64,000 nucleotides of DNA, from IMG/VR virus record IMGVR_UViG_3300018475_000125; one strand, written 5' to 3'. Each line of letters opens with the position of its first letter. The stretch's first letter is position 1. Both the position numbers and the translations under genes were made by a program. This document shows, in pieces, positions 1 through 64,000 of the stretch. Below the pieces are notes generated by a model. It ran no database searches, was not told where the DNA came from, and worked only from the letters and a program-made list of their open reading frames with translations. The stretch is from a virus.

Positions 1-378
1 TTTCAGTGGGAGCTGAGTAACCGTCTTTTGGAGAAGTATGATATAATCTGTTTCGAGACGCTGAACCTTCAGGGGATGAGCCGCAGTTTCGGCAGGAAGA
101 TCGGCGAATATGCTCTGTACAGCTTTATTCAGAAGCTGACGTACCTTGCGGAAGCCGCGGGAAAGACCATCATACAGATAGACAGGATGTTCCCGTCTTC
201 GAAACTCTGTTCCTGCTGCGGGTTTAAGAATACGGAGCTGACATTAAGCGACAGGGAGTGGACCTGCCCGCAGTGCGGCAGAAAGCACGACCGGGACATC
301 AATGCCGCTATTAATATACATAACGAAGGAATGGCCCTTTACCATAATCAGGAGAAAGCATGTCCAAAGACAGAGTAG
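1..378 (+). CDS. tnpB: IS200/IS605-family TnpB (OrfB) RNA-guided nuclease, C-terminal part; 5' end lies outside the window
   Basis: C-terminal zinc finger CxxC...CxxC (CSCCG...CPQCG) followed by the RuvC-III motif HDRDINAAINI typical of TnpB/Cas12-like OrfB. The ORF runs to the window edge. Confidence 0.75.
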   Translation, partial: FQWELSNRLLEKYDIICFETLNLQGMSRSFGRKIGEYALYSFIQKLTYLAEAAGKTIIQIDRMFPSSKLCSCCGFKNTELTLSDREWTCPQCGRKHDRDINAAINIHNEGMALYHNQEKACPKTE

Positions 379-2003
379 AAGAGTATCTCGGAAAGAGAGA
401 CTGGCGCATTCAGGAGAATGCCAATTCCAATTACTGTTATCAGAGTCTGATCAGCCACGTTGCCGGGGCGGCGATCGCGGAGCATACCCTGGAGAATGTA
501 TATCCGAAAGAGATAGCGGACCTGCATCGGGACGGCAGTATGCACATCCACGACCTTTCCAACGGCATTGTTCCCTACTGTGCGGGCTGGTCGTTCATGG
601 ATATTCTCCTGAAGGGTTTTGAGGGCGGACCGGGACGCTTGAGGAGTGCGCCTGCGAAGCATCTGGATTCCATACTTGCCCAGCTGATGAACTTCCTGAT
701 CACATTGCAGGGTGAGTGGGCGGGAGCGCAGGCGATCAACTCCTTCGATACCTTTCTGGCTCCGTTCGTCCGTGCGGACAACCTGACGTATGAGCAGGTC
801 CGGCAGGATATTCAGCGGTTCGTGTTCATGCTTAACACCGGAATGCGTCTTGGGCAGGCGAGTTTCACCAACGTAACGCTGGACTGGAACTGTCCGAAGG
901 ACCTGAAGGACACGCCGGTCATTATTGGCGGGGAACCTCACGACGAGTGGACGTATGGGGATTTCCCGGAAGAGATGGCGATGATCAACCGCGCTTTTCT
1001 GGAAGTGATGCTTGAAGGGGACGCCGACGGGCGCATCTTTTCCTTCCCCATCCCGACGTACAGCATGACGCCTGATTTTGACTGGAAGGATGAGAATGCC
1101 CGGCTTTTATTTTTAGCTACGGGCAAGTACGGGCTGCCGTATTTCCAGAATTTCATCAGTTCCGACCGGGACCCCAGTGAAGTGCGCAGCATGTGCTGCC
1201 GTCTTCAGCTTTCCCTCAAGGATCTTCGCCATAAGGGAGGCGGACTGTTCGGCTCCGGCGACAAGACAGGAAGCATTGGCGTAGTGACGCTGAACCTGCC
1301 GCGGATCGGGTATCTCGCGAAGGATAAGGAGGACTTCAGGGCACGGCTGGGATCCCTGCTGGACAGTGCCATGCAGGCTCTGGAACTTAAGCGCGGGGAA
1401 GTGTCGAAGAACTTCGAGAACGGGCTGATGCCTTATTCCAAGATCTACCTTGGTACGCTGGATAATCACTTCCATACCATCGGCACGATCGGGATGCACG
1501 AGATGTGCATGAACTTCCTGGGAAAGGGGATCGAGACAGAAGAAGGACGCGCTTTTGCACTGGAGGTCCTGGAAATGATCCGGGAACGCCTCCAGGAATT
1601 TCAGGAAAAAACAGGGCACCTGTATAATCTGGAAGGTGTCCCGGGCGAGGGAACTTCGTATCGTCTTGCGAAGGAAGACAGAGACCGGTATCCGGAAATG
1701 TACACATCGGGAACGGAGGTGCCGTACTACACGAATTCCTCTCAGCTTCCGGTCGGCTACACGGATGACTTGTTTGAGGCATTGCGGCATCAGGATGAAC
1801 TCCAGTGCGCCTATACCGGCGGAACGGTCTTTCATGCCTATATAGGCGAGCAGGTCGAGGATCCGGAGACAGTGGGCAATCTGGTCCGCAAGGTCTTTGA
1901 GCACTTCCGTATGCCGTATTTCTCCCTGACGCCGACATTCAGTATTTGTCCCGTGCACGGCTACATCCCGGGTGATCACGAGACGTGTCCTTACGATACC
2001 TGA
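360..2003 (+). CDS. nrdD: anaerobic ribonucleoside-triphosphate reductase (class III RNR) NrdD
   Basis: The N-terminus aligns with T4 NrdD (ENANS..., GSMHIHDLS, GVVTLNLPRIGYL). A glycyl-radical-like HGY lies near the C-terminus. The length is 547 aa. Confidence 0.8.
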   Translation: MSKDRVEEYLGKRDWRIQENANSNYCYQSLISHVAGAAIAEHTLENVYPKEIADLHRDGSMHIHDLSNGIVPYCAGWSFMDILLKGFEGGPGRLRSAPAKHLDSILAQLMNFLITLQGEWAGAQAINSFDTFLAPFVRADNLTYEQVRQDIQRFVFMLNTGMRLGQASFTNVTLDWNCPKDLKDTPVIIGGEPHDEWTYGDFPEEMAMINRAFLEVMLEGDADGRIFSFPIPTYSMTPDFDWKDENARLLFLATGKYGLPYFQNFISSDRDPSEVRSMCCRLQLSLKDLRHKGGGLFGSGDKTGSIGVVTLNLPRIGYLAKDKEDFRARLGSLLDSAMQALELKRGEVSKNFENGLMPYSKIYLGTLDNHFHTIGTIGMHEMCMNFLGKGIETEEGRAFALEVLEMIRERLQEFQEKTGHLYNLEGVPGEGTSYRLAKEDRDRYPEMYTSGTEVPYYTNSSQLPVGYTDDLFEALRHQDELQCAYTGGTVFHAYIGEQVEDPETVGNLVRKVFEHFRMPYFSLTPTFSICPVHGYIPGDHETCPYDT

Positions 2004-2011
2004 GGTATTCA

Positions 2012-3091
2012 ATGATCAATTTTCATTTATTGTATAAGGCCGCGCAGGCGGAGCGGATGCTGAAAGAAGCAGGTCCTGCTCCGGGTCCTGCACAGCGGGC
2101 AGCGGGTCCTGTGAAGAATCCGGCGGCAGTGCCGGCTCCGAGGATGAGCACTCTGGATGTTTTGGCGCGGCAGAACGCCAGACCGACGGCGGCGGGTCCT
2201 CCGCCGGGATGGGTCCCGCCTTCCATGCGAAATATCGGACCCGTACCGGTCCCGCGCAGTCCGCAGGGCGGTCCGGCTCCGAAAAGGGTGTACATTCCGC
2301 CTGTGCGTCAGGTTCCTGGATCTGTTACAGGTCCGGGCCGCAAGTTTGCGGCGCTTATAACAAAGGAGACGGAGGCGCAGAACAGGTATCTACGGGATCC
2401 TGCTTCTTTAGTGGAGGGGACACAGCAGGCAGAAGAGGCGTGGCGGGCTGCAGCAGAGAGGGCACAGCGGGAGTATTATCGGAAGCTGTGGGCGGAGGAT
2501 AAGAAACTGGATCCGACACGGCCGCGCTGGTATCACGGCACTCCGCAGACCGGCTTGTATCCTGTACCGCGTTCGGAGAGAGCTTATCTGGATCGGACGT
2601 TTCCTTCGGGCGGCGGATGGACAGGTGAAGGTATCCACGGTACCCACGAGTTTGTGCTGCGTACTACACCGGATGAGCTGCCGTATGCGTTGGGAGTTAT
2701 AGAGCGGTATTCGAAGCATCACGGGGTACGGGTGGCACCCACAACACCGCGGGCTATAAGCGATGGAGCGGAGCAGACAGCGCTCTCGCTGCTTAAGTGG
2801 TGTCCGCGTGGCTTTATTATGCCTTCTCCTCTCAATACTGGTGCCGTGTGGTCAGGCCCGGGTGATCGCGATATGGACTCGTTTTATAAAGAAGACGACG
2901 GCAAGAAGATTGAGCGTTGGGACGGAACCGCGTACGACTATGGAACACGAAGGCGCAGGGCAGATCAGGCTGACGACGACAATTTTTATAATATAGGGAC
3001 ACCGACCCGGTACTCGGATAATGTTAGTCTTGGTGGCAAACAGTGGGAGCCTGTGCGGGGAAATGTCAAGCCTCCGGCGGCTAAGCGGTAG
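2012..3091 (+). CDS. hypothetical Pro-rich protein
   Basis: ORF with a GAGG RBS. The N-terminal half is low-complexity and Pro/Ala/Gly-rich. No recognisable domain. Confidence 0.4.
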   Translation: MINFHLLYKAAQAERMLKEAGPAPGPAQRAAGPVKNPAAVPAPRMSTLDVLARQNARPTAAGPPPGWVPPSMRNIGPVPVPRSPQGGPAPKRVYIPPVRQVPGSVTGPGRKFAALITKETEAQNRYLRDPASLVEGTQQAEEAWRAAAERAQREYYRKLWAEDKKLDPTRPRWYHGTPQTGLYPVPRSERAYLDRTFPSGGGWTGEGIHGTHEFVLRTTPDELPYALGVIERYSKHHGVRVAPTTPRAISDGAEQTALSLLKWCPRGFIMPSPLNTGAVWSGPGDRDMDSFYKEDDGKKIERWDGTAYDYGTRRRRADQADDDNFYNIGTPTRYSDNVSLGGKQWEPVRGNVKPPAAKR

Positions 3092-3097
3092 ATTTAA

Positions 3098-3125
3098 GAC
3101 CCGATTCCTGTCGGGTCTTTTTTTA
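3098..3125 (+). terminator. rho-independent terminator
   Basis: Hairpin GACCCGA / TCGGGTC with loop ttcctg, followed by T8. Confidence 0.7.
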
Positions 3126-3188
3126 TCTCTTGCAGACAGGCGGTTTTTACATAACATAGAGAGGAGTTATTAATAAAAGGAGGTTTTT

Positions 3189-3416
3189 ATGGACACGAAA
3201 CGAAGCACGGTCGAGGAGCTGCTTGCCCGGTTGGCTATTGCGGCGGACACGATCGACGACTGTCTGGTCTTCTTGAGGAGAGCGCAGCTGCGCTCAGATG
3301 AGCAGATAATGGCGGAAGCAAACCTGGGCATGGGGCTGCATTGCCTGTGGGAGACGCTTTCACACGCACAGACAAAGGAACAGGGGAGGATTAAAGATGA
3401 CACTGTCAGCGGATGA
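3189..3416 (+). CDS. hypothetical protein (75 aa)
   Basis: Strong RBS AAAGGAGG 7 nt upstream of the ATG. Confidence 0.45.
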   Translation: MDTKRSTVEELLARLAIAADTIDDCLVFLRRAQLRSDEQIMAEANLGMGLHCLWETLSHAQTKEQGRIKDDTVSG

Positions 3417-3804
3417 GTACAGGAGCAGTCCCTCGCGGATATTCAACGGGTATGCCTGCGGGATGCCGTGCAAGGAACAGGAACAGGTGCAGGCGATCCT
3501 GAAATACATGTCGAAAAAGAAGAACTTCACCGTGGGAGGGGAACGGATGCACTTTTTGGCATGGGCAGTCAGGGAGCTTATCGAGAGCCGGGCGGTCTAT
3601 GCGAAAGGGTCGCCGTTTAAGAGATGGCTTCGGGAATGGGCTTCGAAGATGCGCCCGTCCTGGTATGTCACGCCGCAGGACGGGGGTCCGCTGGGGAACG
3701 ATTCCTACGAGCGGGCGATAGCGGAGACAGTCGCGGATCTGGTCAGGCTCCTTTATCCGGAAGAGCTGGAGGACTGGCTGCCGAAAGAGGCATGGAAGCG
3801 TTGA
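3397..3804 (+). CDS. hypothetical protein (135 aa)
   Basis: ORF overlapping the upstream gene by 20 nt. No recognised domain. Confidence 0.4.
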   Translation: MTLSADEYRSSPSRIFNGYACGMPCKEQEQVQAILKYMSKKKNFTVGGERMHFLAWAVRELIESRAVYAKGSPFKRWLREWASKMRPSWYVTPQDGGPLGNDSYERAIAETVADLVRLLYPEELEDWLPKEAWKR

Positions 3805-3919
3805 ACAGCAAGGGCAGGGATGCCCTTCTTTTTTTTACTTAAAAACATAGGTTTTTGAGGCATATACCATGAGCAACTTATGGTGAGCTGTAAATGATCG
3901 CTTTTTTGAAGGAGAAAGT

Positions 3920-4306
3920 ATGAAAAGAGTAGTTGTGTTTATGGGTATTCTTTTGGCGTCTACTGTTACTGTTACTGCTGGCGAGTTTCCTAAGGGTATT
4001 GGGCGGATTATTGCTGGCAACCCGCCGCGGGAGAAGCCGGTAAAAAAAGAAAAAGTTCTGCCCGATGATCTCGGGCGGATCGTCGCTGGCAACCCGCCGC
4101 GGGAGGAGCCGGCAAAGAAAAATAAGGAGGCGAGAGTTGTGACGGACGAATTGGTCCGCACAATGCTCGGGCTGCCTCCAGCGCCGGAGAAAGAGAGCCC
4201 GGTGCGGAAGATGGATCCGGAAGAACGGATCCAAATTCTGATTGGACCCCCTCCGGCGCCGCAGCCGGATCCGTGGCATCCTGAGTGGAAAGGAGGTCTG
4301 GGGTGA
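3920..4306 (+). CDS. secreted repeat protein (signal peptide plus two GRI[IV]AGNPPRE[KE]P[AV]KK repeats)
   Basis: RBS GAAGGAGAAA. N-terminal hydrophobic signal peptide MKRVVVFMGILLASTVTVTAGE. Internal tandem peptide repeat, Pro-rich C-terminus. Confidence 0.5.
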   Translation: MKRVVVFMGILLASTVTVTAGEFPKGIGRIIAGNPPREKPVKKEKVLPDDLGRIVAGNPPREEPAKKNKEARVVTDELVRTMLGLPPAPEKESPVRKMDPEERIQILIGPPPAPQPDPWHPEWKGGLG

Positions 4307-4875
4307 TCCGGTCCTTCTTTTTCCATCTGATGCTGTTAGTGGCTCTGCCGTTCTTCTGGACGGCGGAGCCGCAGCCGGTTCAAGCCACGGTGCCGGCTGT
4401 TACGGACGAGGTATGGCAGTTAAATTGGTTCGTAGCCTGTCTGAATAGGGTGGGGCTGGAATACTCCGCAGAGGAGGATGACCGGCTCCGGGACAGGGTG
4501 CTGAATTATACACTCTGGCTGCTGGAAACGCGGCCGGAAAGCTACTATTGGGTCTACGACTCTAAGACGGGAGTTTTAGAGAAGTTTGACCCGATGACAG
4601 GAACTCTGTGCTTGTCGTCGCTTTGCCGCGACGCGGGCACGCTGCGCCTCTTTCCTCTGGAGGCGCAGATCGTATGGGATATGTATAAGGTCCCGTATGA
4701 TCATCGGCAATACAGTACAGCCTGGGTCCTCTTGAAGGCTCAGACTGAATACTGTGTTGCCCGTGAGCCGGGGCGGTTCCGGCTTTGGATACTCGCGACG
4801 GAGGAACAACTCCGGAACGAGTACCCGGGTATTTTCCGGCATGAACCGGAGATCCGGGATAGAACAGAAGAATAA
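4303..4875 (+). CDS. secreted hypothetical protein (GTG start overlapping the upstream stop, GTGA)
   Basis: RBS AAAGGAGGT then GTG at 4303. Signal-peptide-like N-terminus (MIRSFFFHLMLLVALPFFW, then an ...A-T cleavage-like site). Confidence 0.4.
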   Translation: MIRSFFFHLMLLVALPFFWTAEPQPVQATVPAVTDEVWQLNWFVACLNRVGLEYSAEEDDRLRDRVLNYTLWLLETRPESYYWVYDSKTGVLEKFDPMTGTLCLSSLCRDAGTLRLFPLEAQIVWDMYKVPYDHRQYSTAWVLLKAQTEYCVAREPGRFRLWILATEEQLRNEYPGIFRHEPEIRDRTEE

Positions 4876-4891
4876 GGATAAGGATAAGTAG

Positions 4892-4917
4892 ACCCGGCAG
4901 TGTGCCGGGTTTTTTTC
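4892..4917 (+). terminator. rho-independent terminator
   Basis: Hairpin ACCCGGCA / TGCCGGGT followed by T7. Confidence 0.7.
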
Positions 4918-4972
4918 GTTTTCATTTAGCGGAGGCGCGTAGGGCGCTCCGTGTAATTTTAAGGAGAAAAAT

Positions 4973-6229
4973 ATGTTGTATTCTGAATTCGCTAAGAGTT
5001 TTAATAAGAAAGCCATTATGTACATTCATAATGGCGGATTCCATGCTGATGACGTTCTGGCTGTAGCACTGGTGAAGGCGGTGCTGCCCAGCGTTTGCTG
5101 GAAGCGGACCCGGCACGTCCCGGACGGTGCCTTCGCGGTGGATGTTGGTGGTGGTCCATACGACCACCACTCCGTGCCGCGCCCGCGGTGGGAGGAGTAT
5201 GACGCCCCGCATTGCGGGGCATCCCGTTTGTGGGTCGACCCCTTCTTTCAGGAGGTCTTCACTCGCCGGTTCGGCGTCGGACCGGCGGGAAGGCGGTGGA
5301 TGGAAGAGACCCTCTTCCTTCCGATTTGTCGGGAGGACAATGGACTGCCCAGCCAGGGCACCAATTTATTGGGTGTAGTCAGGCATATGAACCCTGGCTG
5401 GGACGCGGTCCCGGACCAGGATTTCGAAGATACTTGCTTCGCCGAGGCCGTGGCCTTGGCGGAGAAGGTGCTGGAGGCTTGTATCAATCAAGCTCGGTGC
5501 GTCGACAGGGCCCAGTACGTCCTGGAGGATATTCCGGACGAGGAGATCGTCCGGATCCCCGCCGGGTTGTCCGGCTGGAAGGACCGTTTGTCCGGTAAGA
5601 TCACGAAATTCGTGATCTATCCGGCTTTATCCGGTGGATGGTCGGTGCAAGCCGTACCACCCGCGGCGGACCGGGTGACGGAACAAAAGATTCCGCACCC
5701 GGCGTCCTGGCGAGGACTTCGCAACGAAGCCCTCTCGGAAGCCTCCGGACTTCCTGGCGGTATATTTTGCCACGCGTCTGGCTTCCTGTCTATCTGGCTG
5801 ACGGAAGCGGACGCGTGGCGGGCAGCCCGTTGGATGGTACACAACTCCGGTTCGATTTATGAACCGGAATTGTTTACGGAGGATGCCCTTGCGGATCTTC
5901 GGGACGACGACGTCCAGAAAATTCCCCCGGGACTTAAGGGCTGGGAGCCAATCCTGGCAAACTTCGCGAAGGCGAAGTTCGTGATCGATTGGTATCTTGG
6001 CGCCTGGCGGATCCGCGGTGTACCGTCAAGCCCGGAGCCAGGGGCGCCGGTTAAAGTGCCGTTCCCGAAAGAATGGCACAACAAGATAGAAGGGGAGCTG
6101 GTCCGGGAGACCGGTCTACCCGCCGCGATAGAGTGTCAAGAGGATTATGCCCTCTGGGGTACGATTCTTGACGCGCTGGATGCCGCGCGCCTGGCGATCA
6201 AGTTGTTTGAGGGTGACTCGAAAGAGTAA
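4973..6229 (+). CDS. MYG1/UPF0160-family metal-dependent phosphoesterase-like protein with a duplicated C-terminal module
   Basis: N-terminal HNGGFHADDVLA ... VDVGGGPYDHH matches the MYG1 signature (HxGxFHxDE ... VDVGG..YDHH). RBS AAGGAGAAAAAT. The C-terminal half contains two paralogous modules of about 90 aa (IPAGLSGWKD... and IPPGLKGWEP...). Confidence 0.55.
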   Translation: MLYSEFAKSFNKKAIMYIHNGGFHADDVLAVALVKAVLPSVCWKRTRHVPDGAFAVDVGGGPYDHHSVPRPRWEEYDAPHCGASRLWVDPFFQEVFTRRFGVGPAGRRWMEETLFLPICREDNGLPSQGTNLLGVVRHMNPGWDAVPDQDFEDTCFAEAVALAEKVLEACINQARCVDRAQYVLEDIPDEEIVRIPAGLSGWKDRLSGKITKFVIYPALSGGWSVQAVPPAADRVTEQKIPHPASWRGLRNEALSEASGLPGGIFCHASGFLSIWLTEADAWRAARWMVHNSGSIYEPELFTEDALADLRDDDVQKIPPGLKGWEPILANFAKAKFVIDWYLGAWRIRGVPSSPEPGAPVKVPFPKEWHNKIEGELVRETGLPAAIECQEDYALWGTILDALDAARLAIKLFEGDSKE

Positions 6230-6306
6230 CCTTCGCGAGACCCCAGTCCTCCGGGGGTGTAATAAATACGGAGTTTTTGTTTTTCTATTTTTTTCAGGAG
6301 AGAAAC

Positions 6307-6507
6307 ATGAACGAACAAGACGTTCTGAAGGTCCATGGGTCCCTGTCGACACTGCGTCAGCAGTTTCACGAGTTGGAAGATAAAATCGCCGAGTTGCTGG
6401 CGAATTTTTATGTCTCCCTCAAGTGGACTCAGCTGGACCTCGACGAAGAGTTGGGGCTGCGGGACGCACTGGAGCTGTTGACAGCCGAGCAGGCTGAAGA
6501 GCTGTAG
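6307..6507 (+). CDS. small acidic hypothetical protein (66 aa)
   Basis: ATG with RBS CAGGAGAGAAAC. Helical, acidic. Confidence 0.35.
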   Translation: MNEQDVLKVHGSLSTLRQQFHELEDKIAELLANFYVSLKWTQLDLDEELGLRDALELLTAEQAEEL

Positions 6508-6642
6508 TCTGTTCATAGCCGTGGTGAGGAGTCGTAGGGACCCTCGCCGCGTTTCTCTTTTTTTACCTATTGGAACTCTTTACAGGTTTGGTTTTTCTTT
6601 TATCATAGAAGGAGACACGATACTTTACAGAAAGGGAATGAG

Positions 6643-7344
6643 ATGGGAGTTGGGAATTTACATGGCTTAGAGAAATGCAGTCTGGTAGACTATCCGGGAA
6701 AGATCTCGGCAGTTCTTTTTTTCGGAGGCTGCAATCTGCGGTGCCCGTTCTGTCACAATCCGGCGCTGGTGCTGGATCCGGACAGTCAGCCGCAGGTGTC
6801 GTTTAATGAGTACATCCGGTTCCTGAACGGGCGTAAGGGATTACTGGACATGATCGTCTTTTCCGGAGGCGAACCGACATTGTGTCCAGATCTTGGGGAG
6901 TGGATCTCCGCCGCGAAGACACGGCATTTTGACACGAAGTTGGACACGAACGGAACAAGACCGGAGATCGTGCGGAAGGTGCTGGATGAGCTGAGCCACC
7001 TGTCGCTGGACTTTAAGACCGCTCCGGATCGGATGAGCGAGCTGGGAATGGATTTTCAGGAGAAGTGGCTGGAGACGCTGGATCTGGCGTGCTCCGCCCC
7101 GAACATCCAGCTGGAAGTCCGCACGACGATCCATCCGCAGATCCAGACGGCGGAAGACTTGAAGGCAATGGGCGTGCTTCTGAAAGAGCGCGGCATTACC
7201 CACTGGGTCTGGCAGCAGTTCCGCCGGATCGAGACGGTCGCGGCGGGTTTTGAGACATTGCCGATCTACACGCCGGATAACCTGTTCGATATGGCGGAAG
7301 AGATCCATTGTGATGAACTTCAAATCAAGATTCGCGGTATATAA
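6643..7344 (+). CDS. nrdG: anaerobic ribonucleotide reductase activating protein (radical SAM) NrdG
   Basis: CNLRCPFCHN (CxxxCxxC radical SAM cluster) near the N-terminus and GGEP. Size is typical for NrdG and the gene pairs with nrdD. Confidence 0.8.
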   Translation: MGVGNLHGLEKCSLVDYPGKISAVLFFGGCNLRCPFCHNPALVLDPDSQPQVSFNEYIRFLNGRKGLLDMIVFSGGEPTLCPDLGEWISAAKTRHFDTKLDTNGTRPEIVRKVLDELSHLSLDFKTAPDRMSELGMDFQEKWLETLDLACSAPNIQLEVRTTIHPQIQTAEDLKAMGVLLKERGITHWVWQQFRRIETVAAGFETLPIYTPDNLFDMAEEIHCDELQIKIRGI

Positions 7345-7347
7345 AAG

Positions 7348-7378
7348 AAGGGATCTGAAAAGGATCCCTTTTTTTTCG
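7348..7378 (+). terminator. rho-independent terminator
   Basis: Hairpin AAGGGATC / GATCCCTT followed by T8. Confidence 0.75.
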
Positions 7379-7606
7379 GGTGTGCTATTTACGAGGAAGG
7401 CGGTCTTTGTTGGCAAAGTAGTAACACACAAAGGGTAACTCGAGCAGGAAACCGATGACAGAGAGCAGGTTAGGAATGAGGCAAATAAAAAACATCCAGG
7501 TAAACATACGCAGTGCGGCGTAGGGGTTTCGATAGAACGCTGTCCTGTTACAGTTCTTGTTATTTTTTCAGGAATTTGTTAAACTTTTCTTCTGTGAGGG
7601 AAGTTT

Positions 7607-8119
7607 ATGGATCATGAAAGGCTTAAATCGGCACTGGAGTTATTGTGGGACATTCCCGGGGAATGGACCTGCGGGGAACTGATGTCCCGGTATCCGTCCT
7701 TTATCGATGCGCTGGCGGATGTGCTTCACGCGGCGGGCTACCGGTTTCCGCGGGTATTCTCGTGGGTGCATGAGATCGCGTCCTGGGCAGTGACCGCGGA
7801 GAAGGACAGGAAGTATTATCATATCTACCGGGCAATGGATCATCTTCCGGCGATGGACTCTGAATCGCTTTCGGAGGAGGAGTTTCGGCGGCGGATCGTT
7901 CGGTTATTAATAACCTTCGCGGAGCGTCCCGTACCGGGACAGGATCTTCGGGAGACACACCGGAGGACAGCCTACTTCTCCGCTCTGGTGCGGATACTGG
8001 ATCACCTGAAGCTCTGGGACAGCTCTCTGGCGGAGACGCAGGCATTGATCCGGGATATGAGATGGGGGCGGGTCACAAAAGACGGCATGGACAGGATCGA
8101 AGGACAGCTGAATGGATAA
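7607..8119 (+). CDS. hypothetical protein (170 aa)
   Basis: RBS GAGGGAAG. Its stop overlaps the RNAP gene start by 8 nt. Confidence 0.4.
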   Translation: MDHERLKSALELLWDIPGEWTCGELMSRYPSFIDALADVLHAAGYRFPRVFSWVHEIASWAVTAEKDRKYYHIYRAMDHLPAMDSESLSEEEFRRRIVRLLITFAERPVPGQDLRETHRRTAYFSALVRILDHLKLWDSSLAETQALIRDMRWGRVTKDGMDRIEGQLNG

Positions 8120-11100
8120 CTTGAAGGATTTTCGGGAAGTCGGGGATATTGAAGCTACCCGGCAGGCGATCTGGGATCAGGCATTGGAAGCGGCATCCTC
8201 GCTGGAGCCGGTGAGCAACAGCCGATACACACTGGGGCTGACGGACGTCCGCTGGCAGGGAAAGGACGTCTTCCCGAAGGCGGAGCATAAAAAGGCTCTG
8301 ATGAACGGGACCTATCTGACCCGAAAACTCTCCGGAACGTGGACGCTTACAGACAACGCTACCGGACAGCAGGTCGCCAAACGCCGTACGGTCATTGCGC
8401 ACGTGCCGTATATGACAGATATGGGGACCTTTGTACGCGGCGGGAATGACTACACGCTGGCGCACCAGCTGCGTCTGAAGCCGGGGGTCTACACCCGCTG
8501 GCTGGATAACGGTGAGCTGGAAGCGCATGTGAACGTTTCCAGGGGGCTGGGGCACAAGATCTATCTGGATCCGGCGTCCGGTATCTTCAAGCTCAAGATG
8601 GGGCAGGCTTCTGTTCCGGTAGCCGATGCACTGGAGATCCTCGGTGCTCCGCAGGATAAAATGCGCAAGGCGTGGGGCGAGGAGCTTTACCGGCAAAATA
8701 CATTCAAGCGCGATCCGAAAGCGCTCAACAAGCTCTACGAAAAACTGACTTACGGCAAGGGTGAGGCGCAGACGCAGGAAGAGAAGAAGCTCGCCATTCA
8801 GCAGGCATTCGCAAAGATGGGGCTGGATCCGCAGGTCTCGCAGGTGACGCTCGGTAAGCCGTACTCGGTCGTAGATCCGGATGTTATTCTGGATACGACC
8901 GCCAAGCTCCTGCGCATCAACAAGGGGCTTCAGGATACGGATTCCCGCGACGACATGGCTTTTCAGCGTCTGTTTGGTCCGGAGGATCTCATCGCGGATA
9001 AAATACGCTCTTCCGGTAATCTGATGCGGCAGTATCTCTGGCGGGCATCTCAGCGAAATGCACTGGATAAGATACCTGCGGGAGCTTTTGACGCGAATGT
9101 GGACAGTGTACTTATCGGCACGGGGCTGGGAATGCCTATCGAAGGGATCAACCCGATCGAAACGTTCGATAACCAGTTCCGCGTAACGCGCCTTGGCGAG
9201 GGCGGTATCGCTTCGCTGGACGCGATCCCGGCTTCTGCCAGAAACGTGCATCCTTCCCAGATGGGACTGATCGACCCGATCCGTACGCCGGAATCGCTGA
9301 AAGTCGGTGTGGATGCCCGTCTTGCCGGAAACGTCCGCAAGGGAAAGGACGGGCAGATCTACACACGGCTTCTGGATAAGAAAGGAAACAGTCAGTGGCG
9401 GTCTGCTACGGATATTGCGCAGTATGCCGTAGCGTTTCCGGGAGCGATGCAGTCGCCGTATAACTTCGTTCCGTGCGTGAAGGCCGGACGGATGCTGATG
9501 CTTCCGAAGGCGGAGATCGACTTTGCCTATCCGAATATGCAGTCGGCGCAGCATGCTACCGGGCGGCTGGTGCCGATGACTGCCAACGTAAAAGGGCAGC
9601 GTGCCGTGATGGCCGCCAGAATGCTGACGCAGGCGCTTCCGCTTCAGAACGCGGAGGCTCCGCTGGTCCAGACCGGGATGCCGGATGAGGAAGACAAGAG
9701 CTACGAGGAGCACTACGGCTCCCGCTTTGGGGCGATCCGAGCTACGGAACCGTGTCAGGTCATTGACGCGGGTCCGGATAAGGTGACGGTACGCACGAGG
9801 TCAGGAGAGACCAAAGATATTGAACTCTATCGGGATCTGGTATTCAACCGAAAGACGGGACTGTCTCAGCAGGCGGTAGTCCAGCCCGGCACGGTCCTGA
9901 AGCCGGGGGACCTGATCGCGCGTTCCAACTTCACGGACGACAAGGGTGCGATGGCTGTCGGGATGAATGCCAGGATCGCGTTCCTGCCGTATCAGGGACT
10001 GAACTTTGAAGATGCTATCGTGGTGAGCGAGAGCTTTGCGAAGCGGATGGCGTCGGAGCACTACTACAAGAACCGGCTTGCCGGAGGCTCGGACACGACA
10101 GTCGATACCCAGAAATTCCTTGCCATGAAGCCGGGAATGTACACGAAAGAGCAGACGGCGAACTTTACGGAGGATGGTTTGATCAAGCCGGGCACGGTAG
10201 TGCGTCCTGGCGATCCGCTTATCCTCGCCGTCACGAAGATCGAACCGACAGAGGCGCAGCGAAAGCTCGGAAGAAAGGCGCATTGGCGGGATTCTTCCGT
10301 GAAATGGGAGCACCATGACGACGGGATCGTGACGGATGTCTATCAGGACGCCAAGGGTGCGCAGGTCATCGTAAAATCCCGGCAGGAACTGCAGGTCGCG
10401 GATAAGATCTCCGGGCGGTACGGCAATAAGGGAGTCGTTTCCGCCATCGTTCCGGATGCTGAACTGCCTTCTTTGCCGGATGGAAGCAAGCCGGAGGTGC
10501 TTATGTCCCCTCTGGCGATCGTTGGACGCGTGAATCCAGGCTTTGTTTTGGAGACTCTGCTCGGAAAAATAGCGAAAGTGACCGGCAAACGCTATGCTCT
10601 GAAGGATTTTGGAGGCAGTACGGAGGATGTTGCGCGTTTTGTGGCGGAGGAAGCGAAGAAATACGGCATCAAAGACGTGGAAGACATGATCGATGACTCG
10701 GATCCGGACCATCCGAGGGTCATTCCGCAGGTCCTTAACGGCTACACCTACATGATGAAGCTCCATCACTCTGCGGAATCGAAGGCGCAGGGACGCGGAA
10801 TAGGCTCCTACACCAACGATCTTCAGCCTGCGAAGGGCGGAGATGACGGCGCGAAGAAGATCGGGATGCTGGAACTCTCCGCGCTGCTCAGTCACGGTGC
10901 TCTGAGCAACGTCGCGGACATGAAATACGTCAAAGGGCAGGAAAATCTGGACTATTGGCGGCAGTATACCGCCGGATACAACCCGCCGACACCCCGGATC
11001 CCTTACGTTTACCACAAGTTCGTGAATTTTTTGAAGGGTTCCGGCATTCACGTGCAGCGGGAAGGCTCCAGAGTCCACATTATGGCGCTGACCGCGAAGG

Positions 11101-12497
11101 ATGTGGACCAGATGACCGGCGATAGAGAGCTGAAAGGGGTCAAAGACCCGCGGACGGGACTCATGACGCTGCCTACAGTCGCCTGGGATGACAATTTGAA
11201 GGCACTTCCGGGCGGACTTTTTGATCCGAAGACCACCGGAGGTCACGCAGGGAACCAGTGGTCGTACATTCAGCTCGATCAGCCGTATCCGAACCCTGTC
11301 ATGGAGCAGCCTTTGCGCTTGATGCTCGGTTTGACAGAGAAAGAATTCCGCGATACACTGGCAGGGAAGCATAAATTATCCACAGGGACAGGTCCGGAAG
11401 CGCTTTACGCCGCTGCGAAGGCGCTGAATATCGAAAATGAGCTGATCCGAGCCAGAAATGACATAAAATCGGGCAGAAAAACGTATCGGGACGCTGCGGT
11501 CAAGCGGCTGGGCTACCTTAAATCCGCTCAGAGACTCAAACAGGAGCCGAAAGACTGGTTCCTGACGAAAGTTCCGGTCATTCCGCCCTATTTTCGTCCG
11601 GTTTCCCAGATGGGCGATAAAAAAATGCCGCTTGTTGCGGATGCGAACTACCTCTACAAACAGCTATTTGAAGCAAATCAGGCTTACAGGTATAATAGGC
11701 GCGTGTTTGGTGATGCAGAGTCCGGTGATCTGAGCTTGAACGTCTACGACTCATTCAAAGCGGTAACTGGGCTTGGTGAACCCACTACCTCGGAGCTTCA
11801 GCAGAAGGAAGTGAAGGGACTTTTGAAGTCGATATTCGGTTCCGGACCGAAATATTCGATGATGCAGACCCGTTTGCTCGGAACGCCGGTCGATATGGCG
11901 GGAAGAGGCGTCGTGGTGCCCAATCCGGACTACGATATGGATACGGTAGGCATTCCGGAGAACATCGCATGGGATACTTACAAGCCGTTTGTGATCCGGG
12001 AGCTTCGCAGACACGGCAGAGCGGGCATTCAGGCGATCAATGACGTGGAAAACCGCACGCCGGCAGCCCGTGAGATGCTTCAGAAGGTCATGGCATCACG
12101 TCCCGTGCTTGTAAACCGTGCTCCAACGCTCCACAAGTTCGGGATCATGGCTCTAATGCCGAAATTGATCAAAGGGGACGCCATCCGGGTGAATCCATTT
12201 GTTTATCCGGGCGCTGCGATGGATAATGACGGCGATACGATGGTTTTTCACGTCCCGTCTACGGATGAAGCGGCGCAGGAAGCGATCGAACGGATGCTTC
12301 CATCCAGAAACCTCCTTTCGCCGTCGGATTTTACCGTCATGCCGAAGATCACCAAGGAACATTTGATAGGACTCTACGAATCCACACGCCCCAGACCCGG
12401 AACGCCGACCCGAACCTTCCGAAATTCAGCCGATGTCGTCGCCGCCTGGCGCCGGGGCGATCTGGATCCGCATGAGAAAATAAGAGTAATGGAGTAA
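8112..12497 (+). CDS. multisubunit-type DNA-directed RNA polymerase, fused beta / beta-prime N-terminal (catalytic) subunit
   Basis: Beta-subunit motifs in order: GTFVRGGNDYTLAHQLRLKPGVY (compare E. coli [24 protein letters not shown]), PYQGLNFEDAIVVSE (NFEDA), SGRYGNKGVVS (GRHGNKG). These are followed in the same polypeptide by beta-prime motifs: VIPPYFRPV, NRAPTLHKFG (NRAPTLH), and PGAAMDNDGDTMVFHVP, a variant of the catalytic NADFDGD that keeps all three Asp. Confidence 0.8.
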   Translation: MDNLKDFREVGDIEATRQAIWDQALEAASSLEPVSNSRYTLGLTDVRWQGKDVFPKAEHKKALMNGTYLTRKLSGTWTLTDNATGQQVAKRRTVIAHVPYMTDMGTFVRGGNDYTLAHQLRLKPGVYTRWLDNGELEAHVNVSRGLGHKIYLDPASGIFKLKMGQASVPVADALEILGAPQDKMRKAWGEELYRQNTFKRDPKALNKLYEKLTYGKGEAQTQEEKKLAIQQAFAKMGLDPQVSQVTLGKPYSVVDPDVILDTTAKLLRINKGLQDTDSRDDMAFQRLFGPEDLIADKIRSSGNLMRQYLWRASQRNALDKIPAGAFDANVDSVLIGTGLGMPIEGINPIETFDNQFRVTRLGEGGIASLDAIPASARNVHPSQMGLIDPIRTPESLKVGVDARLAGNVRKGKDGQIYTRLLDKKGNSQWRSATDIAQYAVAFPGAMQSPYNFVPCVKAGRMLMLPKAEIDFAYPNMQSAQHATGRLVPMTANVKGQRAVMAARMLTQALPLQNAEAPLVQTGMPDEEDKSYEEHYGSRFGAIRATEPCQVIDAGPDKVTVRTRSGETKDIELYRDLVFNRKTGLSQQAVVQPGTVLKPGDLIARSNFTDDKGAMAVGMNARIAFLPYQGLNFEDAIVVSESFAKRMASEHYYKNRLAGGSDTTVDTQKFLAMKPGMYTKEQTANFTEDGLIKPGTVVRPGDPLILAVTKIEPTEAQRKLGRKAHWRDSSVKWEHHDDGIVTDVYQDAKGAQVIVKSRQELQVADKISGRYGNKGVVSAIVPDAELPSLPDGSKPEVLMSPLAIVGRVNPGFVLETLLGKIAKVTGKRYALKDFGGSTEDVARFVAEEAKKYGIKDVEDMIDDSDPDHPRVIPQVLNGYTYMMKLHHSAESKAQGRGIGSYTNDLQPAKGGDDGAKKIGMLELSALLSHGALSNVADMKYVKGQENLDYWRQYTAGYNPPTPRIPYVYHKFVNFLKGSGIHVQREGSRVHIMALTAKDVDQMTGDRELKGVKDPRTGLMTLPTVAWDDNLKALPGGLFDPKTTGGHAGNQWSYIQLDQPYPNPVMEQPLRLMLGLTEKEFRDTLAGKHKLSTGTGPEALYAAAKALNIENELIRARNDIKSGRKTYRDAAVKRLGYLKSAQRLKQEPKDWFLTKVPVIPPYFRPVSQMGDKKMPLVADANYLYKQLFEANQAYRYNRRVFGDAESGDLSLNVYDSFKAVTGLGEPTTSELQQKEVKGLLKSIFGSGPKYSMMQTRLLGTPVDMAGRGVVVPNPDYDMDTVGIPENIAWDTYKPFVIRELRRHGRAGIQAINDVENRTPAAREMLQKVMASRPVLVNRAPTLHKFGIMALMPKLIKGDAIRVNPFVYPGAAMDNDGDTMVFHVPSTDEAAQEAIERMLPSRNLLSPSDFTVMPKITKEHLIGLYESTRPRPGTPTRTFRNSADVVAAWRRGDLDPHEKIRVME

Positions 12498-12503
12498 ATA
12501 GGG

Positions 12504-13025
12504 ATGAGTCAGTTTACGATGCAGAAGCAGGCACACGTCCGCCTGATCAAGCTGGCGAACGCGGCTGCGGTTATCCGTAGGACGCGCAGGCAGGTGAAAT
12601 GGGCAAGCGGGACAACACCTGATACCGAGGCTGCTGCACCCAGCGGGGAGGCTACTGCGGCGGCTACGCCCGCGGGACCGCCATCGGAGCCAGTTGTGCC
12701 GAACTCGGATACCGGGGGAGACACCAGCTGGCTTGACTGGGCGAAGACGCCGGCGGGTATTGGTACTTTGGCGGGTGTCGGGATCGGCGGAGCGCTGGGT
12801 GCTTCTCAGTTCGGTCCTTTAGGCGGACTGGTTGGTGCTGCGGCCGGTGGTTTTGTCGGCAATTATGCTGCGCCGTGGTTTACGTCGGAAGATGAGGAGG
12901 GACTTGGTGGTTTGTATATACCGTACACTGCTAACCTGAACTGGTACCCGCAGTCTCCGCCGATCGCCGCTCAGTATGACTGGTCCCGTAAGTGGGATGC
13001 CGCGAGGGGCGCAGACCTGGGGTAG
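12504..13025 (+). CDS. glycine-zipper membrane protein (hypothetical)
   Basis: C-terminal GxxxG-rich segment (GTLAGVGIGGALGASQFGPLGGLVGAAAGGFVG). Pro/Ala/Thr-rich linker. Confidence 0.4.
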   Translation: MSQFTMQKQAHVRLIKLANAAAVIRRTRRQVKWASGTTPDTEAAAPSGEATAAATPAGPPSEPVVPNSDTGGDTSWLDWAKTPAGIGTLAGVGIGGALGASQFGPLGGLVGAAAGGFVGNYAAPWFTSEDEEGLGGLYIPYTANLNWYPQSPPIAAQYDWSRKWDAARGADLG

Positions 13026-13210
13026 ATTCCTGATAACATATCACTCTAGGAAGCTGCTTCAGGCGCAGTTGCCAATGTAGAAGAGAGGGCAATACTGATG
13101 CAGCCGCCGAACTCTAATGAATTACAGCAGGTCCCGCCAGGGGATGTTCTGACTCTGGAGAGTGCCGGATGGCAGCGTATCCAGTGATTACTTTTTTTTA
13201 GGAGACTAAC

Positions 13211-13723
13211 ATGACTACATACATCAAACAGGCTGCAAGCCGAATCAAATTGCACAAGTACGCCAGCGCCGCGAAATGTATCCGCCGGCAGCGTGCCATG
13301 GAGAAGTATGCTTACTTCCTGAAGCAGGCCGAAGAAGAGGACAAGAAAGAGGATTCGAAAAGTGACAAGAAGGACGACAAGAAAGACGGTAAAAAGGGAC
13401 CCGGTTTCTTTAAGACGGTAGGCGGCTATGCGGGTGCTGCTGCTCCGACAGTTGGCGGTGTCGGTCTGGGGTCTCTTTCTGGCTATGGTCTTGCCAAGCT
13501 GTTTGGAGCTAAACATCCGTTGCTGTGGAGCCTAGGCGGGGGTGCTGTAGGAGGACTTGCGGTCAATAAAGATCCGATTCTGGATTTGGCAACACTCGGT
13601 CTGGGCGCACGTGAGCTTAGTCGGCGCGCTAAAGGGAAGTCTGCGCTGTCGAAAACGACGGGGCTCCTTCCAGCGGAGCAGGAGGCTAACGTTAATGCCG
13701 GGTTGGCCAACTTACTCAACTAA
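13211..13723 (+). CDS. glycine-zipper membrane protein (hypothetical), KD-rich N-terminus
   Basis: RBS TAGGAGAC. Lys/Asp repeats (KKDDKKDGKKG) then GGYAGAAAPTVGGVGLGSLSGYGLAKLFGA. Confidence 0.45.
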   Translation: MTTYIKQAASRIKLHKYASAAKCIRRQRAMEKYAYFLKQAEEEDKKEDSKSDKKDDKKDGKKGPGFFKTVGGYAGAAAPTVGGVGLGSLSGYGLAKLFGAKHPLLWSLGGGAVGGLAVNKDPILDLATLGLGARELSRRAKGKSALSKTTGLLPAEQEANVNAGLANLLN

Positions 13724-13735
13724 AGTCAGACGTGT

Positions 13736-14407
13736 ATGATAAAGGGCAGCGCAGCAATACTTTTCTACGAGGCGTATGATGCGGCAACCGGCTTGCGAAA
13801 GCCGGGTGACGCGGCGCAGCATACCGTATTCTATTCCGCGGGAGGCGGTCTGGAGCCGCTCTCTGTAGTGCCGGAGGAACTTTCTTCTTCGGGCGTATAT
13901 ACGTTTACACTTCCTGCGGAGTATACATGGAAGGATACGGCGGTGTGCCTTATCATTTCGGCTTCGGTTGACGTTGTGATTCCACTGATTACGCTTTCGT
14001 TTGAGGAGCAGACGGAAAGGGTACCGGATATAACGGCGCTCTGTGCGGAGCTTCCTGCACGCACTGCGGAAGCAGTACATGCCCGCACGCTGTCCTCTGG
14101 GCAGTCACTTGCAGAGGCTGTGACAGGGGTCAGTACTAAACTGGCGTCTTATCCCGCAGGAGACGACATTGCCTGTAAGCGGGATATTCCGACGGTGGAA
14201 TCTTTGTCGGAGGCATTATTAATAACAGACGTAGGTGCTTTGACACCGGCAGCGTATTCCCTCGGTTCCATGGTCCTGGCGGGTTTCTGCTCTACGATGG
14301 ACCCGCAGACGGGCATTTGGGAGATACGCAAGCCGAACGGTACTCTGGTCGCTTCCAGAAGGTTTTTAACTTCAGATAAGCTGGCACCCGTTGTTGAGGT
14401 ATACTGA
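13736..14407 (+). CDS. hypothetical protein (223 aa)
   Basis: ORF only; no recognised domain. Confidence 0.35.
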   Translation: MIKGSAAILFYEAYDAATGLRKPGDAAQHTVFYSAGGGLEPLSVVPEELSSSGVYTFTLPAEYTWKDTAVCLIISASVDVVIPLITLSFEEQTERVPDITALCAELPARTAEAVHARTLSSGQSLAEAVTGVSTKLASYPAGDDIACKRDIPTVESLSEALLITDVGALTPAAYSLGSMVLAGFCSTMDPQTGIWEIRKPNGTLVASRRFLTSDKLAPVVEVY

Positions 14408-14411
14408 GCGT

Positions 14412-14455
14412 CTTCGGAACGAAGGGCACGGCCGCTGCTGTCGTGCCTTTTTTTT
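14412..14455 (+). terminator. tandem hairpins plus T-tract terminator
   Basis: Two hairpins (CTTCG gaa CGAAG, then GGCACG ... CGTGCC) followed by T8. Confidence 0.6.
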
Positions 14456-14471
14456 AGCTGTTGAGGTAATC

Positions 14472-15494
14472 ATGCAAGAGTATTTACAGGCTGCAGAAGA
14501 TATTGCACAGCTGATACATAAAGGTCGAAAGTATCAGGAGAAGCTGGCAGGTGCGAATCTGGCGGGGGCTTTTGTTTACTGGAAGCCGGAGACCGGTGAA
14601 TTTTCAGTGAGAGTCACAGGCAGGCGGCAGAGAGAGAAAAGGGCGTTTTATAGTCAGGAACTTTATGCCAGCGGGAACTTGCCGTTTTCCAGTTTTCGTG
14701 ATGATACAAATGAAGAGAACGGCTGGGTACTGCTTCGGCATCCGCATAGTTACCGCCCGGCAGAGCAGTTGAAGAAATACGCTTCGTTTATCGATACGCC
14801 AGCTAAACTTTCGTTGACAGGAGCTTTGCTGGGAGGCGGAGCTTTATTTGGGAAGAGCCTGTATGATACCTGGGATCTTCCGGTTCCTTTCAAGTATAAG
14901 CTGCGTCATGCACTAAAGCCTACATTGATTGCAGGCGGGGTTGGGCTTTTGCCCGGGCTAGCGGCGGGTGCGCTTCATAGTTACCAGACGCGTCCTGTAT
15001 TGGAGGATGGTACCCGCGCTCGAAGACCGGAGGTGGGTTTTTTTCGCGCGATGGGGATGACAGAAGACGAGCTTAAAGACGCCTCGCCAACTTATGCAGT
15101 CAAAAAGGAAGTAGAGGAAGCCAGACGACAGGCTTTTGGTAAACGGGCGGAAGTTAATGCCTTTGGGGCTCTGGAGAGAGACGCTTCTTTAATCAATGTA
15201 GACACGTTTAATCGTGCGATCTGGGACGACACCCAGAGCGGCTGGATCCAGCCGGACAACGCCCTGCTGGTATCCAGTACGCTGGAGGCTTCCCGCCCGA
15301 ATAACAGTCCGTTTACTACACCTACTGCCGTAATGGGGACACTGGTAAATGCCGGCATCGGCTGGGCGACATCGGCAGTTGTTGGTAAAACGTTAGGAGC
15401 CTTGAGTATACTGTCTCCTGCTGGAGAACAGAAATTACGCGAGATCGGCACATGGGGAGGGATCATCGACGGACTGGGCGGTTCCTTACATTAA
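14472..15494 (+). CDS. hypothetical protein (340 aa), glycine-zipper segment in the middle
   Basis: Start chosen downstream of the terminator, with RBS GAGGTAATC. The longer ORF-track start would read through the terminator. Confidence 0.45.
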   Translation: MQEYLQAAEDIAQLIHKGRKYQEKLAGANLAGAFVYWKPETGEFSVRVTGRRQREKRAFYSQELYASGNLPFSSFRDDTNEENGWVLLRHPHSYRPAEQLKKYASFIDTPAKLSLTGALLGGGALFGKSLYDTWDLPVPFKYKLRHALKPTLIAGGVGLLPGLAAGALHSYQTRPVLEDGTRARRPEVGFFRAMGMTEDELKDASPTYAVKKEVEEARRQAFGKRAEVNAFGALERDASLINVDTFNRAIWDDTQSGWIQPDNALLVSSTLEASRPNNSPFTTPTAVMGTLVNAGIGWATSAVVGKTLGALSILSPAGEQKLREIGTWGGIIDGLGGSLH

Positions 15495-16345
15495 TTTTGC
15501 TTATTGTCATTCGGTTTAGAAGCGGGATTCATGGATTCCGCTTTTTCTTTTTTAGGTGTTTCAGGAGTTTTGCTGGAAAACAGTCCGTTGAATGAATCGG
15601 CGGCACTGTTGATCGGCTCCCAGCCTTTCCAGCCGTTTTGTCTTGCGGCACCGTAACCTGCGCCGGCAGCGCCGATAACGGCGGCTCCGGTAAGACCCAG
15701 GAGCGGTTTTCCTGCCAGTATTCCGCCCAATGCTACAGGTGCACCCAGTGCCATTGCAGGCGCGGTGTAGTGCATGATGTCAGGTGTGTATGCTTTCGGT
15801 TTATGCCTGAAGCTGCCCTGTGCAGGATCCGCGGAATCCTTTGTAAGAATTCCCTCTCGGATAGCATCGGCCAGGGGTCCTCGATACCAACTGTCCGGCA
15901 GCATATAATATCCGGCACGCAGTCCGAACCAACCGCCGAGGGTAGCATCCATATCCCGCAGAGCGTTTAACGCGGAGCTGCGTATATTCTGCATACCTGG
16001 TGCGGAGAAAAGGCCTGTACGTTTCCCGGCCCACTCATCGACGGCATTTGAGGCAATCATACCCCAGAGGTGCCGGTTTGGCTCGCCGGATGCTCCTGCG
16101 CGCATAAGTAGCTGGAGGGCATTGATCTTTCCTCCATGCTGACTCCGCCAGTCGTTAATGTACTCTCGTGTTTTGGGATCAGAAGCCAGGTACAGCTGTT
16201 GGATACTGGTGGCGTCTGTCCAGTTGTCGTCCCTACCGGTCAGGTGTATCGGGTCTAGAGAAGGCTGCTGTCCAGCCGTCTTGCATCTTTGCATGGTTTG
16301 GGCGTATCTGTTATACTCCGAGAGTTGTTGATAGTAAGTGGTCAT
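15491..16345 (-). CDS. glycine-zipper membrane protein (hypothetical)
   Basis: GAPVALGGILAGKPLLGLTGAAVIGAAGAGYGAA segment. Convergent with the upstream gene. Confidence 0.4.
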   Translation of the reverse strand: MTTYYQQLSEYNRYAQTMQRCKTAGQQPSLDPIHLTGRDDNWTDATSIQQLYLASDPKTREYINDWRSQHGGKINALQLLMRAGASGEPNRHLWGMIASNAVDEWAGKRTGLFSAPGMQNIRSSALNALRDMDATLGGWFGLRAGYYMLPDSWYRGPLADAIREGILTKDSADPAQGSFRHKPKAYTPDIMHYTAPAMALGAPVALGGILAGKPLLGLTGAAVIGAAGAGYGAARQNGWKGWEPINSAADSFNGLFSSKTPETPKKEKAESMNPASKPNDNKQN

Positions 16346-16362
16346 AATTTTGGATTCTAAAC

Positions 16363-16680
16363 ATGGCTAAGGACACGGGACATTACACTGCACTTGATCA
16401 TATTATCAAGTTTATCAAAAATGACCAAGCCTCTCCATTACTTCCAGTCGCTGGATTAGGTGCAGGGGCCTTGACCGGGCTGCTGACCAGAAAGCAGCTT
16501 CCACAGGAAGAGGTCGGCAAGTATCTGTTACGCTGTACCCTGATGGGCGGATTGACCGGGACAGGTGCGGAACTAGCACGTGTAGGAAGTGCAAAGGGAT
16601 GGAAACATCTAACACAGGCAAATAATATTCCGGACGGTGTAGGCGGTGTTATTGTGGATAAGCCGCTCGGGAGAGGGTAA
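16363..16680 (+). CDS. small glycine-zipper membrane protein
   Basis: PVAGLGAGALTGLLT ... GGLTGTGAELARVG segments. Confidence 0.35.
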   Translation: MAKDTGHYTALDHIIKFIKNDQASPLLPVAGLGAGALTGLLTRKQLPQEEVGKYLLRCTLMGGLTGTGAELARVGSAKGWKHLTQANNIPDGVGGVIVDKPLGRG

Positions 16681-16692
16681 AAGGACAAAGCT

Positions 16693-19275
16693 ATGTTAAA
16701 AGTCATATCCAGCGATGCCTGGAAGGATAGTTTATGGAGCGACGAGACGCCGCGGTCGGCACTGATCAAGTGTTCGTCGCGCGGGGTGGTGGACCGGAAG
16801 TCGTTTGTGAAGCGGGCATGTGCTTCGTCAGACGAACTGCTCGACAAGTTCGCGTCCATGGAGAAGAAGCCGGGTGAAGAATATGTGCATTTGATCGGGC
16901 TGGGATCCACGGAAGCATATGGCCCGAACCGGAATGGCGACGGCTTTTCGGAGGAAGCGTGCCGGAAGTATCATCCTACTTTCGTAAAGGATGCGCGGGT
17001 CTATCGCGATCACAAAAACACGGATAAGTCCAAGAGCTACGGACTTGTGAAGGCGTCCGCGTTCAATGAGGCCATGTCCCGTGTGGAGCTGATCGTGGCG
17101 CTGAACGCTACCGAAGCCGCGGCGCGGGCTAATAACGGCTTGCTGGCGGATAAGGAGATGGAGAAACTGGCAGCCGGGAAGGATCTCCCGGTATCGATGG
17201 CCTGTCTTACAAATCCGGACTACCCGATCCTGACGCGTGATAAGGGTTACGTGCCGATCAAGGATATTCAGGTCGGTGATCTTGTGTGGACAAAAGACTC
17301 GGGTTGGAAACCAGTAACGGCGTTGAACCGCCGGAGATATACCGGGCAACTTTGCGAACTGCACATAACAGGGCTTCCCTTTCCGCTGGAGCTGACGGCG
17401 GATCATCTTATGTGGGCGAAGTGTCTGCGCAGTGACAATCCGCGAAAAGAGATCACACGTTTCTTTGCGGGGGACTCGGCGGAGGCAGGTCCGGAGTGGG
17501 TGCCGGCAGAGAAGCTGCAGATCGGTGATTACTTGTTTTATCGCGCTGTATCCAGACACACGGCTTTTGGTGCACTGGATGACACAGAGCTGGCAGCGGT
17601 TCTGGGATACTACATGGCGGAAGGCTATGTCAGTTTTTGCAAAGGGAATCCTAACACGGTAGCTTTCGCGTGTAACGTGAGCGACTCGCTCCCCAGAAAG
17701 GTTCCGAAGTATCTACACGAAATGTGGCCGGAGATTACAGTAAGTATCAGACCGCATCGCAGTTCAGTGCAGGGGCTGGTAGTTTCTGTGTACTCAGCGG
17801 AGCTTGCCCGATTTGTGAATAAGCTGATACGCACGGGCAGTCACGACAAGATTGTCCCGCCGGAAATCAGTAATGCCCGGCGGGAAGTACAGCTTGCGTT
17901 CCTCGGTGCATGGATCGACGGCGACGGCTACGTTGATGACAAAGGGGCGCATATCTCGACTTGCAGCCGGAGTCTTGCGCTGCAGGCTCGCGATTTGGGC
18001 ATGCAATTGGGTTACGCGGTGTCTATTTACTGCATAGATCATACCCGCTGTGCGACCAGTGGAATGAAGAACAGCGGAGTTGAGTTCCAGATCAATTTCG
18101 CGAAACCTGATCTCGCGGAGCTGGCAGCTTATTCGGACAAGATCAGCAGCAGGATACCCGAAGTTACAGATCGAGAGCGAGGCAGCAAGATACGTACGTA
18201 TCAGGACGGATTCTTTGCTTACAAGATTAAGGAGATCCGGTACCGCGCGGTTACGGATATTCAGACGTATAACTTTGAGGTCGCCGATGACCCTTCTTAC
18301 TCCGCGGCGGGATTGATCAGTCATAACTGCAGTGTCCCCTATGATATTTGTTCGTTTTGTGGAAATAAGGCGCAGACCACGGCGGAGTACTGCACCGGGA
18401 CACATGAAGGCGGGAAGTGCCGGGCTGGCGGACTGAAGCACCATATGGGAAAGATCGCCAGTGTGGATGGGAAACTGGTCCAGCTTTATGCGGATAACAC
18501 AAGACCGTCCTTTTTTGACATCTCGCATGTCTTCGTACCGGCCGATCGTATCGCGTACTCTTCCGGCAGACTCACGAAGCAGGCTTCCGCAGGTACACCA
18601 GTAACTTACGGAGGGGCAGAACTTGCCCGTCAGCTGTGCGTGACCGGGGGCGGACACTATATGGAGGATCCGGAGCAGGTCCACGCACTCCAGCTGCTGA
18701 AGAGAGCTGTTGCGGACTTCCATGCCAGACGGCTCTGGGAAAAGCGTGCTTCTTTCCTTTCCGTGCTGAACCACATTCCGCTGAAGAAGGTCGCCGAGGC
18801 GAAGCGGTATTCTTTTGACGCGGTACAGAAAGCATTTCAGGACCTCCATGTCTGCCTGACGCCCAGCCAGTTTGTGCAGTTGACCGGGGATCTTCCGCTG
18901 GAAAAGGCGGCACAGCTCGGAGAGATCATCGCTCCGCTTTCCAATGACTTCTTGGAGAAGTGCGCTGCAGCGCAGGCGCTTCCGAAACCGGCGGTCCACG
19001 CTCCGGAACCGCTTTTCCATTGGGCTGCTTCCCAGAATCTTCCGTCCATTCATCCGGACAGGTTCTTTAAGCAGGCTGCACTGGCGGCGGTTTCTCCGGC
19101 ACCTGATTTTACGCTGAGTCCTGAAGAAGTCTACGCTCTGGGCGAGGATCCTTCGATCCGGAAACTGGCGGCTCAGTATGCTCTGTATAAAGCGGCGTTT
19201 GTTGCCAATCTTCCGTCTTCGCTGCGGGAGACGGCAGCGGAGCTTTTGGTAGGGCGCGACTACACGGGGTTCTGA
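16693..19275 (+). CDS. putative prohead protease (HK97 S78-like) with C-terminal scaffold-like helical domain, interrupted by an intein
   Basis: N-extein RDHKNTDKSKSYGLVKASAFNE...VELIVAL resembles the HK97 gp4 region WNHNTDLVLGRT...LRVTIDL. PVSMA|C...|CSVPY flanks the intein like the S78 GMSFGF serine motif. The C-extein is long and alpha-helical. RBS AAAGGACAAAG. Confidence 0.45.
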   Translation: MLKVISSDAWKDSLWSDETPRSALIKCSSRGVVDRKSFVKRACASSDELLDKFASMEKKPGEEYVHLIGLGSTEAYGPNRNGDGFSEEACRKYHPTFVKDARVYRDHKNTDKSKSYGLVKASAFNEAMSRVELIVALNATEAAARANNGLLADKEMEKLAAGKDLPVSMACLTNPDYPILTRDKGYVPIKDIQVGDLVWTKDSGWKPVTALNRRRYTGQLCELHITGLPFPLELTADHLMWAKCLRSDNPRKEITRFFAGDSAEAGPEWVPAEKLQIGDYLFYRAVSRHTAFGALDDTELAAVLGYYMAEGYVSFCKGNPNTVAFACNVSDSLPRKVPKYLHEMWPEITVSIRPHRSSVQGLVVSVYSAELARFVNKLIRTGSHDKIVPPEISNARREVQLAFLGAWIDGDGYVDDKGAHISTCSRSLALQARDLGMQLGYAVSIYCIDHTRCATSGMKNSGVEFQINFAKPDLAELAAYSDKISSRIPEVTDRERGSKIRTYQDGFFAYKIKEIRYRAVTDIQTYNFEVADDPSYSAAGLISHNCSVPYDICSFCGNKAQTTAEYCTGTHEGGKCRAGGLKHHMGKIASVDGKLVQLYADNTRPSFFDISHVFVPADRIAYSSGRLTKQASAGTPVTYGGAELARQLCVTGGGHYMEDPEQVHALQLLKRAVADFHARRLWEKRASFLSVLNHIPLKKVAEAKRYSFDAVQKAFQDLHVCLTPSQFVQLTGDLPLEKAAQLGEIIAPLSNDFLEKCAAAQALPKPAVHAPEPLFHWAASQNLPSIHPDRFFKQAALAAVSPAPDFTLSPEEVYALGEDPSIRKLAAQYALYKAAFVANLPSSLRETAAELLVGRDYTGF
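17203..18327 (+). other. intein (375 aa) with LAGLIDADG homing endonuclease domain
   Basis: Begins with CLTNPDYPIL (Hint block A), contains two LAGLIDADG motifs (LAAVLGYYMAEGYV and LAFLGAWIDGDGYV), and ends with ...NFEVADDPSYSAAGLISHN followed by extein Cys (SHN|C). In frame with the host ORF. Confidence 0.8.
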
Positions 19276-19445
19276 CATGCAGCCGTTTGATAGTATTTCC
19301 GGCCCCTCCTACTATTCAGAAGCAGGCATCCCGAATCAGCTGGTTGCGGAGGTTTCTGCCGAGCAGCTGGGCGTGACGCCTGCGTCGCTCATCTGGTCAG
19401 ATCCGGGACGGGCAGCCAACATGATCCTTCAGAATCTGGTACGGG

Positions 19446-20078
19446 ATGGACAGCAAAAAAGAAACACTTCGGCGGGTAGGCTTCCGAACGACAAAAACAT
19501 CAATGACCGTGCCCAAGGCTGCCAAACAGCTGGGTGTGTCCGCCGAGTTCCTCCGCGAGGAAATTAAGCGCGGGCACCTGCATACGACGCGCGGTTTTTA
19601 CCGTTACGGGCACGTGGTTCGAGTCAGTTTTCTGGAACTGCGCGAGTACTTTCGGTATCTGGGTCTTGAGCCGTGGCATCTTCGCGGCGCGGAGACCGCG
19701 GCGTATCTTGGCGGTTCCATGAAGGAAGCCGCACGGCGGGACGGTGCTTTGTGGGATCAGTCTCTGCGGCGGTTCCTTACGTTTTTCATTGGGTTTGACG
19801 GATCCTTTATTTTAGGTCCTGACGCGATCCGGTGTCTTCAGGAGGAAGAGCTGGAATTTGCCTGTCGGGACCTGTTCCATTATAATCAGATCGTCTTGAG
19901 GCACCGTCCGTTTTGTTCCCTGCGGTACATAAAGCTGGGCTACGATCGGAAGACACATGAGAAGTCGCGGGAGCTTCAGGAGCAAATGCAGGTTCTGTAT
20001 CCTGGGGTGGTCCAGCGGGTTCCTGCCGATCATTTACTGCGTATGACCTGCATTTCCTGGAGAGACGATAATGGCTGA
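19446..20078 (+). CDS. HTH DNA-binding protein (excisionase/MerR-like HTH_17)
   Basis: MTVPKAAKQLGVSAEFLREEIKRGHLHTTR is a classic AlpA/Xis-type helix-turn-helix. The exact start is uncertain (19446 or 19503). Confidence 0.4.
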   Translation: MDSKKETLRRVGFRTTKTSMTVPKAAKQLGVSAEFLREEIKRGHLHTTRGFYRYGHVVRVSFLELREYFRYLGLEPWHLRGAETAAYLGGSMKEAARRDGALWDQSLRRFLTFFIGFDGSFILGPDAIRCLQEEELEFACRDLFHYNQIVLRHRPFCSLRYIKLGYDRKTHEKSRELQEQMQVLYPGVVQRVPADHLLRMTCISWRDDNG

Positions 20079-20370
20079 GCATTGGCCTGCAATACACAGT
20101 ATGCTGCTTTACGGGCTGTTCGGACTGATAGGCGGGGTTATGAAACTTCTTGAACCGGGGCGCCCTTTTACGTCCCGTCTGGTAGTCTACCGCCTGTTCA
20201 GCAGTTTTGCGGCGGCGATGGCGATCTCCGGCATGATGGCGCTGGTTACGGACAAGGAGAATGTTCTTCTGGCAGCCGGCGTTGTTGGCGGTTTCGCTGG
20301 AAAAACGACGTTTGAGTTTCTTTGCGCGGCAGGCAGAAACGTGATCAAACGCAAGACGGAGGAATTTTAA
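20071..20370 (+). CDS. small membrane protein, possible holin
   Basis: Two predicted TM helices (LLYGLFGLIGGV..., AAAMAISGMMALV...VLLAAGVVGGFAG) and a charged C-terminus. Confidence 0.3.
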   Translation: MAEHWPAIHSMLLYGLFGLIGGVMKLLEPGRPFTSRLVVYRLFSSFAAAMAISGMMALVTDKENVLLAAGVVGGFAGKTTFEFLCAAGRNVIKRKTEEF

Positions 20371-20858
20371 TGCACAAGATACGGAAGCTGCTGGTCGTCG
20401 TAGGGAAGGAAGAAGATACGCTCCATCCTGAATTGGACTGGGACCGGATCAAGGAAAGCCTTTCCGTGGATATGTACCACATTTGTGATGAAGCCGTCTG
20501 TATTCAGGAAGATCTTCCGGATGCCGCCGCAGTGATCCAGTTTGCGGGCTTTGAAAAGCCGTATTCGTGGACTTCCGAACTTGCTGCTGCACAGTGGGGT
20601 GCTCCTCCGGTATTTTACATTGAGCCGGGAGGAGCTGGTTTTTGTATTCGCTACGGTAAACGCAAAGAAGAGGGGCTGGCAGCACGCGCTGTTCCGGACG
20701 CACTTCGGATGCTTTATCAGGAAGGCTTGCAGGAGTACTATGCCCGGCACGCTGCCTTCCTTCTTGCCGCGTTTCTGGCGATGTTATGCGTGATCCTGAT
20801 CCACGGTGTAAAGCATACACTGGCACAGGATCCGCCAATGATCGAGGTTTCAGAATGA
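20370..20858 (+). CDS. hypothetical protein, C-terminal TM helix
   Basis: RBS GGAGGAATTTTA. TAATG overlap with the upstream gene. Confidence 0.4.
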   Translation: MHKIRKLLVVVGKEEDTLHPELDWDRIKESLSVDMYHICDEAVCIQEDLPDAAAVIQFAGFEKPYSWTSELAAAQWGAPPVFYIEPGGAGFCIRYGKRKEEGLAARAVPDALRMLYQEGLQEYYARHAAFLLAAFLAMLCVILIHGVKHTLAQDPPMIEVSE

Positions 20859-21808
20859 ATTCGGATTTCGCGGCTTCCTTTAACCGGTCTCCGGACTGGA
20901 AGTGGAAGCGTGCTCAAAGCATTGTGTCCGGAAGCGGTCCGGCAGCAACGCCGTTCTGGGATACTGAGAACGGCTGTCAGTGGATCCGCCGGGCGGAAGC
21001 GTTCCTTCAGTCGCTGGCGCGGGAAGAAGACCCTGTTATTAATAATGAGCTGATCATTATGTACGGGGACATTTACACAGCGTGGTCCATTTATACGGAC
21101 ACATCCAGCAATTACCGATTTGAGCTGGAGGGGATGATCCTGGCTCGTGTGGAGCGGGAAGAGCTGGCAGTCCGGATCGATATTCCGATTGCGGCCATTA
21201 CCGCTTTTGAGGAGCTTTTCTTTGATGTCCGCGGGAAACTGGAATCCGAATCCTATATTTTGAATTACGTCATTGGTCCGGATATTCAGCGTTTGAAGGA
21301 GAGCAATGTCGGCGCACTATGGAAGCTGTTCGGCTACTATCAGGGTCCGGAAGTCCTTCGCGCGGTCATTTCCAGAACAGTGAATCCGACATTCGCCATG
21401 ACGCCGGATGCGGTAGGTGCCCGGCTGAACGAGGATATTGCCGGTTCCTTCAAGATCTCCTGCGCCATTGCCGCCAAGAAAGCAGGCGGGGGAAACATGG
21501 CGGACAGACAGCTTCTTCAGCTGTTTGCCAAAGTTATGGAAGTGGACAAGATGGAAGACCTTTCCTCCGGATCCTCCAAAGGGCAGATCGCGGAACATAT
21601 TCAGGCGATGCTCGGTACGCTGGGACTTTCCGTCGGCGGGATCCCGAAGACCAACCCGCTTTCCGACTACAAGCATAAACCGGTCGAGCCTCAGTTTCAT
21701 GAGCTTGTCAGCCTGACTCTGACAGGTGAAGCGGAATCGCTGAAAGAGGCCGCCGACTTCAAGTTTCCGATCCCGACCAATCGGGGTCTTCCAACAGCAA
21801 AGGATTAA
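20855..21808 (+). CDS. hypothetical protein (317 aa)
   Basis: ATGA overlap with the upstream gene. No recognised domain. Confidence 0.4.
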   Translation: MNSDFAASFNRSPDWKWKRAQSIVSGSGPAATPFWDTENGCQWIRRAEAFLQSLAREEDPVINNELIIMYGDIYTAWSIYTDTSSNYRFELEGMILARVEREELAVRIDIPIAAITAFEELFFDVRGKLESESYILNYVIGPDIQRLKESNVGALWKLFGYYQGPEVLRAVISRTVNPTFAMTPDAVGARLNEDIAGSFKISCAIAAKKAGGGNMADRQLLQLFAKVMEVDKMEDLSSGSSKGQIAEHIQAMLGTLGLSVGGIPKTNPLSDYKHKPVEPQFHELVSLTLTGEAESLKEAADFKFPIPTNRGLPTAKD

Positions 21809-21810
21809 TC

Positions 21811-23850
21811 ATGCCGTCGATCAATACTCAGGAAAGAGAACAGCTCAGTGCAGCGGTCGAGAAGATCAGCGATTACTGTGCGGAGGGCTGTTCCCCCAAT
21901 ACCGCTATTATTAAGACTGCGAAGGAGATGAATTTGACTCCGGACCGTCTTCCGATACTCGTCAACGCCTACAATGCAGGCGCAACCGCAGATCATTGGG
22001 CACAGCACGATTCGGTGCGCTCAAAGACTGCTTCGTTCCCCATTGCCAATCTTGCGAAGATTCGGAGCGAGCTCTACCCGGATCAGGTCAAGAAAGCGGC
22101 GGCACGGCAGCGTCCCATGCGGGCGGACAATACGTTCAGTCTGTCAGCTGGTGCCCTTTTTCAGAAGGATCCGCTGGATTGCTACCGCGGACAGGTTCCT
22201 ATGCAGAAGACCGCTTCTGTTCCTTCTGCGGATCAGCTCTCCAATACGAACCGGGATCTCCGGCTTCAGCTTCGTTTTACGCAGGAGCAGACGGATGCCG
22301 CGATGGAGCTGGCGAACGCCGAGCTTTATGACCGGATGGATAAACTGGCCGGGATCCTTCGCCGTCCGGAAATGCCTTCGTTTGGCGATATGTGCAAGAC
22401 CGCGGCGGCAGTCTACGGCAAAAAGGGCGGGGAGGTCATGCAGTATATTGCGGAAACGTATCCAACGGTCAAGGTAGCAAAATACTCTCCCAGTACGGAA
22501 CTGCTTCCGGCGACGCATGACTTCTTCAAGCAGTTCGAGGAGGTCCTCAACTCGCTGGATACCTGCGGAAAACTGAAGAACACGCAGGTCATCGTCCGTT
22601 CCAAATGTGCTGCTGTCGAGCAGGAGATGGACGAGGCGTGGAAGTCCGAGATCCACGGTTCTGAGATGCACCGCGCCCTTCTGACTCCGATCCAGGTCAA
22701 GAAAGCTGCTCTGGAAATGAGAAAGGAGGCCTTCCGTGAGGAGCTGGATGCTACGCGCCCTTTCTCGCGTCTGGAAACGATGCTCCATCCTGAATGGCAG
22801 GGGGCTACGGAGCGGGAATACGGTATTCTGAATACGCTGAACGATCCGCTTCACGAAGCGCGTATGCGTAAGATCATGAATGAGTCGCTGTTCATAGACA
22901 TCATGAACTCGGATGAGTTCTTGAAGGAGCAGGATCCGGAGGAAGTTCTGGAAGCGTACAACGACCTTCTGGAGGTAGCTCCGCATCTTCGCGGCAAGAA
23001 GATCCTTGTCCGTCAGGCGCTCAAGGAATATCTTGCTTCAGGCACTCTGGATCTTCCGACAGCGGGACAGCTCACCAAGATGGACGCGGAGGAAGCAGCA
23101 AAGCAGGATCGCCGGTCGCAGGCACAGGCGGACCAGGCTGCCCGGTATGCCGATCAGCGTCAGCGTAAGGAACAATCTGAAAAAGAACTGGCTCAGCGCG
23201 AGCAGTTTGAAAAAGCACGCTGGGAGGCGCAGAAAGAACAGGCTGCCGAGGATCGTGCATTACGCCGAAGTGAGGCGAAACAGCGTCAGAGCAACTGGGA
23301 AGCGGAGCAGCGGACTCGTAAAGAAGAAGCGGAGCAGCGGCAGCGGAACTGGAAGAGGGAACAGAAACTGCGTAAAGCCGAGGCAGCCCAGCGTCAGGTG
23401 AACTGGCAGGCAGATTTCGATGCGCGTCAACGCGAGGCAAACCAGCGTCAGAGCAACTGGAAGGCGGAACAGCAGACGCGCAAAGATGAGGCAGCTCAGC
23501 GTCAAAAGAACTGGGAAGCCGATCAGCTGCTGCGTAGGGATATTGCGCGGAGCGATTATGAGCCTAAGCGGGAAGCACAGGATTATCGACGTGCGTATGA
23601 TGAGTATAAGGAGCAGCGGCGTAAATGGGAACGGAGGCAGGAGGATACTGCCAGAAGAGTTTCATTGGCACGGCAGATGGCTGAAAAAGATTCGCAGTTT
23701 GAGCAGTTCTATCGCGACGCATTAGCGGCGCAGCATAAAGGGTATGTATGGGAACAGGGTGACACCAACGAACCTTTCAACGGCAACTGGGTGGCTGATA
23801 CGGAGCCGACGTTTTCACCTCCAAGTGTGCCCGCGAGTCCGACCTTTTAA
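21811..23850 (+). CDS. coiled-coil protein with 11-residue QRQxNWxAEQxTRKxEA repeats (scaffold-like?)
   Basis: RBS AAAGGATTAATC. The C-terminal third is highly charged with about six tandem peptide repeats. Confidence 0.45.
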   Translation: MPSINTQEREQLSAAVEKISDYCAEGCSPNTAIIKTAKEMNLTPDRLPILVNAYNAGATADHWAQHDSVRSKTASFPIANLAKIRSELYPDQVKKAAARQRPMRADNTFSLSAGALFQKDPLDCYRGQVPMQKTASVPSADQLSNTNRDLRLQLRFTQEQTDAAMELANAELYDRMDKLAGILRRPEMPSFGDMCKTAAAVYGKKGGEVMQYIAETYPTVKVAKYSPSTELLPATHDFFKQFEEVLNSLDTCGKLKNTQVIVRSKCAAVEQEMDEAWKSEIHGSEMHRALLTPIQVKKAALEMRKEAFREELDATRPFSRLETMLHPEWQGATEREYGILNTLNDPLHEARMRKIMNESLFIDIMNSDEFLKEQDPEEVLEAYNDLLEVAPHLRGKKILVRQALKEYLASGTLDLPTAGQLTKMDAEEAAKQDRRSQAQADQAARYADQRQRKEQSEKELAQREQFEKARWEAQKEQAAEDRALRRSEAKQRQSNWEAEQRTRKEEAEQRQRNWKREQKLRKAEAAQRQVNWQADFDARQREANQRQSNWKAEQQTRKDEAAQRQKNWEADQLLRRDIARSDYEPKREAQDYRRAYDEYKEQRRKWERRQEDTARRVSLARQMAEKDSQFEQFYRDALAAQHKGYVWEQGDTNEPFNGNWVADTEPTFSPPSVPASPTF

Positions 23851-23875
23851 CGGTCTTCACTCCGCATAAACTAAC

Positions 23876-23903
23876 AAAAAAGGCGCTTTTCAGCGCCTTT
23901 TTG
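23876..23903. terminator. bidirectional rho-independent terminator between convergent genes
   Basis: A6 then AGGCGCT tttc AGCGCCT then T5, so it can function on either strand. Confidence 0.75.
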
Positions 23904-23916
23904 TTATTAATAATTG

Positions 23917-26142
23917 TTACTTACTGTTATCACTCAGATCCAGCGGTTCCAGTGTTTCGTAATCTGCCTGATTCAGCCGGTTGCGTTTCAGGAAGAGGAC
24001 GACATCGCCGAGGATCTCGAAGAGTTTTTTGAGGTTGGCTTCCAGTTCCGGCAGGTTCTTGGGACCATAGATCTCCTTGAACTGATCGCCTTTCCAGTAA
24101 AAGCGGAAGAGGAGGTCTCCTGCTTCCGTCATGGCGCGAGTCAGTTCTGCGGTCTGCTCGTCGATCATGGAGTCTGTATCACCGGAGGTGTAGAGACTCT
24201 TGAGCATGGAGACATCGAAGATGTCTTTCTGTCCGCTCTGGATCGCCTTATTGACCGCCGCGACATCCTGCGACGCATAGTCGGAGTCGATCGAAATGTA
24301 AGGATCAGCTGAGACATCGTGAGATTTTGTAGTGGAGTATTCCTGCCCGGAAGGGCCTGCTGCCAGACGGTCAGTCAGGATGCCGACAGGGGAATCGTTG
24401 ACCTGCGGGATCGGCGGCGTGACCAGTTCCGCCCGCTTCAGGAAGACTTTACAGGCGCGGGTCGGTTCTGCTCCCGCTTTTTTTAGCAGAGCCTTTGCGG
24501 TTTTTTCGCGAAGTCCGTAATCCTCGACCAGCGATTTGAAACCTTCAAAAGTACTGATCCGGGGACCCTGGTTCAGGCGGCATTCGTCGCCCCAGACGGA
24601 GACTTTCAGCGGTTCCAGTCCGGCATAGGCGGATTCCTTGATCTTCTGTGCTTTTACTGCCTGAGGAAGCTGGTCCAGACCGTTACTTTTCTGGATCAGA
24701 TCCGAATTCAGGTGCAGGTCCAGCAGTTTCATATCCTTGGGAAGTTCCATTGTGTGCTTTGAGACACGGAAGTCGCTTCCTTTCGGAGTTCTGCGTATCG
24801 TCCATTCCATAGAGCGGCAATTATGCCGGTAGCCGTCGTTATACCCGTAGCCGTAGCGCAGCGGAGGTTCTTCCTGTGTTTCGGTTTTGCAGATGATACC
24901 TCTTGTGTAATTATTGAACGGACCATGTACTTCACAGCATCCGCGAAGGACCGCGAAGCAGTCGCTGGGACTGCCGAACGGAAGATTATCGACCCATTTC
25001 ACATAGTCGGCTGTCGGATATTCTTTCGTGCACCAGATCTCGGTCCCGGCGCACTCGCAGTATTCATGACTGGACGGGTTCACGACCAGCATAAAGGGAC
25101 CTTCCGCATCGGAAGAGCGCAGAACGACCATACGGCGGGATTTGCCGGGTTCTACCAACACGTCGTAGATGCCGGTGCCTCTCGGGTTGAAAATGTTTGC
25201 CTTGTTTCCGGAAGCGTCGATGACTTTGGTAACTTCCTCGTCACGGCGGTCATCCTGAACAAGGTATCCTTCCCGCAGCAGCTTTTCTTTTTCTTTATCG
25301 GAGAGTCCGAAGGGGAGAGACGAACCAGAGATGGAAACGGAATAAGAAATGACCTGTACGGAGTTGGCGTATTTGACGTTCGGCTCCGGGAGCGGTTTTA
25401 CTCTCAGCGCAGCGGATTTCCGAAGAATATCACGTTCCGTGAATTCCCGCCGAAGAGCATCGGTTCCTCCGGGGTGGACCTGTTCAAAGGCGGCTTTGAT
25501 CAGCGGATAGGTATCCAGCATTTCCAGTGTGCGCTTCAGCCCGCCGTAGGACGCATATTTGATATGACGAAGCGGATTCAGCTTTTGATGAAGCGAAAAG
25601 GCTTTCTTAGCGAGACTGAATTTGGAATTCCGGGCAATATCCCGGTAGACCGCGTGCCATTCGCGCGGAATGGCAGAGGCGTACTTGGTCGGGATGTCTA
25701 CCAGATCGGTCAGATCCGGTGTGGAAGAACCGGGTGTGGATTTCGGAGCACTGTCGCCGATCATCATCGGCTTTCGGCGAAAGATCTCATTAAGCCACGC
25801 TTCTTTCAGCGGCACCCACAAGTTCTGATCTGCCAGCCGCAGAAGTTCGTGTCCCTTGATCTCTCCGTTGATGCAGAAGGTCGGCGAGAAGAGCTGCATA
25901 CCGTTTACTTTGAATCCGGTCACGCCCAGCACTTTTGTGTCGTCCTCATTTCTCTCCACGACCTGAAAGCCTTGTTCGTACGGCATCAGTGACGGTGCTT
26001 TATCCTGTAGATAGGTATGAGTGAGCTGCCCGAACATTTCTTCCAGCGGAACATCGTTTCCATCACCTCCGAGGGCGGCAGTTTTGTTCAGTACGCGGTT
26101 CCGGATCGATGTTTTCAGTGTATAAGTATCCTTTGTTCGCAT
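23917..26142 (-). CDS. large hypothetical virion protein (741 aa; portal-sized, unassigned)
   Basis: Long ORF. Start chosen at the internal Met (MRTKDTYTL...) preceded by GGAAGAAATT. No motif recognised. Confidence 0.4.
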   Translation of the reverse strand: MRTKDTYTLKTSIRNRVLNKTAALGGDGNDVPLEEMFGQLTHTYLQDKAPSLMPYEQGFQVVERNEDDTKVLGVTGFKVNGMQLFSPTFCINGEIKGHELLRLADQNLWVPLKEAWLNEIFRRKPMMIGDSAPKSTPGSSTPDLTDLVDIPTKYASAIPREWHAVYRDIARNSKFSLAKKAFSLHQKLNPLRHIKYASYGGLKRTLEMLDTYPLIKAAFEQVHPGGTDALRREFTERDILRKSAALRVKPLPEPNVKYANSVQVISYSVSISGSSLPFGLSDKEKEKLLREGYLVQDDRRDEEVTKVIDASGNKANIFNPRGTGIYDVLVEPGKSRRMVVLRSSDAEGPFMLVVNPSSHEYCECAGTEIWCTKEYPTADYVKWVDNLPFGSPSDCFAVLRGCCEVHGPFNNYTRGIICKTETQEEPPLRYGYGYNDGYRHNCRSMEWTIRRTPKGSDFRVSKHTMELPKDMKLLDLHLNSDLIQKSNGLDQLPQAVKAQKIKESAYAGLEPLKVSVWGDECRLNQGPRISTFEGFKSLVEDYGLREKTAKALLKKAGAEPTRACKVFLKRAELVTPPIPQVNDSPVGILTDRLAAGPSGQEYSTTKSHDVSADPYISIDSDYASQDVAAVNKAIQSGQKDIFDVSMLKSLYTSGDTDSMIDEQTAELTRAMTEAGDLLFRFYWKGDQFKEIYGPKNLPELEANLKKLFEILGDVVLFLKRNRLNQADYETLEPLDLSDNSK

Positions 26143-26241
26143 AATTTCTTCCGTATTACAGATGCCTGATTTGCGCGGCATGAAGCCTACAGCACGACGT
26201 ATAATTGCGCAGTATACCTGTTTTCCGGGAAAAGGACAAAA

Positions 26242-26931
26242 TCAGTCCTCAAACAGGTCACGCAGGTTATTTACCCGGATCTCCGGATCCAGAGAAAAGT
26301 AAAGGCTTGGCTTCGGCAGCGTGCGCTGGACACGTTTCTGGAGTACCCACGAATTTACAATATCCGCGCAGTCCATCCACTTGTCCAGAGCACGCTGGGA
26401 CCAGCCTGTGAAGATCTTGAGCTCTTTCAGAAGCCAGGCCAGTTCATAAAGCTGATCCGGAGTAATGTGGCGGACGCGAATATCCTCGGTCAGGGACAGG
26501 ATCGACGACAGCACTCGGCATAGCGCGGCTATTTTTACGACGTCGGTCCCCTGTGCCAGCTGGTTTGTGTAGCGGGGGATACGCTGATCCGACGGCATGC
26601 GCATATCCGGGTTCAGAATGAGTGCGGCGCCTGCGACTTCGATATGTGACCGCAGCATGACTGTTTCAAACGGGAGTCCGGTGTATTGCTGCGCCAGTGA
26701 AAGGAGTGCGGTATGCCATGTGACCTCTGCCAGTTCGGAGACTTCCGGATGCAGTATTTCATAGCCCGGACGGTAGCGGGAACGAAAAACCTCTTCCGTG
26801 AGGTCAGCAGTATCGATCACGAAAGAGGCGAGAGGTTTCCCGCAGTCCGCGATCCTTGAGTTGAGGAGCTCGCGGACAAAACGGGTATTTTCGGAACGGG
26901 ACAACCGGGGACGTGTGTTTTTGTTTTCCAT
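26242..26931 (-). CDS. hypothetical protein (229 aa)
   Basis: ORF only. Confidence 0.4.
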   Translation of the reverse strand: MENKNTRPRLSRSENTRFVRELLNSRIADCGKPLASFVIDTADLTEEVFRSRYRPGYEILHPEVSELAEVTWHTALLSLAQQYTGLPFETVMLRSHIEVAGAALILNPDMRMPSDQRIPRYTNQLAQGTDVVKIAALCRVLSSILSLTEDIRVRHITPDQLYELAWLLKELKIFTGWSQRALDKWMDCADIVNSWVLQKRVQRTLPKPSLYFSLDPEIRVNNLRDLFED

Positions 26932-26967
26932 ATATCACTCTTTCAGGCAAAAGCCCGCCAGAGCGTA

Positions 26968-27390
26968 TCAGGCACGTTCCAGCCAGGCGTTCAGTTCTTC
27001 TTCAATGATTTTGGCGCTCTTGGCACCGACCTTATCCAGAGCTTCGAGCGTCGCGCCGGTGTTGAGATAAGCGGTCAGCTGTTCGATCGTCTGGATGCTG
27101 TTAGCACCAAGGTTCCGGATGGAGGCAGCCGAAAAGCCGGCGGATTCCAGTGTTGTGCCGGCGGCTGCTTCCTGTTTCACTTCTTCGGCAGCTGGTACTT
27201 CGATAACTGCTTCCTGTTTGACTTCTTCCACAGCAGGGGCTTCGATGACCGGCTCCTGTTTGACTTCTTCGGCAGCCGCCGGAGTTTTCGAAGCGTCCGT
27301 TGTGTTGACTTCCAGCAGGTTCAGGTCTTTGCGCTTCAGGAAGCGGATCCCGTACCGGAAAGGGGCTTTGGCTTTGCAGCTCTGAATCAT
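26968..27390 (-). CDS. RNA polymerase alpha-subunit C-terminal-domain-like (HhH) protein with EEVKQE repeats
   Basis: The C-terminal 60 aa (LESAGFSAASIRNLGANSIQTIEQLTAYLNTGATLEALDKVGAKSAKIIEEEL) follow the alpha-CTD helix-hairpin-helix pattern (LELSVRSANCLK..I.T.GDL......ELL...N.G.KSL.EI). Three acidic (A)EEVKQE(A/P)VIE(A/V)PA repeats lie upstream. Confidence 0.4.
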   Translation of the reverse strand: MIQSCKAKAPFRYGIRFLKRKDLNLLEVNTTDASKTPAAAEEVKQEPVIEAPAVEEVKQEAVIEVPAAEEVKQEAAAGTTLESAGFSAASIRNLGANSIQTIEQLTAYLNTGATLEALDKVGAKSAKIIEEELNAWLERA

Positions 27391-27543
27391 AATATTAATC
27401 CTTTTGAATAAATGACTTGCCCTGCAAAGCCTTTACCTTTATTATGGAAGGATAGACTTCTCTGTCAAGGGCGTGAATAAATTCCGATTTGTCAGAATTT
27501 TCAGGATACGTTAAAGTATCAATGTAACGTAAGGTTTCACTAT

Positions 27544-29268
27544 TTGCAAACAGGAGCCGGAATGTCTCAGATTTCCTATATTCGACCGGGCGAGCCGGTC
27601 AGTGCGAGTGTCGCGAACCGACCGGTCAAAGGACTGGCGAATCAGGTCGAGGCGCTGGATCAGGCAATGTCTTCCGCGTCTTTAGGGGAATTGCTGATCC
27701 TCCGGGATATGCCGGTGTCGGAAGATGTCCGCACAGGGATGCCAGTCTATTGGGACGCACTGGAAAGCCGGTTCTGTCCCGCGAGATCCGGAGCGCGGAT
27801 GAACTGCCGGACGGGCGAGTTTGAGTCAGAAGCCTGCACGGACTGCATGGGGCTGGTAAAGGCCAAGCATACCGAGTCCTCCGGAGACATTCTTCTGTTC
27901 GGAGTGACGGACCTTCCTCAGATCCGCGATTTTCTTCCGGAAGGGACAGGGCGGTTCTATCTCGGGACCGACGCGGGAAGTTTGACGTTCACTCCAGGAA
28001 CGATCCAGGCACCGATCGGTGTTTTAATGGGACCTTCCGATCCCTGTGACGAACGGACCCGTGTTTACGTCAACCCGGAGTTTGCCGGCAAACTGACCGG
28101 GCATCATCATTACCGTCATGTTTTGAAACCGGAGAACTGGAAAGCCGCTTCGGAGTTTGCGAATGCTCCCTCAACTGCTGTCTATGCTTACGACATCGAG
28201 AGCGACCCAGACCTGAAGCGTGTCTTTCCCCCGGTCCCTCTTCAGGCGTGCTCCTGCACGATCGACTGGAACGGCAAGACCGATGATGCCTCTGCAATTG
28301 AAGAAACATTTGGCGGACGCGAGATCCCGGTCAATGAGGAGAATTCTTTGATCCGCATCGACTGCTCCGGGATATGGTGGATGTCCTCCGAAATAAGTCC
28401 CTTCGCGCCAGAGACCATGCTGAATGACGAGTCTTGGCGGGGCTTTCGGATCACCCTCCATTTCTCGCGCACCGCCTTTGAGAATTCCAAAGTCTATGTG
28501 ACCTCTCTCCAGCCGGACGAGGATCAGCCGTTTGAGTTTGTGGACTGTCACGGCGACATTGCTTCTACCGGCGAGCTTTTCATTCGATTTACGCTTGGGC
28601 ACCGGTTCCGGAACGCGGAACTTCTTTCCGGTTCAGCTTTAAGCCGGATCAGTGAGGACTGGTATCAGGAACAGGTACCGGTCATTCACGGGATCCGTTC
28701 GACTTCCCGGAATCTGCTCGTTAAGGGAAGTCTTGAGTTTGAGCAGGATCAGAAAGTCTGGCAGCGGGGTCTTCTTGAAGTGACCGCCAGCCCCTATTCC
28801 GAAGACTTTGAACTTCAGCCGCAGATCGTAAAATTGTCTGAGGCGCTTGAAAGTGAGTATTACCAGATACAATATCTTGCACTTCCGTACTCCAGAACCA
28901 GCGCGGTATCCATGAAGATGGAGATACCCGGTAAATTTGGTACGGATCTGAATGTGAGGATGCGGCTGACCTGTCTGGCAAAGCTGGCAGGTCTTTATCC
29001 GGAGATGCAGCTTCACTGCATCCGGCTTCCGCGTCCCGCCGGTGAGACGGTCTCCCTCCCGGCGCACATTACGCCTCAACAGGTCGGGCTGGAGAGTTCC
29101 GTCTCCGTAGAAGCCGACACCCTTTTCGAACTTGAGAGTCAGTCCATACGTGTCAGCGAGGGTGACACTCTGATATGGATCCTGCGCCGTCCGGCTTCCG
29201 CCTCCTATGCTTCGGATGTTGGGCTGGTCCGTATGACAGGCATTTTGAATTCAGGAGATATTTCATGA
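27544..29268 (+). CDS. hypothetical structural protein (574 aa)
   Basis: First gene of the + strand morphogenesis block, after a divergent intergenic region. Confidence 0.4.
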   Translation: MQTGAGMSQISYIRPGEPVSASVANRPVKGLANQVEALDQAMSSASLGELLILRDMPVSEDVRTGMPVYWDALESRFCPARSGARMNCRTGEFESEACTDCMGLVKAKHTESSGDILLFGVTDLPQIRDFLPEGTGRFYLGTDAGSLTFTPGTIQAPIGVLMGPSDPCDERTRVYVNPEFAGKLTGHHHYRHVLKPENWKAASEFANAPSTAVYAYDIESDPDLKRVFPPVPLQACSCTIDWNGKTDDASAIEETFGGREIPVNEENSLIRIDCSGIWWMSSEISPFAPETMLNDESWRGFRITLHFSRTAFENSKVYVTSLQPDEDQPFEFVDCHGDIASTGELFIRFTLGHRFRNAELLSGSALSRISEDWYQEQVPVIHGIRSTSRNLLVKGSLEFEQDQKVWQRGLLEVTASPYSEDFELQPQIVKLSEALESEYYQIQYLALPYSRTSAVSMKMEIPGKFGTDLNVRMRLTCLAKLAGLYPEMQLHCIRLPRPAGETVSLPAHITPQQVGLESSVSVEADTLFELESQSIRVSEGDTLIWILRRPASASYASDVGLVRMTGILNSGDIS

Positions 29269-30254
29269 TAGGCTTATGGAATGTCAACTGGCTGAACCAG
29301 AACTCGCAGCGTTCCTACCCGCTCTCGGACGCAGGCGATAAATGCTCCAGCCTGAGTCCGGATGTCCGTATCCCGGATGACTTTCTTCTGGCGCTTCGGC
29401 TTTCGGTGCATACCGGGCACGATGTCCGCCCGGAGAAGTTTTTTCTGAAGTCGCTGGTCGTTTCTCCTGCCGGATGCACAGTTGCTTTTGGTTATGACGA
29501 CGGGACCGAGTTCGGTCAGGATGCTGCGGTGTGCAGCCTTTCCGCTTCGGAAGAGATCCAGAACTGCCGCCTTTCCGGAGTAGGAAACTTCGAGGATGCC
29601 GTTGGCTATGCGGCATTTAACGGGCAGTGTCCTCTTCTGCGTTCTTTGTCCGGTTACTACTCTTTCTATCCAGCCTCTTCTTATGTCGAGCAGGATTGTG
29701 TCGTGCCGATGCTTCGCGGGGTCTCTTCCGTGCGGGTCAGTGACGGGACTTCCGTTTCGGAGCGGTACTACGGCGACATTGAGATTGTTGAGGGGAGTAA
29801 TGTGCAGATACTTACCGAGCCGACTTCAGACGGCGCGAAGATCATCATTAACGCGCTGGATACTTCCGGATTCAGTACGACGGATGATAAAGACTGTATT
29901 TGCGATCTGAACAAAGAAGATATTCCGATCACCAGTATCGGAGGCGCCTATCCGGGCGCGGACGGTTCGGTGAATTTTGTCGGTTCCGGCTGTCTGGCGA
30001 TCACCGGCTCTGGAAATACGCTGACCTTCTCGGACACCTGCGCGGAACCGGACTGCGGCTGTACGGAATTGGAATCGCTGGCGGCTTCCATAAAGGAGAT
30101 GGAAGACGGCATTGCCGGACTGAACCGCTTTCTGGAATCGCTGTATGAAGTCCTCTTAAGTACCAACGCTGCGGTAACGAGCAGCAATAAAGGCGGCGGC
30201 TGTTCGACCACTTTGACAGACCCCGCATCCCTTCCCGAGATCATACCCTACTGA
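29265..30254 (+). CDS. hypothetical tail/baseplate-associated protein (N-terminal WN..N..RSYP motif)
   Basis: ATGA overlap with the upstream gene. RBS GGAGATATTTC. The N-terminal motif is shared with gene 53418..53744. Confidence 0.4.
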   Translation: MIGLWNVNWLNQNSQRSYPLSDAGDKCSSLSPDVRIPDDFLLALRLSVHTGHDVRPEKFFLKSLVVSPAGCTVAFGYDDGTEFGQDAAVCSLSASEEIQNCRLSGVGNFEDAVGYAAFNGQCPLLRSLSGYYSFYPASSYVEQDCVVPMLRGVSSVRVSDGTSVSERYYGDIEIVEGSNVQILTEPTSDGAKIIINALDTSGFSTTDDKDCICDLNKEDIPITSIGGAYPGADGSVNFVGSGCLAITGSGNTLTFSDTCAEPDCGCTELESLAASIKEMEDGIAGLNRFLESLYEVLLSTNAAVTSSNKGGGCSTTLTDPASLPEIIPY

Positions 30255-30278
30255 TCTGTTATTAATAGCGTAAGTTAT

Positions 30279-30305
30279 ACCGCCGGCATATTCGGCGGTT
30301 TTTTA
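30279..30305 (+). terminator. rho-independent terminator
   Basis: ACCGCCG gcatatt CGGCGGT followed by T6. Confidence 0.75.
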
Positions 30306-30336
30306 TTATAAAATCAGATTCTCATCTGCCGACCTC

Positions 30337-30364
30337 TTGAAACTTTTGTTAAATGTATTATAAT
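30337..30364 (+). promoter_or_regulatory. sigma-70-like promoter (TTGAAA-N16-TATAAT) driving the ATPase/HNH cassette
   Basis: TTGAAA at 30337..30342 and TATAAT at 30359..30364 in an AT-rich island. A GAGGTG RBS lies 6 nt before the ATG at 30399. Confidence 0.55.
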
Positions 30365-30398
30365 GATTATATATGTTTGAAAATAGTCGAGGTGTATC

Positions 30399-31673
30399 AT
30401 GCTTAAGTCGATTCGACTGGAAAATGTGGGTCCGACGCCCGCGTTAACACTGGAATTTGGCTCCAGATTAAATATATTTACAGGGGATAATGGGCTGGGG
30501 AAATCCTTCCTTTTGGATATAGTATGGTTTACTCTGACCCGTTCCTGGCCGGCGGAAGTAAATCCGCGCATAACATCTGGCTTTCCGGCGAGGCTGCACA
30601 CTCCAGGGGAGCCGGCAAAGATACATTTTTCAATGAAGTCGGATCGCATTCGCAGCGGAGAATACACTTATCGTGAAGATGCCTGGGTACCCAAGACCGG
30701 ACGTCCTCATATGCCTGGACTGGTTGTCTATGCACACGTAGACGGTAGTTTCTCTGTATGGGATCCCATGAAAAATTACTGGCAGGATGACGACAGAGAG
30801 CGCAGGCTTCTGCGAACGCGTGCCTTCGTTTTTTCCCCAAGAGACGTGTGGCAGGGGTTAGGTACCAAAACTGTACGATACTGTAATGGCCTGCTGCAGG
30901 ACGTTTACGATTGGCAAAAAGACGCAGACTGGAAGATCAGCATTTTTAATGAGATTCTGGAGATCCTTTCTCCGGCGGACTGTATCTTGAGACTGGGGAC
31001 TCCTGCGAAAATGTCCGTGATGGATACACGCAACATCCCCACACTCGTAATGCCGTATGGCGAGGTTTCCGTACAGCTGGCATCTGCGGGGATTCGACGA
31101 ATTCTATCCTTGGCATATCTTCTGACGTGGACTTTGACGGAGCATGACAGGAACAGCAAACTTCTCGGAAAGGACCCAGTGAGACAGGTCACTTTTCTTA
31201 TGGATGAAGTCGAAGCGCACTTACACCCGCAGTGGCAGAGAAAGATCCTGAATGGACTGCTGGCGGTCTCCGCAAAGACTCTCTCGTCTCCGCTTCAGAT
31301 CCAATACTTTTTGGCTACGCACTCTCCGCTGGTCATGACGTCCTTGGAACCCGTGTTCGACGCCGCAGCCGACAAGTGGTTTGATTTTGAATTAGGAGCA
31401 GATGGCGCAGTATACGTTACAGCAGAGACTTTTGAGAAAAAAGGGGACGCGAATCAGTGGCTTCAGAGTGAGGCGTTTGATCTGGATTCCACGTACTCAC
31501 TTGAAACGTCTGCAGTCATGTCCCGTATGCGGGAATTGATCAACGCGCCTTTAGTAGACCCGTCCGCAGTCAAGGAGCAGTATCAGGAGCTTCTTCGCGT
31601 GCTGCCGGTAAACGATACGTTTCTACTTCGGCTTCAGGCTGTTTGTGCTGCGAAAGGAATTGCTTTGATATGA
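30399..31673 (+). CDS. ABC/SMC-like ATPase (AAA_15/AAA_21 family), Septu PtuA-like
   Basis: N-terminal IRLENVGP...LNIFTGDNGLGKSFLLD (Walker A), FLMDEVEAHLHPQWQ (Walker B/Q), LATHSPLV (H-loop). Confidence 0.6.
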   Translation: MLKSIRLENVGPTPALTLEFGSRLNIFTGDNGLGKSFLLDIVWFTLTRSWPAEVNPRITSGFPARLHTPGEPAKIHFSMKSDRIRSGEYTYREDAWVPKTGRPHMPGLVVYAHVDGSFSVWDPMKNYWQDDDRERRLLRTRAFVFSPRDVWQGLGTKTVRYCNGLLQDVYDWQKDADWKISIFNEILEILSPADCILRLGTPAKMSVMDTRNIPTLVMPYGEVSVQLASAGIRRILSLAYLLTWTLTEHDRNSKLLGKDPVRQVTFLMDEVEAHLHPQWQRKILNGLLAVSAKTLSSPLQIQYFLATHSPLVMTSLEPVFDAAADKWFDFELGADGAVYVTAETFEKKGDANQWLQSEAFDLDSTYSLETSAVMSRMRELINAPLVDPSAVKEQYQELLRVLPVNDTFLLRLQAVCAAKGIALI

Positions 31674-32284
31674 TACCTGTACATCCCCAGCCGGAACCTG
31701 TTCATTTTGATACGGAAGTACGCAAGAAAGGAAGTTTGTGGCTGCTGGAAAATCCGGACGCAAAGTCCGAGAAATTGCCTCCGTACTGGCGGAAGGTCAA
31801 CGAAGCGTTGTGGAGTGCGTACGGAGGGGTGTGTGCCTACCTCGCGGTATATTTTGAATTCGTGACCGGTGCCTCTACAACAGACCATTTTATCCCTAAG
31901 TCGGTAGAGCCGTCATTGGCTTATGAGTGGAGTAATTACCGGCTATCCTCTTTGGGGGCAAACAGGCGAAAGGGTGTGTCTGTAATATTGGACCCGTTTG
32001 ACCTGGAATCAGAATCCTTCTTTCTGGATATTCTGACGGGAGCAGTGTACCCCAATCCTGAAAAGGCACCGGACTATAAACATAGATGTGAGGAGACGAT
32101 CCAGACATTAGGACTGAACGATGCGAGGTGCATCAGTATGCGGTTGGAACATATCCAACAGTATCTTACTTGCGTAGTCTCCGAGGCGTACCTTCAGGCA
32201 AAGTCGCCTTTTGTCTATTACGAGCTTCGACGACAGCGGGTGGTACCTGTCGCCGCGGTACCTCCGGAAGTGTTTACATTATGA
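31670..32284 (+). CDS. HNH endonuclease, Septu PtuB-like partner of the ATPase
   Basis: ATGA overlap with the ATPase stop. HNH core TDHFIPKS...YEWSNYRLSSLGANRRKG (DH ... N ... N..K). Confidence 0.6.
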   Translation: MIPVHPQPEPVHFDTEVRKKGSLWLLENPDAKSEKLPPYWRKVNEALWSAYGGVCAYLAVYFEFVTGASTTDHFIPKSVEPSLAYEWSNYRLSSLGANRRKGVSVILDPFDLESESFFLDILTGAVYPNPEKAPDYKHRCEETIQTLGLNDARCISMRLEHIQQYLTCVVSEAYLQAKSPFVYYELRRQRVVPVAAVPPEVFTL

Positions 32285-33802
32285 TTTAGTATTGTACTTT
32301 ACCGTCACATTCCGCGTATAGAAGACGGTCGTGCGGGAAGTGATCCCTTGTTCCGGGACGTAGGGTACGGAGAGCTTTTGAGAGGCAGCGTCGCGGTAGT
32401 TTTGTCCGGCGGGTCCCCAGGTTTCTGAGGTAAGGTGGATGCTGTCGATCTGCTGTCCGTCCGCGAGCAAAGGATGAAGAACGCGAATGAGTTCTGAGGT
32501 CAAAATGTATCCCGTAAAGCCGGTGCTGTCGATGTAGTTGGCTGCCGCGTGCTGAAGTTCCTCTTCGTTTCCAGCGTCTTTGGACAGTTGAAGCGTGACG
32601 GAGACCCAACAAGGGTAGGCGGATCGAACAAGCGCGTCTTCCGAGACCGGCATCAGAGCGCGGTCGTCAAAGATCTCCTGCGCGGTATGGACGTCCTTCT
32701 GTCCGGCGAAGGTAATATCGAAAGTTTTTGTGTCACCGACGTTTCCGGTAAGTGCTTCATCTTCGGTCTGAAAGCGCAGGTGGAGGATCTGTCCGGCAGT
32801 GAATCCGATCCCGCCGATGACCGTCTGTTCTGAGATCGGCCATGTGCGGTTTTCCAATGATGCCTGCACGGCTCGATAGCAGCCCGGACAGACTTCTGCA
32901 GGAACGGTGACTTCCCACTGTTCCAGACCGTTTCGGATACCGGTAAACATGGCCGGCAAAGGTACTGTTTGATATTCCAGCGCCGTTTTGACGTAAAGGT
33001 CCGCTTTTCCGCCGACGGAGACAGGGAAGATCGTAAGCTGATCCCGTGTCATCTCCTCATCGCCGAATCCGATCACGGACAGGCCGGTTAGTGTGTCGAT
33101 CTTCTGTCGCAGCAGCGCGGCTATCTGGAACCGGTTTCCCCAGCAGGGGGTAGCCATTCCTTCTGCCAGACGGCTGATCATGGCGGTGTTGCTTTCCTCA
33201 TCTCTTCCCGGTGTGAAGTCCTCTGCGGCCCACGCAGCCGTGACGGTTCCCAGATCAGTCAACAGCGTATCCCCTGCGGTAACAGGAGTCAGTATACCGG
33301 CGGTCTCTGCGGTCACAGAGACATTGTACAAAAAAGTACCGTCTTTTGCCGGTGTCAGCCGCGGTGTCTGATTCGATGTTGTGCTGCACACGACGACTGC
33401 TTCATTGACACGGTAGGTATCCGTTCCGAAAGTGAAGCGGGTGTCGCTGGGGATCAGGATCGCCAGATCGCGCTCGAACTGGAGCGTTACGGTTCCGGCC
33501 GTGAACATGGACCCTTTGCGGGAGACATTGTAGTTGGAGAGGATCTTATCAACGACGCTCTCATCAGCCAGCGTCGGGTCCTGCGTTACGGCAAGCAGAC
33601 TTTGAGCGGACTTGTAGCGGTCCAGTTCTGCGGAGGTCTTGGCTGACAGGATGGCGTGCAGGTAGAGCACGATGTCATGCAGTGCGCCTTTAGACACATC
33701 CAGCTCCGGCAGAGCCTCCTGCAGCAGCTGTGCCAGAAGCGTCTGTTTCTGTGCCACTGCTTCCGGAGTGAGTGTGTCCAGATTCTTCAGTTCGATACTC
33801 AT
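32279..33802 (-). CDS. hypothetical structural protein, possibly baseplate J-like (507 aa)
   Basis: Size and composition suggest a baseplate wedge-like protein (weak). The stop abuts the HNH gene stop, making the two genes convergent with no spacer. Confidence 0.3.
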   Translation of the reverse strand: MSIELKNLDTLTPEAVAQKQTLLAQLLQEALPELDVSKGALHDIVLYLHAILSAKTSAELDRYKSAQSLLAVTQDPTLADESVVDKILSNYNVSRKGSMFTAGTVTLQFERDLAILIPSDTRFTFGTDTYRVNEAVVVCSTTSNQTPRLTPAKDGTFLYNVSVTAETAGILTPVTAGDTLLTDLGTVTAAWAAEDFTPGRDEESNTAMISRLAEGMATPCWGNRFQIAALLRQKIDTLTGLSVIGFGDEEMTRDQLTIFPVSVGGKADLYVKTALEYQTVPLPAMFTGIRNGLEQWEVTVPAEVCPGCYRAVQASLENRTWPISEQTVIGGIGFTAGQILHLRFQTEDEALTGNVGDTKTFDITFAGQKDVHTAQEIFDDRALMPVSEDALVRSAYPCWVSVTLQLSKDAGNEEELQHAAANYIDSTGFTGYILTSELIRVLHPLLADGQQIDSIHLTSETWGPAGQNYRDAASQKLSVPYVPEQGITSRTTVFYTRNVTVKYNTKS

Positions 33803-34521
33803 ACTCGCTTGATCTCCAATCCGCTTTCTGTTGTGTTGATCTGTACTCTTGTCCCTGCTGCGGTTCCCGGACGCATTCCAAAGACCAGATGACCATAGGC
33901 ATCTGAATGAACGTGGTTGATACTTTTCAGGCAGACCTGCGGTTCCAGTTCTCCTGCGCAGTTTGCTCTTTTATGAAGTACTTCTCCCATCATATCGATC
34001 CGGATCACATTGTTTCCCATATGCCGCAGGTAGAGCCCGTCCGCCCCGACCAGCCAGACATCGCCGTGCATGGAGTCCTGTCCGGTCCCCAGCGAGGATG
34101 CGCCAATGACGCGGGAAGGTGTGTTGCACCGGGCTGCAAAGGATGCGGCTTCAGGATAAAAGGTGTATTCTCCCGTCTCGATGGAGGCCAGCCAGTTGAG
34201 CCGTACCTTTTCCGAAACGAGGCAGCCCATTCTTCTTTTGCGGTCATTCTGAAAGTAAAGCACATCCGGTATTGCCGTGCGGTCCAGTTCGCAGGAGGCG
34301 CTGTCAGCCTCCGACGTAACGGTCAGGACGATACGATTGTTCTGTACCTGGATCCTGGAAAGGTACGGCATTCCTTCCGGGAAACAAAGCCCCGCATCCA
34401 AAAAAATATTCTCCGGAATCACCAGCGTTCCGGTTACATCAGTCAGGGTCGCCGTATCCATGAACGGATACCGGGTCTTCTCATACTGGTCCCTGAATTC
34501 CTGAAAAATTACTCTTGGCAT
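33799..34521 (-). CDS. hypothetical structural protein (240 aa)
   Basis: Start at the Met preceded by GAAGGAGATCT. The ORF-track start is further upstream. Confidence 0.4.
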   Translation of the reverse strand: MPRVIFQEFRDQYEKTRYPFMDTATLTDVTGTLVIPENIFLDAGLCFPEGMPYLSRIQVQNNRIVLTVTSEADSASCELDRTAIPDVLYFQNDRKRRMGCLVSEKVRLNWLASIETGEYTFYPEAASFAARCNTPSRVIGASSLGTGQDSMHGDVWLVGADGLYLRHMGNNVIRIDMMGEVLHKRANCAGELEPQVCLKSINHVHSDAYGHLVFGMRPGTAAGTRVQINTTESGLEIKRV

Positions 34522-34618
34522 AAGATCTCCTTCAGGCTGCAGTATACGCAACTTTTTCCGCATCTCCAACTTTTGGACGAAAGGCTTTTCGGAGGTAGGA
34601 TACGGCAAAGGAGAGCAT

Positions 34619-34999
34619 ATGAAAAACACATTCAGAATACGGGATGACCAGAGCATCTGGAACAAAAGCACGCTGGCGCACTTTCTGGACAATCGCCCGA
34701 TCAGCTTTGGAGAGCCGTCTCAGGACGATCTTCCGGAAACGGTCGTACCGCTGGAACTTTTGCGCGGACTGACGGGGCAGCATCTTTCGATCGTGCGCAT
34801 AAAGGATTCTGCCGAAACGCAGGACCTCTTCGCATTTCTGCCTTTGCTGAAGCATCTGGTGCCGGCCGGAAAGCAGCTGATCGTGTTCCGGGAGCTGGAA
34901 CCCTCGGAAGACCGGACGGAGCTCTCCTTCTTTGAAACGGACTTCATTGCGGAAGTCCTTGATGCAGAAGACAGACTTTCAGGAGCGGTGCACGAATGA
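34619..34999 (+). CDS. hypothetical protein (126 aa)
   Basis: RBS AAAGGAGAGCAT. Confidence 0.4.
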   Translation: MKNTFRIRDDQSIWNKSTLAHFLDNRPISFGEPSQDDLPETVVPLELLRGLTGQHLSIVRIKDSAETQDLFAFLPLLKHLVPAGKQLIVFRELEPSEDRTELSFFETDFIAEVLDAEDRLSGAVHE

Positions 35000-36696
35000 T
35001 CGAACGCTGTATTAAAACGAATCTCGGAAATAACCTGCTGAATATTGATGTGGTGGAGTACACCACGATGTTTCCGGGTGAGAGCAAGGCGGTCAACGTA
35101 CCCAAAGGCGATTACCGGAATTTTGTAGGCGAGGATCTCTGTACACCGATCGAAGGCGTTACCGAGAGTATCGAGATCCCTGCCGTGCCGCGCGTGGATC
35201 CGATGGCTCCAACAGCCAGTACGATACCGATCCCGGAGGCAGTCATTGCTTCGATCCTTCCCTGCGAGCAGGAAGGCTATTATCCTTGCCCTGAGATCTA
35301 CCTCTACAACACGCTTCTGGACCCGGAAGATGAGGGAGATCAGGAGACCTTTGAGAAGTACGCGGAGGATGATCAGGTCATTCCTGTGAAGTGGGAAACG
35401 GAGGATATTGAGCTGGAAGGGGAACTTCTGGTGAAGCTGGACGCGCAGTCTGTCTGCTGCTGTGAAGCTATCGAGAATGAGGATCCGGAGGACCATATCG
35501 ATATGTTTCAGATCCAGGGCTGGCGTCCGGGAAGCGGCTGCGTTCGCCGAAGGGAATACAAACTGCGCGCGGTCCCGATCAATGAAACACCTTGCTACAG
35601 CGTGCATCAGCTGGTGCTGGACTGGGAAGACAAGATCTGCGGCAAGAAAGTGGATGAAGGCACGGAGCCGCTGATGCCGCCGGAGTTCCAGATCCAGCAG
35701 GAAGACTTGCAGAGTAAAGAGCTTTTCTCGACAGAGGAGCCTTTTTCTGTAATTTTGGGTCCTTTTACGAAGATCCTTGGAGACGGGACGGGCCAGGAGT
35801 CTACACTTACATTTCCGCATATGCAGTATACGATCGACTGCGGCAGAACGACAGTGGAAGAAGTCGGCTCCAGCTCCATTTCTCTGGGGAAGATCGACTA
35901 CAGCCGGCTTATTAACGTGCCGGAGCATTACGCGAAACCGATCGTAAACTCTCCCTGCGAGTGCTTCTACGCTTATGACATTTACTACGGCGCGGAAGCA
36001 GTTGGGCGAGTCATCAATGAAAATCTGGAAGTTTATGCGGACGGCGAAGGCGGGTACCTGTGCCCTACGACAGGAATTTTACGGCTTACGAATGTGACGC
36101 AAACGGAAACTGGAGCTGTCTGTCCGACCGAGTACAACCTGGAGTTCCGCTGCGGAAGACTGGTATCCTGGGAACCGTATACTCAAGCACCGCCTACCGT
36201 ACTGACGACGGAAACGGTCTCAAACGTTACGGCCTCGGACAATATCCTGACGCTTAAACGAGACGAACTGGAATTCTGCGGCGGCATCTATACCGACAAA
36301 AATCCGGCATCTGACATCAAGGCCGTGTTCACCCTGGAAAAGGAAGAGGCGTCAGGAACTGAAAAAACGTTAGAGACAAGTATGGCGGGTGCCGGCGCGT
36401 TTGATTTAGATTGCGAGCTGTCGCTTACCTACACTGCGGAAGAGATCGAGATCCCGGTAGGCAGTCCTACGATAGAAGGCTGCACCTTAACCTGGGAGAC
36501 CAGAACGCTGAAGGTGATCACCGGTGTTGCTTTGAAGGCAGACGGTGTCGGCTTTGGTGAAAATGGAAATACTGTAAGGCTGACAGCTTCCGGCATACTT
36601 GCGGCGCACAAGCACACGGTAGAACTGCCCGCGCAGGGTGAACACACGCACAAAATCGTGATCAACGTGCAGAAGGAGGAGCAGGAAAATGCCTGA
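34996..36696 (+). CDS. hypothetical structural protein (566 aa), acidic, Cys-containing
   Basis: ATGA overlap with the upstream gene. No recognised domain. Confidence 0.4.
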   Translation: MIERCIKTNLGNNLLNIDVVEYTTMFPGESKAVNVPKGDYRNFVGEDLCTPIEGVTESIEIPAVPRVDPMAPTASTIPIPEAVIASILPCEQEGYYPCPEIYLYNTLLDPEDEGDQETFEKYAEDDQVIPVKWETEDIELEGELLVKLDAQSVCCCEAIENEDPEDHIDMFQIQGWRPGSGCVRRREYKLRAVPINETPCYSVHQLVLDWEDKICGKKVDEGTEPLMPPEFQIQQEDLQSKELFSTEEPFSVILGPFTKILGDGTGQESTLTFPHMQYTIDCGRTTVEEVGSSSISLGKIDYSRLINVPEHYAKPIVNSPCECFYAYDIYYGAEAVGRVINENLEVYADGEGGYLCPTTGILRLTNVTQTETGAVCPTEYNLEFRCGRLVSWEPYTQAPPTVLTTETVSNVTASDNILTLKRDELEFCGGIYTDKNPASDIKAVFTLEKEEASGTEKTLETSMAGAGAFDLDCELSLTYTAEEIEIPVGSPTIEGCTLTWETRTLKVITGVALKADGVGFGENGNTVRLTASGILAAHKHTVELPAQGEHTHKIVINVQKEEQENA

Positions 36697-37156
36697 ACTG
36701 GATCTGCGGAATATCTGTCCTGAAGGAAACATCACCTTTAATGGAGAGGTGATCGACTGCGGGTGTGAAGAGCAGGAATGCTACAGCAGAGGAATGACGT
36801 GCGGCTGCTGCGGAAATTTCTCGTACCTGGACAAGTCCGTGACTTGGTCGGATTTTACTGCTGGGCTGGTTTCCTGTCCCATTGAAGGCTGTGGGAAGAC
36901 AACTAAAGGTCAACCCCCCGTTGCCCTGGACTGCTCCTCTCCGGCAGTCAGTGATGCGTACTCTACGTTTCATGAGTTTGGATCTGGTGTGTGTCGTGGA
37001 CTGAACCGAAACTCCGGATACTATGAAATGTTCGACGATGCCTGCGAGGCCCTACAGCACTGTGACGCGGATACGATACTGGATTGGTGCGGGAACAGGC
37101 TCAGTGATGCGGACGTCGAGTGGTGCAGACGTCAAGCGATGCAGACAATAGAATGA
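36689..37156 (+). CDS. Cys-rich hypothetical protein (155 aa)
   Basis: About 18 Cys, including CGCEEQEC and CGCCGN. Confidence 0.4.
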   Translation: MPELDLRNICPEGNITFNGEVIDCGCEEQECYSRGMTCGCCGNFSYLDKSVTWSDFTAGLVSCPIEGCGKTTKGQPPVALDCSSPAVSDAYSTFHEFGSGVCRGLNRNSGYYEMFDDACEALQHCDADTILDWCGNRLSDADVEWCRRQAMQTIE

Positions 37157-37162
37157 GGGTCT

Positions 37163-37522
37163 ATGAATTGTAATTTTCAACAGCGGGATGAAAAGTATGC
37201 GGTCTGCACTGCCTGCGGCAGAAAGATCCGCGCTCATTTGGTGGGTCACGTCGCGGTAAAATGCCGCGGTACATCGAAACCTTCTCTCTTAAATCAGGCG
37301 GCGAACTACGCGAAAGCGGTCACGCAGCATGTTTTAACAGGAAGTCAGACAAGGACAGACGAGGAAGTCTCCGAGCTGATGCAGCTGTGTGAGTCCTGTG
37401 AACACTATGACCAGCAGATCGGACGGTGCGGCGTCTGCGGCTGCCGGTGCAATAAAAGCAAAAGCGCGTGGCTCAACAAGCTGAGAATGGCTTCCCAGCA
37501 TTGCCCGAAAGGAAAATGGTAA
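37163..37522 (+). CDS. Cys-rich putative zinc-binding protein (119 aa)
   Basis: CTACG...CESCEH...CGVCGCRC...CPKG; multiple CxxC pairs. Confidence 0.4.
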   Translation: MNCNFQQRDEKYAVCTACGRKIRAHLVGHVAVKCRGTSKPSLLNQAANYAKAVTQHVLTGSQTRTDEEVSELMQLCESCEHYDQQIGRCGVCGCRCNKSKSAWLNKLRMASQHCPKGKW

Positions 37523-38196
37523 TGACAGATAAATGTGTGAAAAACCCGACTTCGGTCGAAGAACTTTTTTCGGCGTGGGATGCTCCGGAGGATATGACTT
37601 CCCGCTGGGAGTGCCCGGATACCCGCTGGCAAAGTTCTCCCAGTGCTCTCACAGACCTGATCGCACAGATCTTACAGCAATACTTTTCGGATCCGCTTAA
37701 CTTCACGAATGATGAGCTTCGTGCCCTGATCCAGTCGCAGAAGCCCTTTGTGACGCAGATGACGCACATCGATCCGAAGAATGCCGGACAGCTTCCAAAG
37801 ATCGCGGTGGAGTTCACCGGTTCTCAGCAGGATGAACGACGATTTGGTCGTGATAATCAGATAGACTATAATATCCGCAACAGTACTGGAACCTTCTTTA
37901 CCGTCTGGCGTGTTCAGCTGCGCGTTGACATCATTGCTAAAAACAAACGGGAGGCGATCCTGTTGGGTGAGTCCGTCTGTCGGCTGTTCAACCATCATCG
38001 GACGACTGTCATGCAGATGCTCGCAGCGTATGATCTTGTTATTTCCCAGTTCCAGGGAGCTCAGGTTCTGGGAGAGGACGCAGCCAACGGTTTCCAGACC
38101 AGTCTTGGTCTGGTGATCACCGCGCCGGATAAATGGTATCTCTCAGAAGCAGCTCCAAGACTCAAACGTATCAGTAACTCTATATATAGGGAATAA
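37516..38196 (+). CDS. hypothetical protein (226 aa)
   Basis: RBS AAAGGAAA then ATG. Overlaps the upstream stop. Confidence 0.4.
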   Translation: MVMTDKCVKNPTSVEELFSAWDAPEDMTSRWECPDTRWQSSPSALTDLIAQILQQYFSDPLNFTNDELRALIQSQKPFVTQMTHIDPKNAGQLPKIAVEFTGSQQDERRFGRDNQIDYNIRNSTGTFFTVWRVQLRVDIIAKNKREAILLGESVCRLFNHHRTTVMQMLAAYDLVISQFQGAQVLGEDAANGFQTSLGLVITAPDKWYLSEAAPRLKRISNSIYRE

Positions 38197-38198
38197 TT

Positions 38199-41195
38199 AT
38201 GGCTTATGTAAAACCTCAAGTGCTGGTGTTCCAGGAGTTCACCAACGCGGCAGCCTCTATCGCTGCAGACCTCCCTGCCTGGATCGTCGGGCAAAATGCC
38301 GAGATCCATGAACGCGGCGAGGCAGTGGTGGGGGACTACGCGGACTATCGCGGAAGCAACGTGGATACGGTCCTTCCGAATCTCTCTGCAGGAAGCAAGG
38401 TCGAGGAGGATTCGGTACATATTTACGTCGATGACGCTCTCATTCAGTATTGTGAGATTCCGGCGGCAGATACGGCAGCGGAGGATGCTGTGTATGCTTA
38501 CTGCATGACAGAAGCTCCGAATCAGCTGGTCTTCAATAACTTCAATGTAAAGGAGAACGGCAATTTTGCCCGTGCAGCTGAACTTGGAACTCGTGATGTG
38601 CAGATCGGTGATACGATCCGCATCTCTGGTTACGGTGCCGCGGTAGCAGGTGCTTCTGAGTGTGCCGAAGTTTCTTTCGATACCCGGGTCGTGGATTTTG
38701 CGGTGACGGTCGCAGACAGTACGATCATGGATCCGGCACGGAAGACTAACAAGGCAGGAACTTCTACGGCTTCCTGCTCGATCGCGTCCGCAGAACTGGG
38801 AACATATACTGGTTCTCTTGCGGAAGAGCATTATCAGGTATACGTAGACAAGAACAGCCTGACGTACTGGGTCGCTTCCGCATCCGATACGGATAACTAC
38901 CCGTCGAGTGCTGCAGCTATTCAGCAGCGGGATGGTAAATACATCTTCAAGATCGGAACTCAGGGAATGACCGCTTCGATCGCTGAGGCGGATCTTACTG
39001 GTGACTTCACTGTCTCTGTAACCAGTGGAACTTCAACTGCCTCGAATACGCCGTTCCGCACGGACCTTTACACCGGTCCGTATGAAGGCATCACACTGTC
39101 TGGCGAATACGATCCGCTTCCGACCGGTTTCCTGTCGCAGGTATACAAGATCACGGTCACTGGAAAGCATAACACGACTGCCTGTTCCAATCTGGAACTG
39201 CGCATCATCTCCGAAAGCGGTCTGGACAACCAGTACAAGGTACAGGCTCTTTCGGACGGAAGCGGCAATTTCACATTCAACGTGACTGGTGATGGAAATG
39301 TTACCGCGACGCTCACGGCAGAAGCCTTCGCGAACGTTACCGTCGGAACGCAGTGGGCCTACACGCTCACCGGCGCGTACAATCCGGCGAAACTTGTCGT
39401 GGATAAAGAGAAATCCAACTACAGCGGTGACGAGGATACCCTGTATATTATCAGCTGCATTTCCGGCGGCGAGATCACTACAGAGAGCACGGCGGAAAAG
39501 GCGCCTGTTCTTGCGTATCAGACACTTTCCGGCTCCGACTACCGTTCTGGGATCACAGTGGCGAAGGCAGGGCAGGCTATTGAAACAGCTTTGGGCTTGA
39601 ACTTCTCTTTTGAAGCCGGGCAGATCGCGTTGAATGAGACCTGGATCGTTCGGGTCCTTTCCGGAAAAAATACGGAAGTGCGTGCCCTGGTCCTGAGTGA
39701 CTCTTTGCCGCAGGAGATCCAGACGACTTCTGAGATCATTCCGATCGGCGTGAAGTTCTGTGTTGTTCGTGATGTGGAACTGACAGAGGGTGTAGAGATC
39801 GACGGTACACAGCTTAAGATCGACACGCTTACTGCGAAAGTACACCTGGAAGAATTCCAGAGTATCTCCGGGCAGCTGATCGACCTCCAGATCCTTAGCG
39901 GCACTATCTCGGCTGCCTATCGTGAATGGGTAGCGGACGGTGTTGCTTCGATCAACTGGATCGCATCGATCAATGAACTGGAAGCCATTCCTGGGCCTTT
40001 GACTCCGGATAATCCGCTGAAGTATGCCCTTTACAAGGCGCTTTCCAACTCCAACGGCAGTCCGGTAGCGTATACCAATGTGCAGGACGATACGCAGGAT
40101 GGCTGGGCGGAAGCCTTTGGTGCCGCTTCCGGTTCCCGCGAAGTCTATGCACTGGCTCCGATCACGCAGGATATTAATATCCTGAAGTTAGCGGCGGCTG
40201 CCGTTCAGCAGGATTCTAATGAAGAGACCTGCGCCTGGAAGATCTGCTATCTCAACACAGCCGTTCCGGACAAGATCCAGGTCGTGGGACGAGATACCAG
40301 CTTCGACGGCAACTCCGTGATCGCGCTTATGAATACGAAGGGTCTGGTACAGATCACGTCGAAGTATCAGGCGAAGGCGAATGCTTCACTGGAAAGTGTA
40401 AAACCGGGCGATATTGTAAAGTTCTACACGGGCTTTAATTTTACGGAATATGTGATCGACAGTGTCTCCGGGGATACATTCAAAGTACAGAATCCTCCCG
40501 CAGCAGGAATCGTCGTTCCGTCGATTATCGAGATCGAACATACGCTTACGAAGAATGAGCAGGTCGAGTATATTGCGAATATTGCACAGAGTTTCGCGCA
40601 TCGGCGTGTGAACTTCATCTGGCCGGATGCGGTTAGTGAGGGGACGTACACACTTCCGGGAAGTATGCTTTGCGCGGCGGTTGCAGGACTCGCATCCGGT
40701 GTACTCCCGCATCAGGGACTGACCCGTGTCGCTGTTGCCGGATTTGACGGGCTGCTTCATACAGCCGGCTACTTTACAGAAACACAGCTGAATACGCTGG
40801 CAGAAGCAGGCGTCTGGATCGTGGTCCGTGATGACGACGGTACGATCTACACACGGCATGCCCGAACGACAGATGCTACGAGTTTGACTTATGCAGAAGA
40901 AATGATCACACGTAACGTGGACCACATTTCCTTCGCGATCCGTCAGCTTCTGGAACCGTACATTGGCGTAACGAACGTAACGGACGAGACGATCGGGAAT
41001 ATCCGAACGCGTTTGCTTTACTACCTGATGCACATCAGTGAGAACAGCTATTCGGCCGTCGGTCCTCAGCTTACCTGGTACCAGATCGTAGACATTTCGC
41101 AGGATCCTCTGCTTCTGGACCGCATCAATGTGATCGTCTCCGGTACAGTACCGAAGGCTGTCAATAATATTGAATTCCACATTCAGGCTGGCTGA
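38199..41195 (+). CDS. large virion protein, candidate major capsid protein with inserted domains (998 aa)
   Basis: Largest structural ORF, Thr/Ser/Gly-rich with repetitive beta-rich segments in the middle. The MCP assignment is by position and size only. Confidence 0.3.
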   Translation: MAYVKPQVLVFQEFTNAAASIAADLPAWIVGQNAEIHERGEAVVGDYADYRGSNVDTVLPNLSAGSKVEEDSVHIYVDDALIQYCEIPAADTAAEDAVYAYCMTEAPNQLVFNNFNVKENGNFARAAELGTRDVQIGDTIRISGYGAAVAGASECAEVSFDTRVVDFAVTVADSTIMDPARKTNKAGTSTASCSIASAELGTYTGSLAEEHYQVYVDKNSLTYWVASASDTDNYPSSAAAIQQRDGKYIFKIGTQGMTASIAEADLTGDFTVSVTSGTSTASNTPFRTDLYTGPYEGITLSGEYDPLPTGFLSQVYKITVTGKHNTTACSNLELRIISESGLDNQYKVQALSDGSGNFTFNVTGDGNVTATLTAEAFANVTVGTQWAYTLTGAYNPAKLVVDKEKSNYSGDEDTLYIISCISGGEITTESTAEKAPVLAYQTLSGSDYRSGITVAKAGQAIETALGLNFSFEAGQIALNETWIVRVLSGKNTEVRALVLSDSLPQEIQTTSEIIPIGVKFCVVRDVELTEGVEIDGTQLKIDTLTAKVHLEEFQSISGQLIDLQILSGTISAAYREWVADGVASINWIASINELEAIPGPLTPDNPLKYALYKALSNSNGSPVAYTNVQDDTQDGWAEAFGAASGSREVYALAPITQDINILKLAAAAVQQDSNEETCAWKICYLNTAVPDKIQVVGRDTSFDGNSVIALMNTKGLVQITSKYQAKANASLESVKPGDIVKFYTGFNFTEYVIDSVSGDTFKVQNPPAAGIVVPSIIEIEHTLTKNEQVEYIANIAQSFAHRRVNFIWPDAVSEGTYTLPGSMLCAAVAGLASGVLPHQGLTRVAVAGFDGLLHTAGYFTETQLNTLAEAGVWIVVRDDDGTIYTRHARTTDATSLTYAEEMITRNVDHISFAIRQLLEPYIGVTNVTDETIGNIRTRLLYYLMHISENSYSAVGPQLTWYQIVDISQDPLLLDRINVIVSGTVPKAVNNIEFHIQAG

Positions 41196-41261
41196 TATAT
41201 TTAAGAGACAATGCCGGGCGGTCTGTTGCCAGTTCGCCCGGACTTTCAAGGAGAATCATAT

Positions 41262-41963
41262 ATGGCAGAGAATTCCATTATCGTACCGGGAACCGGGTTC
41301 GAGTGGGGCAACAGCGTTACAGGGTCGTGCGTTGTGATCAAGATCACAACGCGCAATCGAGCGGGAACCGGAAATGCACAGAACTTGCTCCAGGGCCTGG
41401 TGGCTCAGCAGGTCCAGGCCCAGATCCAGAAATCCACGAAGCAGCTGTATGAGGTAGGTACCACCAACTACTACCTGGTCGAAGGACGTCCTCAAGGCAC
41501 AGGTACAATTCAGCATGTGTTGGGTCCGAATACGAAAGACATCTGGGAAAGCATTGAAGGCTTTGCTAACGTTTGTAACGCTACGGATCTTGAGGTGAGT
41601 TCTACCGGCTGTACCTGCAGAGACACGGAGACGACGGCCAGTGCTGTTATGTTCGTCGGCGGGCTTCTGAACTCCATGCAGGTGTCTGCAAACGCGCAGG
41701 ACTTCGTACTGATGAGCAATCTTGGCTTTATGTTCTTTGACCTGCAAAAGACAGAACCCTCAGCCCCAGCCCAGAATAACAACGCAGGGAACCACGCAGG
41801 GAACAACGCGGGGAACAACGCAGGGAACAACGCGGGGAACAACGCAGGGAACAACGCGGGGAACAACGCGGGTGACAACAACGCGAGGGGGGACAACGCG
41901 GAGGCACTGAATCAGCAGATGCAGGGAGTGAATAGAGACAACGCGGCGGTACTGAATCGGTAG
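41262..41963 (+). CDS. virion-associated protein with C-terminal NAGN tandem repeats
   Basis: RBS CAAGGAGAATCATAT. The C-terminus encodes about eight (NAGN) units from a 12-nt DNA tandem repeat. Confidence 0.45.
   Translation: MAENSIIVPGTGFEWGNSVTGSCVVIKITTRNRAGTGNAQNLLQGLVAQQVQAQIQKSTKQLYEVGTTNYYLVEGRPQGTGTIQHVLGPNTKDIWESIEGFANVCNATDLEVSSTGCTCRDTETTASAVMFVGGLLNSMQVSANAQDFVLMSNLGFMFFDLQKTEPSAPAQNNNAGNHAGNNAGNNAGNNAGNNAGNNAGNNAGDNNARGDNAEALNQQMQGVNRDNAAVLNR
41781..41876 (+). repeat. 12-nt tandem repeat (AACGCRGGGAAC), about 8 copies
   Basis: Read directly from the sequence: aacgcagggaac / aacgcggggaac alternating. Confidence 0.85.
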
Positions 41964-42091
41964 ATGCAGGGGGGGCGAACAACGCGCAGGAGCTGAACCG
42001 GCGAATGCAGGCGCTGCCAGGGGTGTAGATATGACGCAGCCTGAGGGCGGCGGCAACGGTTTCTTGCCGGAAGGGGTCGGCTTCTAATAGT

Positions 42092-42517
42092 CTAACCTGT
42101 TTTCATCTTTCTAACTTTCTTTGCCTGTTCGATCATTCCGGACGGGTAATCTTTCATAAACTTGTCATAGAGTCCATTGGTCTCTATGACATTTTCATTA
42201 TATCCGTGTGCCAGCAGGCGAGGCACAGTTGTATGTCTTAACAGGAACGCACGTTCACTGGCACTGATTTGTCCTGCCTGAAAGCGCAGCGCGGCAATTT
42301 CACCTGCCAGACCTCCTCCGCCTTTCAGCTGATCCAGATATTCTTTTTGCAGTTTCTCCGTATCAAAGCGTTTGCTGTGATATTCTCGTACGGAGTACTT
42401 TTCGGAGGGAACATACCAGCCGCGGGCTCCAGTTTCCTGTATGCTTTTCTGATTCTCCTGAGCTTGTTTTGAGCGAGTTTCCAGCCATTGTGTGAAGTTT
42501 TCATTCAAATACTGCAT
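42092..42517 (-). CDS. hypothetical protein (141 aa) downstream of the sigma factor
   Basis: Start placed at the Met just after the sigma gene stop. Confidence 0.35.
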   Translation of the reverse strand: MQYLNENFTQWLETRSKQAQENQKSIQETGARGWYVPSEKYSVREYHSKRFDTEKLQKEYLDQLKGGGGLAGEIAALRFQAGQISASERAFLLRHTTVPRLLAHGYNENVIETNGLYDKFMKDYPSGMIEQAKKVRKMKTG

Positions 42518-42518
42518 G

Positions 42519-43274
42519 TCATCCTCCAAATAAATCGTAGCGGGAGTCATCATTCAGCTGGTCATAAATCTTTTTCTTATGCTGACTGACCGCAGCCTGT
42601 GAGATCTTCAAACTTTGCGCGATTTCTGAAGGTGTCATGACTGGCTGTCCGTGCATCCCGAGCATTCTTTCCATCACAGCTTTCTGCCGATCAGGAAGAC
42701 TGTCGTAGACGTATTCCTGCCAGGCTGCTTCTGCTTTATCTTCACCGAGAATGTTTCCATGCAGATACATACTGTTTCCGGTATCGCTGTTATTAATAGA
42801 CGACTCATATATAGGTCCTCCAAAGGACGTCCATTTCTGAATGTTTTTCAAAGGGATCCCGGTTCTATCCGCGATCTCCATCATGGACGGGAACCTGCCG
42901 AGCTCGTCAGTCAGTTCCTTTTCAGCTTCTGCAATAGCTCTCTGTCCCAGAGCCATGCGTTCCGGGATCTGAATAATATTTTGCTCTGCTCCGACAACTC
43001 GATGTAGTCCGCGCATTTGTCCATAGAGATAATTTTTAACGTTAGATGTTTCCGGATCGTACTTGCGCATGTAGGCCATGGCCATCATGTTGGCTTTTGC
43101 ACGAAGTACCTGATTAGAAGGAGATCCTCCCGCCGCCAGAATAGCATGGTCGATCCACGGCTGGATCTTTTTTAATAGTGCCGCATTGTTTTCCGGGGAG
43201 TTCCAGTCACTCTTCCATTGAACGTATACATCCTGAAGTTCGGGCTCGAGCATCATGCTGTTTTTTCCTTGCAA
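42519..43274 (-). CDS. RNA polymerase sigma factor, sigma-70 family (regions 2-4)
   Basis: Region 4 HTH LPDRQKAVMERMLGMHGQPVMTPSEIAQSLKISQAAVSQHKKKIYDQL. Region 3-like RFPSMMEIADRTGIPLKNIQKW. Region 2-like VLRAKANMMAMAYMRKY. The start may be at 43253, giving a TGATG overlap with the upstream gene. Confidence 0.65.
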   Translation of the reverse strand: MQGKNSMMLEPELQDVYVQWKSDWNSPENNAALLKKIQPWIDHAILAAGGSPSNQVLRAKANMMAMAYMRKYDPETSNVKNYLYGQMRGLHRVVGAEQNIIQIPERMALGQRAIAEAEKELTDELGRFPSMMEIADRTGIPLKNIQKWTSFGGPIYESSINNSDTGNSMYLHGNILGEDKAEAAWQEYVYDSLPDRQKAVMERMLGMHGQPVMTPSEIAQSLKISQAAVSQHKKKIYDQLNDDSRYDLFGG

Positions 43275-44914
43275 TAAAGTGAGGCTTCTGTATAGTCTGC
43301 CCGCCAGGCATCTTCATATAGCAGCGTTGTTATTCCGTTTGTTTCCTGCCGCAGCTCGTCAGTCCGCAGATTATTAATAACATAGCGGGTACTGACGCTG
43401 CTGCTTGTGATCTCACAGGTCACAAACTGGATCGTGCCGTAGACAAAGCCGGTGTCCCGTGTTTGCAGATCGGCGGTCGGCAGAGGGATTGCGACTATAT
43501 CTCCGGGAACGAGATCCAGCTTCAAAGGAGTTTTCACAGAGATCGAGAAGTCCTTCGTCATCTCCTGCAGGTAGCAGGTGTTTACGAATGCCTGACACAA
43601 CTGATCCAGGGAAGAGACCTGTACTGCCGACGATGCCGCCTCTTCTGCCTTTTTTACTGCTTCTCTGGAGGCAAAGGACAGAGTGGCTGGACGCTGTCCT
43701 GTAAAAGTATTATACTGACTTTGCAGCATGTCTGCCAACCAGCCGGGCATAAAGCATCCTTTCAGCACTCCCGGCTTCAACTCCTGCGGGCAGCGGAATG
43801 TGGTCAGTTCTGCGTCTGCGGACACGCCGGGAATGGGCTTACTGACTCCTTCGACGTCACGGACAGCCAGGATCATACCGCCAAGTACCGTGTTTGTCAG
43901 GCGGCGGTATTGAAACTGAGTAATCATGTTTAACGGGATCACACGGGACTGCTTCGGGTGTACTCCCAGTCCAAACCCTGGAACGATATACCCTTTGTTC
44001 ACTGTAGGTACCAGCCCGAGGCCAAGTGCCGGCAGTAACAGTGAGATCAGTTTCTGCCAGATAGTCACACCGATGCAGGCGCTGTAATCGAGAGCGCTGA
44101 TCCAGTTTGCCATACCTCTTCGCAGAGCCTCCTGCGCTGGTGTATCGGGTATGAGTGAATTCGGTAGCGTGCCATACTGCTCGCAGTCGATCTTCTCAAG
44201 TGCAGTGCGTGTACAGTTTAACAGATCCTTTGAGACATAGCCCGGGTCTGTCTTTTTCAGTGTAGCTACATCATCCAGTGTGCTCAGCAGGAGGTTTTTA
44301 AGTGCCTGACCCGGATGACTTAGCTTCGTGGAACGCAGTTTCGCAGCAGCTTGCTCCGCAGCACTCCACGCGACTGCGTCCGGCAGTCCTGCGGAAATAT
44401 TCGGTTCGGTATTGTTTATACGGAAGAGAGTGTTGCAGGAAAGGTCCCCTGGGTTTTCCGGGGAACTCAACCGGTGCAGTACCGGAAAAATATGCAGGTC
44501 TGCCAGCCAATGTGTCAGGTGCAGGGTATGCTGCCCCGTAGACACGCCCAGTGCCGATGTCCATCCGATTATGTAGCCCTTAAAGAGACACAGAACTTCC
44601 CCTGAGTCCGTGCTGGGTAATCCTTCCAGAGAATGACTGCTTTCAAGACAAACCGCGACAGGTGTCCGCTGAGCATAGGCGGCACGAAGAGCACTCTGTG
44701 ACTCGTCAGCGTAGCTGCATGGCTGTGTGGGGTCTGTGATTTTGATCCCGGCCGGTACCCGCAGGACTAGGGATGGGATCATGTTGACAGCATAAACGAT
44801 TTGTGCGCCAACAGCTTCTCCAAGTTCGTTTCCGAGTTTTCTATCCGCGACCGCGCCGTCCCCTGCCAATGTCCAGATGGTAAGCCGCAGATTGGAAAAA
44901 TGCAGTTCACTCAT
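43253..44914 (-). CDS. hypothetical virion protein (553 aa)
   Basis: ORF in the minus-strand morphogenesis operon. Confidence 0.4.
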   Translation of the reverse strand: MSELHFSNLRLTIWTLAGDGAVADRKLGNELGEAVGAQIVYAVNMIPSLVLRVPAGIKITDPTQPCSYADESQSALRAAYAQRTPVAVCLESSHSLEGLPSTDSGEVLCLFKGYIIGWTSALGVSTGQHTLHLTHWLADLHIFPVLHRLSSPENPGDLSCNTLFRINNTEPNISAGLPDAVAWSAAEQAAAKLRSTKLSHPGQALKNLLLSTLDDVATLKKTDPGYVSKDLLNCTRTALEKIDCEQYGTLPNSLIPDTPAQEALRRGMANWISALDYSACIGVTIWQKLISLLLPALGLGLVPTVNKGYIVPGFGLGVHPKQSRVIPLNMITQFQYRRLTNTVLGGMILAVRDVEGVSKPIPGVSADAELTTFRCPQELKPGVLKGCFMPGWLADMLQSQYNTFTGQRPATLSFASREAVKKAEEAASSAVQVSSLDQLCQAFVNTCYLQEMTKDFSISVKTPLKLDLVPGDIVAIPLPTADLQTRDTGFVYGTIQFVTCEITSSSVSTRYVINNLRTDELRQETNGITTLLYEDAWRADYTEASLYCKEKTA

Positions 44915-45366
44915 GCTCTGACTCCAACCAGTTCCAGCCGAAACGTGTCCAGATCTTCCTGAACGGAAGATACATTACGGGTGCATTTGATAAGGTAGAC
45001 CCTGTATGTTATGCCGTTGAGCAGCATTTTGAACCAGCTCTTTAGTGTACCAGATTTGGACTGTGAGTAGAGTTCCATCAGCGGATCGGAGGTGCCGTCT
45101 GACTCAGAGCAGGCGTCGTAACAGGTCACACCGGATAACGTGATCCTTTCTGGTTTATCCCCGGCAGTGTACATATAAATGTCATTGCCAAGCGTAGACA
45201 TCGTAACGTTGTTTTCTGCACTGGCTATGGATATATCCAGCACCATCAGATTATACCCCTGACGCAGGTCAGGATCACCCAGCTGAAAGGTTACGGCGGT
45301 ACCGACCTTATTCTCACTACGTACACCGGCTCCGCGTTTTGTTTGTTGTATGACACTGCTAGACAT
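44911..45366 (-). CDS. hypothetical small structural protein (151 aa)
   Basis: Start at the Met downstream of the 621-aa gene stop. Confidence 0.4.
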   Translation of the reverse strand: MSSSVIQQTKRGAGVRSENKVGTAVTFQLGDPDLRQGYNLMVLDISIASAENNVTMSTLGNDIYMYTAGDKPERITLSGVTCYDACSESDGTSDPLMELYSQSKSGTLKSWFKMLLNGITYRVYLIKCTRNVSSVQEDLDTFRLELVGVRA

Positions 45367-47224
45367 TTCCGGCAATCTCCGCTCTAAGGTCCTTGGTATT
45401 GGCGATAACGACACGTATTGAATTATCCTCTGCCTGGAATTTAGCCACCAGGTCGCGAATACCTGAGCCCAGCAGACTGGTTATCGCTTCGGCAGTCCCG
45501 GGGGCTGTCTCTACTGCAGGGACCACGGGTGAGTTTTTCTCTGACGCAGGCGATGCCTCTGAAGGAGGTGTACCTGTAGATCCAGCAGAGGACTTGGGTG
45601 CTGCAGTTTCGGTACCCGATACCAGAGCAGGATCCGATGCCGACTCAGCTCTAGCTTTAACATGTTCTTTAGCTTCCGCGTTAGAAAGGGTCCGTATAGC
45701 CTTCAATAATGCCACGGCGGACTGTTTGTCTCCATTTGCCCACGTTTCCGCTAAAGCGGGAAGTTTTTCTGCGGTAAGGGACGAGAGCTCGGTAAAAAGT
45801 GCAGCTTCAACCTCTCCACGGGACAGATTATTGGTCGAAATGCCCAGATCACTGGCGAGATTTTTGACCTGCTTATCACTAAGGTTCTCCGGATCTGTTA
45901 CCCCGAACAGGAGCTGCAGCATTTCTTTGGAGCTCTTCTGGATACTGGCACCGAAGAGAATCGTCTGCAAGCCTGCTTGTGTATTCGTTTCAGCAAGTAA
46001 GCCTTGAATCTGTTTTTCGTTCAGCCCATAACCTTTTCCTTTTAGCAGATTGGCTGCAAACGTGAGGATCCCTCCCTCGGCATCTAATGCGGCCTGCAAG
46101 GTACTATTCTCCGGGAGCGGCAGGATTCTGCTCAGGTGCGCCTCCATCGCGATCCGCCGACTGGCTGCGTCATCAAGAGCACGGGTGTAGTCGAAAGATT
46201 CCAGCGTCATGTTTGCCAGCCCTGTAACTGCCCGCATGCCTTGTTCCACACCGATCGCATTGACTACCAGCTGATCACCTTCAAGTGCATCTATCACGTC
46301 GTTCTGACCTGCGTTTTGCAGCCGTGTGCGCTCCCGAGGGGTGAGTTCCCGTTTGTTAGAAAGCAGCTCTTTAATATCCTGAGAGGTAAAGCCAGTGCTT
46401 ATGAGTGCGGTGGCGGCATCGATCGCGGCAGTCTTCTGATCTTTGGAAACTCTGCCTTCCAGAGCTTTTTCCCATTCGTAACGGGCAGCGTCTCCTGTCA
46501 TATTTTCGAGTACATTCCACTGGTTGGAGGTGCGGTGTGCCGTCATAGCGGCAGCCTGACTATCCGCGGCGGACAGACTATTACGAATAGCCTGCTGCCC
46601 CCCGCGAGTGAAGTGGGAATCAAAGGATTCAGAGCTATACCCTGCATTCATCCAGCGGTCTCGCAGCGTTTCCCGCTCGGCAATAAGCTGGTAGTCGTCC
46701 TTTGTACCTTGTCCGGAGCGGATACGTTTTGCGGTCTCTGCGAGACCGAGTTTCTGGAGTGTGGCTTCGTCCTGACTTAGGATCCAGGCGGCGTTTTCCA
46801 TATAGTCCGAGGCAAAGATCCTGGAAGCGACTTGTGCGGACTGTGCCATACTGCGATTTGGATCGAAATCCGTGGAACTTCCGGAGTGCATATTACTGTA
46901 GTGCAGCATTTGAGCAAATTCCGTAGCCCTTCCAATTTCTTCGGAGGACACGCCCAGCTTTTGCAGCTGCTGTCCTACTGCCTGTGCTATGGAGACAGTG
47001 CGTTCCAGCGTTATATCATTAGCCTGCGTCCAGCGTATGTTCCTGCTGGCTTGTTCTGCTGCATTTTCAGCATTCAAATTCGTGCTTCCAAGCAGTTGTG
47101 CGAACTGTTGCGCGGCTTCAAGTTCCTGACCAGGCTTGAAGAATTTATCGAAGTCCGACAACCCTTGTGCAGCTGTCTGGATGGCACTTAAATCCCGAAG
47201 CCGTTCAGCGACATCTGTTTCCAA
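45359..47224 (-). CDS. long alpha-helical virion protein (621 aa; tape-measure/internal-protein-like)
   Basis: Predominantly helical, Ala/Leu/Glu/Gln-rich. Ser/Pro/Thr-rich low-complexity segment near the C-terminus. Confidence 0.35.
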   Translation of the reverse strand: METDVAERLRDLSAIQTAAQGLSDFDKFFKPGQELEAAQQFAQLLGSTNLNAENAAEQASRNIRWTQANDITLERTVSIAQAVGQQLQKLGVSSEEIGRATEFAQMLHYSNMHSGSSTDFDPNRSMAQSAQVASRIFASDYMENAAWILSQDEATLQKLGLAETAKRIRSGQGTKDDYQLIAERETLRDRWMNAGYSSESFDSHFTRGGQQAIRNSLSAADSQAAAMTAHRTSNQWNVLENMTGDAARYEWEKALEGRVSKDQKTAAIDAATALISTGFTSQDIKELLSNKRELTPRERTRLQNAGQNDVIDALEGDQLVVNAIGVEQGMRAVTGLANMTLESFDYTRALDDAASRRIAMEAHLSRILPLPENSTLQAALDAEGGILTFAANLLKGKGYGLNEKQIQGLLAETNTQAGLQTILFGASIQKSSKEMLQLLFGVTDPENLSDKQVKNLASDLGISTNNLSRGEVEAALFTELSSLTAEKLPALAETWANGDKQSAVALLKAIRTLSNAEAKEHVKARAESASDPALVSGTETAAPKSSAGSTGTPPSEASPASEKNSPVVPAVETAPGTAEAITSLLGSGIRDLVAKFQAEDNSIRVVIANTKDLRAEIAGNV

Positions 47225-49446
47225 CGCAGCACCGCCTGCAAATGCAATAATTTTCTGAGCTGCATGCTTTCTAGCCCGCTCTGCTGCGGATGTGCCTGAC
47301 TCCTGGGCATACTGTCGTAGCAGCTGTACGGCGTCGGTATCTGATGGTGCCGGGTTATCTCGGATAGTAAGTCTCGTACTGCCTGCGCAGAGGCTTCTTT
47401 TGCGGATGTTACTTCGTTCTCCGCGATATTGGAAGACGTTCTTCCCTTATCTTCAGGCAAATTTTTCCATTCGTCCTCTGTGATGAGCTTTCCTTCTGCA
47501 TCGTAGTAACGCATAACGAAGTTCTCATCTTTGAGTGTACCGTCGTCGTTATATAGCTTATCACCATGAAAGTTGTTAGCATCCAGCATATCTGAAAGCA
47601 CTGCACTTTCGATCTGACGTGTGAACTGTTTTTTCTGCGCTTCAGAGAGCCGTTTGATCCCGCGAAGGACATCCGTATCTCCCCGAAGCACATAGCGGTC
47701 TGTCTGAAGTCCTGTGTTGCGCATAACCGTGAGGGCTTCTTGATAGTCTGCTGCTTTTGCCCACGCGTTTTCCCGGGTAGGTCCTGCGGCTGCCAGCTGT
47801 GCGAACTGTCCGAACATCAGCATGGCTTCAGTAGACAGGGAACCGTCTACCGCTGTATCATAAAGTCCTGCGTAGTCCCCGTGGGGTCCTACAAACAAAG
47901 AGGAAGCCATTTCGTCTATGTTTTGCAGGATCTGCTTGTATTCAGGCTTCGTGGCCGCGATCTGCGTCAGCATCTGCTGCCGCAGCGCCTTTGTCATAGG
48001 GCTGTTATAGATCTGAACGATTTGCCGGGCAGTGTCGTCATGCAGATCGATATTCAGTTTTTTTGCCAGCTGCTGGATATTACGCATTCCGGCTTGTGTC
48101 TGCCGTTCCGATACATCACCTAGGGCTTCTGCGCGGTTCCAGACGAGCATTCGATTCAAAATCTGCTCATCCAGGGCTGTACTGGTGTTGTATCTGGATT
48201 CCAGTGAAAAGAGTTCGCCGAAGGCATTTTTTACGTCACCTGCCATGCTGCCGAACCAGCTGCCTACACCGAGCAGGGTATCGTAGCCTGTGCCAAACGT
48301 ACTGTGCGCCGTATCTGCGATCCATTGCGCAGGCACACGTAAAAAGGAAGGCAGTGCGTCAATACCTGACTCTACTGCTGCTTTCGAGAAGTCTACTTTT
48401 TTATTGTTATCTTTTGCCCACTTATTCAGGTTGCCGATCAGTGTGCGGGCACCCTTCATCGGATCCTGAAGTGCTTCGGGAGTGTAGACGTCGGCCAGCT
48501 GATTCAGGAATTCTTCGTTTTTCATTCCATTCGTCTGCGCCAGTGTATGCAGACGAGTGAAAGTCTGACTTACATTGTCTCCGAAAAAAGCCATCGGGAT
48601 CGTATCCAGCAACAGCTGCGACGCATACTGTTTCTGATGCTTTGTTCGATAGTCGCCGTACTCCTTGTGGTTTAACCAGTCGCTATTCCCGTGCGTCAAC
48701 TCGGCTATCTGCTCATCGAGGTGCGGCACAATGGCAGCCAGAACACGAAGCGGATTGTCCGAAAGCTGAGAGGGCAGCATATTAACATCCACGCCTGCCC
48801 GTCGGACGGCCGTGAACAATAAGGACTCTGGCATAATTCCATCGGGTAGATCCTCAAGCTCGTCATTAAGCATTTCGAAAACCTGACGTGGCTGTTCGGG
48901 CAGCGACGACAGCAGGTTTTCTATTACGCGGGGCCGCCAGTCATTTATTACGTGGGACAACTGGTCCTTGATCTTAGATGCTTTGGCCTTAGCTTGAGCT
49001 ATGGTAGCCTCGAACGAGGCTGCAGACGTTGAAGGTTTATTATCGGGTTTTGTGTTCTCTGCCGAGGGGGCCGGCTCAACCGAGGGCTGTAACTTGTCAG
49101 AGGAAATAGACATATCCGCAGGAGAGCCGGCAGTATCGCCCTCCGGCATGCCCTGTACCGGCTCATCCGATACAGATAGATCAAGCTCATCACTGTCGGC
49201 ATTGCGCAAATCAACACCTTGCGCAGTGGCCTCCGCTTGGACAGTCGAGTCATCGAGTGCCTTTTGAATAGCAGTAACACCCCGGACGAGGTCCAGGGTA
49301 TCTTCATCACATTGCGACACTGCCTCTATAAACGCAGTAATTTCGTCCGGAGTGGCATCCCCGTTGTTAATCTTAACTGCCCGTTCATTAATCTGTGTCA
49401 GCGTCAGTTTTTGTGTGTCGTCCTGCTGTGCCATATACCTGTTCAT
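47188..49446 (-). CDS. long alpha-helical virion protein (752 aa; tape-measure-like)
   Basis: Helical composition, adjacent to another long helical gene. Confidence 0.35.
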   Translation of the reverse strand: MNRYMAQQDDTQKLTLTQINERAVKINNGDATPDEITAFIEAVSQCDEDTLDLVRGVTAIQKALDDSTVQAEATAQGVDLRNADSDELDLSVSDEPVQGMPEGDTAGSPADMSISSDKLQPSVEPAPSAENTKPDNKPSTSAASFEATIAQAKAKASKIKDQLSHVINDWRPRVIENLLSSLPEQPRQVFEMLNDELEDLPDGIMPESLLFTAVRRAGVDVNMLPSQLSDNPLRVLAAIVPHLDEQIAELTHGNSDWLNHKEYGDYRTKHQKQYASQLLLDTIPMAFFGDNVSQTFTRLHTLAQTNGMKNEEFLNQLADVYTPEALQDPMKGARTLIGNLNKWAKDNNKKVDFSKAAVESGIDALPSFLRVPAQWIADTAHSTFGTGYDTLLGVGSWFGSMAGDVKNAFGELFSLESRYNTSTALDEQILNRMLVWNRAEALGDVSERQTQAGMRNIQQLAKKLNIDLHDDTARQIVQIYNSPMTKALRQQMLTQIAATKPEYKQILQNIDEMASSLFVGPHGDYAGLYDTAVDGSLSTEAMLMFGQFAQLAAAGPTRENAWAKAADYQEALTVMRNTGLQTDRYVLRGDTDVLRGIKRLSEAQKKQFTRQIESAVLSDMLDANNFHGDKLYNDDGTLKDENFVMRYYDAEGKLITEDEWKNLPEDKGRTSSNIAENEVTSAKEASAQAVRDLLSEITRHHQIPTPYSCYDSMPRSQAHPQQSGLESMQLRKLLHLQAVLRWKQMSLNGFGI

Positions 49447-49759
49447 ACGCCTGTTTTAGACGTTCATAAGGGTTGTCGGTTTCTTCGTCTTCTATCTCCG
49501 GCAGGTGCAGCATTTTCAGCAGTAATGCTCGATTATGCCGCAGCCGCGCGTAGTTTTTCTTTCTGGAGTCTTCATCCGCCATTACCGTGGAAATAACACA
49601 GTGGAGTGCGGAATGCGCCGCTGCGGTTGCTTGATTCAGACGGTACAATTCCTCGATAATAAGTTTCAGCCTTGTAAAGTAATTCGGTCCGACTGCCGCG
49701 AAGTTGAACCTTCCGGTAGCCGCTGCCTGCAGGATCATGCCGAAGTCGGACCGTGCCAA
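49388..49759 (-). CDS. hypothetical protein (123 aa)
   Basis: ORF only. Overlaps its neighbours. Confidence 0.3.
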   Translation of the reverse strand: MARSDFGMILQAAATGRFNFAAVGPNYFTRLKLIIEELYRLNQATAAAHSALHCVISTVMADEDSRKKNYARLRHNRALLLKMLHLPEIEDEETDNPYERLKQAYEQVYGTAGRHTKTDADTD

Positions 49760-50793
49760 AAATCCTTATCATACAACTCCTGCTGCAGACGGATGAGCAG
49801 CCGGTTAAACTCCTTCCAGTGTTCTATAAGCTCCTGCTGAAGCTCTACAGAGGTGATCATTCGGTTGTACCACTTCTCCATGAAATATTCCAGCCTCGTA
49901 TGTGTTGTATCCGGGTTGAACTCGAAACTCCATACTGACGGAACTACAGGGGCGGTCAACTGAACTTCTGGTGCGTATTGGATCGCTTTCAGCGAGAGAG
50001 CAGTGTGATACTGATTAAACTTCCGGTTCGCGACAGGGATGATATTCAGTTTCTGTTCCTGCTGCTCCTTGGAAAAGAGCTCAATAAACAATTCCTCCTC
50101 TTCAGAAGACGAGGTCTTGAAAGTCACCTGGCACAGCCCGCCCCAGCAGGAATAGGTTTTGGTGAATGCAGGCCCGCCAAGAACATAAACAAGGTACGCT
50201 CTCTGATCACTGAGGTCCAGTTCCGCAGGTGTATACTCCTGACTCAGGTTCCATTTGCAGCAGGGGCATACTGCGGGAGGCAGTTGTGCGTTATTAATAG
50301 CAAGAGGTGAGGGCTTTGGTTCTTCCAGTTCTTCCAGTTCTTCCTCTAATTCTTCCTCCGATGCTTCATCTTCCAGAATACGGGCTTCTGACTGGATCCG
50401 GTCTACTTCTGCCTGAATTGCGGCTTCTTTGATCTGACGCATTACTCCCTGGTCTTCATCAGTGATCCGGAACTGATCTCCGAGACTCTCTTCTGCGGCT
50501 GTCAGGGCATTTTCTTTCTCCTGGATCTTCCGCACGGCACTCTGTAGAGTCAGCAGTACTTCCGGGTGTTTCAGAGCCGCTCTTACACTGTCCGGACGGG
50601 ATGGGAGTCCCAATGTCTGAAACACTGCTCCGAAATATTCCGGAAGCTGCCCGGGAATAGCTCCGCCTTCTTTCCAGCCGACTTCTTTCAGGCTTTCACG
50701 TACCCATGCTCCGGCGGTTGCCCGCAGCGACACCGGCTTCTGTATGTCAAGGATCTTGTGAAGATTCAGCAAATCAGCATTCATACTTTCCAT
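49735..50793 (-). CDS. hypothetical protein with acidic EELEEELEELEE stretch (352 aa)
   Basis: ORF only. Confidence 0.4.
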   Translation of the reverse strand: MESMNADLLNLHKILDIQKPVSLRATAGAWVRESLKEVGWKEGGAIPGQLPEYFGAVFQTLGLPSRPDSVRAALKHPEVLLTLQSAVRKIQEKENALTAAEESLGDQFRITDEDQGVMRQIKEAAIQAEVDRIQSEARILEDEASEEELEEELEELEEPKPSPLAINNAQLPPAVCPCCKWNLSQEYTPAELDLSDQRAYLVYVLGGPAFTKTYSCWGGLCQVTFKTSSSEEEELFIELFSKEQQEQKLNIIPVANRKFNQYHTALSLKAIQYAPEVQLTAPVVPSVWSFEFNPDTTHTRLEYFMEKWYNRMITSVELQQELIEHWKEFNRLLIRLQQELYDKDFWHGPTSA

Positions 50794-50805
50794 AAATCAC
50801 TCCTG

Positions 50806-53421
50806 TTAAAGTACCTTCCAGGTATCTAAATTTTTGATCTCCGGCTTATTATACTGGGGATCCTTGTACTCCGCAACCGGCTCATTTCCAGACCATCTTT
50901 GCTTTGGTAGCCCTCTGGAAGTAAGATTGGAATCCTGAGTCACAAGGCACGGTTTTTCTTTGAGATACTTTTTACCCGGATAAGGATGTTCTCCTTTTCC
51001 AGAAGAGGTAGTTACTGTCGTTTCTGTCCATGTCTCTATACCGGAGCTGCAGATAAGCTGCCAGTTGTCTGCGTAGATGTAGAAAGATTCAGGAAGATCC
51101 AGTTCCTCGTCTGTTCGAAAACTGAAGCCGGCACCAGTCAGGACTTCGGAATATCCGGGACGCCCTTTGTCATAGAATTGGGATTGAACGATACCAGAGC
51201 GGTTTTTCTGCTGCGCTTGTACGTTTTCTGATTCAATACGGGTTTGCGCTTGTCGCAGCCGTGTATCAAACGCGGCAGCGGTCTCGTCCTTCAGCGGAGA
51301 AACGTAGATTTTGGTGACGGCGTCTTTCGTATACACGTGCGTGCCGGAATAGAATCCGCCTCCGGCGTCTACCTGCTTTTGAAAGGTACCGCTGCCGTTG
51401 CATAGGAGCTGTCCAGGCAGCGTGTGCTGATCTTTCAGGGATTCCTGCACCGCTTCTACACGCCCAGCTTCAAAATCGCCCCAGTTAAGCGCGTGCCGTG
51501 TCTTGATAAAATCCAGCTTCTCTGTACTTTGTGTAAAAAGTCTTCCGCGTCCGGCATCCAGCATCATCCCGCCGCCTTGCCCCTCGACCCCTGCTCTTGC
51601 GAAGACAGTATTCGCCAGCATAGAGAGAGTACCTTTTGCCGTTTTAATAACGACACCGCCGGTCTCGATTTGTTCTCCCGCGCTAGTGAAATCCATGGAT
51701 CCCCGCCCTTTACTTTCGATCACGACACCGGATCGGGAACCTTCATTACCTCCGAGAAGCTCCAGATTTTTTTCCGCTTTTATGCGAACAGAACCTTTTG
51801 TAGTTGTGAGGTCTGCGTGTTTTCGTGTCCTTAAATTTAAGTCGCGCCCGGACCATATCTGTGTGTCTTTCCCTGATCGGATCCAGATCCCGCCCGGTGC
51901 GGAGATGGTTATCTGCCCTCCGGACATCCGTAATTCTGAACCATATCCATCTTGAAGCACGACCCCTCCATCCGGAAGGAGATGCAGCCCTGCCTCCGCC
52001 GGAGTATACTTCTGTTCTGTGTTTTCCAGCCGCGTAGACCAGTCCGCAGGGTAGTCAATCAGCTGGCGAGAGTGCAGTTCTTTTATTTTTTTGGACAGAT
52101 CCCAGACTGGCGTATCCTTTATTACATCCCGTATCTCCGGTACATACCACTCTTTTCGATGGAAAAGAAGGGGTGCGACAAGTTTATAGTTCAGGGTGTA
52201 GGCTGCATAATCCCGAATCCCCATCAGGCTCTGCATCAGCTTTGAAGTATCCGTCGCAGTAAAGTCCGGCTCGCCCTTAATCACTATCTGGGCATGTGTG
52301 AAGTCGTAATTGTCTCTGGTATCGCCTTTAAGTGGGTCTTCGGTAAGCTCGATTCGTTGTATAGAAGGAAGGACACCTCGCTTGGTAATCGAGATACCTT
52401 TGGACGACTCAATACTGAGGAAACCGTCACTGTGCTGAGCGATTCGGGAAAGTGCCTTTTGATCTGGTTCCTTTTTGCCATATTCCGCTACCTTACTATC
52501 CGCAGGCGGTGCCAGGATCCACGATTGTTTTCCCTGCCCCAGCCAGCCGCCAAGTTCTATAACGCGATGAAAAGGTTTCGCTTGCTGTACGACCGGCTCT
52601 GTGAATGAGCGGGCATCATTGTGCAGATCCATCCACTTCTCATTAAATTCAACAATATCAGAGGACGGTTTGTGGTAGTAGCCAAAAGATTCCCAGGGGT
52701 TTAAGCAGTGACCCGAGTATTCAATATATTCCCCATGATCGTTTAATTGTTCCTCATAGCTTCCAGAGGTAATTTTCTGATAGTTGATCCCGGCTATTCT
52801 GAGCAGGGAATCGTCGCGGAAGGCCCAGAGACCGGTTGCGTCATTCACAGACATCAAAGTCATGAAAGGATCCAGAAACAGTTTAGGCCCTGCGGGGGAG
52901 CCAACATAGAATTCACCTGCGTCGTACCTCTGCACCGGCATACCATGTGTCCAGCGCGGAAGATATGAATTGGGGTCCAGACTATAAAGCGACTTTTGGA
53001 AAGCCTCCTCACGCCGAAAGTTTTCAGAGTGCGTGATCAGAGTACGCAGATCCGCGTCGTTATATCGGGACCGTTCCCCGTATTTCCCCAGAATGACTGC
53101 ATCGAGCATATCTGTTTGACAGGCGAGCAATACCAGATCTCCAGGACAATACCCAGGCGAACATTGTACCATACCTCCGGTTGTCATGAGCGGATGCGCA
53201 ATACGAATACCATTTTGCGCAGTATTTACCTTGTAGATATTTTCACCCAGACATGCGTCTGCTATCGTTCCAATACACAAGATCATACCGTTGTTTCTGA
53301 AAGAAAATTCACGCATTCGACTTTGCCCGGCAGGATCCTTGGGAATATCCCCGGGCGGGAGCATCCCGGAAAGCTGCGTGAAGTTCTCGAAGCAATAGTT
53401 GGCAAATTCCTGTAGATTCAT
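50806..53421 (-). CDS. tail spike/fiber or baseplate spike protein with beta-helix repeats (871 aa)
   Basis: The C-terminal half has repetitive Gly-rich beta-helix-like units (SGGQITISAPGGIWIRSGKD, GSVRIKAEKNLELLGGNEGS, GVVIESKGRGSMDF, GGVVIKTAKGTL). ATGA overlap with the upstream gene. Confidence 0.45.
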   Translation of the reverse strand: MNLQEFANYCFENFTQLSGMLPPGDIPKDPAGQSRMREFSFRNNGMILCIGTIADACLGENIYKVNTAQNGIRIAHPLMTTGGMVQCSPGYCPGDLVLLACQTDMLDAVILGKYGERSRYNDADLRTLITHSENFRREEAFQKSLYSLDPNSYLPRWTHGMPVQRYDAGEFYVGSPAGPKLFLDPFMTLMSVNDATGLWAFRDDSLLRIAGINYQKITSGSYEEQLNDHGEYIEYSGHCLNPWESFGYYHKPSSDIVEFNEKWMDLHNDARSFTEPVVQQAKPFHRVIELGGWLGQGKQSWILAPPADSKVAEYGKKEPDQKALSRIAQHSDGFLSIESSKGISITKRGVLPSIQRIELTEDPLKGDTRDNYDFTHAQIVIKGEPDFTATDTSKLMQSLMGIRDYAAYTLNYKLVAPLLFHRKEWYVPEIRDVIKDTPVWDLSKKIKELHSRQLIDYPADWSTRLENTEQKYTPAEAGLHLLPDGGVVLQDGYGSELRMSGGQITISAPGGIWIRSGKDTQIWSGRDLNLRTRKHADLTTTKGSVRIKAEKNLELLGGNEGSRSGVVIESKGRGSMDFTSAGEQIETGGVVIKTAKGTLSMLANTVFARAGVEGQGGGMMLDAGRGRLFTQSTEKLDFIKTRHALNWGDFEAGRVEAVQESLKDQHTLPGQLLCNGSGTFQKQVDAGGGFYSGTHVYTKDAVTKIYVSPLKDETAAAFDTRLRQAQTRIESENVQAQQKNRSGIVQSQFYDKGRPGYSEVLTGAGFSFRTDEELDLPESFYIYADNWQLICSSGIETWTETTVTTSSGKGEHPYPGKKYLKEKPCLVTQDSNLTSRGLPKQRWSGNEPVAEYKDPQYNKPEIKNLDTWKVL

Positions 53422-53744
53422 CGCACACCTCCAAACACACAAAAGCCGTTCCAGGCCTCATTGTCCATATTCCAGACGCACTGGCTTTCTTCCGAGTCCG
53501 GAACCCGGAAGGTCAGCGTACTGCGAAGCGGTCCGCTGAAAGCGGAGGTCATGAAAGTGTAGAGCCGGAAGCCGTCACCTGTGTGTTTCTGGTGGAGCCA
53601 TACTTCCGGGTTTTCGAATTCCGGGTTCACGATAAAGAAACGGGCATCAAGGATCTCATCAGGTCTCAGGCCGGAAGCCTCCGGATTTTCCTGAAACGGA
53701 TAACTTCGATGACTGTTTGCGGTGTTCCAGTCTGAAATAGCCAT
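53418..53744 (-). CDS. small protein with N-terminal WNTANSHRSYP motif (108 aa)
   Basis: RBS AAGGAGAATT. The N-terminus is paralogous to the start of gene 29265..30254. Confidence 0.4.
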   Translation of the reverse strand: MAISDWNTANSHRSYPFQENPEASGLRPDEILDARFFIVNPEFENPEVWLHQKHTGDGFRLYTFMTSAFSGPLRSTLTFRVPDSEESQCVWNMDNEAWNGFCVFGGVR

Positions 53745-53826
53745 AATTCTCCTTTTGCTGCGGATAAAAGTTTCAGGTATACTACGGGAAATGTAACACA
53801 CAGCTACCTTTTTGACAAGGATATGA

Positions 53827-54543
53827 ATGATGCCTTATAACTACAGAAACTTGAATCAATGGTATCAGCCGATGGCTTATCGCGGTTATAAGCAGGCAGC
53901 GTCTGCTCCCATGCCTATGGATCCGGCCATGATGGGCGGTGCTCCGCCTATGGATCCGGCGATGATGGGCGGTGCTCCACCTATGGACCCCGCCATGATG
54001 GGTGGTGCTCCGCCTATGGATCCTGCCATGATGGGCGGTGCTCCGCCTATGGATCCGGCGATGATGGGCGGTGCCCCTCCGATGGATCCGGCTGCCGCGA
54101 TGGGACTTCCGCCGTCCGCTCCGCCTCCGGGAGGAGATCCGGCTGCCGCGGGAGGAGATCCTGCCGCCGCGGATGCCGGCGGGAAGAAGAGTAAAAAGCA
54201 GCAGAGTGATGAAACGATGCAGCAGATCCTCACCGCCCTGTACAACATGCAGGTCCAGCTGGCTGTGTTGATGAAAGCCGTTGGTGCAGAGATCCCGCCG
54301 GAAGTTCTGATCATGCCTCCGGGTGCCGGCGGTCCGGACATCTCGCAGCCGATTCCGAAGATGGTGGACCTTGGAGGCGGCGGAGAAGCGGCTCCGGAAG
54401 CGGCTGCCGAAGGTGCTCCTCCAGTCGTGGAACCGGGCGGCGAACCGCAGATCGGTGGTGAAATGCCCAAGACAGGAAGCCTGAAAGATATTCTCTTCAG
54501 ACGTGATTCTTTACGGGATATTCTGTTCTCTTACGGCTACTAA
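53827..54543 (+). CDS. low-complexity repeat protein (6x MDPAMMGGAPP)
   Basis: 33-nt tandem DNA repeat encoding MDPAMMGGAPP six times. Gly/Pro/Ala-rich throughout. Confidence 0.45.
   Translation: MMPYNYRNLNQWYQPMAYRGYKQAASAPMPMDPAMMGGAPPMDPAMMGGAPPMDPAMMGGAPPMDPAMMGGAPPMDPAMMGGAPPMDPAAAMGLPPSAPPPGGDPAAAGGDPAAADAGGKKSKKQQSDETMQQILTALYNMQVQLAVLMKAVGAEIPPEVLIMPPGAGGPDISQPIPKMVDLGGGGEAAPEAAAEGAPPVVEPGGEPQIGGEMPKTGSLKDILFRRDSLRDILFSYGY
53917..54115 (+). repeat. 33-nt tandem repeat, 6 copies
   Basis: atggatccggccatgatgggcggtgctccgcct repeated with few substitutions. Confidence 0.85.
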
Positions 54544-54585
54544 GAAAAAAAGGGCGGTCTTCTGTGACCGCCCGGTCTTTTATAG
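54544..54585. terminator. bidirectional terminator between convergent genes
   Basis: A7, then GGGCGGTC ttctgt GACCGCCC, then a T-rich tract. Confidence 0.65.
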
Positions 54586-54589
54586 CTTT

Positions 54590-55333
54590 CTAAAATGGCT
54601 CTGTTGTACCGCATAGACCTGCGGCCGCGAGCCATCGATCGATCTCTACTTCCGTTAGCCGTGAAGACACGGGCTCAGGGTACAGATGGTTATTTCGTCC
54701 GCATGAATCCGCCCAGCACAGATCCCGAATGAACACGAGCGCCATTGGGTCACAGACGCTGCCGGACAGTACATACGAAGCCCACATGCGGACCTCTTTT
54801 TGGGAGGTCCCGCTCAGTGCGCTCCAACGCTGCCGTATTGGACGGCTGTTTTGGAAATATTCCTGAAGCGTTTCCGGCGGAACAAGCTCCTTCAACCCGG
54901 CTTCCGGATCCTGAAGCCAGTCCTCTGGAAGCTGAAACATAGCCCGAAGGTATTCAGCTGCGAAAGACAGGGGCAATTCCTCGTTGTCCTGATATTTCCG
55001 CAGAAACCGTTGACCAAGCAAAAAACCTGTCAGATCCAGAATCGGAAGTCCTCGGGCTCGGTCGAGCAGTGCTTGAAGATTACGGACTTTTTCTTCTTTG
55101 AACGCAGCCCGCAGTCGGGTCGGCTCCGGGAGGATGAGCCCAGCGGAGGAGGCAAGCGGTTGACGCAGCCAGGATCTACATTGCTTCACTTCACAGGACC
55201 ACCGCTTCTGCCCTTCCAGCGTATACTCCTCTTCCGGATACGGGCGATACAGCTCCCTCAGAAAACCGGACGCCATCTGCAGTGCAATAGATGTAAACGT
55301 ATCCCGATCCAGATCGTTAGTCCTGGAACACAT
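54590..55333 (-). CDS. hypothetical protein (247 aa)
   Basis: ORF only. Confidence 0.4.
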   Translation of the reverse strand: MCSRTNDLDRDTFTSIALQMASGFLRELYRPYPEEEYTLEGQKRWSCEVKQCRSWLRQPLASSAGLILPEPTRLRAAFKEEKVRNLQALLDRARGLPILDLTGFLLGQRFLRKYQDNEELPLSFAAEYLRAMFQLPEDWLQDPEAGLKELVPPETLQEYFQNSRPIRQRWSALSGTSQKEVRMWASYVLSGSVCDPMALVFIRDLCWADSCGRNNHLYPEPVSSRLTEVEIDRWLAAAGLCGTTEPF

Positions 55334-55434
55334 AATTAACTCCTTTTGTTCTTTCTCCCCTCTCTACTCAAGAAACAGAGATTCCCGTCCGATAGACTGA
55401 ATAGCTAAAACTGTACTTGAATGAAAGGGATTAT

Positions 55435-55851
55435 ATGGGTTCATCTCTTAAGCGCGACGTTCGTTCGCTAAAATCGGTATTACGTGAAGTGTATAAAACT
55501 TCGTGCGGCACGGACCGGGCATTAGATCTTGCTGCTCTGACGACACGTCTACAAGTACTGGAAGGATACTCCGTGGAGGCAGTAGCGGAGACAGTGAGTC
55601 TGTTAATTTCCAGCGGATGTTTGGAGCACAAGCTCTATGGTATAAATACACCTGTGGCGGATGCGCCCGATGGAAAGGGGCATTTCTCCAGGGGTCACAG
55701 TATTCTTCGCTGTACCGAGCGGGGGTTGGTCTTGCTTGGCATATGCACGGATGCGCATATTAATCAACTCTGTGACGTTGAAACAGACCAGGAGGCTGTC
55801 CAGCAGATCCTTGTATGGACGCACAGGGAGGAAACAGAAAACCACAGCTAA
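55435..55851 (+). CDS. hypothetical protein (138 aa)
   Basis: ATG with RBS GAAAGGGATT. The ORF-track start is TTG. Confidence 0.35.
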   Translation: MGSSLKRDVRSLKSVLREVYKTSCGTDRALDLAALTTRLQVLEGYSVEAVAETVSLLISSGCLEHKLYGINTPVADAPDGKGHFSRGHSILRCTERGLVLLGICTDAHINQLCDVETDQEAVQQILVWTHREETENHS

Positions 55852-56497
55852 GCAGCAGTTCTTTGGTACTTGCGTAATCCCACGGCGCAGCGCTGCCCAG
55901 GAATTTCTTCCGAAGCTCCATTCCGGCATTCTTGTCGATCACCTCGAGATCTTCCGCTGCAGCGATCAGGCGTTCCGTTCCTGTTTGATCTCGAAACCAG
56001 GTGCCGGGTATTTCCTCTCCGGCTGTAAGACAGGCTTCTGCGAGCAGGCGGGTAAACCTGCTGTCAAGGTTCCATAGAAGATCCCGGTAGTCATCAGAAG
56101 ACAACGAATTCCACCTTTCCAGTGTCTCCTGATGTCTTTCGTAATAGGGGCGCAGCTGTTTCAACACGGAATACTCTGGAATGTCCTTCCGTAAGAATGT
56201 ATCTGGAGGCAGCACAAGCGCGATGCGTGTCCATTCTGCTATATGTTCTACAGCGGGTGTTTCCGAAGAGAGGATCCAGCTTAAGTGTCTTCCGAAATTA
56301 GGGTATGCTGCGTGGATCGTACCGTAAGATCGGTGGATCCAGTGGATCTGCTGTGATGCTTCTGCCCCAAATTCACGTTTAGAGAGGCTTCCGTCGTCCA
56401 GCACCTGCGACTGGTATTTCTGTATCAGGCTCAACCCAAGCAGTATTCGGATCTTCTCTACATCCTCTGGAAAACGCCGATTCCTGTCCGTAATCAT
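55760..56497 (-). CDS. hypothetical protein (245 aa)
   Basis: ORF only. The 3' part overlaps 55435..55851, so one of the two may be shorter. Confidence 0.35.
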   Translation of the reverse strand: MITDRNRRFPEDVEKIRILLGLSLIQKYQSQVLDDGSLSKREFGAEASQQIHWIHRSYGTIHAAYPNFGRHLSWILSSETPAVEHIAEWTRIALVLPPDTFLRKDIPEYSVLKQLRPYYERHQETLERWNSLSSDDYRDLLWNLDSRFTRLLAEACLTAGEEIPGTWFRDQTGTERLIAAAEDLEVIDKNAGMELRKKFLGSAAPWDYASTKELLLSCGFLFPPCASIQGSAGQPPGLFQRHRVD

Positions 56498-56580
56498 CCG
56501 GGCTCCTTTCTGAGATTGCTTATTAATAACTCTTCATTATAATAAGCGAAAACACATCCTGCGCAAGAGGAGGACTTGTT

Positions 56581-56775
56581 ATGCTTTATTTGGGAACTAT
56601 CATCTTTACGGCAGCGGTTCTTATTCAATTCAGGAGAGTTTATATGCAGTATCAGACCCAATTTAAGGCACCGTCACAGACGGAAACAGAAGCGAGGTCC
56701 GCGAGCTCCGGCAGAGGCGGGCGAAGGTCCAGCTCAGCGTGCTCGCACAGCCTCGGGGAGAGGAGCAGCCTCTGA
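56581..56775 (+). CDS. small protein with N-terminal TM helix (64 aa)
   Basis: Strong RBS AAGAGGAGGA. TM helix LYLGTIIFTAAVLI, then a Ser/Arg/Gly-rich tail. Confidence 0.35.
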   Translation: MLYLGTIIFTAAVLIQFRRVYMQYQTQFKAPSQTETEARSASSGRGGRRSSSACSHSLGERSSL

Positions 56776-56782
56776 TACCGGA

Positions 56783-56862
56783 GTCTATTGCTCAAATTTT
56801 GTGATTTTTTGAGCAATAGACTGTTCTTATGCACAAATTTTTCGATTTTTTGAGCAATAGAC
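56783..56862. repeat. palindrome plus about 28-nt direct repeats (iteron/operator-like)
   Basis: GTCTATTGCTCAAA ttttgtgatttt TTGAGCAATAGAC (inverted repeat), with the right arm and its flank repeated about 40 nt downstream (caaatttt[gt/tc]gattttttgagcaatagac twice). Confidence 0.8.
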
Positions 56863-57154
56863 CGGGAGCTGCCCGGGCACGGTTCTCACAAGATGGAGGC
56901 CGTGTTTCTTTTTTAGCTGTCACAGTCTGCCGCCTGTCTTAATATGCCGGTAACAGATCCATACCCAAGACTACATAATCGCAGTGGCCTGTGCCGCCCC
57001 AGTAAGACGATAATAAACCGCCTCTACCTGCCCTTTTCCTTGCAGACCTCGACGATTTCTGCCGGTTTATGTCCGGACGCTAAACTTTCTCCTCTATTCA
57101 TCCGAACAATTAGACGGTATGCTGTGAAACATTTGGTCTAAGCAAGGAGCTGAC

Positions 57155-57574
57155 ATGCTGAACCGGAACAGGTGTCTTTTGAAATTGTTACTATCATACG
57201 CTGACTACAGCAATTCGATTACAGAGTATCTGGTTGATGAGACAGAGATACCCTTCGATCCGCAGACGGTACGCAGTCATCTGGAATGGCTGGAGCTGCG
57301 CGGGTACACAGTCCGCTCCCCGGTAAAAGAACCTGTATATCGATCATCCTCTGAAAATAGGTGCGGCTGCTACCGAATCAGTCCGCTTACGGAGCGTGGT
57401 GAAGAGTACCTGCGGCAGCTCAAGCGAAACTGGCTGCGCAGGTTTCTAGAAGCGGCACCGGACTCAACACTCTGGCTTCTCGTCCTCCGGATACTTGAAC
57501 TGGTAGGGGCCGCGACGATCCTGGGCGAGTATCTCGTCCCGATGTTCCATTATATAGAGCGCGTCTTCAAATAG
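57155..57574 (+). CDS. winged-helix transcriptional regulator-like protein
   Basis: RBS AAGGAGCTGAC. The segment VRSHLEWLELRGYTVRSPV resembles a wHTH recognition helix and wing. Confidence 0.35.
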   Translation: MLNRNRCLLKLLLSYADYSNSITEYLVDETEIPFDPQTVRSHLEWLELRGYTVRSPVKEPVYRSSSENRCGCYRISPLTERGEEYLRQLKRNWLRRFLEAAPDSTLWLLVLRILELVGAATILGEYLVPMFHYIERVFK

Positions 57575-57697
57575 GCGGTTTATGTACCACCCGGCCGTCC
57601 TGAATTCGTGACACAGATCCGCTGTGATCTTTTTCCGCAGCCAGCAGCTGTAGCACCAGTTACCAAATGCGAGGGCGATAAGTATCAGGTTCATCAT
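57464..57697 (-). CDS. small membrane protein (extent uncertain)
   Basis: RBS GGAGGAGGG then ATGATG. TM helix LILIALAFGNW. The 3' end overlaps the convergent regulator gene. Confidence 0.3.
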   Translation of the reverse strand: MMNLILIALAFGNWCYSCWLRKKITADLCHEFRTAGWYINRLFEDALYIMEHRDEILAQDRRGPYQFKYPEDEKPEC

Positions 57698-57896
57698 TCT
57701 GTCCCTCCTCCGTGCCTTTTGCTAAAAAGTCCGCCTCCGCGCGGCCAAGTCTTCTCTCGGTATCCCGCACCATCGCGCGTGTCCTGCCGGAGATCCTGTG
57801 CAAGTTGGCGTGCAGTCCGCGATTTTTCCAGAACGACAGAAGGATAAACACCAGACACAGGATCTGGCCCCATTCCACATGATAGTCCATAACCAT
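57660..57896 (-). CDS. small membrane protein (78 aa)
   Basis: Strong RBS AGGAGGTAATGG. TM helix ILCLVFILLSFW. Confidence 0.4.
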   Translation of the reverse strand: MVMDYHVEWGQILCLVFILLSFWKNRGLHANLHRISGRTRAMVRDTERRLGRAEADFLAKGTEEGQNDEPDTYRPRIW

Positions 57897-58025
57897 TACC
57901 TCCTAAAAATACCTTCTGTTCTATAATGGACTGCCGGAGTCTCTTGTCAAGTTGTCTGTGCTGCTTCTCTTAAAAACCGGGATTCAGGCAATCTTATCTG
58001 TCTGTCTTGCCAGTAACGCTGTTGT

Positions 58026-59201
58026 TCATTCAGAACTCCTTTGGCGGACGTCGACCAGCATTAGAAAATCTGCTACAGACATAAGCCACTTCTGCTGTAT
58101 AGTTTTGTATGAATGATGAATGGCACGCGGAACAACGAGCTGCAGGTTCCTCTGCTGCATTTCCTCCGTTTGTGATATACTGATCGCACCTTCCAGTGTC
58201 AGGAGATGTTTATGCTGAATACGGTCCGCCTCCGCGAGAACCTGTCTCCAGCGGTCTTTACAGGTACTCTTCGCTCCGAGCATTGTCAAACACTTTGTCG
58301 GGAAGTCAGAGTTTTTGTATTCCTCAATACCTGGAAAAATAAAATCCGGTTTAGACTTGTTCTCGGTAACAGGTGCACGGGTATAACGCAGTCCCCTATC
58401 CGTCAGCAGGCATTCAAAATGGTTCTCCAGTGCGAATCCGACGCGCGACTTTCTTCTATTGTGTACAGATAACGAAAATTGAATAAACTCATCCGTAGTC
58501 GAAAATCCGTGTTGAATACGTTTTTTTACCAGACAGTCTTCCAGTGTACGGAACAAACTCTCTTCACGCTCCATCCACGCCATCAGGACACTATCCGGGT
58601 CATCCCGGGAGTCCACGTCAGGGAGCGTGCTTCGTGCGTATTCAGAAAATGTTTTGGTACGCGGAAAGGTTCCCCGAAAACGTGCCAGCATATCATCTAA
58701 ACAGGCGTCTGTCTCGCTGGGTAGCGTAATGCCGATCTGTTCCAGAATACTGCGCGTGACCCACTCTATTTGGCGATTCGCTGGTTTGTATTGTGATTCC
58801 TTATCTAGTCCGAGCATCCACCGCAGCTGCGTATCGATTAAGGTATCCGCAGGTACCAGAAGAATCAAAACAGACTGGTTCGGCAGTATCCCAAAAAAGA
58901 GAGAGTCTCCTGCGCTCATTCTGTCGGTCACAGGGTTTGTCTCATAAAAAAGCCGGTATTCCGAGCGGCTGGGATGCTTTTCGCGGGCATCGTACCAGGT
59001 TACGTTTCCAGAGGAGGATGCCTGGATTCCGTCATCGGTAACATAAAGGTATACAGCCGACAGCTGTCTGCGCTCATTACCCAGCACTGCACGCATGGTA
59101 GCCACGCCGTTGAACTCGTGCTGGCGGCAGGACCTATCGCCTGCTTCGCCCGATACAACCGACTTAACGAGTGCGCCGCGGATATACTGTTCCAGTTTCA
59201 T
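58026..59201 (-). CDS. type II restriction endonuclease, EcoRII-like (N-terminal effector-like domain plus catalytic domain)
   Basis: ATGA-coupled to the upstream m5C MTase and paired with a Dcm-like MTase. Catalytic-domain-like region ...KPDFIFPG...KSTCKDRW.... The N-terminal about 150 aa is reminiscent of the EcoRII-N DNA-binding domain. RBS AAGGAGA. Confidence 0.5.
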
Positions 59202-60142
59202 GTCAGTCTCCTTACGATCCTTTCGGCTATCTGTGCTATAAGCGGCACAACAACGGAATTGCCGAACTGCTTGTACGCACGAGTGTCCGACACTGGAATC
59301 ACAAAGGAGTCTGGAAACCCCATAAGTCTGGCACACTCTCGAGGGGTCAGTCTGCGCGGGTTCCTTCCGCCGTCCTGGGGGATAAGGATCTCCGAACCGT
59401 CCTTATAATATCGGGCACTCAGCGTCCGGGTCACACCATCCAGATCTGCCAGTCCATAGCCGAAGCCGTTCCCGGCCGCTCTATGCTTTTCTGCATAGCC
59501 CTGAAGGTAGGACCAGAGTTTATCTGTAAGTGTATACTTCGGATCAACTTCCGTATCAAGAATATCCCGCACTTTCGGCTTCGGGGTGCACGGTACAAGA
59601 TCAAAGTTGAATACAGGCTCTCCTTCACGAAAACCAACGATCACGATACGCTCCCGGTGCTGCGGCACAAACAGCTGTCCATCGAGCACCTGATAAAACA
59701 CGCGGTACCCCAGGTCCTGCAATGAGTCGAGGATGACTCGAAATGTATTTCCTCGATCATGACTTTTCAGGTTCTTCACATTTTCCAGCATAAACGCTCG
59801 AGGTTTTTTCTCTTTCAGGATACGGCAGACATCGAAAAACAGTGTTCCCTGCGTCTCATCCTCAAAACCGGTAGCACGCCCCAGACTATTCTTCTTAGAG
59901 ACGCCTGCGATGGAAAACGGTTGGCATGGGAAACCACCTGTCAGGATCTCATGATCCGGAATATCCGCTGAGCAAACCTTTGTAATATCCCCGTCCGGCA
60001 GCTCCCCAAAATTCGCCTGATAGGTTTTTTGAGCATATGTGTCCCACTCACTGGAGTAGACGCACTGACATCCAGCCTGTTCGAAGCCCAGTCTGATACC
60101 GCCGATCCCGGCAAATAAATCGATAAATGTAAGTTTCTTCAT
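59198..60142 (-). CDS. DNA (cytosine-5)-methyltransferase, Dcm-like
   Basis: Motif I FAGIGG, motif [13 protein letters not shown], QxRxR, and a C-terminal target-recognition domain similar to Dcm/EcoRII MTase. RBS AGGAGG. Confidence 0.85.
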
Positions 60143-60222
60143 AATTCCTCCTGATTCATGAGATTATAGTAAACTGCGAGCCGGCTGTCAATAGGTCTTT
60201 TTTGCTAGGAGTATCTATAGCG

Positions 60223-60258
60223 GACTGTCTTGACAGTCATACCGTCTCTCTTAATATA
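60223..60258 (+). promoter_or_regulatory. sigma-70-like promoter (TTGACA-N16-TAATAT) embedded in a perfect 7-bp inverted repeat
   Basis: GACTGTC tt GACAGTC (60223..60238). The -35 TTGACA is formed by the palindrome centre. -10 TAATAT at 60252..60257. Confidence 0.55.
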
Positions 60259-60293
60259 CTGATAGCATAGATGTAGTGAGTAAAGGAGGAGAT

Positions 60294-60575
60294 ATGAGAG
60301 AATCTTTTTGCGGGCTGGTGTGCGCCTTGCGGGAAAAAGGGTTTGACGAGCGGAAGAGGGGGCCTTACGGTACTGCGCTGGTCTCCTGTCGTCCGTTCGG
60401 GAAAAAGCTGACGGTTTCTCTGGACCGCGCGGACGACTACAGTCTTGCGATCCAGGCGCACCGCTTCGGGACGCCTATATCCTTTACAGGGGAGCTGGCA
60501 GGCAGTAAGATCCGGGACCCGGCGGACATCAGGATCGTGCAGGATATTTCTGGTTTGGAAGACCTTTTTAATTAG
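60294..60575 (+). CDS. small hypothetical protein (93 aa) preceding the SPFH gene
   Basis: RBS AAAGGAGGAGAT then ATG. Confidence 0.45.
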   Translation: MRESFCGLVCALREKGFDERKRGPYGTALVSCRPFGKKLTVSLDRADDYSLAIQAHRFGTPISFTGELAGSKIRDPADIRIVQDISGLEDLFN

Positions 60576-60586
60576 GAGATTCGATA

Positions 60587-61462
60587 ATGGATGATGATGT
60601 GAAACAGGTTTTGCGGCAGGTACTTTGCCGCGGCAAATGGCTCGGTTTAGTCCTTCTTCTGGCGGTCGTGCTGTGGTCCGGTGTCACGATAGTGCCGCCC
60701 GGGCATTCCGGCGTTGTCGTGAGGCTCGGCGAAGTACAGCCGGAACCGCTGGCGGAGGGGGTCCATCTGGTGATACCGTTCGTGACCAGTGTGAAAATGA
60801 GCAGCGTACAGACCCAGCTGTGCGAGGTGAACTCGGAAGGGTCCACAAAGGATCTGCAGATCGTTTCCACCACACTGGCCTTGAACTACGCGCTTGCACG
60901 TGAGCAGACGCCGGCGCTCTTTCAGACCGTTGGCGTGGATTATCAGAGTAAGATCATCGTACCGGCAGTCATGGAGGTCTTCAAGTCTCAGACTGCCCGC
61001 TACACGGCCGAGGAGCTGGTCACAAAGCGCGAGGAACTCTCACAGGCGATCCGTACTGCGCTGGAAGAGCGGCTCTGTGCTCGCGGATTGCGGGTAGAGG
61101 CCATATCCCTGACGGATTTCCGGTTCTCCCGGACTTTCGATGAGGCGGTCGAGCAGAAGATCGCGGCGGAACAGGCGGCGCTGACGGCGAAAAATGAACT
61201 TGAGAAGATCCGGGTAGAGGCCGAGAAAACAGTCGTGACCGCGCAGGGCGAAGCGGATGCGGCTAAAGCCAGAGCCGAAGGCGAGGCGGAGGCTGTACGG
61301 ATCAAGACCGAGGCCGAAGCGGAGGCGGTCCGGCAGCTGGGGACAGCACTGAAAGAAAACCAGCCTGTCCTTTACTATGAGGGACTCCGCAAGTGGGACG
61401 GGCAGCTTCCGACACACATTCTCGGAACTCCGCCTGTTCCGACGTTCGAGACGTCAAAATAA
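60587..61462 (+). CDS. SPFH/band-7 (prohibitin/HflC-like) membrane protein
   Basis: N-terminal TM helix, then IVPPGHSGVVVRLGE...PFVTSVKMSSVQTQ..., then a C-terminal coiled coil (AEQAALTAKNELEKIRVEAEK...), all typical of band-7 proteins. Confidence 0.7.
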   Translation: MDDDVKQVLRQVLCRGKWLGLVLLLAVVLWSGVTIVPPGHSGVVVRLGEVQPEPLAEGVHLVIPFVTSVKMSSVQTQLCEVNSEGSTKDLQIVSTTLALNYALAREQTPALFQTVGVDYQSKIIVPAVMEVFKSQTARYTAEELVTKREELSQAIRTALEERLCARGLRVEAISLTDFRFSRTFDEAVEQKIAAEQAALTAKNELEKIRVEAEKTVVTAQGEADAAKARAEGEAEAVRIKTEAEAEAVRQLGTALKENQPVLYYEGLRKWDGQLPTHILGTPPVPTFETSK

Positions 61463-61478
61463 GACGAGCACCCTGTTT

Positions 61479-61508
61479 GCGGAAGGGAGAACCCCTTCCG
61501 CTTTTTTA
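61479..61508 (+). terminator. rho-independent terminator
   Basis: GCGGAAGGG agaac CCCTTCCGC followed by T6. Confidence 0.8.
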
Positions 61509-61670
61509 TTAATATGTCAGATATAAGGGGGAAAATATGAATTATACGCTGAAGGTCTGCGGGATGGGTCGAATCGAGGAGTACGATGACTAGCGTAAGT
61601 AAAGAAGAGCATGTCCGATCATATTCTGTAGTCAATACCTTAAAAAGGGACATTTTTGCGGGAAGCCCCA

Positions 61671-61699
61671 TTGACAAACGGCATATTATCCTGTAAGAT
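61671..61699 (+). promoter_or_regulatory. sigma-70-like promoter (TTGACA-N17-TAAGAT)
   Basis: Consensus -35 with a near-consensus -10, located 30 nt upstream of the ATPase start. Confidence 0.55.
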
Positions 61700-61727
61700 G
61701 GTAGCACTGTCGTACCTTACTTACTGA

Positions 61728-62954
61728 ATGGAGTTTGAGATGATCACACGCCTGACCGTAGAAAACTTTGGTCCAATTCGAAAATGTGAACTTGAATTTG
61801 GCGATTTAACTGTCGTTGTCGGACCGCAGGCCAGCGGTAAGAGTCTTCTGCTGCAGCTTTATCATTTTTTGGAAGATGCCGAGGCGGTCTACCAGCTCTA
61901 CCGGCGGAATAATTGTGACTGGCGGGATGTCTCCGATGCAGTGCTGGCAACGAAACTTTTCCATGAGCTGTACTTCGGAGAAGGACTATCTTCGCTTATG
62001 CTCTCGTCTGAATCCCAAAAGATCCGGACAGACGGCAGGGTTCAGGATCTTCAGCAGCTGATTCTGAAGAAATCTGAACAAAAGAATACTTCCGCTTTCT
62101 ATATTCCGGCGCAGCGTACACTTGCGTTTCAGAACGGATGGCCTCGACAGTTTTCTTCCTATGCGTTTGGAACGCCCTTTTCCCTAAGATTTTTCAGTGA
62201 GACACTTTGGAATCTTGTTGATTCCTTTGCCGCGGAAGCATCACACTCTCTGTTTCCGGTAGAAAAGCGGCTCAAGCAGGAATTTCGCAGGAACATCGAT
62301 CAGTCAATTTACTGGGGGGCTTCCGTTCAAATACACAAAGACGCGAACACTGGAGCTAAAAGTATTCAGCTGGCACAGAAAGACAGCCGTGGCATCGGGT
62401 ACAATGCGTGGTCGTCCGGTCAGCGTGAGTTTACGCCTTTGTTGCTGGGATGCTATCACCTTATGCCGCCCCGGCAGAAGCGAAAGTGCGAGAGGATCCA
62501 CACGGTCATTATTGAAGAACCCGAGATGGGACTGCATCCTCAGGCGATCGTCAGTTTCTTTCAGCTTGTGCTCGAGCTGCTCTGGAGAAACTACCGTATC
62601 ATTCTATCGACACACTCCGATGTGATCCTGAATCTTGTCTGGGCACTGGTGAACCTGCAGAAGCTGCATCATAAAAATCCGGATTGCGGATATACTGCCT
62701 TCACTGATATATTCAGCCTGCCAAGGAAAAAACCGATTCTTGCGGTTTTTAACTCGATCATTCGAAAGTCCTTCAGGACATATTCCTTCAGCCATCTAAA
62801 AGATGGTGTTACACTTCAGGACATCTCAACGCTGGATCCCGCTTCTGCTGACCAGACTATCTCCGGCTGGGGAGGACTTACCGGAATTACCGATAAGGTC
62901 GTCTCCATTATTGGACAGAACTATGCGGAGGAGGGGTATGAAGATGGAGTTTGA
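61728..62954 (+). CDS. ABC/SMC-like ATPase (AAA_15/AAA_21 family), orphan defence-type ATPase
   Basis: LTVENFGPI...VVVGPQASGKSLLLQ (Walker A), IIEEPEMGLHPQ (Walker B), ILSTHSDVIL (H-loop). There is no room for a fused nuclease domain. Confidence 0.6.
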   Translation: MEFEMITRLTVENFGPIRKCELEFGDLTVVVGPQASGKSLLLQLYHFLEDAEAVYQLYRRNNCDWRDVSDAVLATKLFHELYFGEGLSSLMLSSESQKIRTDGRVQDLQQLILKKSEQKNTSAFYIPAQRTLAFQNGWPRQFSSYAFGTPFSLRFFSETLWNLVDSFAAEASHSLFPVEKRLKQEFRRNIDQSIYWGASVQIHKDANTGAKSIQLAQKDSRGIGYNAWSSGQREFTPLLLGCYHLMPPRQKRKCERIHTVIIEEPEMGLHPQAIVSFFQLVLELLWRNYRIILSTHSDVILNLVWALVNLQKLHHKNPDCGYTAFTDIFSLPRKKPILAVFNSIIRKSFRTYSFSHLKDGVTLQDISTLDPASADQTISGWGGLTGITDKVVSIIGQNYAEEGYEDGV

Positions 62955-63145
62955 GAAAGTGATTGCCTCTGCCGGACTCCGGTATCACTCTGGACTCCAG
63001 GCAATGCCGGGTAAAGACCGGCAAAGGATTCAGGTGGTGAAGGATTAATAAAACGAACGCTGAAATCGCAAAAATGGTAGATGTTTGAGTACAGACAATT
63101 TAAGTATGAGCAAGACAAAAACCACAATATTAAAAATTTTTAGAC

Positions 63146-63352
63146 GTGATGAACGTCCCCCGTTTTTGCCCTAAATGTAAACGTGAAATAGACATGCCAA
63201 TTATATGGGGTTGCGGCTGGGACCTGAATTCGTTCGGAGTGCACCCGTGCCCGAATTGCGGCTATAGCGGATATTTAGAAACCGTAACGGGTGAAGATGG
63301 AGATGGAACTGTTTGGCAATATGACTATTCAGAACCGGAACCGGAGGAATAA
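63146..63352 (+). CDS. small zinc-ribbon protein (68 aa)
   Basis: CPKC ... CPNC pairs. Acidic C-terminus. Confidence 0.4.
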   Translation: MMNVPRFCPKCKREIDMPIIWGCGWDLNSFGVHPCPNCGYSGYLETVTGEDGDGTVWQYDYSEPEPEE

Positions 63353-63354
63353 AA

Positions 63355-63612
63355 ATGAGAGAATCATACGAGTATTTATTAAAACCTTGTCCGATGTGCG
63401 GGTCACATCGTTTGGTAGTAGAAAGAGATGAAAAGAATCAGGACAAAGTGGCAATCGTTTGCCAGAAATGTTATTGCCAGACGATGTTTTCCGGTTTTTA
63501 TCCGGATATTGTCGCTAGATGGAACAGCCGAACAAACGACAAAGGTGAGGCGAATATCAGACCATGTACACCACCACCAAAGCACCAACCCGGACATTGG
63601 CGCGCTTGGTAA
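63355..63612 (+). CDS. Lar-family (restriction alleviation) zinc-ribbon protein
   Basis: N-terminal LLKPCPMCGSHRLVV ... CQKCYC matches the Lar-family LKPCPFCG signature. RBS GGAGGAATAAAA. Confidence 0.5.
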   Translation: MRESYEYLLKPCPMCGSHRLVVERDEKNQDKVAIVCQKCYCQTMFSGFYPDIVARWNSRTNDKGEANIRPCTPPPKHQPGHWRAW

Positions 63613-63957
63613 GCACAGAACATCATAATCGCTGCGATTGCAGGCGTTGAAGGACCGCTGCCCCGTCTGAAACTGGAATAACAAACACGGGCAAACAGGA
63701 TTTCCAACTGATTTTCTCGGATACTGGACACGACGGCTGTTCCCGGTATAATAAAGCAGCTGCAGTCGATCGCATACCTCGGCGCAAGGCAGAAGGCTCT
63801 GTGCATCGCGTACAACCTGTCTGCCCTCTGTGCCTTCCAGGAAAATTTGAACTTTCTGTAACACCCGCCCGTTCTTTTTTACAGGACCCCCTTGAAGTTT
63901 TTCGGGGATGTGGTTTAATGAAGAAAAAGAACGAATTTTACAGAAAGGAACCGAAAA

Positions 63958-64000
63958 TGTATTACCTCTCGATCCTCGGCAAAGATATGGGACCGTTCAC
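63958..64000 (+). CDS. start of a hypothetical gene (3' end outside the window)
   Basis: RBS AAAGGAACCGAAA then ATG. Open to the window end. Confidence 0.3.

Follow-up and report, generated by a model that had tools for sequence, protein, structure and literature searches.

A 64,000-nucleotide stretch of viral DNA (IMG/VR record IMGVR_UViG_3300018475_000125; hereafter, the window) encodes what its sequence identifies as a genuine but highly divergent sigma-70-family protein. In our preferred reading, to which we assign a probability of roughly 40%, this protein would be the promoter-specificity subunit of the phage's own RNA polymerase, made late in infection and probably packaged.

The segment between positions 42092 and 43274, initially given as the span of the sigma factor, does contain the sigma gene but lumps two minus-strand genes together, one for a 245-aa sigma-70-family protein and one for a 141-aa ORFan (Table 1). 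The sigma ORF (42519..43274) opens at a TTG; this TTG (43274) is an unlikely start, and the likely real start is the ATG at 43256, which yields 245 aa, with an alternative second ATG at 43253. The second ORF (42092..42553, minus strand) likely starts at the ATG at 42517. Independent gene calls in near-identical contigs gave identical 245-aa and 141-aa products. The TGA of the 553-aa gene (43255-43253) overlaps both the sigma ATG at 43256-43254 (ATGA) and the second ATG at 43253-43251 (TGATG), which confirms the co-directional TGATG overlap with the upstream gene that had been described. Among 50,697 phage records, none matched the region at the nucleotide level.

Table 1. Positions, strands, and supporting evidence for features of the sigma locus and of the phage polymerase gene.
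Feature	Position	Strand	Evidence
Fused RNA polymerase beta and beta' N-terminal gene, 1461 aa	8112..12497	+	Pfam, NCBIfam, PDB, Arash gp206
141-aa ORFan directly downstream of sigma, predicted all-helical	42092..42517	-	Gene calls; poor AF2 model
Sigma-70-family gene, 245 aa (gp10-like family)	42519..43256	-	ORF call, Pfam, PHROGs, AF2, profile alignments
Sigma region 4 with HTH, aa ~174-243, recognition helix ISQAAVSQHKKKI	42528..42737	-	Pfam Sigma70_r4 and GerE, AF2 helices, conservation
Low-confidence linker in place of region 3.2, aa 146-173	42738-42821	-	AF2 pLDDT profile
Sigma region 3, aa ~99-145	42822..42962	-	Pfam Sigma70_r3, 23/23 members
Divergent sigma domain 2, aa ~21-90, helices H21-41, H49-63, H73-90	42987..43196	-	Profile alignment to RpoS/SigB/SigA, AF2, Foldseek
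Translational-coupling junction: AAGGA 43270-43266, ATG ATG 43256-43251, upstream TGA 43255-43253	43251..43270	-	Read from sequence
553-aa gene directly upstream of sigma	43253..44914	-	Position kept in relatives (541-562 aa)
Rest of operon upstream of 553-aa gene	44911..53744	-	ORF calls, comparison with relatives
878-aa protein, weak VgrG/DUF2345 match	50806-53442	-	Sub-threshold Pfam
108-aa gene, first in transcription order of operon	53418-53744	-	
Candidate operon promoter TTGTCA-N17-(TGT)TACATT	53790..53818	-	Consensus match and one two-species comparison

The sigma-70-family identity proposed in the initial annotation held up. Pfam Sigma70_r3 and Sigma70_r4 matched the protein at 33.5 and 28.4 bits (cut-offs of 25.3 and 24.1), with GerE likewise above its cut-off, and both sigma families passed Pfam thresholds in 23 of 23 close homologs. 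PHROG 351 (“RNA polymerase sigma factor”) matched at 9.5e-12. When an AF2 model (pLDDT 72) was compared by Foldseek, the top PDB matches were sigma factors aligned over ~220 to 260 columns, and the BFVD matches were phage sigma factors (identity 10 to 19%). The helix-turn-helix of region 4 is supported by Sigma70_r4 together with the AF2 helices.

Clear signatures of regions 2, 3, and 4 had also been claimed. This stands for regions 3 and 4 and is overstated for region 2: Sigma70_r2 was absent among the Pfam families matched at E ≤ 1 by 23 family members, so that of the two HMMs by which the assignment was to be checked, Sigma70_r2 and Sigma70_r4, only the latter matched. Region 2 was seen only through profile-to-PDB alignments and the AF2 model with Foldseek. 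The alignment of an 87-sequence profile extends across region 2 of RpoS, Mtb SigB, and S. aureus SigB; among PDB entries, the profile matched SigA at 4e-15, S. aureus SigB over profile positions 10-231, and RpoS over positions 10-235. The equivalents of E. coli sigma-70 N409, Y430, R436, and R441 are kept in the window protein, and the last of these (R86) does not vary among the 87 family members. In region 2.3, G-Q stands in place of the Trp dyad (W433/W434), and regions 4.2 and 2.4 carry residues unlike the established sigma-70 residues that read TTGACA and TATAAT.

The predicted architecture is group-3-like, with sigma2, sigma3, a linker, and sigma4, without region 1.1. Bacterial SigB/SigF/SigG, FliA/WhiG, and RpoS share this sigma2-sigma3-sigma4 layout and are of similar size, and bacterial group 3 sigma factors and RpoS are the best sequence and fold matches. 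In contrast to them, the window protein has a region 2 that Pfam does not detect, and its region 2.3 aromatics and region 4.2 recognition residues are replaced. None of the NCBIfam cut-offs was passed: the group 3 models TIGR02980 (SigBFG) and TIGR02479 (FliA_WhiG) scored 45.2 bits against a cut-off of 234 and 29.5 bits against 189.6, respectively. The protein does not belong to group 4 (ECF), since region 3 is present and TIGR02937 scored 33 bits, below its cut-off of 42.9.

At E ≤ 1e-30, the family of the window sigma comprises 380 clusters; at E ≤ 1e-10, the number rises to 1222, and all matches are full length. In hhalign comparisons, it was related to Arash gp10 (WGL32461.1) with a probability of 99.2% (E = 1.2e-19) and to VPHD69_0011 of Vibrio phage D69 with 96.9%; the value for the second Arash sigma, gp196, was only 3.9%. 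By this homology to gp10 over other phage sigmas, we assign the window protein to a proposed gp10-like family, which is large and essentially unannotated and whose sole studied member is Arash gp10. The latter is annotated as “RNA polymerase sigma factor RpoS,” and VPHD69_0011 is unannotated. A scan of IMG/VR with the sigma alignment gave 29 pattern matches and no relatives.

Both gp10 and VPHD69_0011 resemble the window sigma in length (229 to 245 aa) and in having a Pfam-detectable region 3. In Arash and D69, too, the sigma gene is tightly coupled within virion-detected genes (Arash) or their positional counterparts (D69), a small gene follows it, and the genome carries a fused beta/beta'-N polymerase. 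There are also differences. Arash gp10 is ~25% identical to the window sigma, with BLAST similarity confined to the N-terminal 140 aa, and Pfam region 4 is clear in the window family but not in gp10 or VPHD69_0011. While the window sigma follows the ~150-aa and ~550-aa genes at the operon end, the Arash and D69 sigma genes precede 168-aa and 528-aa genes. The small proteins encoded downstream of sigma are unrelated between the window clade and Arash/D69.

The distal position originally assigned to the sigma gene was confirmed. In a gap-free minus-strand operon of ~11.7 kb (53744 to 42092), it comes last but one, is translationally coupled to the preceding gene, and keeps its position in five related metagenomic species; in Arash and D69, its place is slightly different. 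Following the 878-aa gene, the operon contains genes for proteins of 352 aa, 123 aa, 752 aa and 621 aa, and 167 aa and then the 553-aa gene; the 752-aa and 621-aa genes are split here and correspond to a single ORF of 1283 to 1693 aa in relatives. When the other operon genes were searched against Pfam, PHROGs, NCBIfam, and PDB, the only match was the sub-threshold DUF2345/VgrG match of the 878-aa gene; the 553-aa gene matched no family in the libraries searched. The term “tail operon” used earlier depends on this sub-threshold match and the neighbourhood. In every relative examined, the sigma gene is tightly packed inside a virion-gene operon, and such embedding, with tight coupling to neighbours, serves as a proposed feature of the gp10-like family.

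The second component is the phage polymerase. Its fused gene matched Pfam Rpb2_6 (7.7e-50) and Rpb1_2 (4.3e-21), the NCBIfam models for rpoB, rpoC, and the beta/beta' fusion (none above its cut-off), and beta' and beta chains in PDB (1e-47 and 9e-49). It has at least 634 homologs, and Arash gp206 is 30% identical to it over 99% of the length. The product contains beta, but of beta' it has just the N-terminal portion, corresponding to about residues 143-534 of the bacterial subunit. Thus, the initial description of a fused beta/beta-prime gene was right as to the fusion and its co-occurrence with sigma but not as to a full beta'. Neither a beta' C-terminal subunit nor a second sigma was found within the window. 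The polymerase gene adjoins nucleotide-metabolism genes, not virion genes, and has its own sigma-70-like promoter; the candidate promoter region of its operon lies upstream of 7607.

Sigma and the fused polymerase co-occur in the window, in Arash (gp10 with the fused polymerase gp206 and the beta' C-terminal subunit gp216), and in D69. Wherever enough genome of a sigma-bearing relative was available, the fused beta/beta'-N polymerase was present; sigma P0014 and polymerase P0030 most likely belong to one 56,781-nt contig. The beta' clamp helices are the docking site for sigma region 2, and the beta flap tip is the docking site for region 4. In the phage polymerase, the clamp-helix segment is full length. 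The flap tip has 8 residues fewer than its E. coli counterpart and lacks the hydrophobic LLRAIF patch in an alignment of 12 window-clade and environmental family members; canonical docking of sigma4 on the phage enzyme is therefore doubtful. In Arash gp206, the flap tip is 5 residues longer.

The initial annotation took the presence of the sigma and the fused polymerase to imply phage-specific promoters, which our analysis did not bear out. We found no convincing phage-specific promoter consensus. Host-like TTGACA-N17-TATAAT sites are enriched in the intergenic DNA of the window, and matches to host-like promoters of the sigma-70/sigma-A type are found at the likely early genes as well as at the sigma and polymerase operons. 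Ahead of the sigma operon lies a sigma-70-like extended −10 site, which a relative of 55% identity shares; at the equivalent place, relative L005 has TTGCCA-N16-(TGT)TATACT. With host-like promoters, the host polymerase could do much of the work, an observation that speaks against our preferred reading. A shared element at 53777, 34542, and 26212 is a further putative promoter. To footprint the operon promoter, the first operon gene was sought in metagenomes by its MAISDWNT pattern, and only unrelated proteins were returned.

Several candidate elements were rejected. Two sigma-70 matches on the minus strand that could have served as internal sigma promoters, 11/12 at 43738-43709 and 10/12 at 43900-43872, are absent in four relatives and were thus treated as chance or strain-specific. 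The palindrome TATTAATA occurs 13 times against 0.32 expected, once within the sigma gene. As a phage promoter it was discarded, since sites within genes or between convergent genes are as frequent as sites upstream of genes, and since it is largely missing from two more distant relatives (one site in L005, none in L006). The “T-tract plus CAGGA” elements earlier reported upstream of early genes fared no better: TTTCAGGA occurs more often than expected (17 versus 4.9), but most copies fall within genes.

Evidence for virion association comes from published mass spectrometry of Arash virions, in which gp206 was the top protein with 3516 spectra, gp216 had 1210, and gp10 had 467, with 100% coverage and 24 unique peptides. 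The second Arash sigma, gp196, was absent from the virion table. We normalized the published counts to protein length and obtained 2.3 spectra per residue for gp206, 2.0 for gp216, and 2.0 for gp10, compared to 1.5 for the portal, 0.87 for ribonucleotide reductase alpha, and 0.59 for dNMP kinase. In the Arash dataset, 116 of 252 proteins count as virion proteins, ribonucleotide reductases among them, and the authors allow for carry-over. In a study of a Twort-like phage, a phage sigma detected by virion mass spectrometry was judged to be carry-over.

The initial annotation considered expression with late genes unusual for a sigma factor; this timing is better explained if the protein travels with the particle; its Arash homolog was detected in purified virions together with the phage polymerase. 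In the reading that we prefer, the sigma would serve the phage polymerase, not the host core, and would be produced alongside the virion proteins in order to enter the particle together with that polymerase, packaging of the window sigma being extrapolated from an Arash homolog of ~25% identity. The polymerase-sigma complex would enter the next cell with the DNA and start transcription there. Functionally, such a complex would parallel the phiKZ or N4 virion RNA polymerases, except that it uses a true sigma-70 homolog, and a second, more canonical sigma (as Arash gp196) may serve transcription inside the cell. The full-length clamp-helix segment speaks for this reading; against it weigh the shortened flap tip, the host-like promoter matches, the departures from the residues that read TTGACA and TATAAT, the failure to find a phage-specific promoter, and the absence of a beta' C-terminal subunit from the window. 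More tentatively, and with considerable doubt, we suggest that a widespread clade of ~180- to 210-kb myoviruses may package and inject a minimal holoenzyme of fused beta/beta'-N, beta'-C, and a sigma-70 homolog, whose core a second sigma would later reprogram. The proposed clade includes the window phage, Arash, Vibrio phages D69, D148, and D181, and hundreds of metagenomic contigs.

We consider it somewhat unlikely that the protein is instead a late-gene sigma for the host core, like SPO1 gp34, which would displace the host sigma to drive late or virion genes, whose place in the virion operon provides positive feedback, and to which the phage polymerase is unrelated. In the reviews, phage sigma-70 homologs act on the host core by default, and the beta flap tip that is truncated in the phage enzyme is intact in the host. 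D69 carries an annotated Srd-like anti-sigma factor, suggesting that these phages interact with the host holoenzyme, and the enrichment of host-type promoters in the window suggests that the host polymerase is probably used. However, a late-switch sigma should precede the late genes, and there is no conserved internal promoter from which it could do so (the match at 43738-43709 being absent in four relatives), while the candidate operon promoter is host-like, not sigma-specific. The consistent co-occurrence with the phage polymerase and the Arash spectral counts, which look stoichiometric, also argue against this explanation, and the second, more canonical Arash sigma fits a late role better.

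Alternatively, the sigma could pair with the phage polymerase but stay unpackaged, the holoenzyme acting in the infected cell at middle or late times and the Arash detection being carry-over. This would explain the co-occurrence of sigma and fused polymerase equally well and agrees with the carry-over documented or suspected in such virion datasets. The location of the window polymerase gene beside nucleotide-metabolism genes, with its own sigma-70-like promoter, and the host-like promoters of likely early genes point in the same direction. We nevertheless regard it as unlikely: at 2.0 to 2.3 spectra per residue, gp206, gp216, and gp10 exceed the portal (1.5) and are 2 to 4 times above carry-over enzymes (0.6 to 0.9), gp196 is missing from the Arash virion table, and the sigma gene lies within a virion-gene block in three deep lineages.

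The 141-aa gene starts one base past the sigma stop and is preceded by its own GGAGGA (42527-42522). Genes for 124 to 153 aa follow sigma in five species of the clade, with sequence similarity confirmed for three (28 to 57% identity). The protein had no match in Pfam (E ≤ 1), PHROGs (E ≤ 1), NCBIfam (E ≤ 0.01), or PDB (E ≤ 10), and its AF2 model (pLDDT 46) is too poor for fold comparison. It was also rejected as a relative of Arash gp11 or D69_0012 (hhalign 1.1%). The role of an anti-sigma factor or modulator suggested for it initially was therefore not substantiated, although the gene is conserved beside sigma in the clade. A cognate, co-translated anti-sigma factor or modulator that holds the sigma inactive, for example, until packaging or injection, would fit the one-base spacing and the separate GGAGGA, the constant place after sigma in all five species, and the predicted all-helical structure; Arash and D69 have a different small gene at this place, and Arash gp11 was detected with virions. 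We find this role rather improbable, since the protein has no similarity in the libraries searched to any anti-sigma family, such as Rsd/AlgQ, AsiA, FlgM, SpoIIAB, the zinc-binding anti-sigma domain, or Srd, or to any other family, is not homologous to gp11 or D69_0012, and is modelled too poorly to compare, and since adjacency in a tightly packed phage operon is weak evidence.

Finally, it is very improbable that the protein is no working sigma at all but a degenerate, sigma-derived DNA-binding or structural protein that binds no polymerase: a region 2 too divergent for Pfam, the lost Trp dyad of region 2.3, and the failure to pass NCBIfam cut-offs would agree with this, but three sigma domains and a linker of normal lengths are kept, conservation is strong across at least 380 clusters, and the N409, Y430, R436, and R441 equivalents are retained, that of R441 (R86) family-wide.

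Reviews (2020, 2021, and 2026) divide large phages into those with their own sigma-less multisubunit RNA polymerase and those that lack a polymerase and have sigma factors that hijack the host core. Against this two-group split, the window phage and its clade carry both a polymerase and a sigma. Like them, phiKZ-like and AR9-like jumbo phages have a multisubunit polymerase whose beta and beta' homologs are divided or joined in unusual ways and which is found in virion preparations (here of Arash), and a separate specificity subunit, gp68/gp226 in the non-virion enzymes and, as proposed, the sigma in the window clade. In contrast, those phages have no sequence-recognizable sigma-70 homolog, which reviews state as a rule, and their beta and beta' are in four to five pieces and far more divergent, whereas the window polymerase joins beta and beta'-N in one chain that matches bacterial subunits at 1e-47 to 1e-49. 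Sigma-70-family proteins are also encoded by phages that lack a polymerase of their own, namely T4-like jumbo phages, SPO1 (gp28/gp34), Bacillus phages (SigF-like), and phiEco32 (gp36); they redirect a bacterial-type core and are structural neighbours of the window sigma in BFVD, but they act on the host core and are only 10 to 19% identical to it. Phage sigmas for the host core are typically expressed before the genes they control. The window sigma, in contrast, is encoded where a virion-gene operon ends, and its genome has a core enzyme of its own.

Should the sigma indeed pair with the phage enzyme, the system would bridge bacterial holoenzymes and the strongly derived enzymes of phiKZ and AR9, offer structural and evolutionary biologists a compact sigma-dependent polymerase of three polypeptides, and represent a new viral route to transcriptional autonomy from injection onward. 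If real, a packaged holoenzyme would be without precedent in two respects, as a viral RNA polymerase that depends on a sigma-70 factor and as a case of a sigma factor carried in the virion. Even on an ordinary reading, a large sigma family (at least 380 clusters) has been missed by current annotation models. Arash and the Vibrio phages are in culture, which makes both the partnership and the packaging testable now.

The interval annotated initially as a sigma factor gene with a small downstream neighbor consists, as read from the window sequence, of two minus-strand genes. Their 245-aa (hereafter sigma) and 141-aa products are the same in independent gene calls on near-identical metagenomic contigs. 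A mechanical ORF list gives sigma an extended version starting at TTG 43274; AAGGA at 43270-43266 lies ahead of tandem ATGs at 43256-43251. The stop codon of the upstream 553-aa ORF (TGA 43255-43253) overlaps these ATGs, producing the ATGA/TGATG junction noticed earlier, and the reported overlap with the upstream gene is thus borne out.

The 245-aa protein is a sigma factor, although a very divergent one. It passes the Pfam cut-offs for Sigma70_r3 (33.5 bits versus 25.3) and Sigma70_r4 (28.4 bits versus 24.1), both of which match 23 of 23 close homologs, and it matches PHROG 351 "RNA polymerase sigma factor" at 9.5e-12. The initial annotation described clear signatures of regions 2, 3, and 4 and proposed the Sigma70_r2 and Sigma70_r4 models as a check: the latter was recovered, but region 2 had no Pfam match across the 23 close homologs. 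No NCBIfam cut-off was passed by sigma, the best model being SigB/F/G (45 bits versus 234); the sigma-70 superfamily model gave 33 bits versus 42.9. Region 2 nevertheless appears to be present, judging from alignments and structure prediction. Residues ~61 onward align with RpoS region 2 in a single-sequence search, and an 87-sequence profile places positions 10-231 on Staphylococcus aureus SigB, 10-235 on RpoS, and 44-242 on Mycobacterium tuberculosis SigB, with a SigA match at E 4e-15. The AlphaFold2 model (pLDDT 72) contains the helices expected for sigma2, sigma3, and sigma4 and a disordered linker at the position of region 3.2; its best Foldseek matches in the PDB are sigma factors (~220-260 aligned columns), and those in BFVD are phage sigma factors (10-19% identity). 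The observation of a phage sigma factor is confirmed, and its earlier interpretation is partly supported.

Equivalents of Escherichia coli sigma-70 N409, Y430, R436, and R441 are kept; the last is R86, a residue that does not vary within the family. Sigma has G-Q in place of the W433/W434 dyad, and R584, E585, and R588, by their established roles in sigma-70 the −35-reading residues, correspond to Q, A, and S. Given these changes, sequence makes a host-type TTGACA/TATAAT specificity of sigma unlikely.

As a member of the sigma-70 family, the gene is both new and deeply divergent. A word-indexed search returned only 22 relatives (40-99% identity, all ~245 aa), while HMMER, run exhaustively over 1.84 billion representatives, yielded 380 clusters at E<=1e-30 and, at the looser limit of E<=1e-10, 1222, full length throughout. 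Among cultured phages, the sole tblastn match was a weak one to gp10 of Salmonella phage Arash, annotated as a sigma factor; profile comparison makes this relationship firm (hhalign 99.2%, E 1.2e-19, 202 columns). The second Arash sigma, gp196, does not match the sigma profile (hhalign 3.9%) and is more canonical (Pfam Sigma70_r2 at 6e-10). In Vibrio phage D69, the 229-aa VPHD69_0011, annotated as hypothetical, occupies the gp10 position and belongs to the family (hhalign 96.9%; Pfam r3).

Features of the window and, where indicated, of related phages
Feature	Position	Strand	Remarks
Sigma gene	42519-43256	minus	ATG 43256, TGA stop 42521-42519; 245 aa
141-aa gene	42092-42517	minus	ATG 42517, one base past sigma stop; preceded by GGAGGA at 42527-42522
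Split large operon protein	47188-49446, 45359-47224	minus	752 and 621 aa; overlapping ORFs
Last sheath-operon gene	41211-41963	plus	Asn/Gly-rich tandem repeat at end (NAGNNAGNNAGN...)
Bidirectional terminator	54552-54573		between convergent genes 53827-54543 (+) and 54590-55333 (-)
Fused polymerase gene	8112-12497		1461 aa; most of beta, part of beta'
gp222 homolog	16693-19275	plus	860 aa; intein inside (Hint + LAGLIDADG)
Candidate promoter	60191-60163		perfect 12/12 TTGACA-N17-TATAAT, ahead of 58026-59336/59198-60142 genes
Candidate sigma-operon promoter	53818-53790		TTGTCA-N17-(TGT)TACATT
Candidate polymerase-operon promoter	upstream of 7607		TTGTTA-N17-(TGT)TAAACT
TATTAATA sites	309, 3168, 7905, 14217, 21037, 23905, 30260, 40172, 42791, 43372, 50292, 56521, 61507		
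GCAGTATAC sites	10961, 31407, 35823		
Longer GTATAC element	53777, 34542, 26212		TTG...CGGA(A/T)AAAAG..GTATACT; operon-start or divergent regions
EcoRII-type endonuclease	58026-59336	minus	EcoRII-C, 4e-69
Adjoining ORF	59198-60142	minus	
NrdD	360-2003		anaerobic ribonucleotide reductase, 3e-160
Radical-SAM protein	4973-6229		
MYG1-family exonuclease	6643-7344		
gp217 helicase	L011 (Arash) 41261-42679		directly follows beta' C-terminal subunit gene
VPHD69_0011	L013 (D69) 10995-11684		
Srd-like anti-sigma factor	L013 (D69) 23371-23910		as annotated

Sigma comes last but one in a minus-strand gene string without gaps (53744 to 42092) that encodes, in order of transcription, proteins of 108, 878, 352, 123, 752 plus 621, 167, and 553 aa, sigma, and the 141-aa protein. 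The distal placement described earlier stands, but the "tail operon" label, plausible for the window, depends on gene neighborhood and on a weak, below-threshold VgrG-type DUF2345 match of the 878-aa protein; the other operon proteins have no family match in Pfam, PHROGs, PDB, or NCBIfam. The string is convergent with an operon whose terminal gene encodes a tail sheath (PHROG tail sheath, 3.9e-9; Arash gp236 homolog). Five species, with sigma identity as low as 45%, share one arrangement: ~150 aa, ~550 aa, sigma, 124-153 aa, and then the sheath operon in convergent orientation. In Arash and D69, sigma likewise lies among virion genes that follow one another in tight coupling; there, however, it precedes the 168-aa and 528-aa genes, whereas the window sigma comes after their counterparts. 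In relatives, the large operon protein comes from one ORF, 1283-1693 aa long (1365 aa in the near-identical strain L001). The DNA of the split gene is just 93% identical to that of L001, with 32 gap positions, although sigma is 99% identical; a frameshift, an error of assembly, or hypervariability of the gene may account for the split. The last sheath-operon gene also varies in length (212-232 aa) between near-identical strains (L001, L002, and L004). No terminator comparable to the strong intrinsic one elsewhere in the window (8-bp GC-rich stem, T-runs on both strands) was found at the end of the sigma operon (41964-42091).

The small gene directly follows sigma in five of five clade species, and similarity of the 141-aa protein was confirmed in three (metagenomic relatives P0024, 57%; L005, 42%; and L006, 28%), and 22 positions do not vary, among them those of an R-H-x3-P-R...G-Y...N-G pattern. 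No relatives were detected outside the clade, nor any match in Pfam, PHROGs, NCBIfam, or PDB; the protein is not related to Arash gp11 or D69_0012, and its structure model was of unusable quality. The suggestion of an anti-sigma factor or modulator found no backing in these searches; adjacency, its one basis, makes an anti-sigma or chaperone role possible.

The fused polymerase matches bacterial beta and beta' in the PDB at 1e-47 to 1e-49; its beta part corresponds to rpoB model positions ~250-1093 and its beta' part to residues ~143-534, catalytic domain included. Full-length homologs exist in Arash (gp206; 30% identity, 99% coverage) and in Vibrio phages D69, D148, and D181. The beta' C-terminal part is gp216 (Rpb1_5) in Arash, and no gene for it was found within the window. 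The family comprises at least 634 proteins at E<=1e-20, many from 190-213 kb contigs; several metagenomic homologs (1930-2200 aa) contain LAGLIDADG inserts. The metagenomic polymerase homolog P0030 (72% identity) and sigma homolog P0014 most likely sit on one contig, since the longest contig is 56,781 nt for both.

Counted in favor of the phage enzyme as the partner of sigma were the co-occurrence of the two in three deep lineages, the full, normal length of the clamp-helix segment of beta', where sigma region 2 docks, and spectral counts from the published Arash particle proteome (PMC10585845). Counted against it was the beta flap tip, which docks sigma region 4 and has 8 residues fewer than its E. 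coli counterpart (beta part at window 9789-11111); its hydrophobic patch is absent in 12 of 13 aligned members, the 12 being from the window clade and environmental. In the 13th, Arash gp206, the flap tip is 5 residues longer.

Spectral counts from the published Arash particle proteome (PMC10585845); spectra per residue are our own arithmetic from gene lengths and these counts
Protein	Spectra	Per residue	Remarks
gp206 (fused beta/beta'-N)	3516	2.3	highest of all proteins
gp216 (beta'-C)	1210	2.0	
gp10 (sigma)	467	2.0	100% coverage, 24 unique peptides
gp217 (adjacent helicase)	1148	2.4	
Portal	877	1.5	
Major capsid protein	1333	4.3	
Ribonucleotide reductase alpha	663	0.87	
dNMP kinase	116	0.59	

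The near-equal normalized counts of gp206, gp216, and gp10 are as expected from a particle-borne stoichiometric complex and would be best explained by packaging of sigma with the phage polymerase. In the mechanism that we infer, sigma would be made alongside virion proteins in order to be packaged together with the polymerase and delivered into the next host. Carry-over is the alternative: 116 of 252 Arash proteins were reported and the authors allow for it (PMC10585845), and a phage sigma found in particles of a Twort-like phage was dismissed as such. Since carry-over is possible, this precedent exists, and the basis is Arash only, we put the probability of packaging and delivery at about 0.4. 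The table of virion proteins lacks gp196 and lists gp11, the small protein after the Arash sigma, with 156 spectra (PMC10585845). The gp217 DNA helicase, whose count per residue resembles those of the polymerase subunits and sigma, is a possible fourth member of the complex. The gp222 protein was also detected in the virion and is annotated "structural protein."

According to reviews, polymerase-encoding jumbo phages lack a sigma homolog and sigma-encoding ones lack polymerases. We found no paper discussing the pairing of a sigma factor with a multisubunit polymerase of phage origin; the Arash paper lists the proteins only (PMC10585845). The system to which sigma appears to belong, a sigma with a fused bacterial-type phage polymerase, probably virion-associated, is a new variation on known phage transcription strategies.

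Host polymerase also seems clearly relevant to this phage, judging by promoter-like sites. The window has 16 sites that agree with TTGACA-N16-18-TATAAT at 10/12 positions or better, versus 6.7 ± 2.5 in shuffles, and 8 of the 16, among them the perfect site at 60191-60163, are intergenic, with intergenic DNA making up ~11% of the window. In L005 (55% sigma identity), TTGCCA-N16-(TGT)TATACT lies at the matching place before the sigma operon. Sigma and the fused polymerase had been taken to imply phage-specific promoters, but motif search of the window produced no such consensus: TATTAATA, GTATAC/GCAGTATAC, and TTTCAGGA are truly over-represented, and their behavior is not promoter-like or their role is ambiguous. 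In D69, the Srd-like anti-sigma factor indicates that the host holoenzyme is a further target of the clade.

This 53% GC genome has 13 copies of TATTAATA (often TTATTAATAA), an AT-only palindrome, versus 0.32 expected, both within genes (sigma included) and between them. In two more distant relatives the palindrome is rare or missing; it may serve as a site for a regulator, methylase, or nuclease. GTATAC occurs 21 times versus 5.5. The longer element, AGTATAC..AACTTTT..TCCGCA on the opposite strand, precedes the sigma operon in one region and the sheath operon in another and may be a promoter or operator common to virion-gene operons.

The ORF adjoining the EcoRII-type endonuclease gene is perhaps its partner methyltransferase, making a restriction-modification system in a large lytic-type phage possible. 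NrdD, the radical-SAM protein (a probable NrdG activase), and the MYG1-family exonuclease suggest an anaerobic host; the ribosome-binding sites, which are strong AGGAGG ones, and promoters of the TGn extended −10 type point to a Firmicute-like host.
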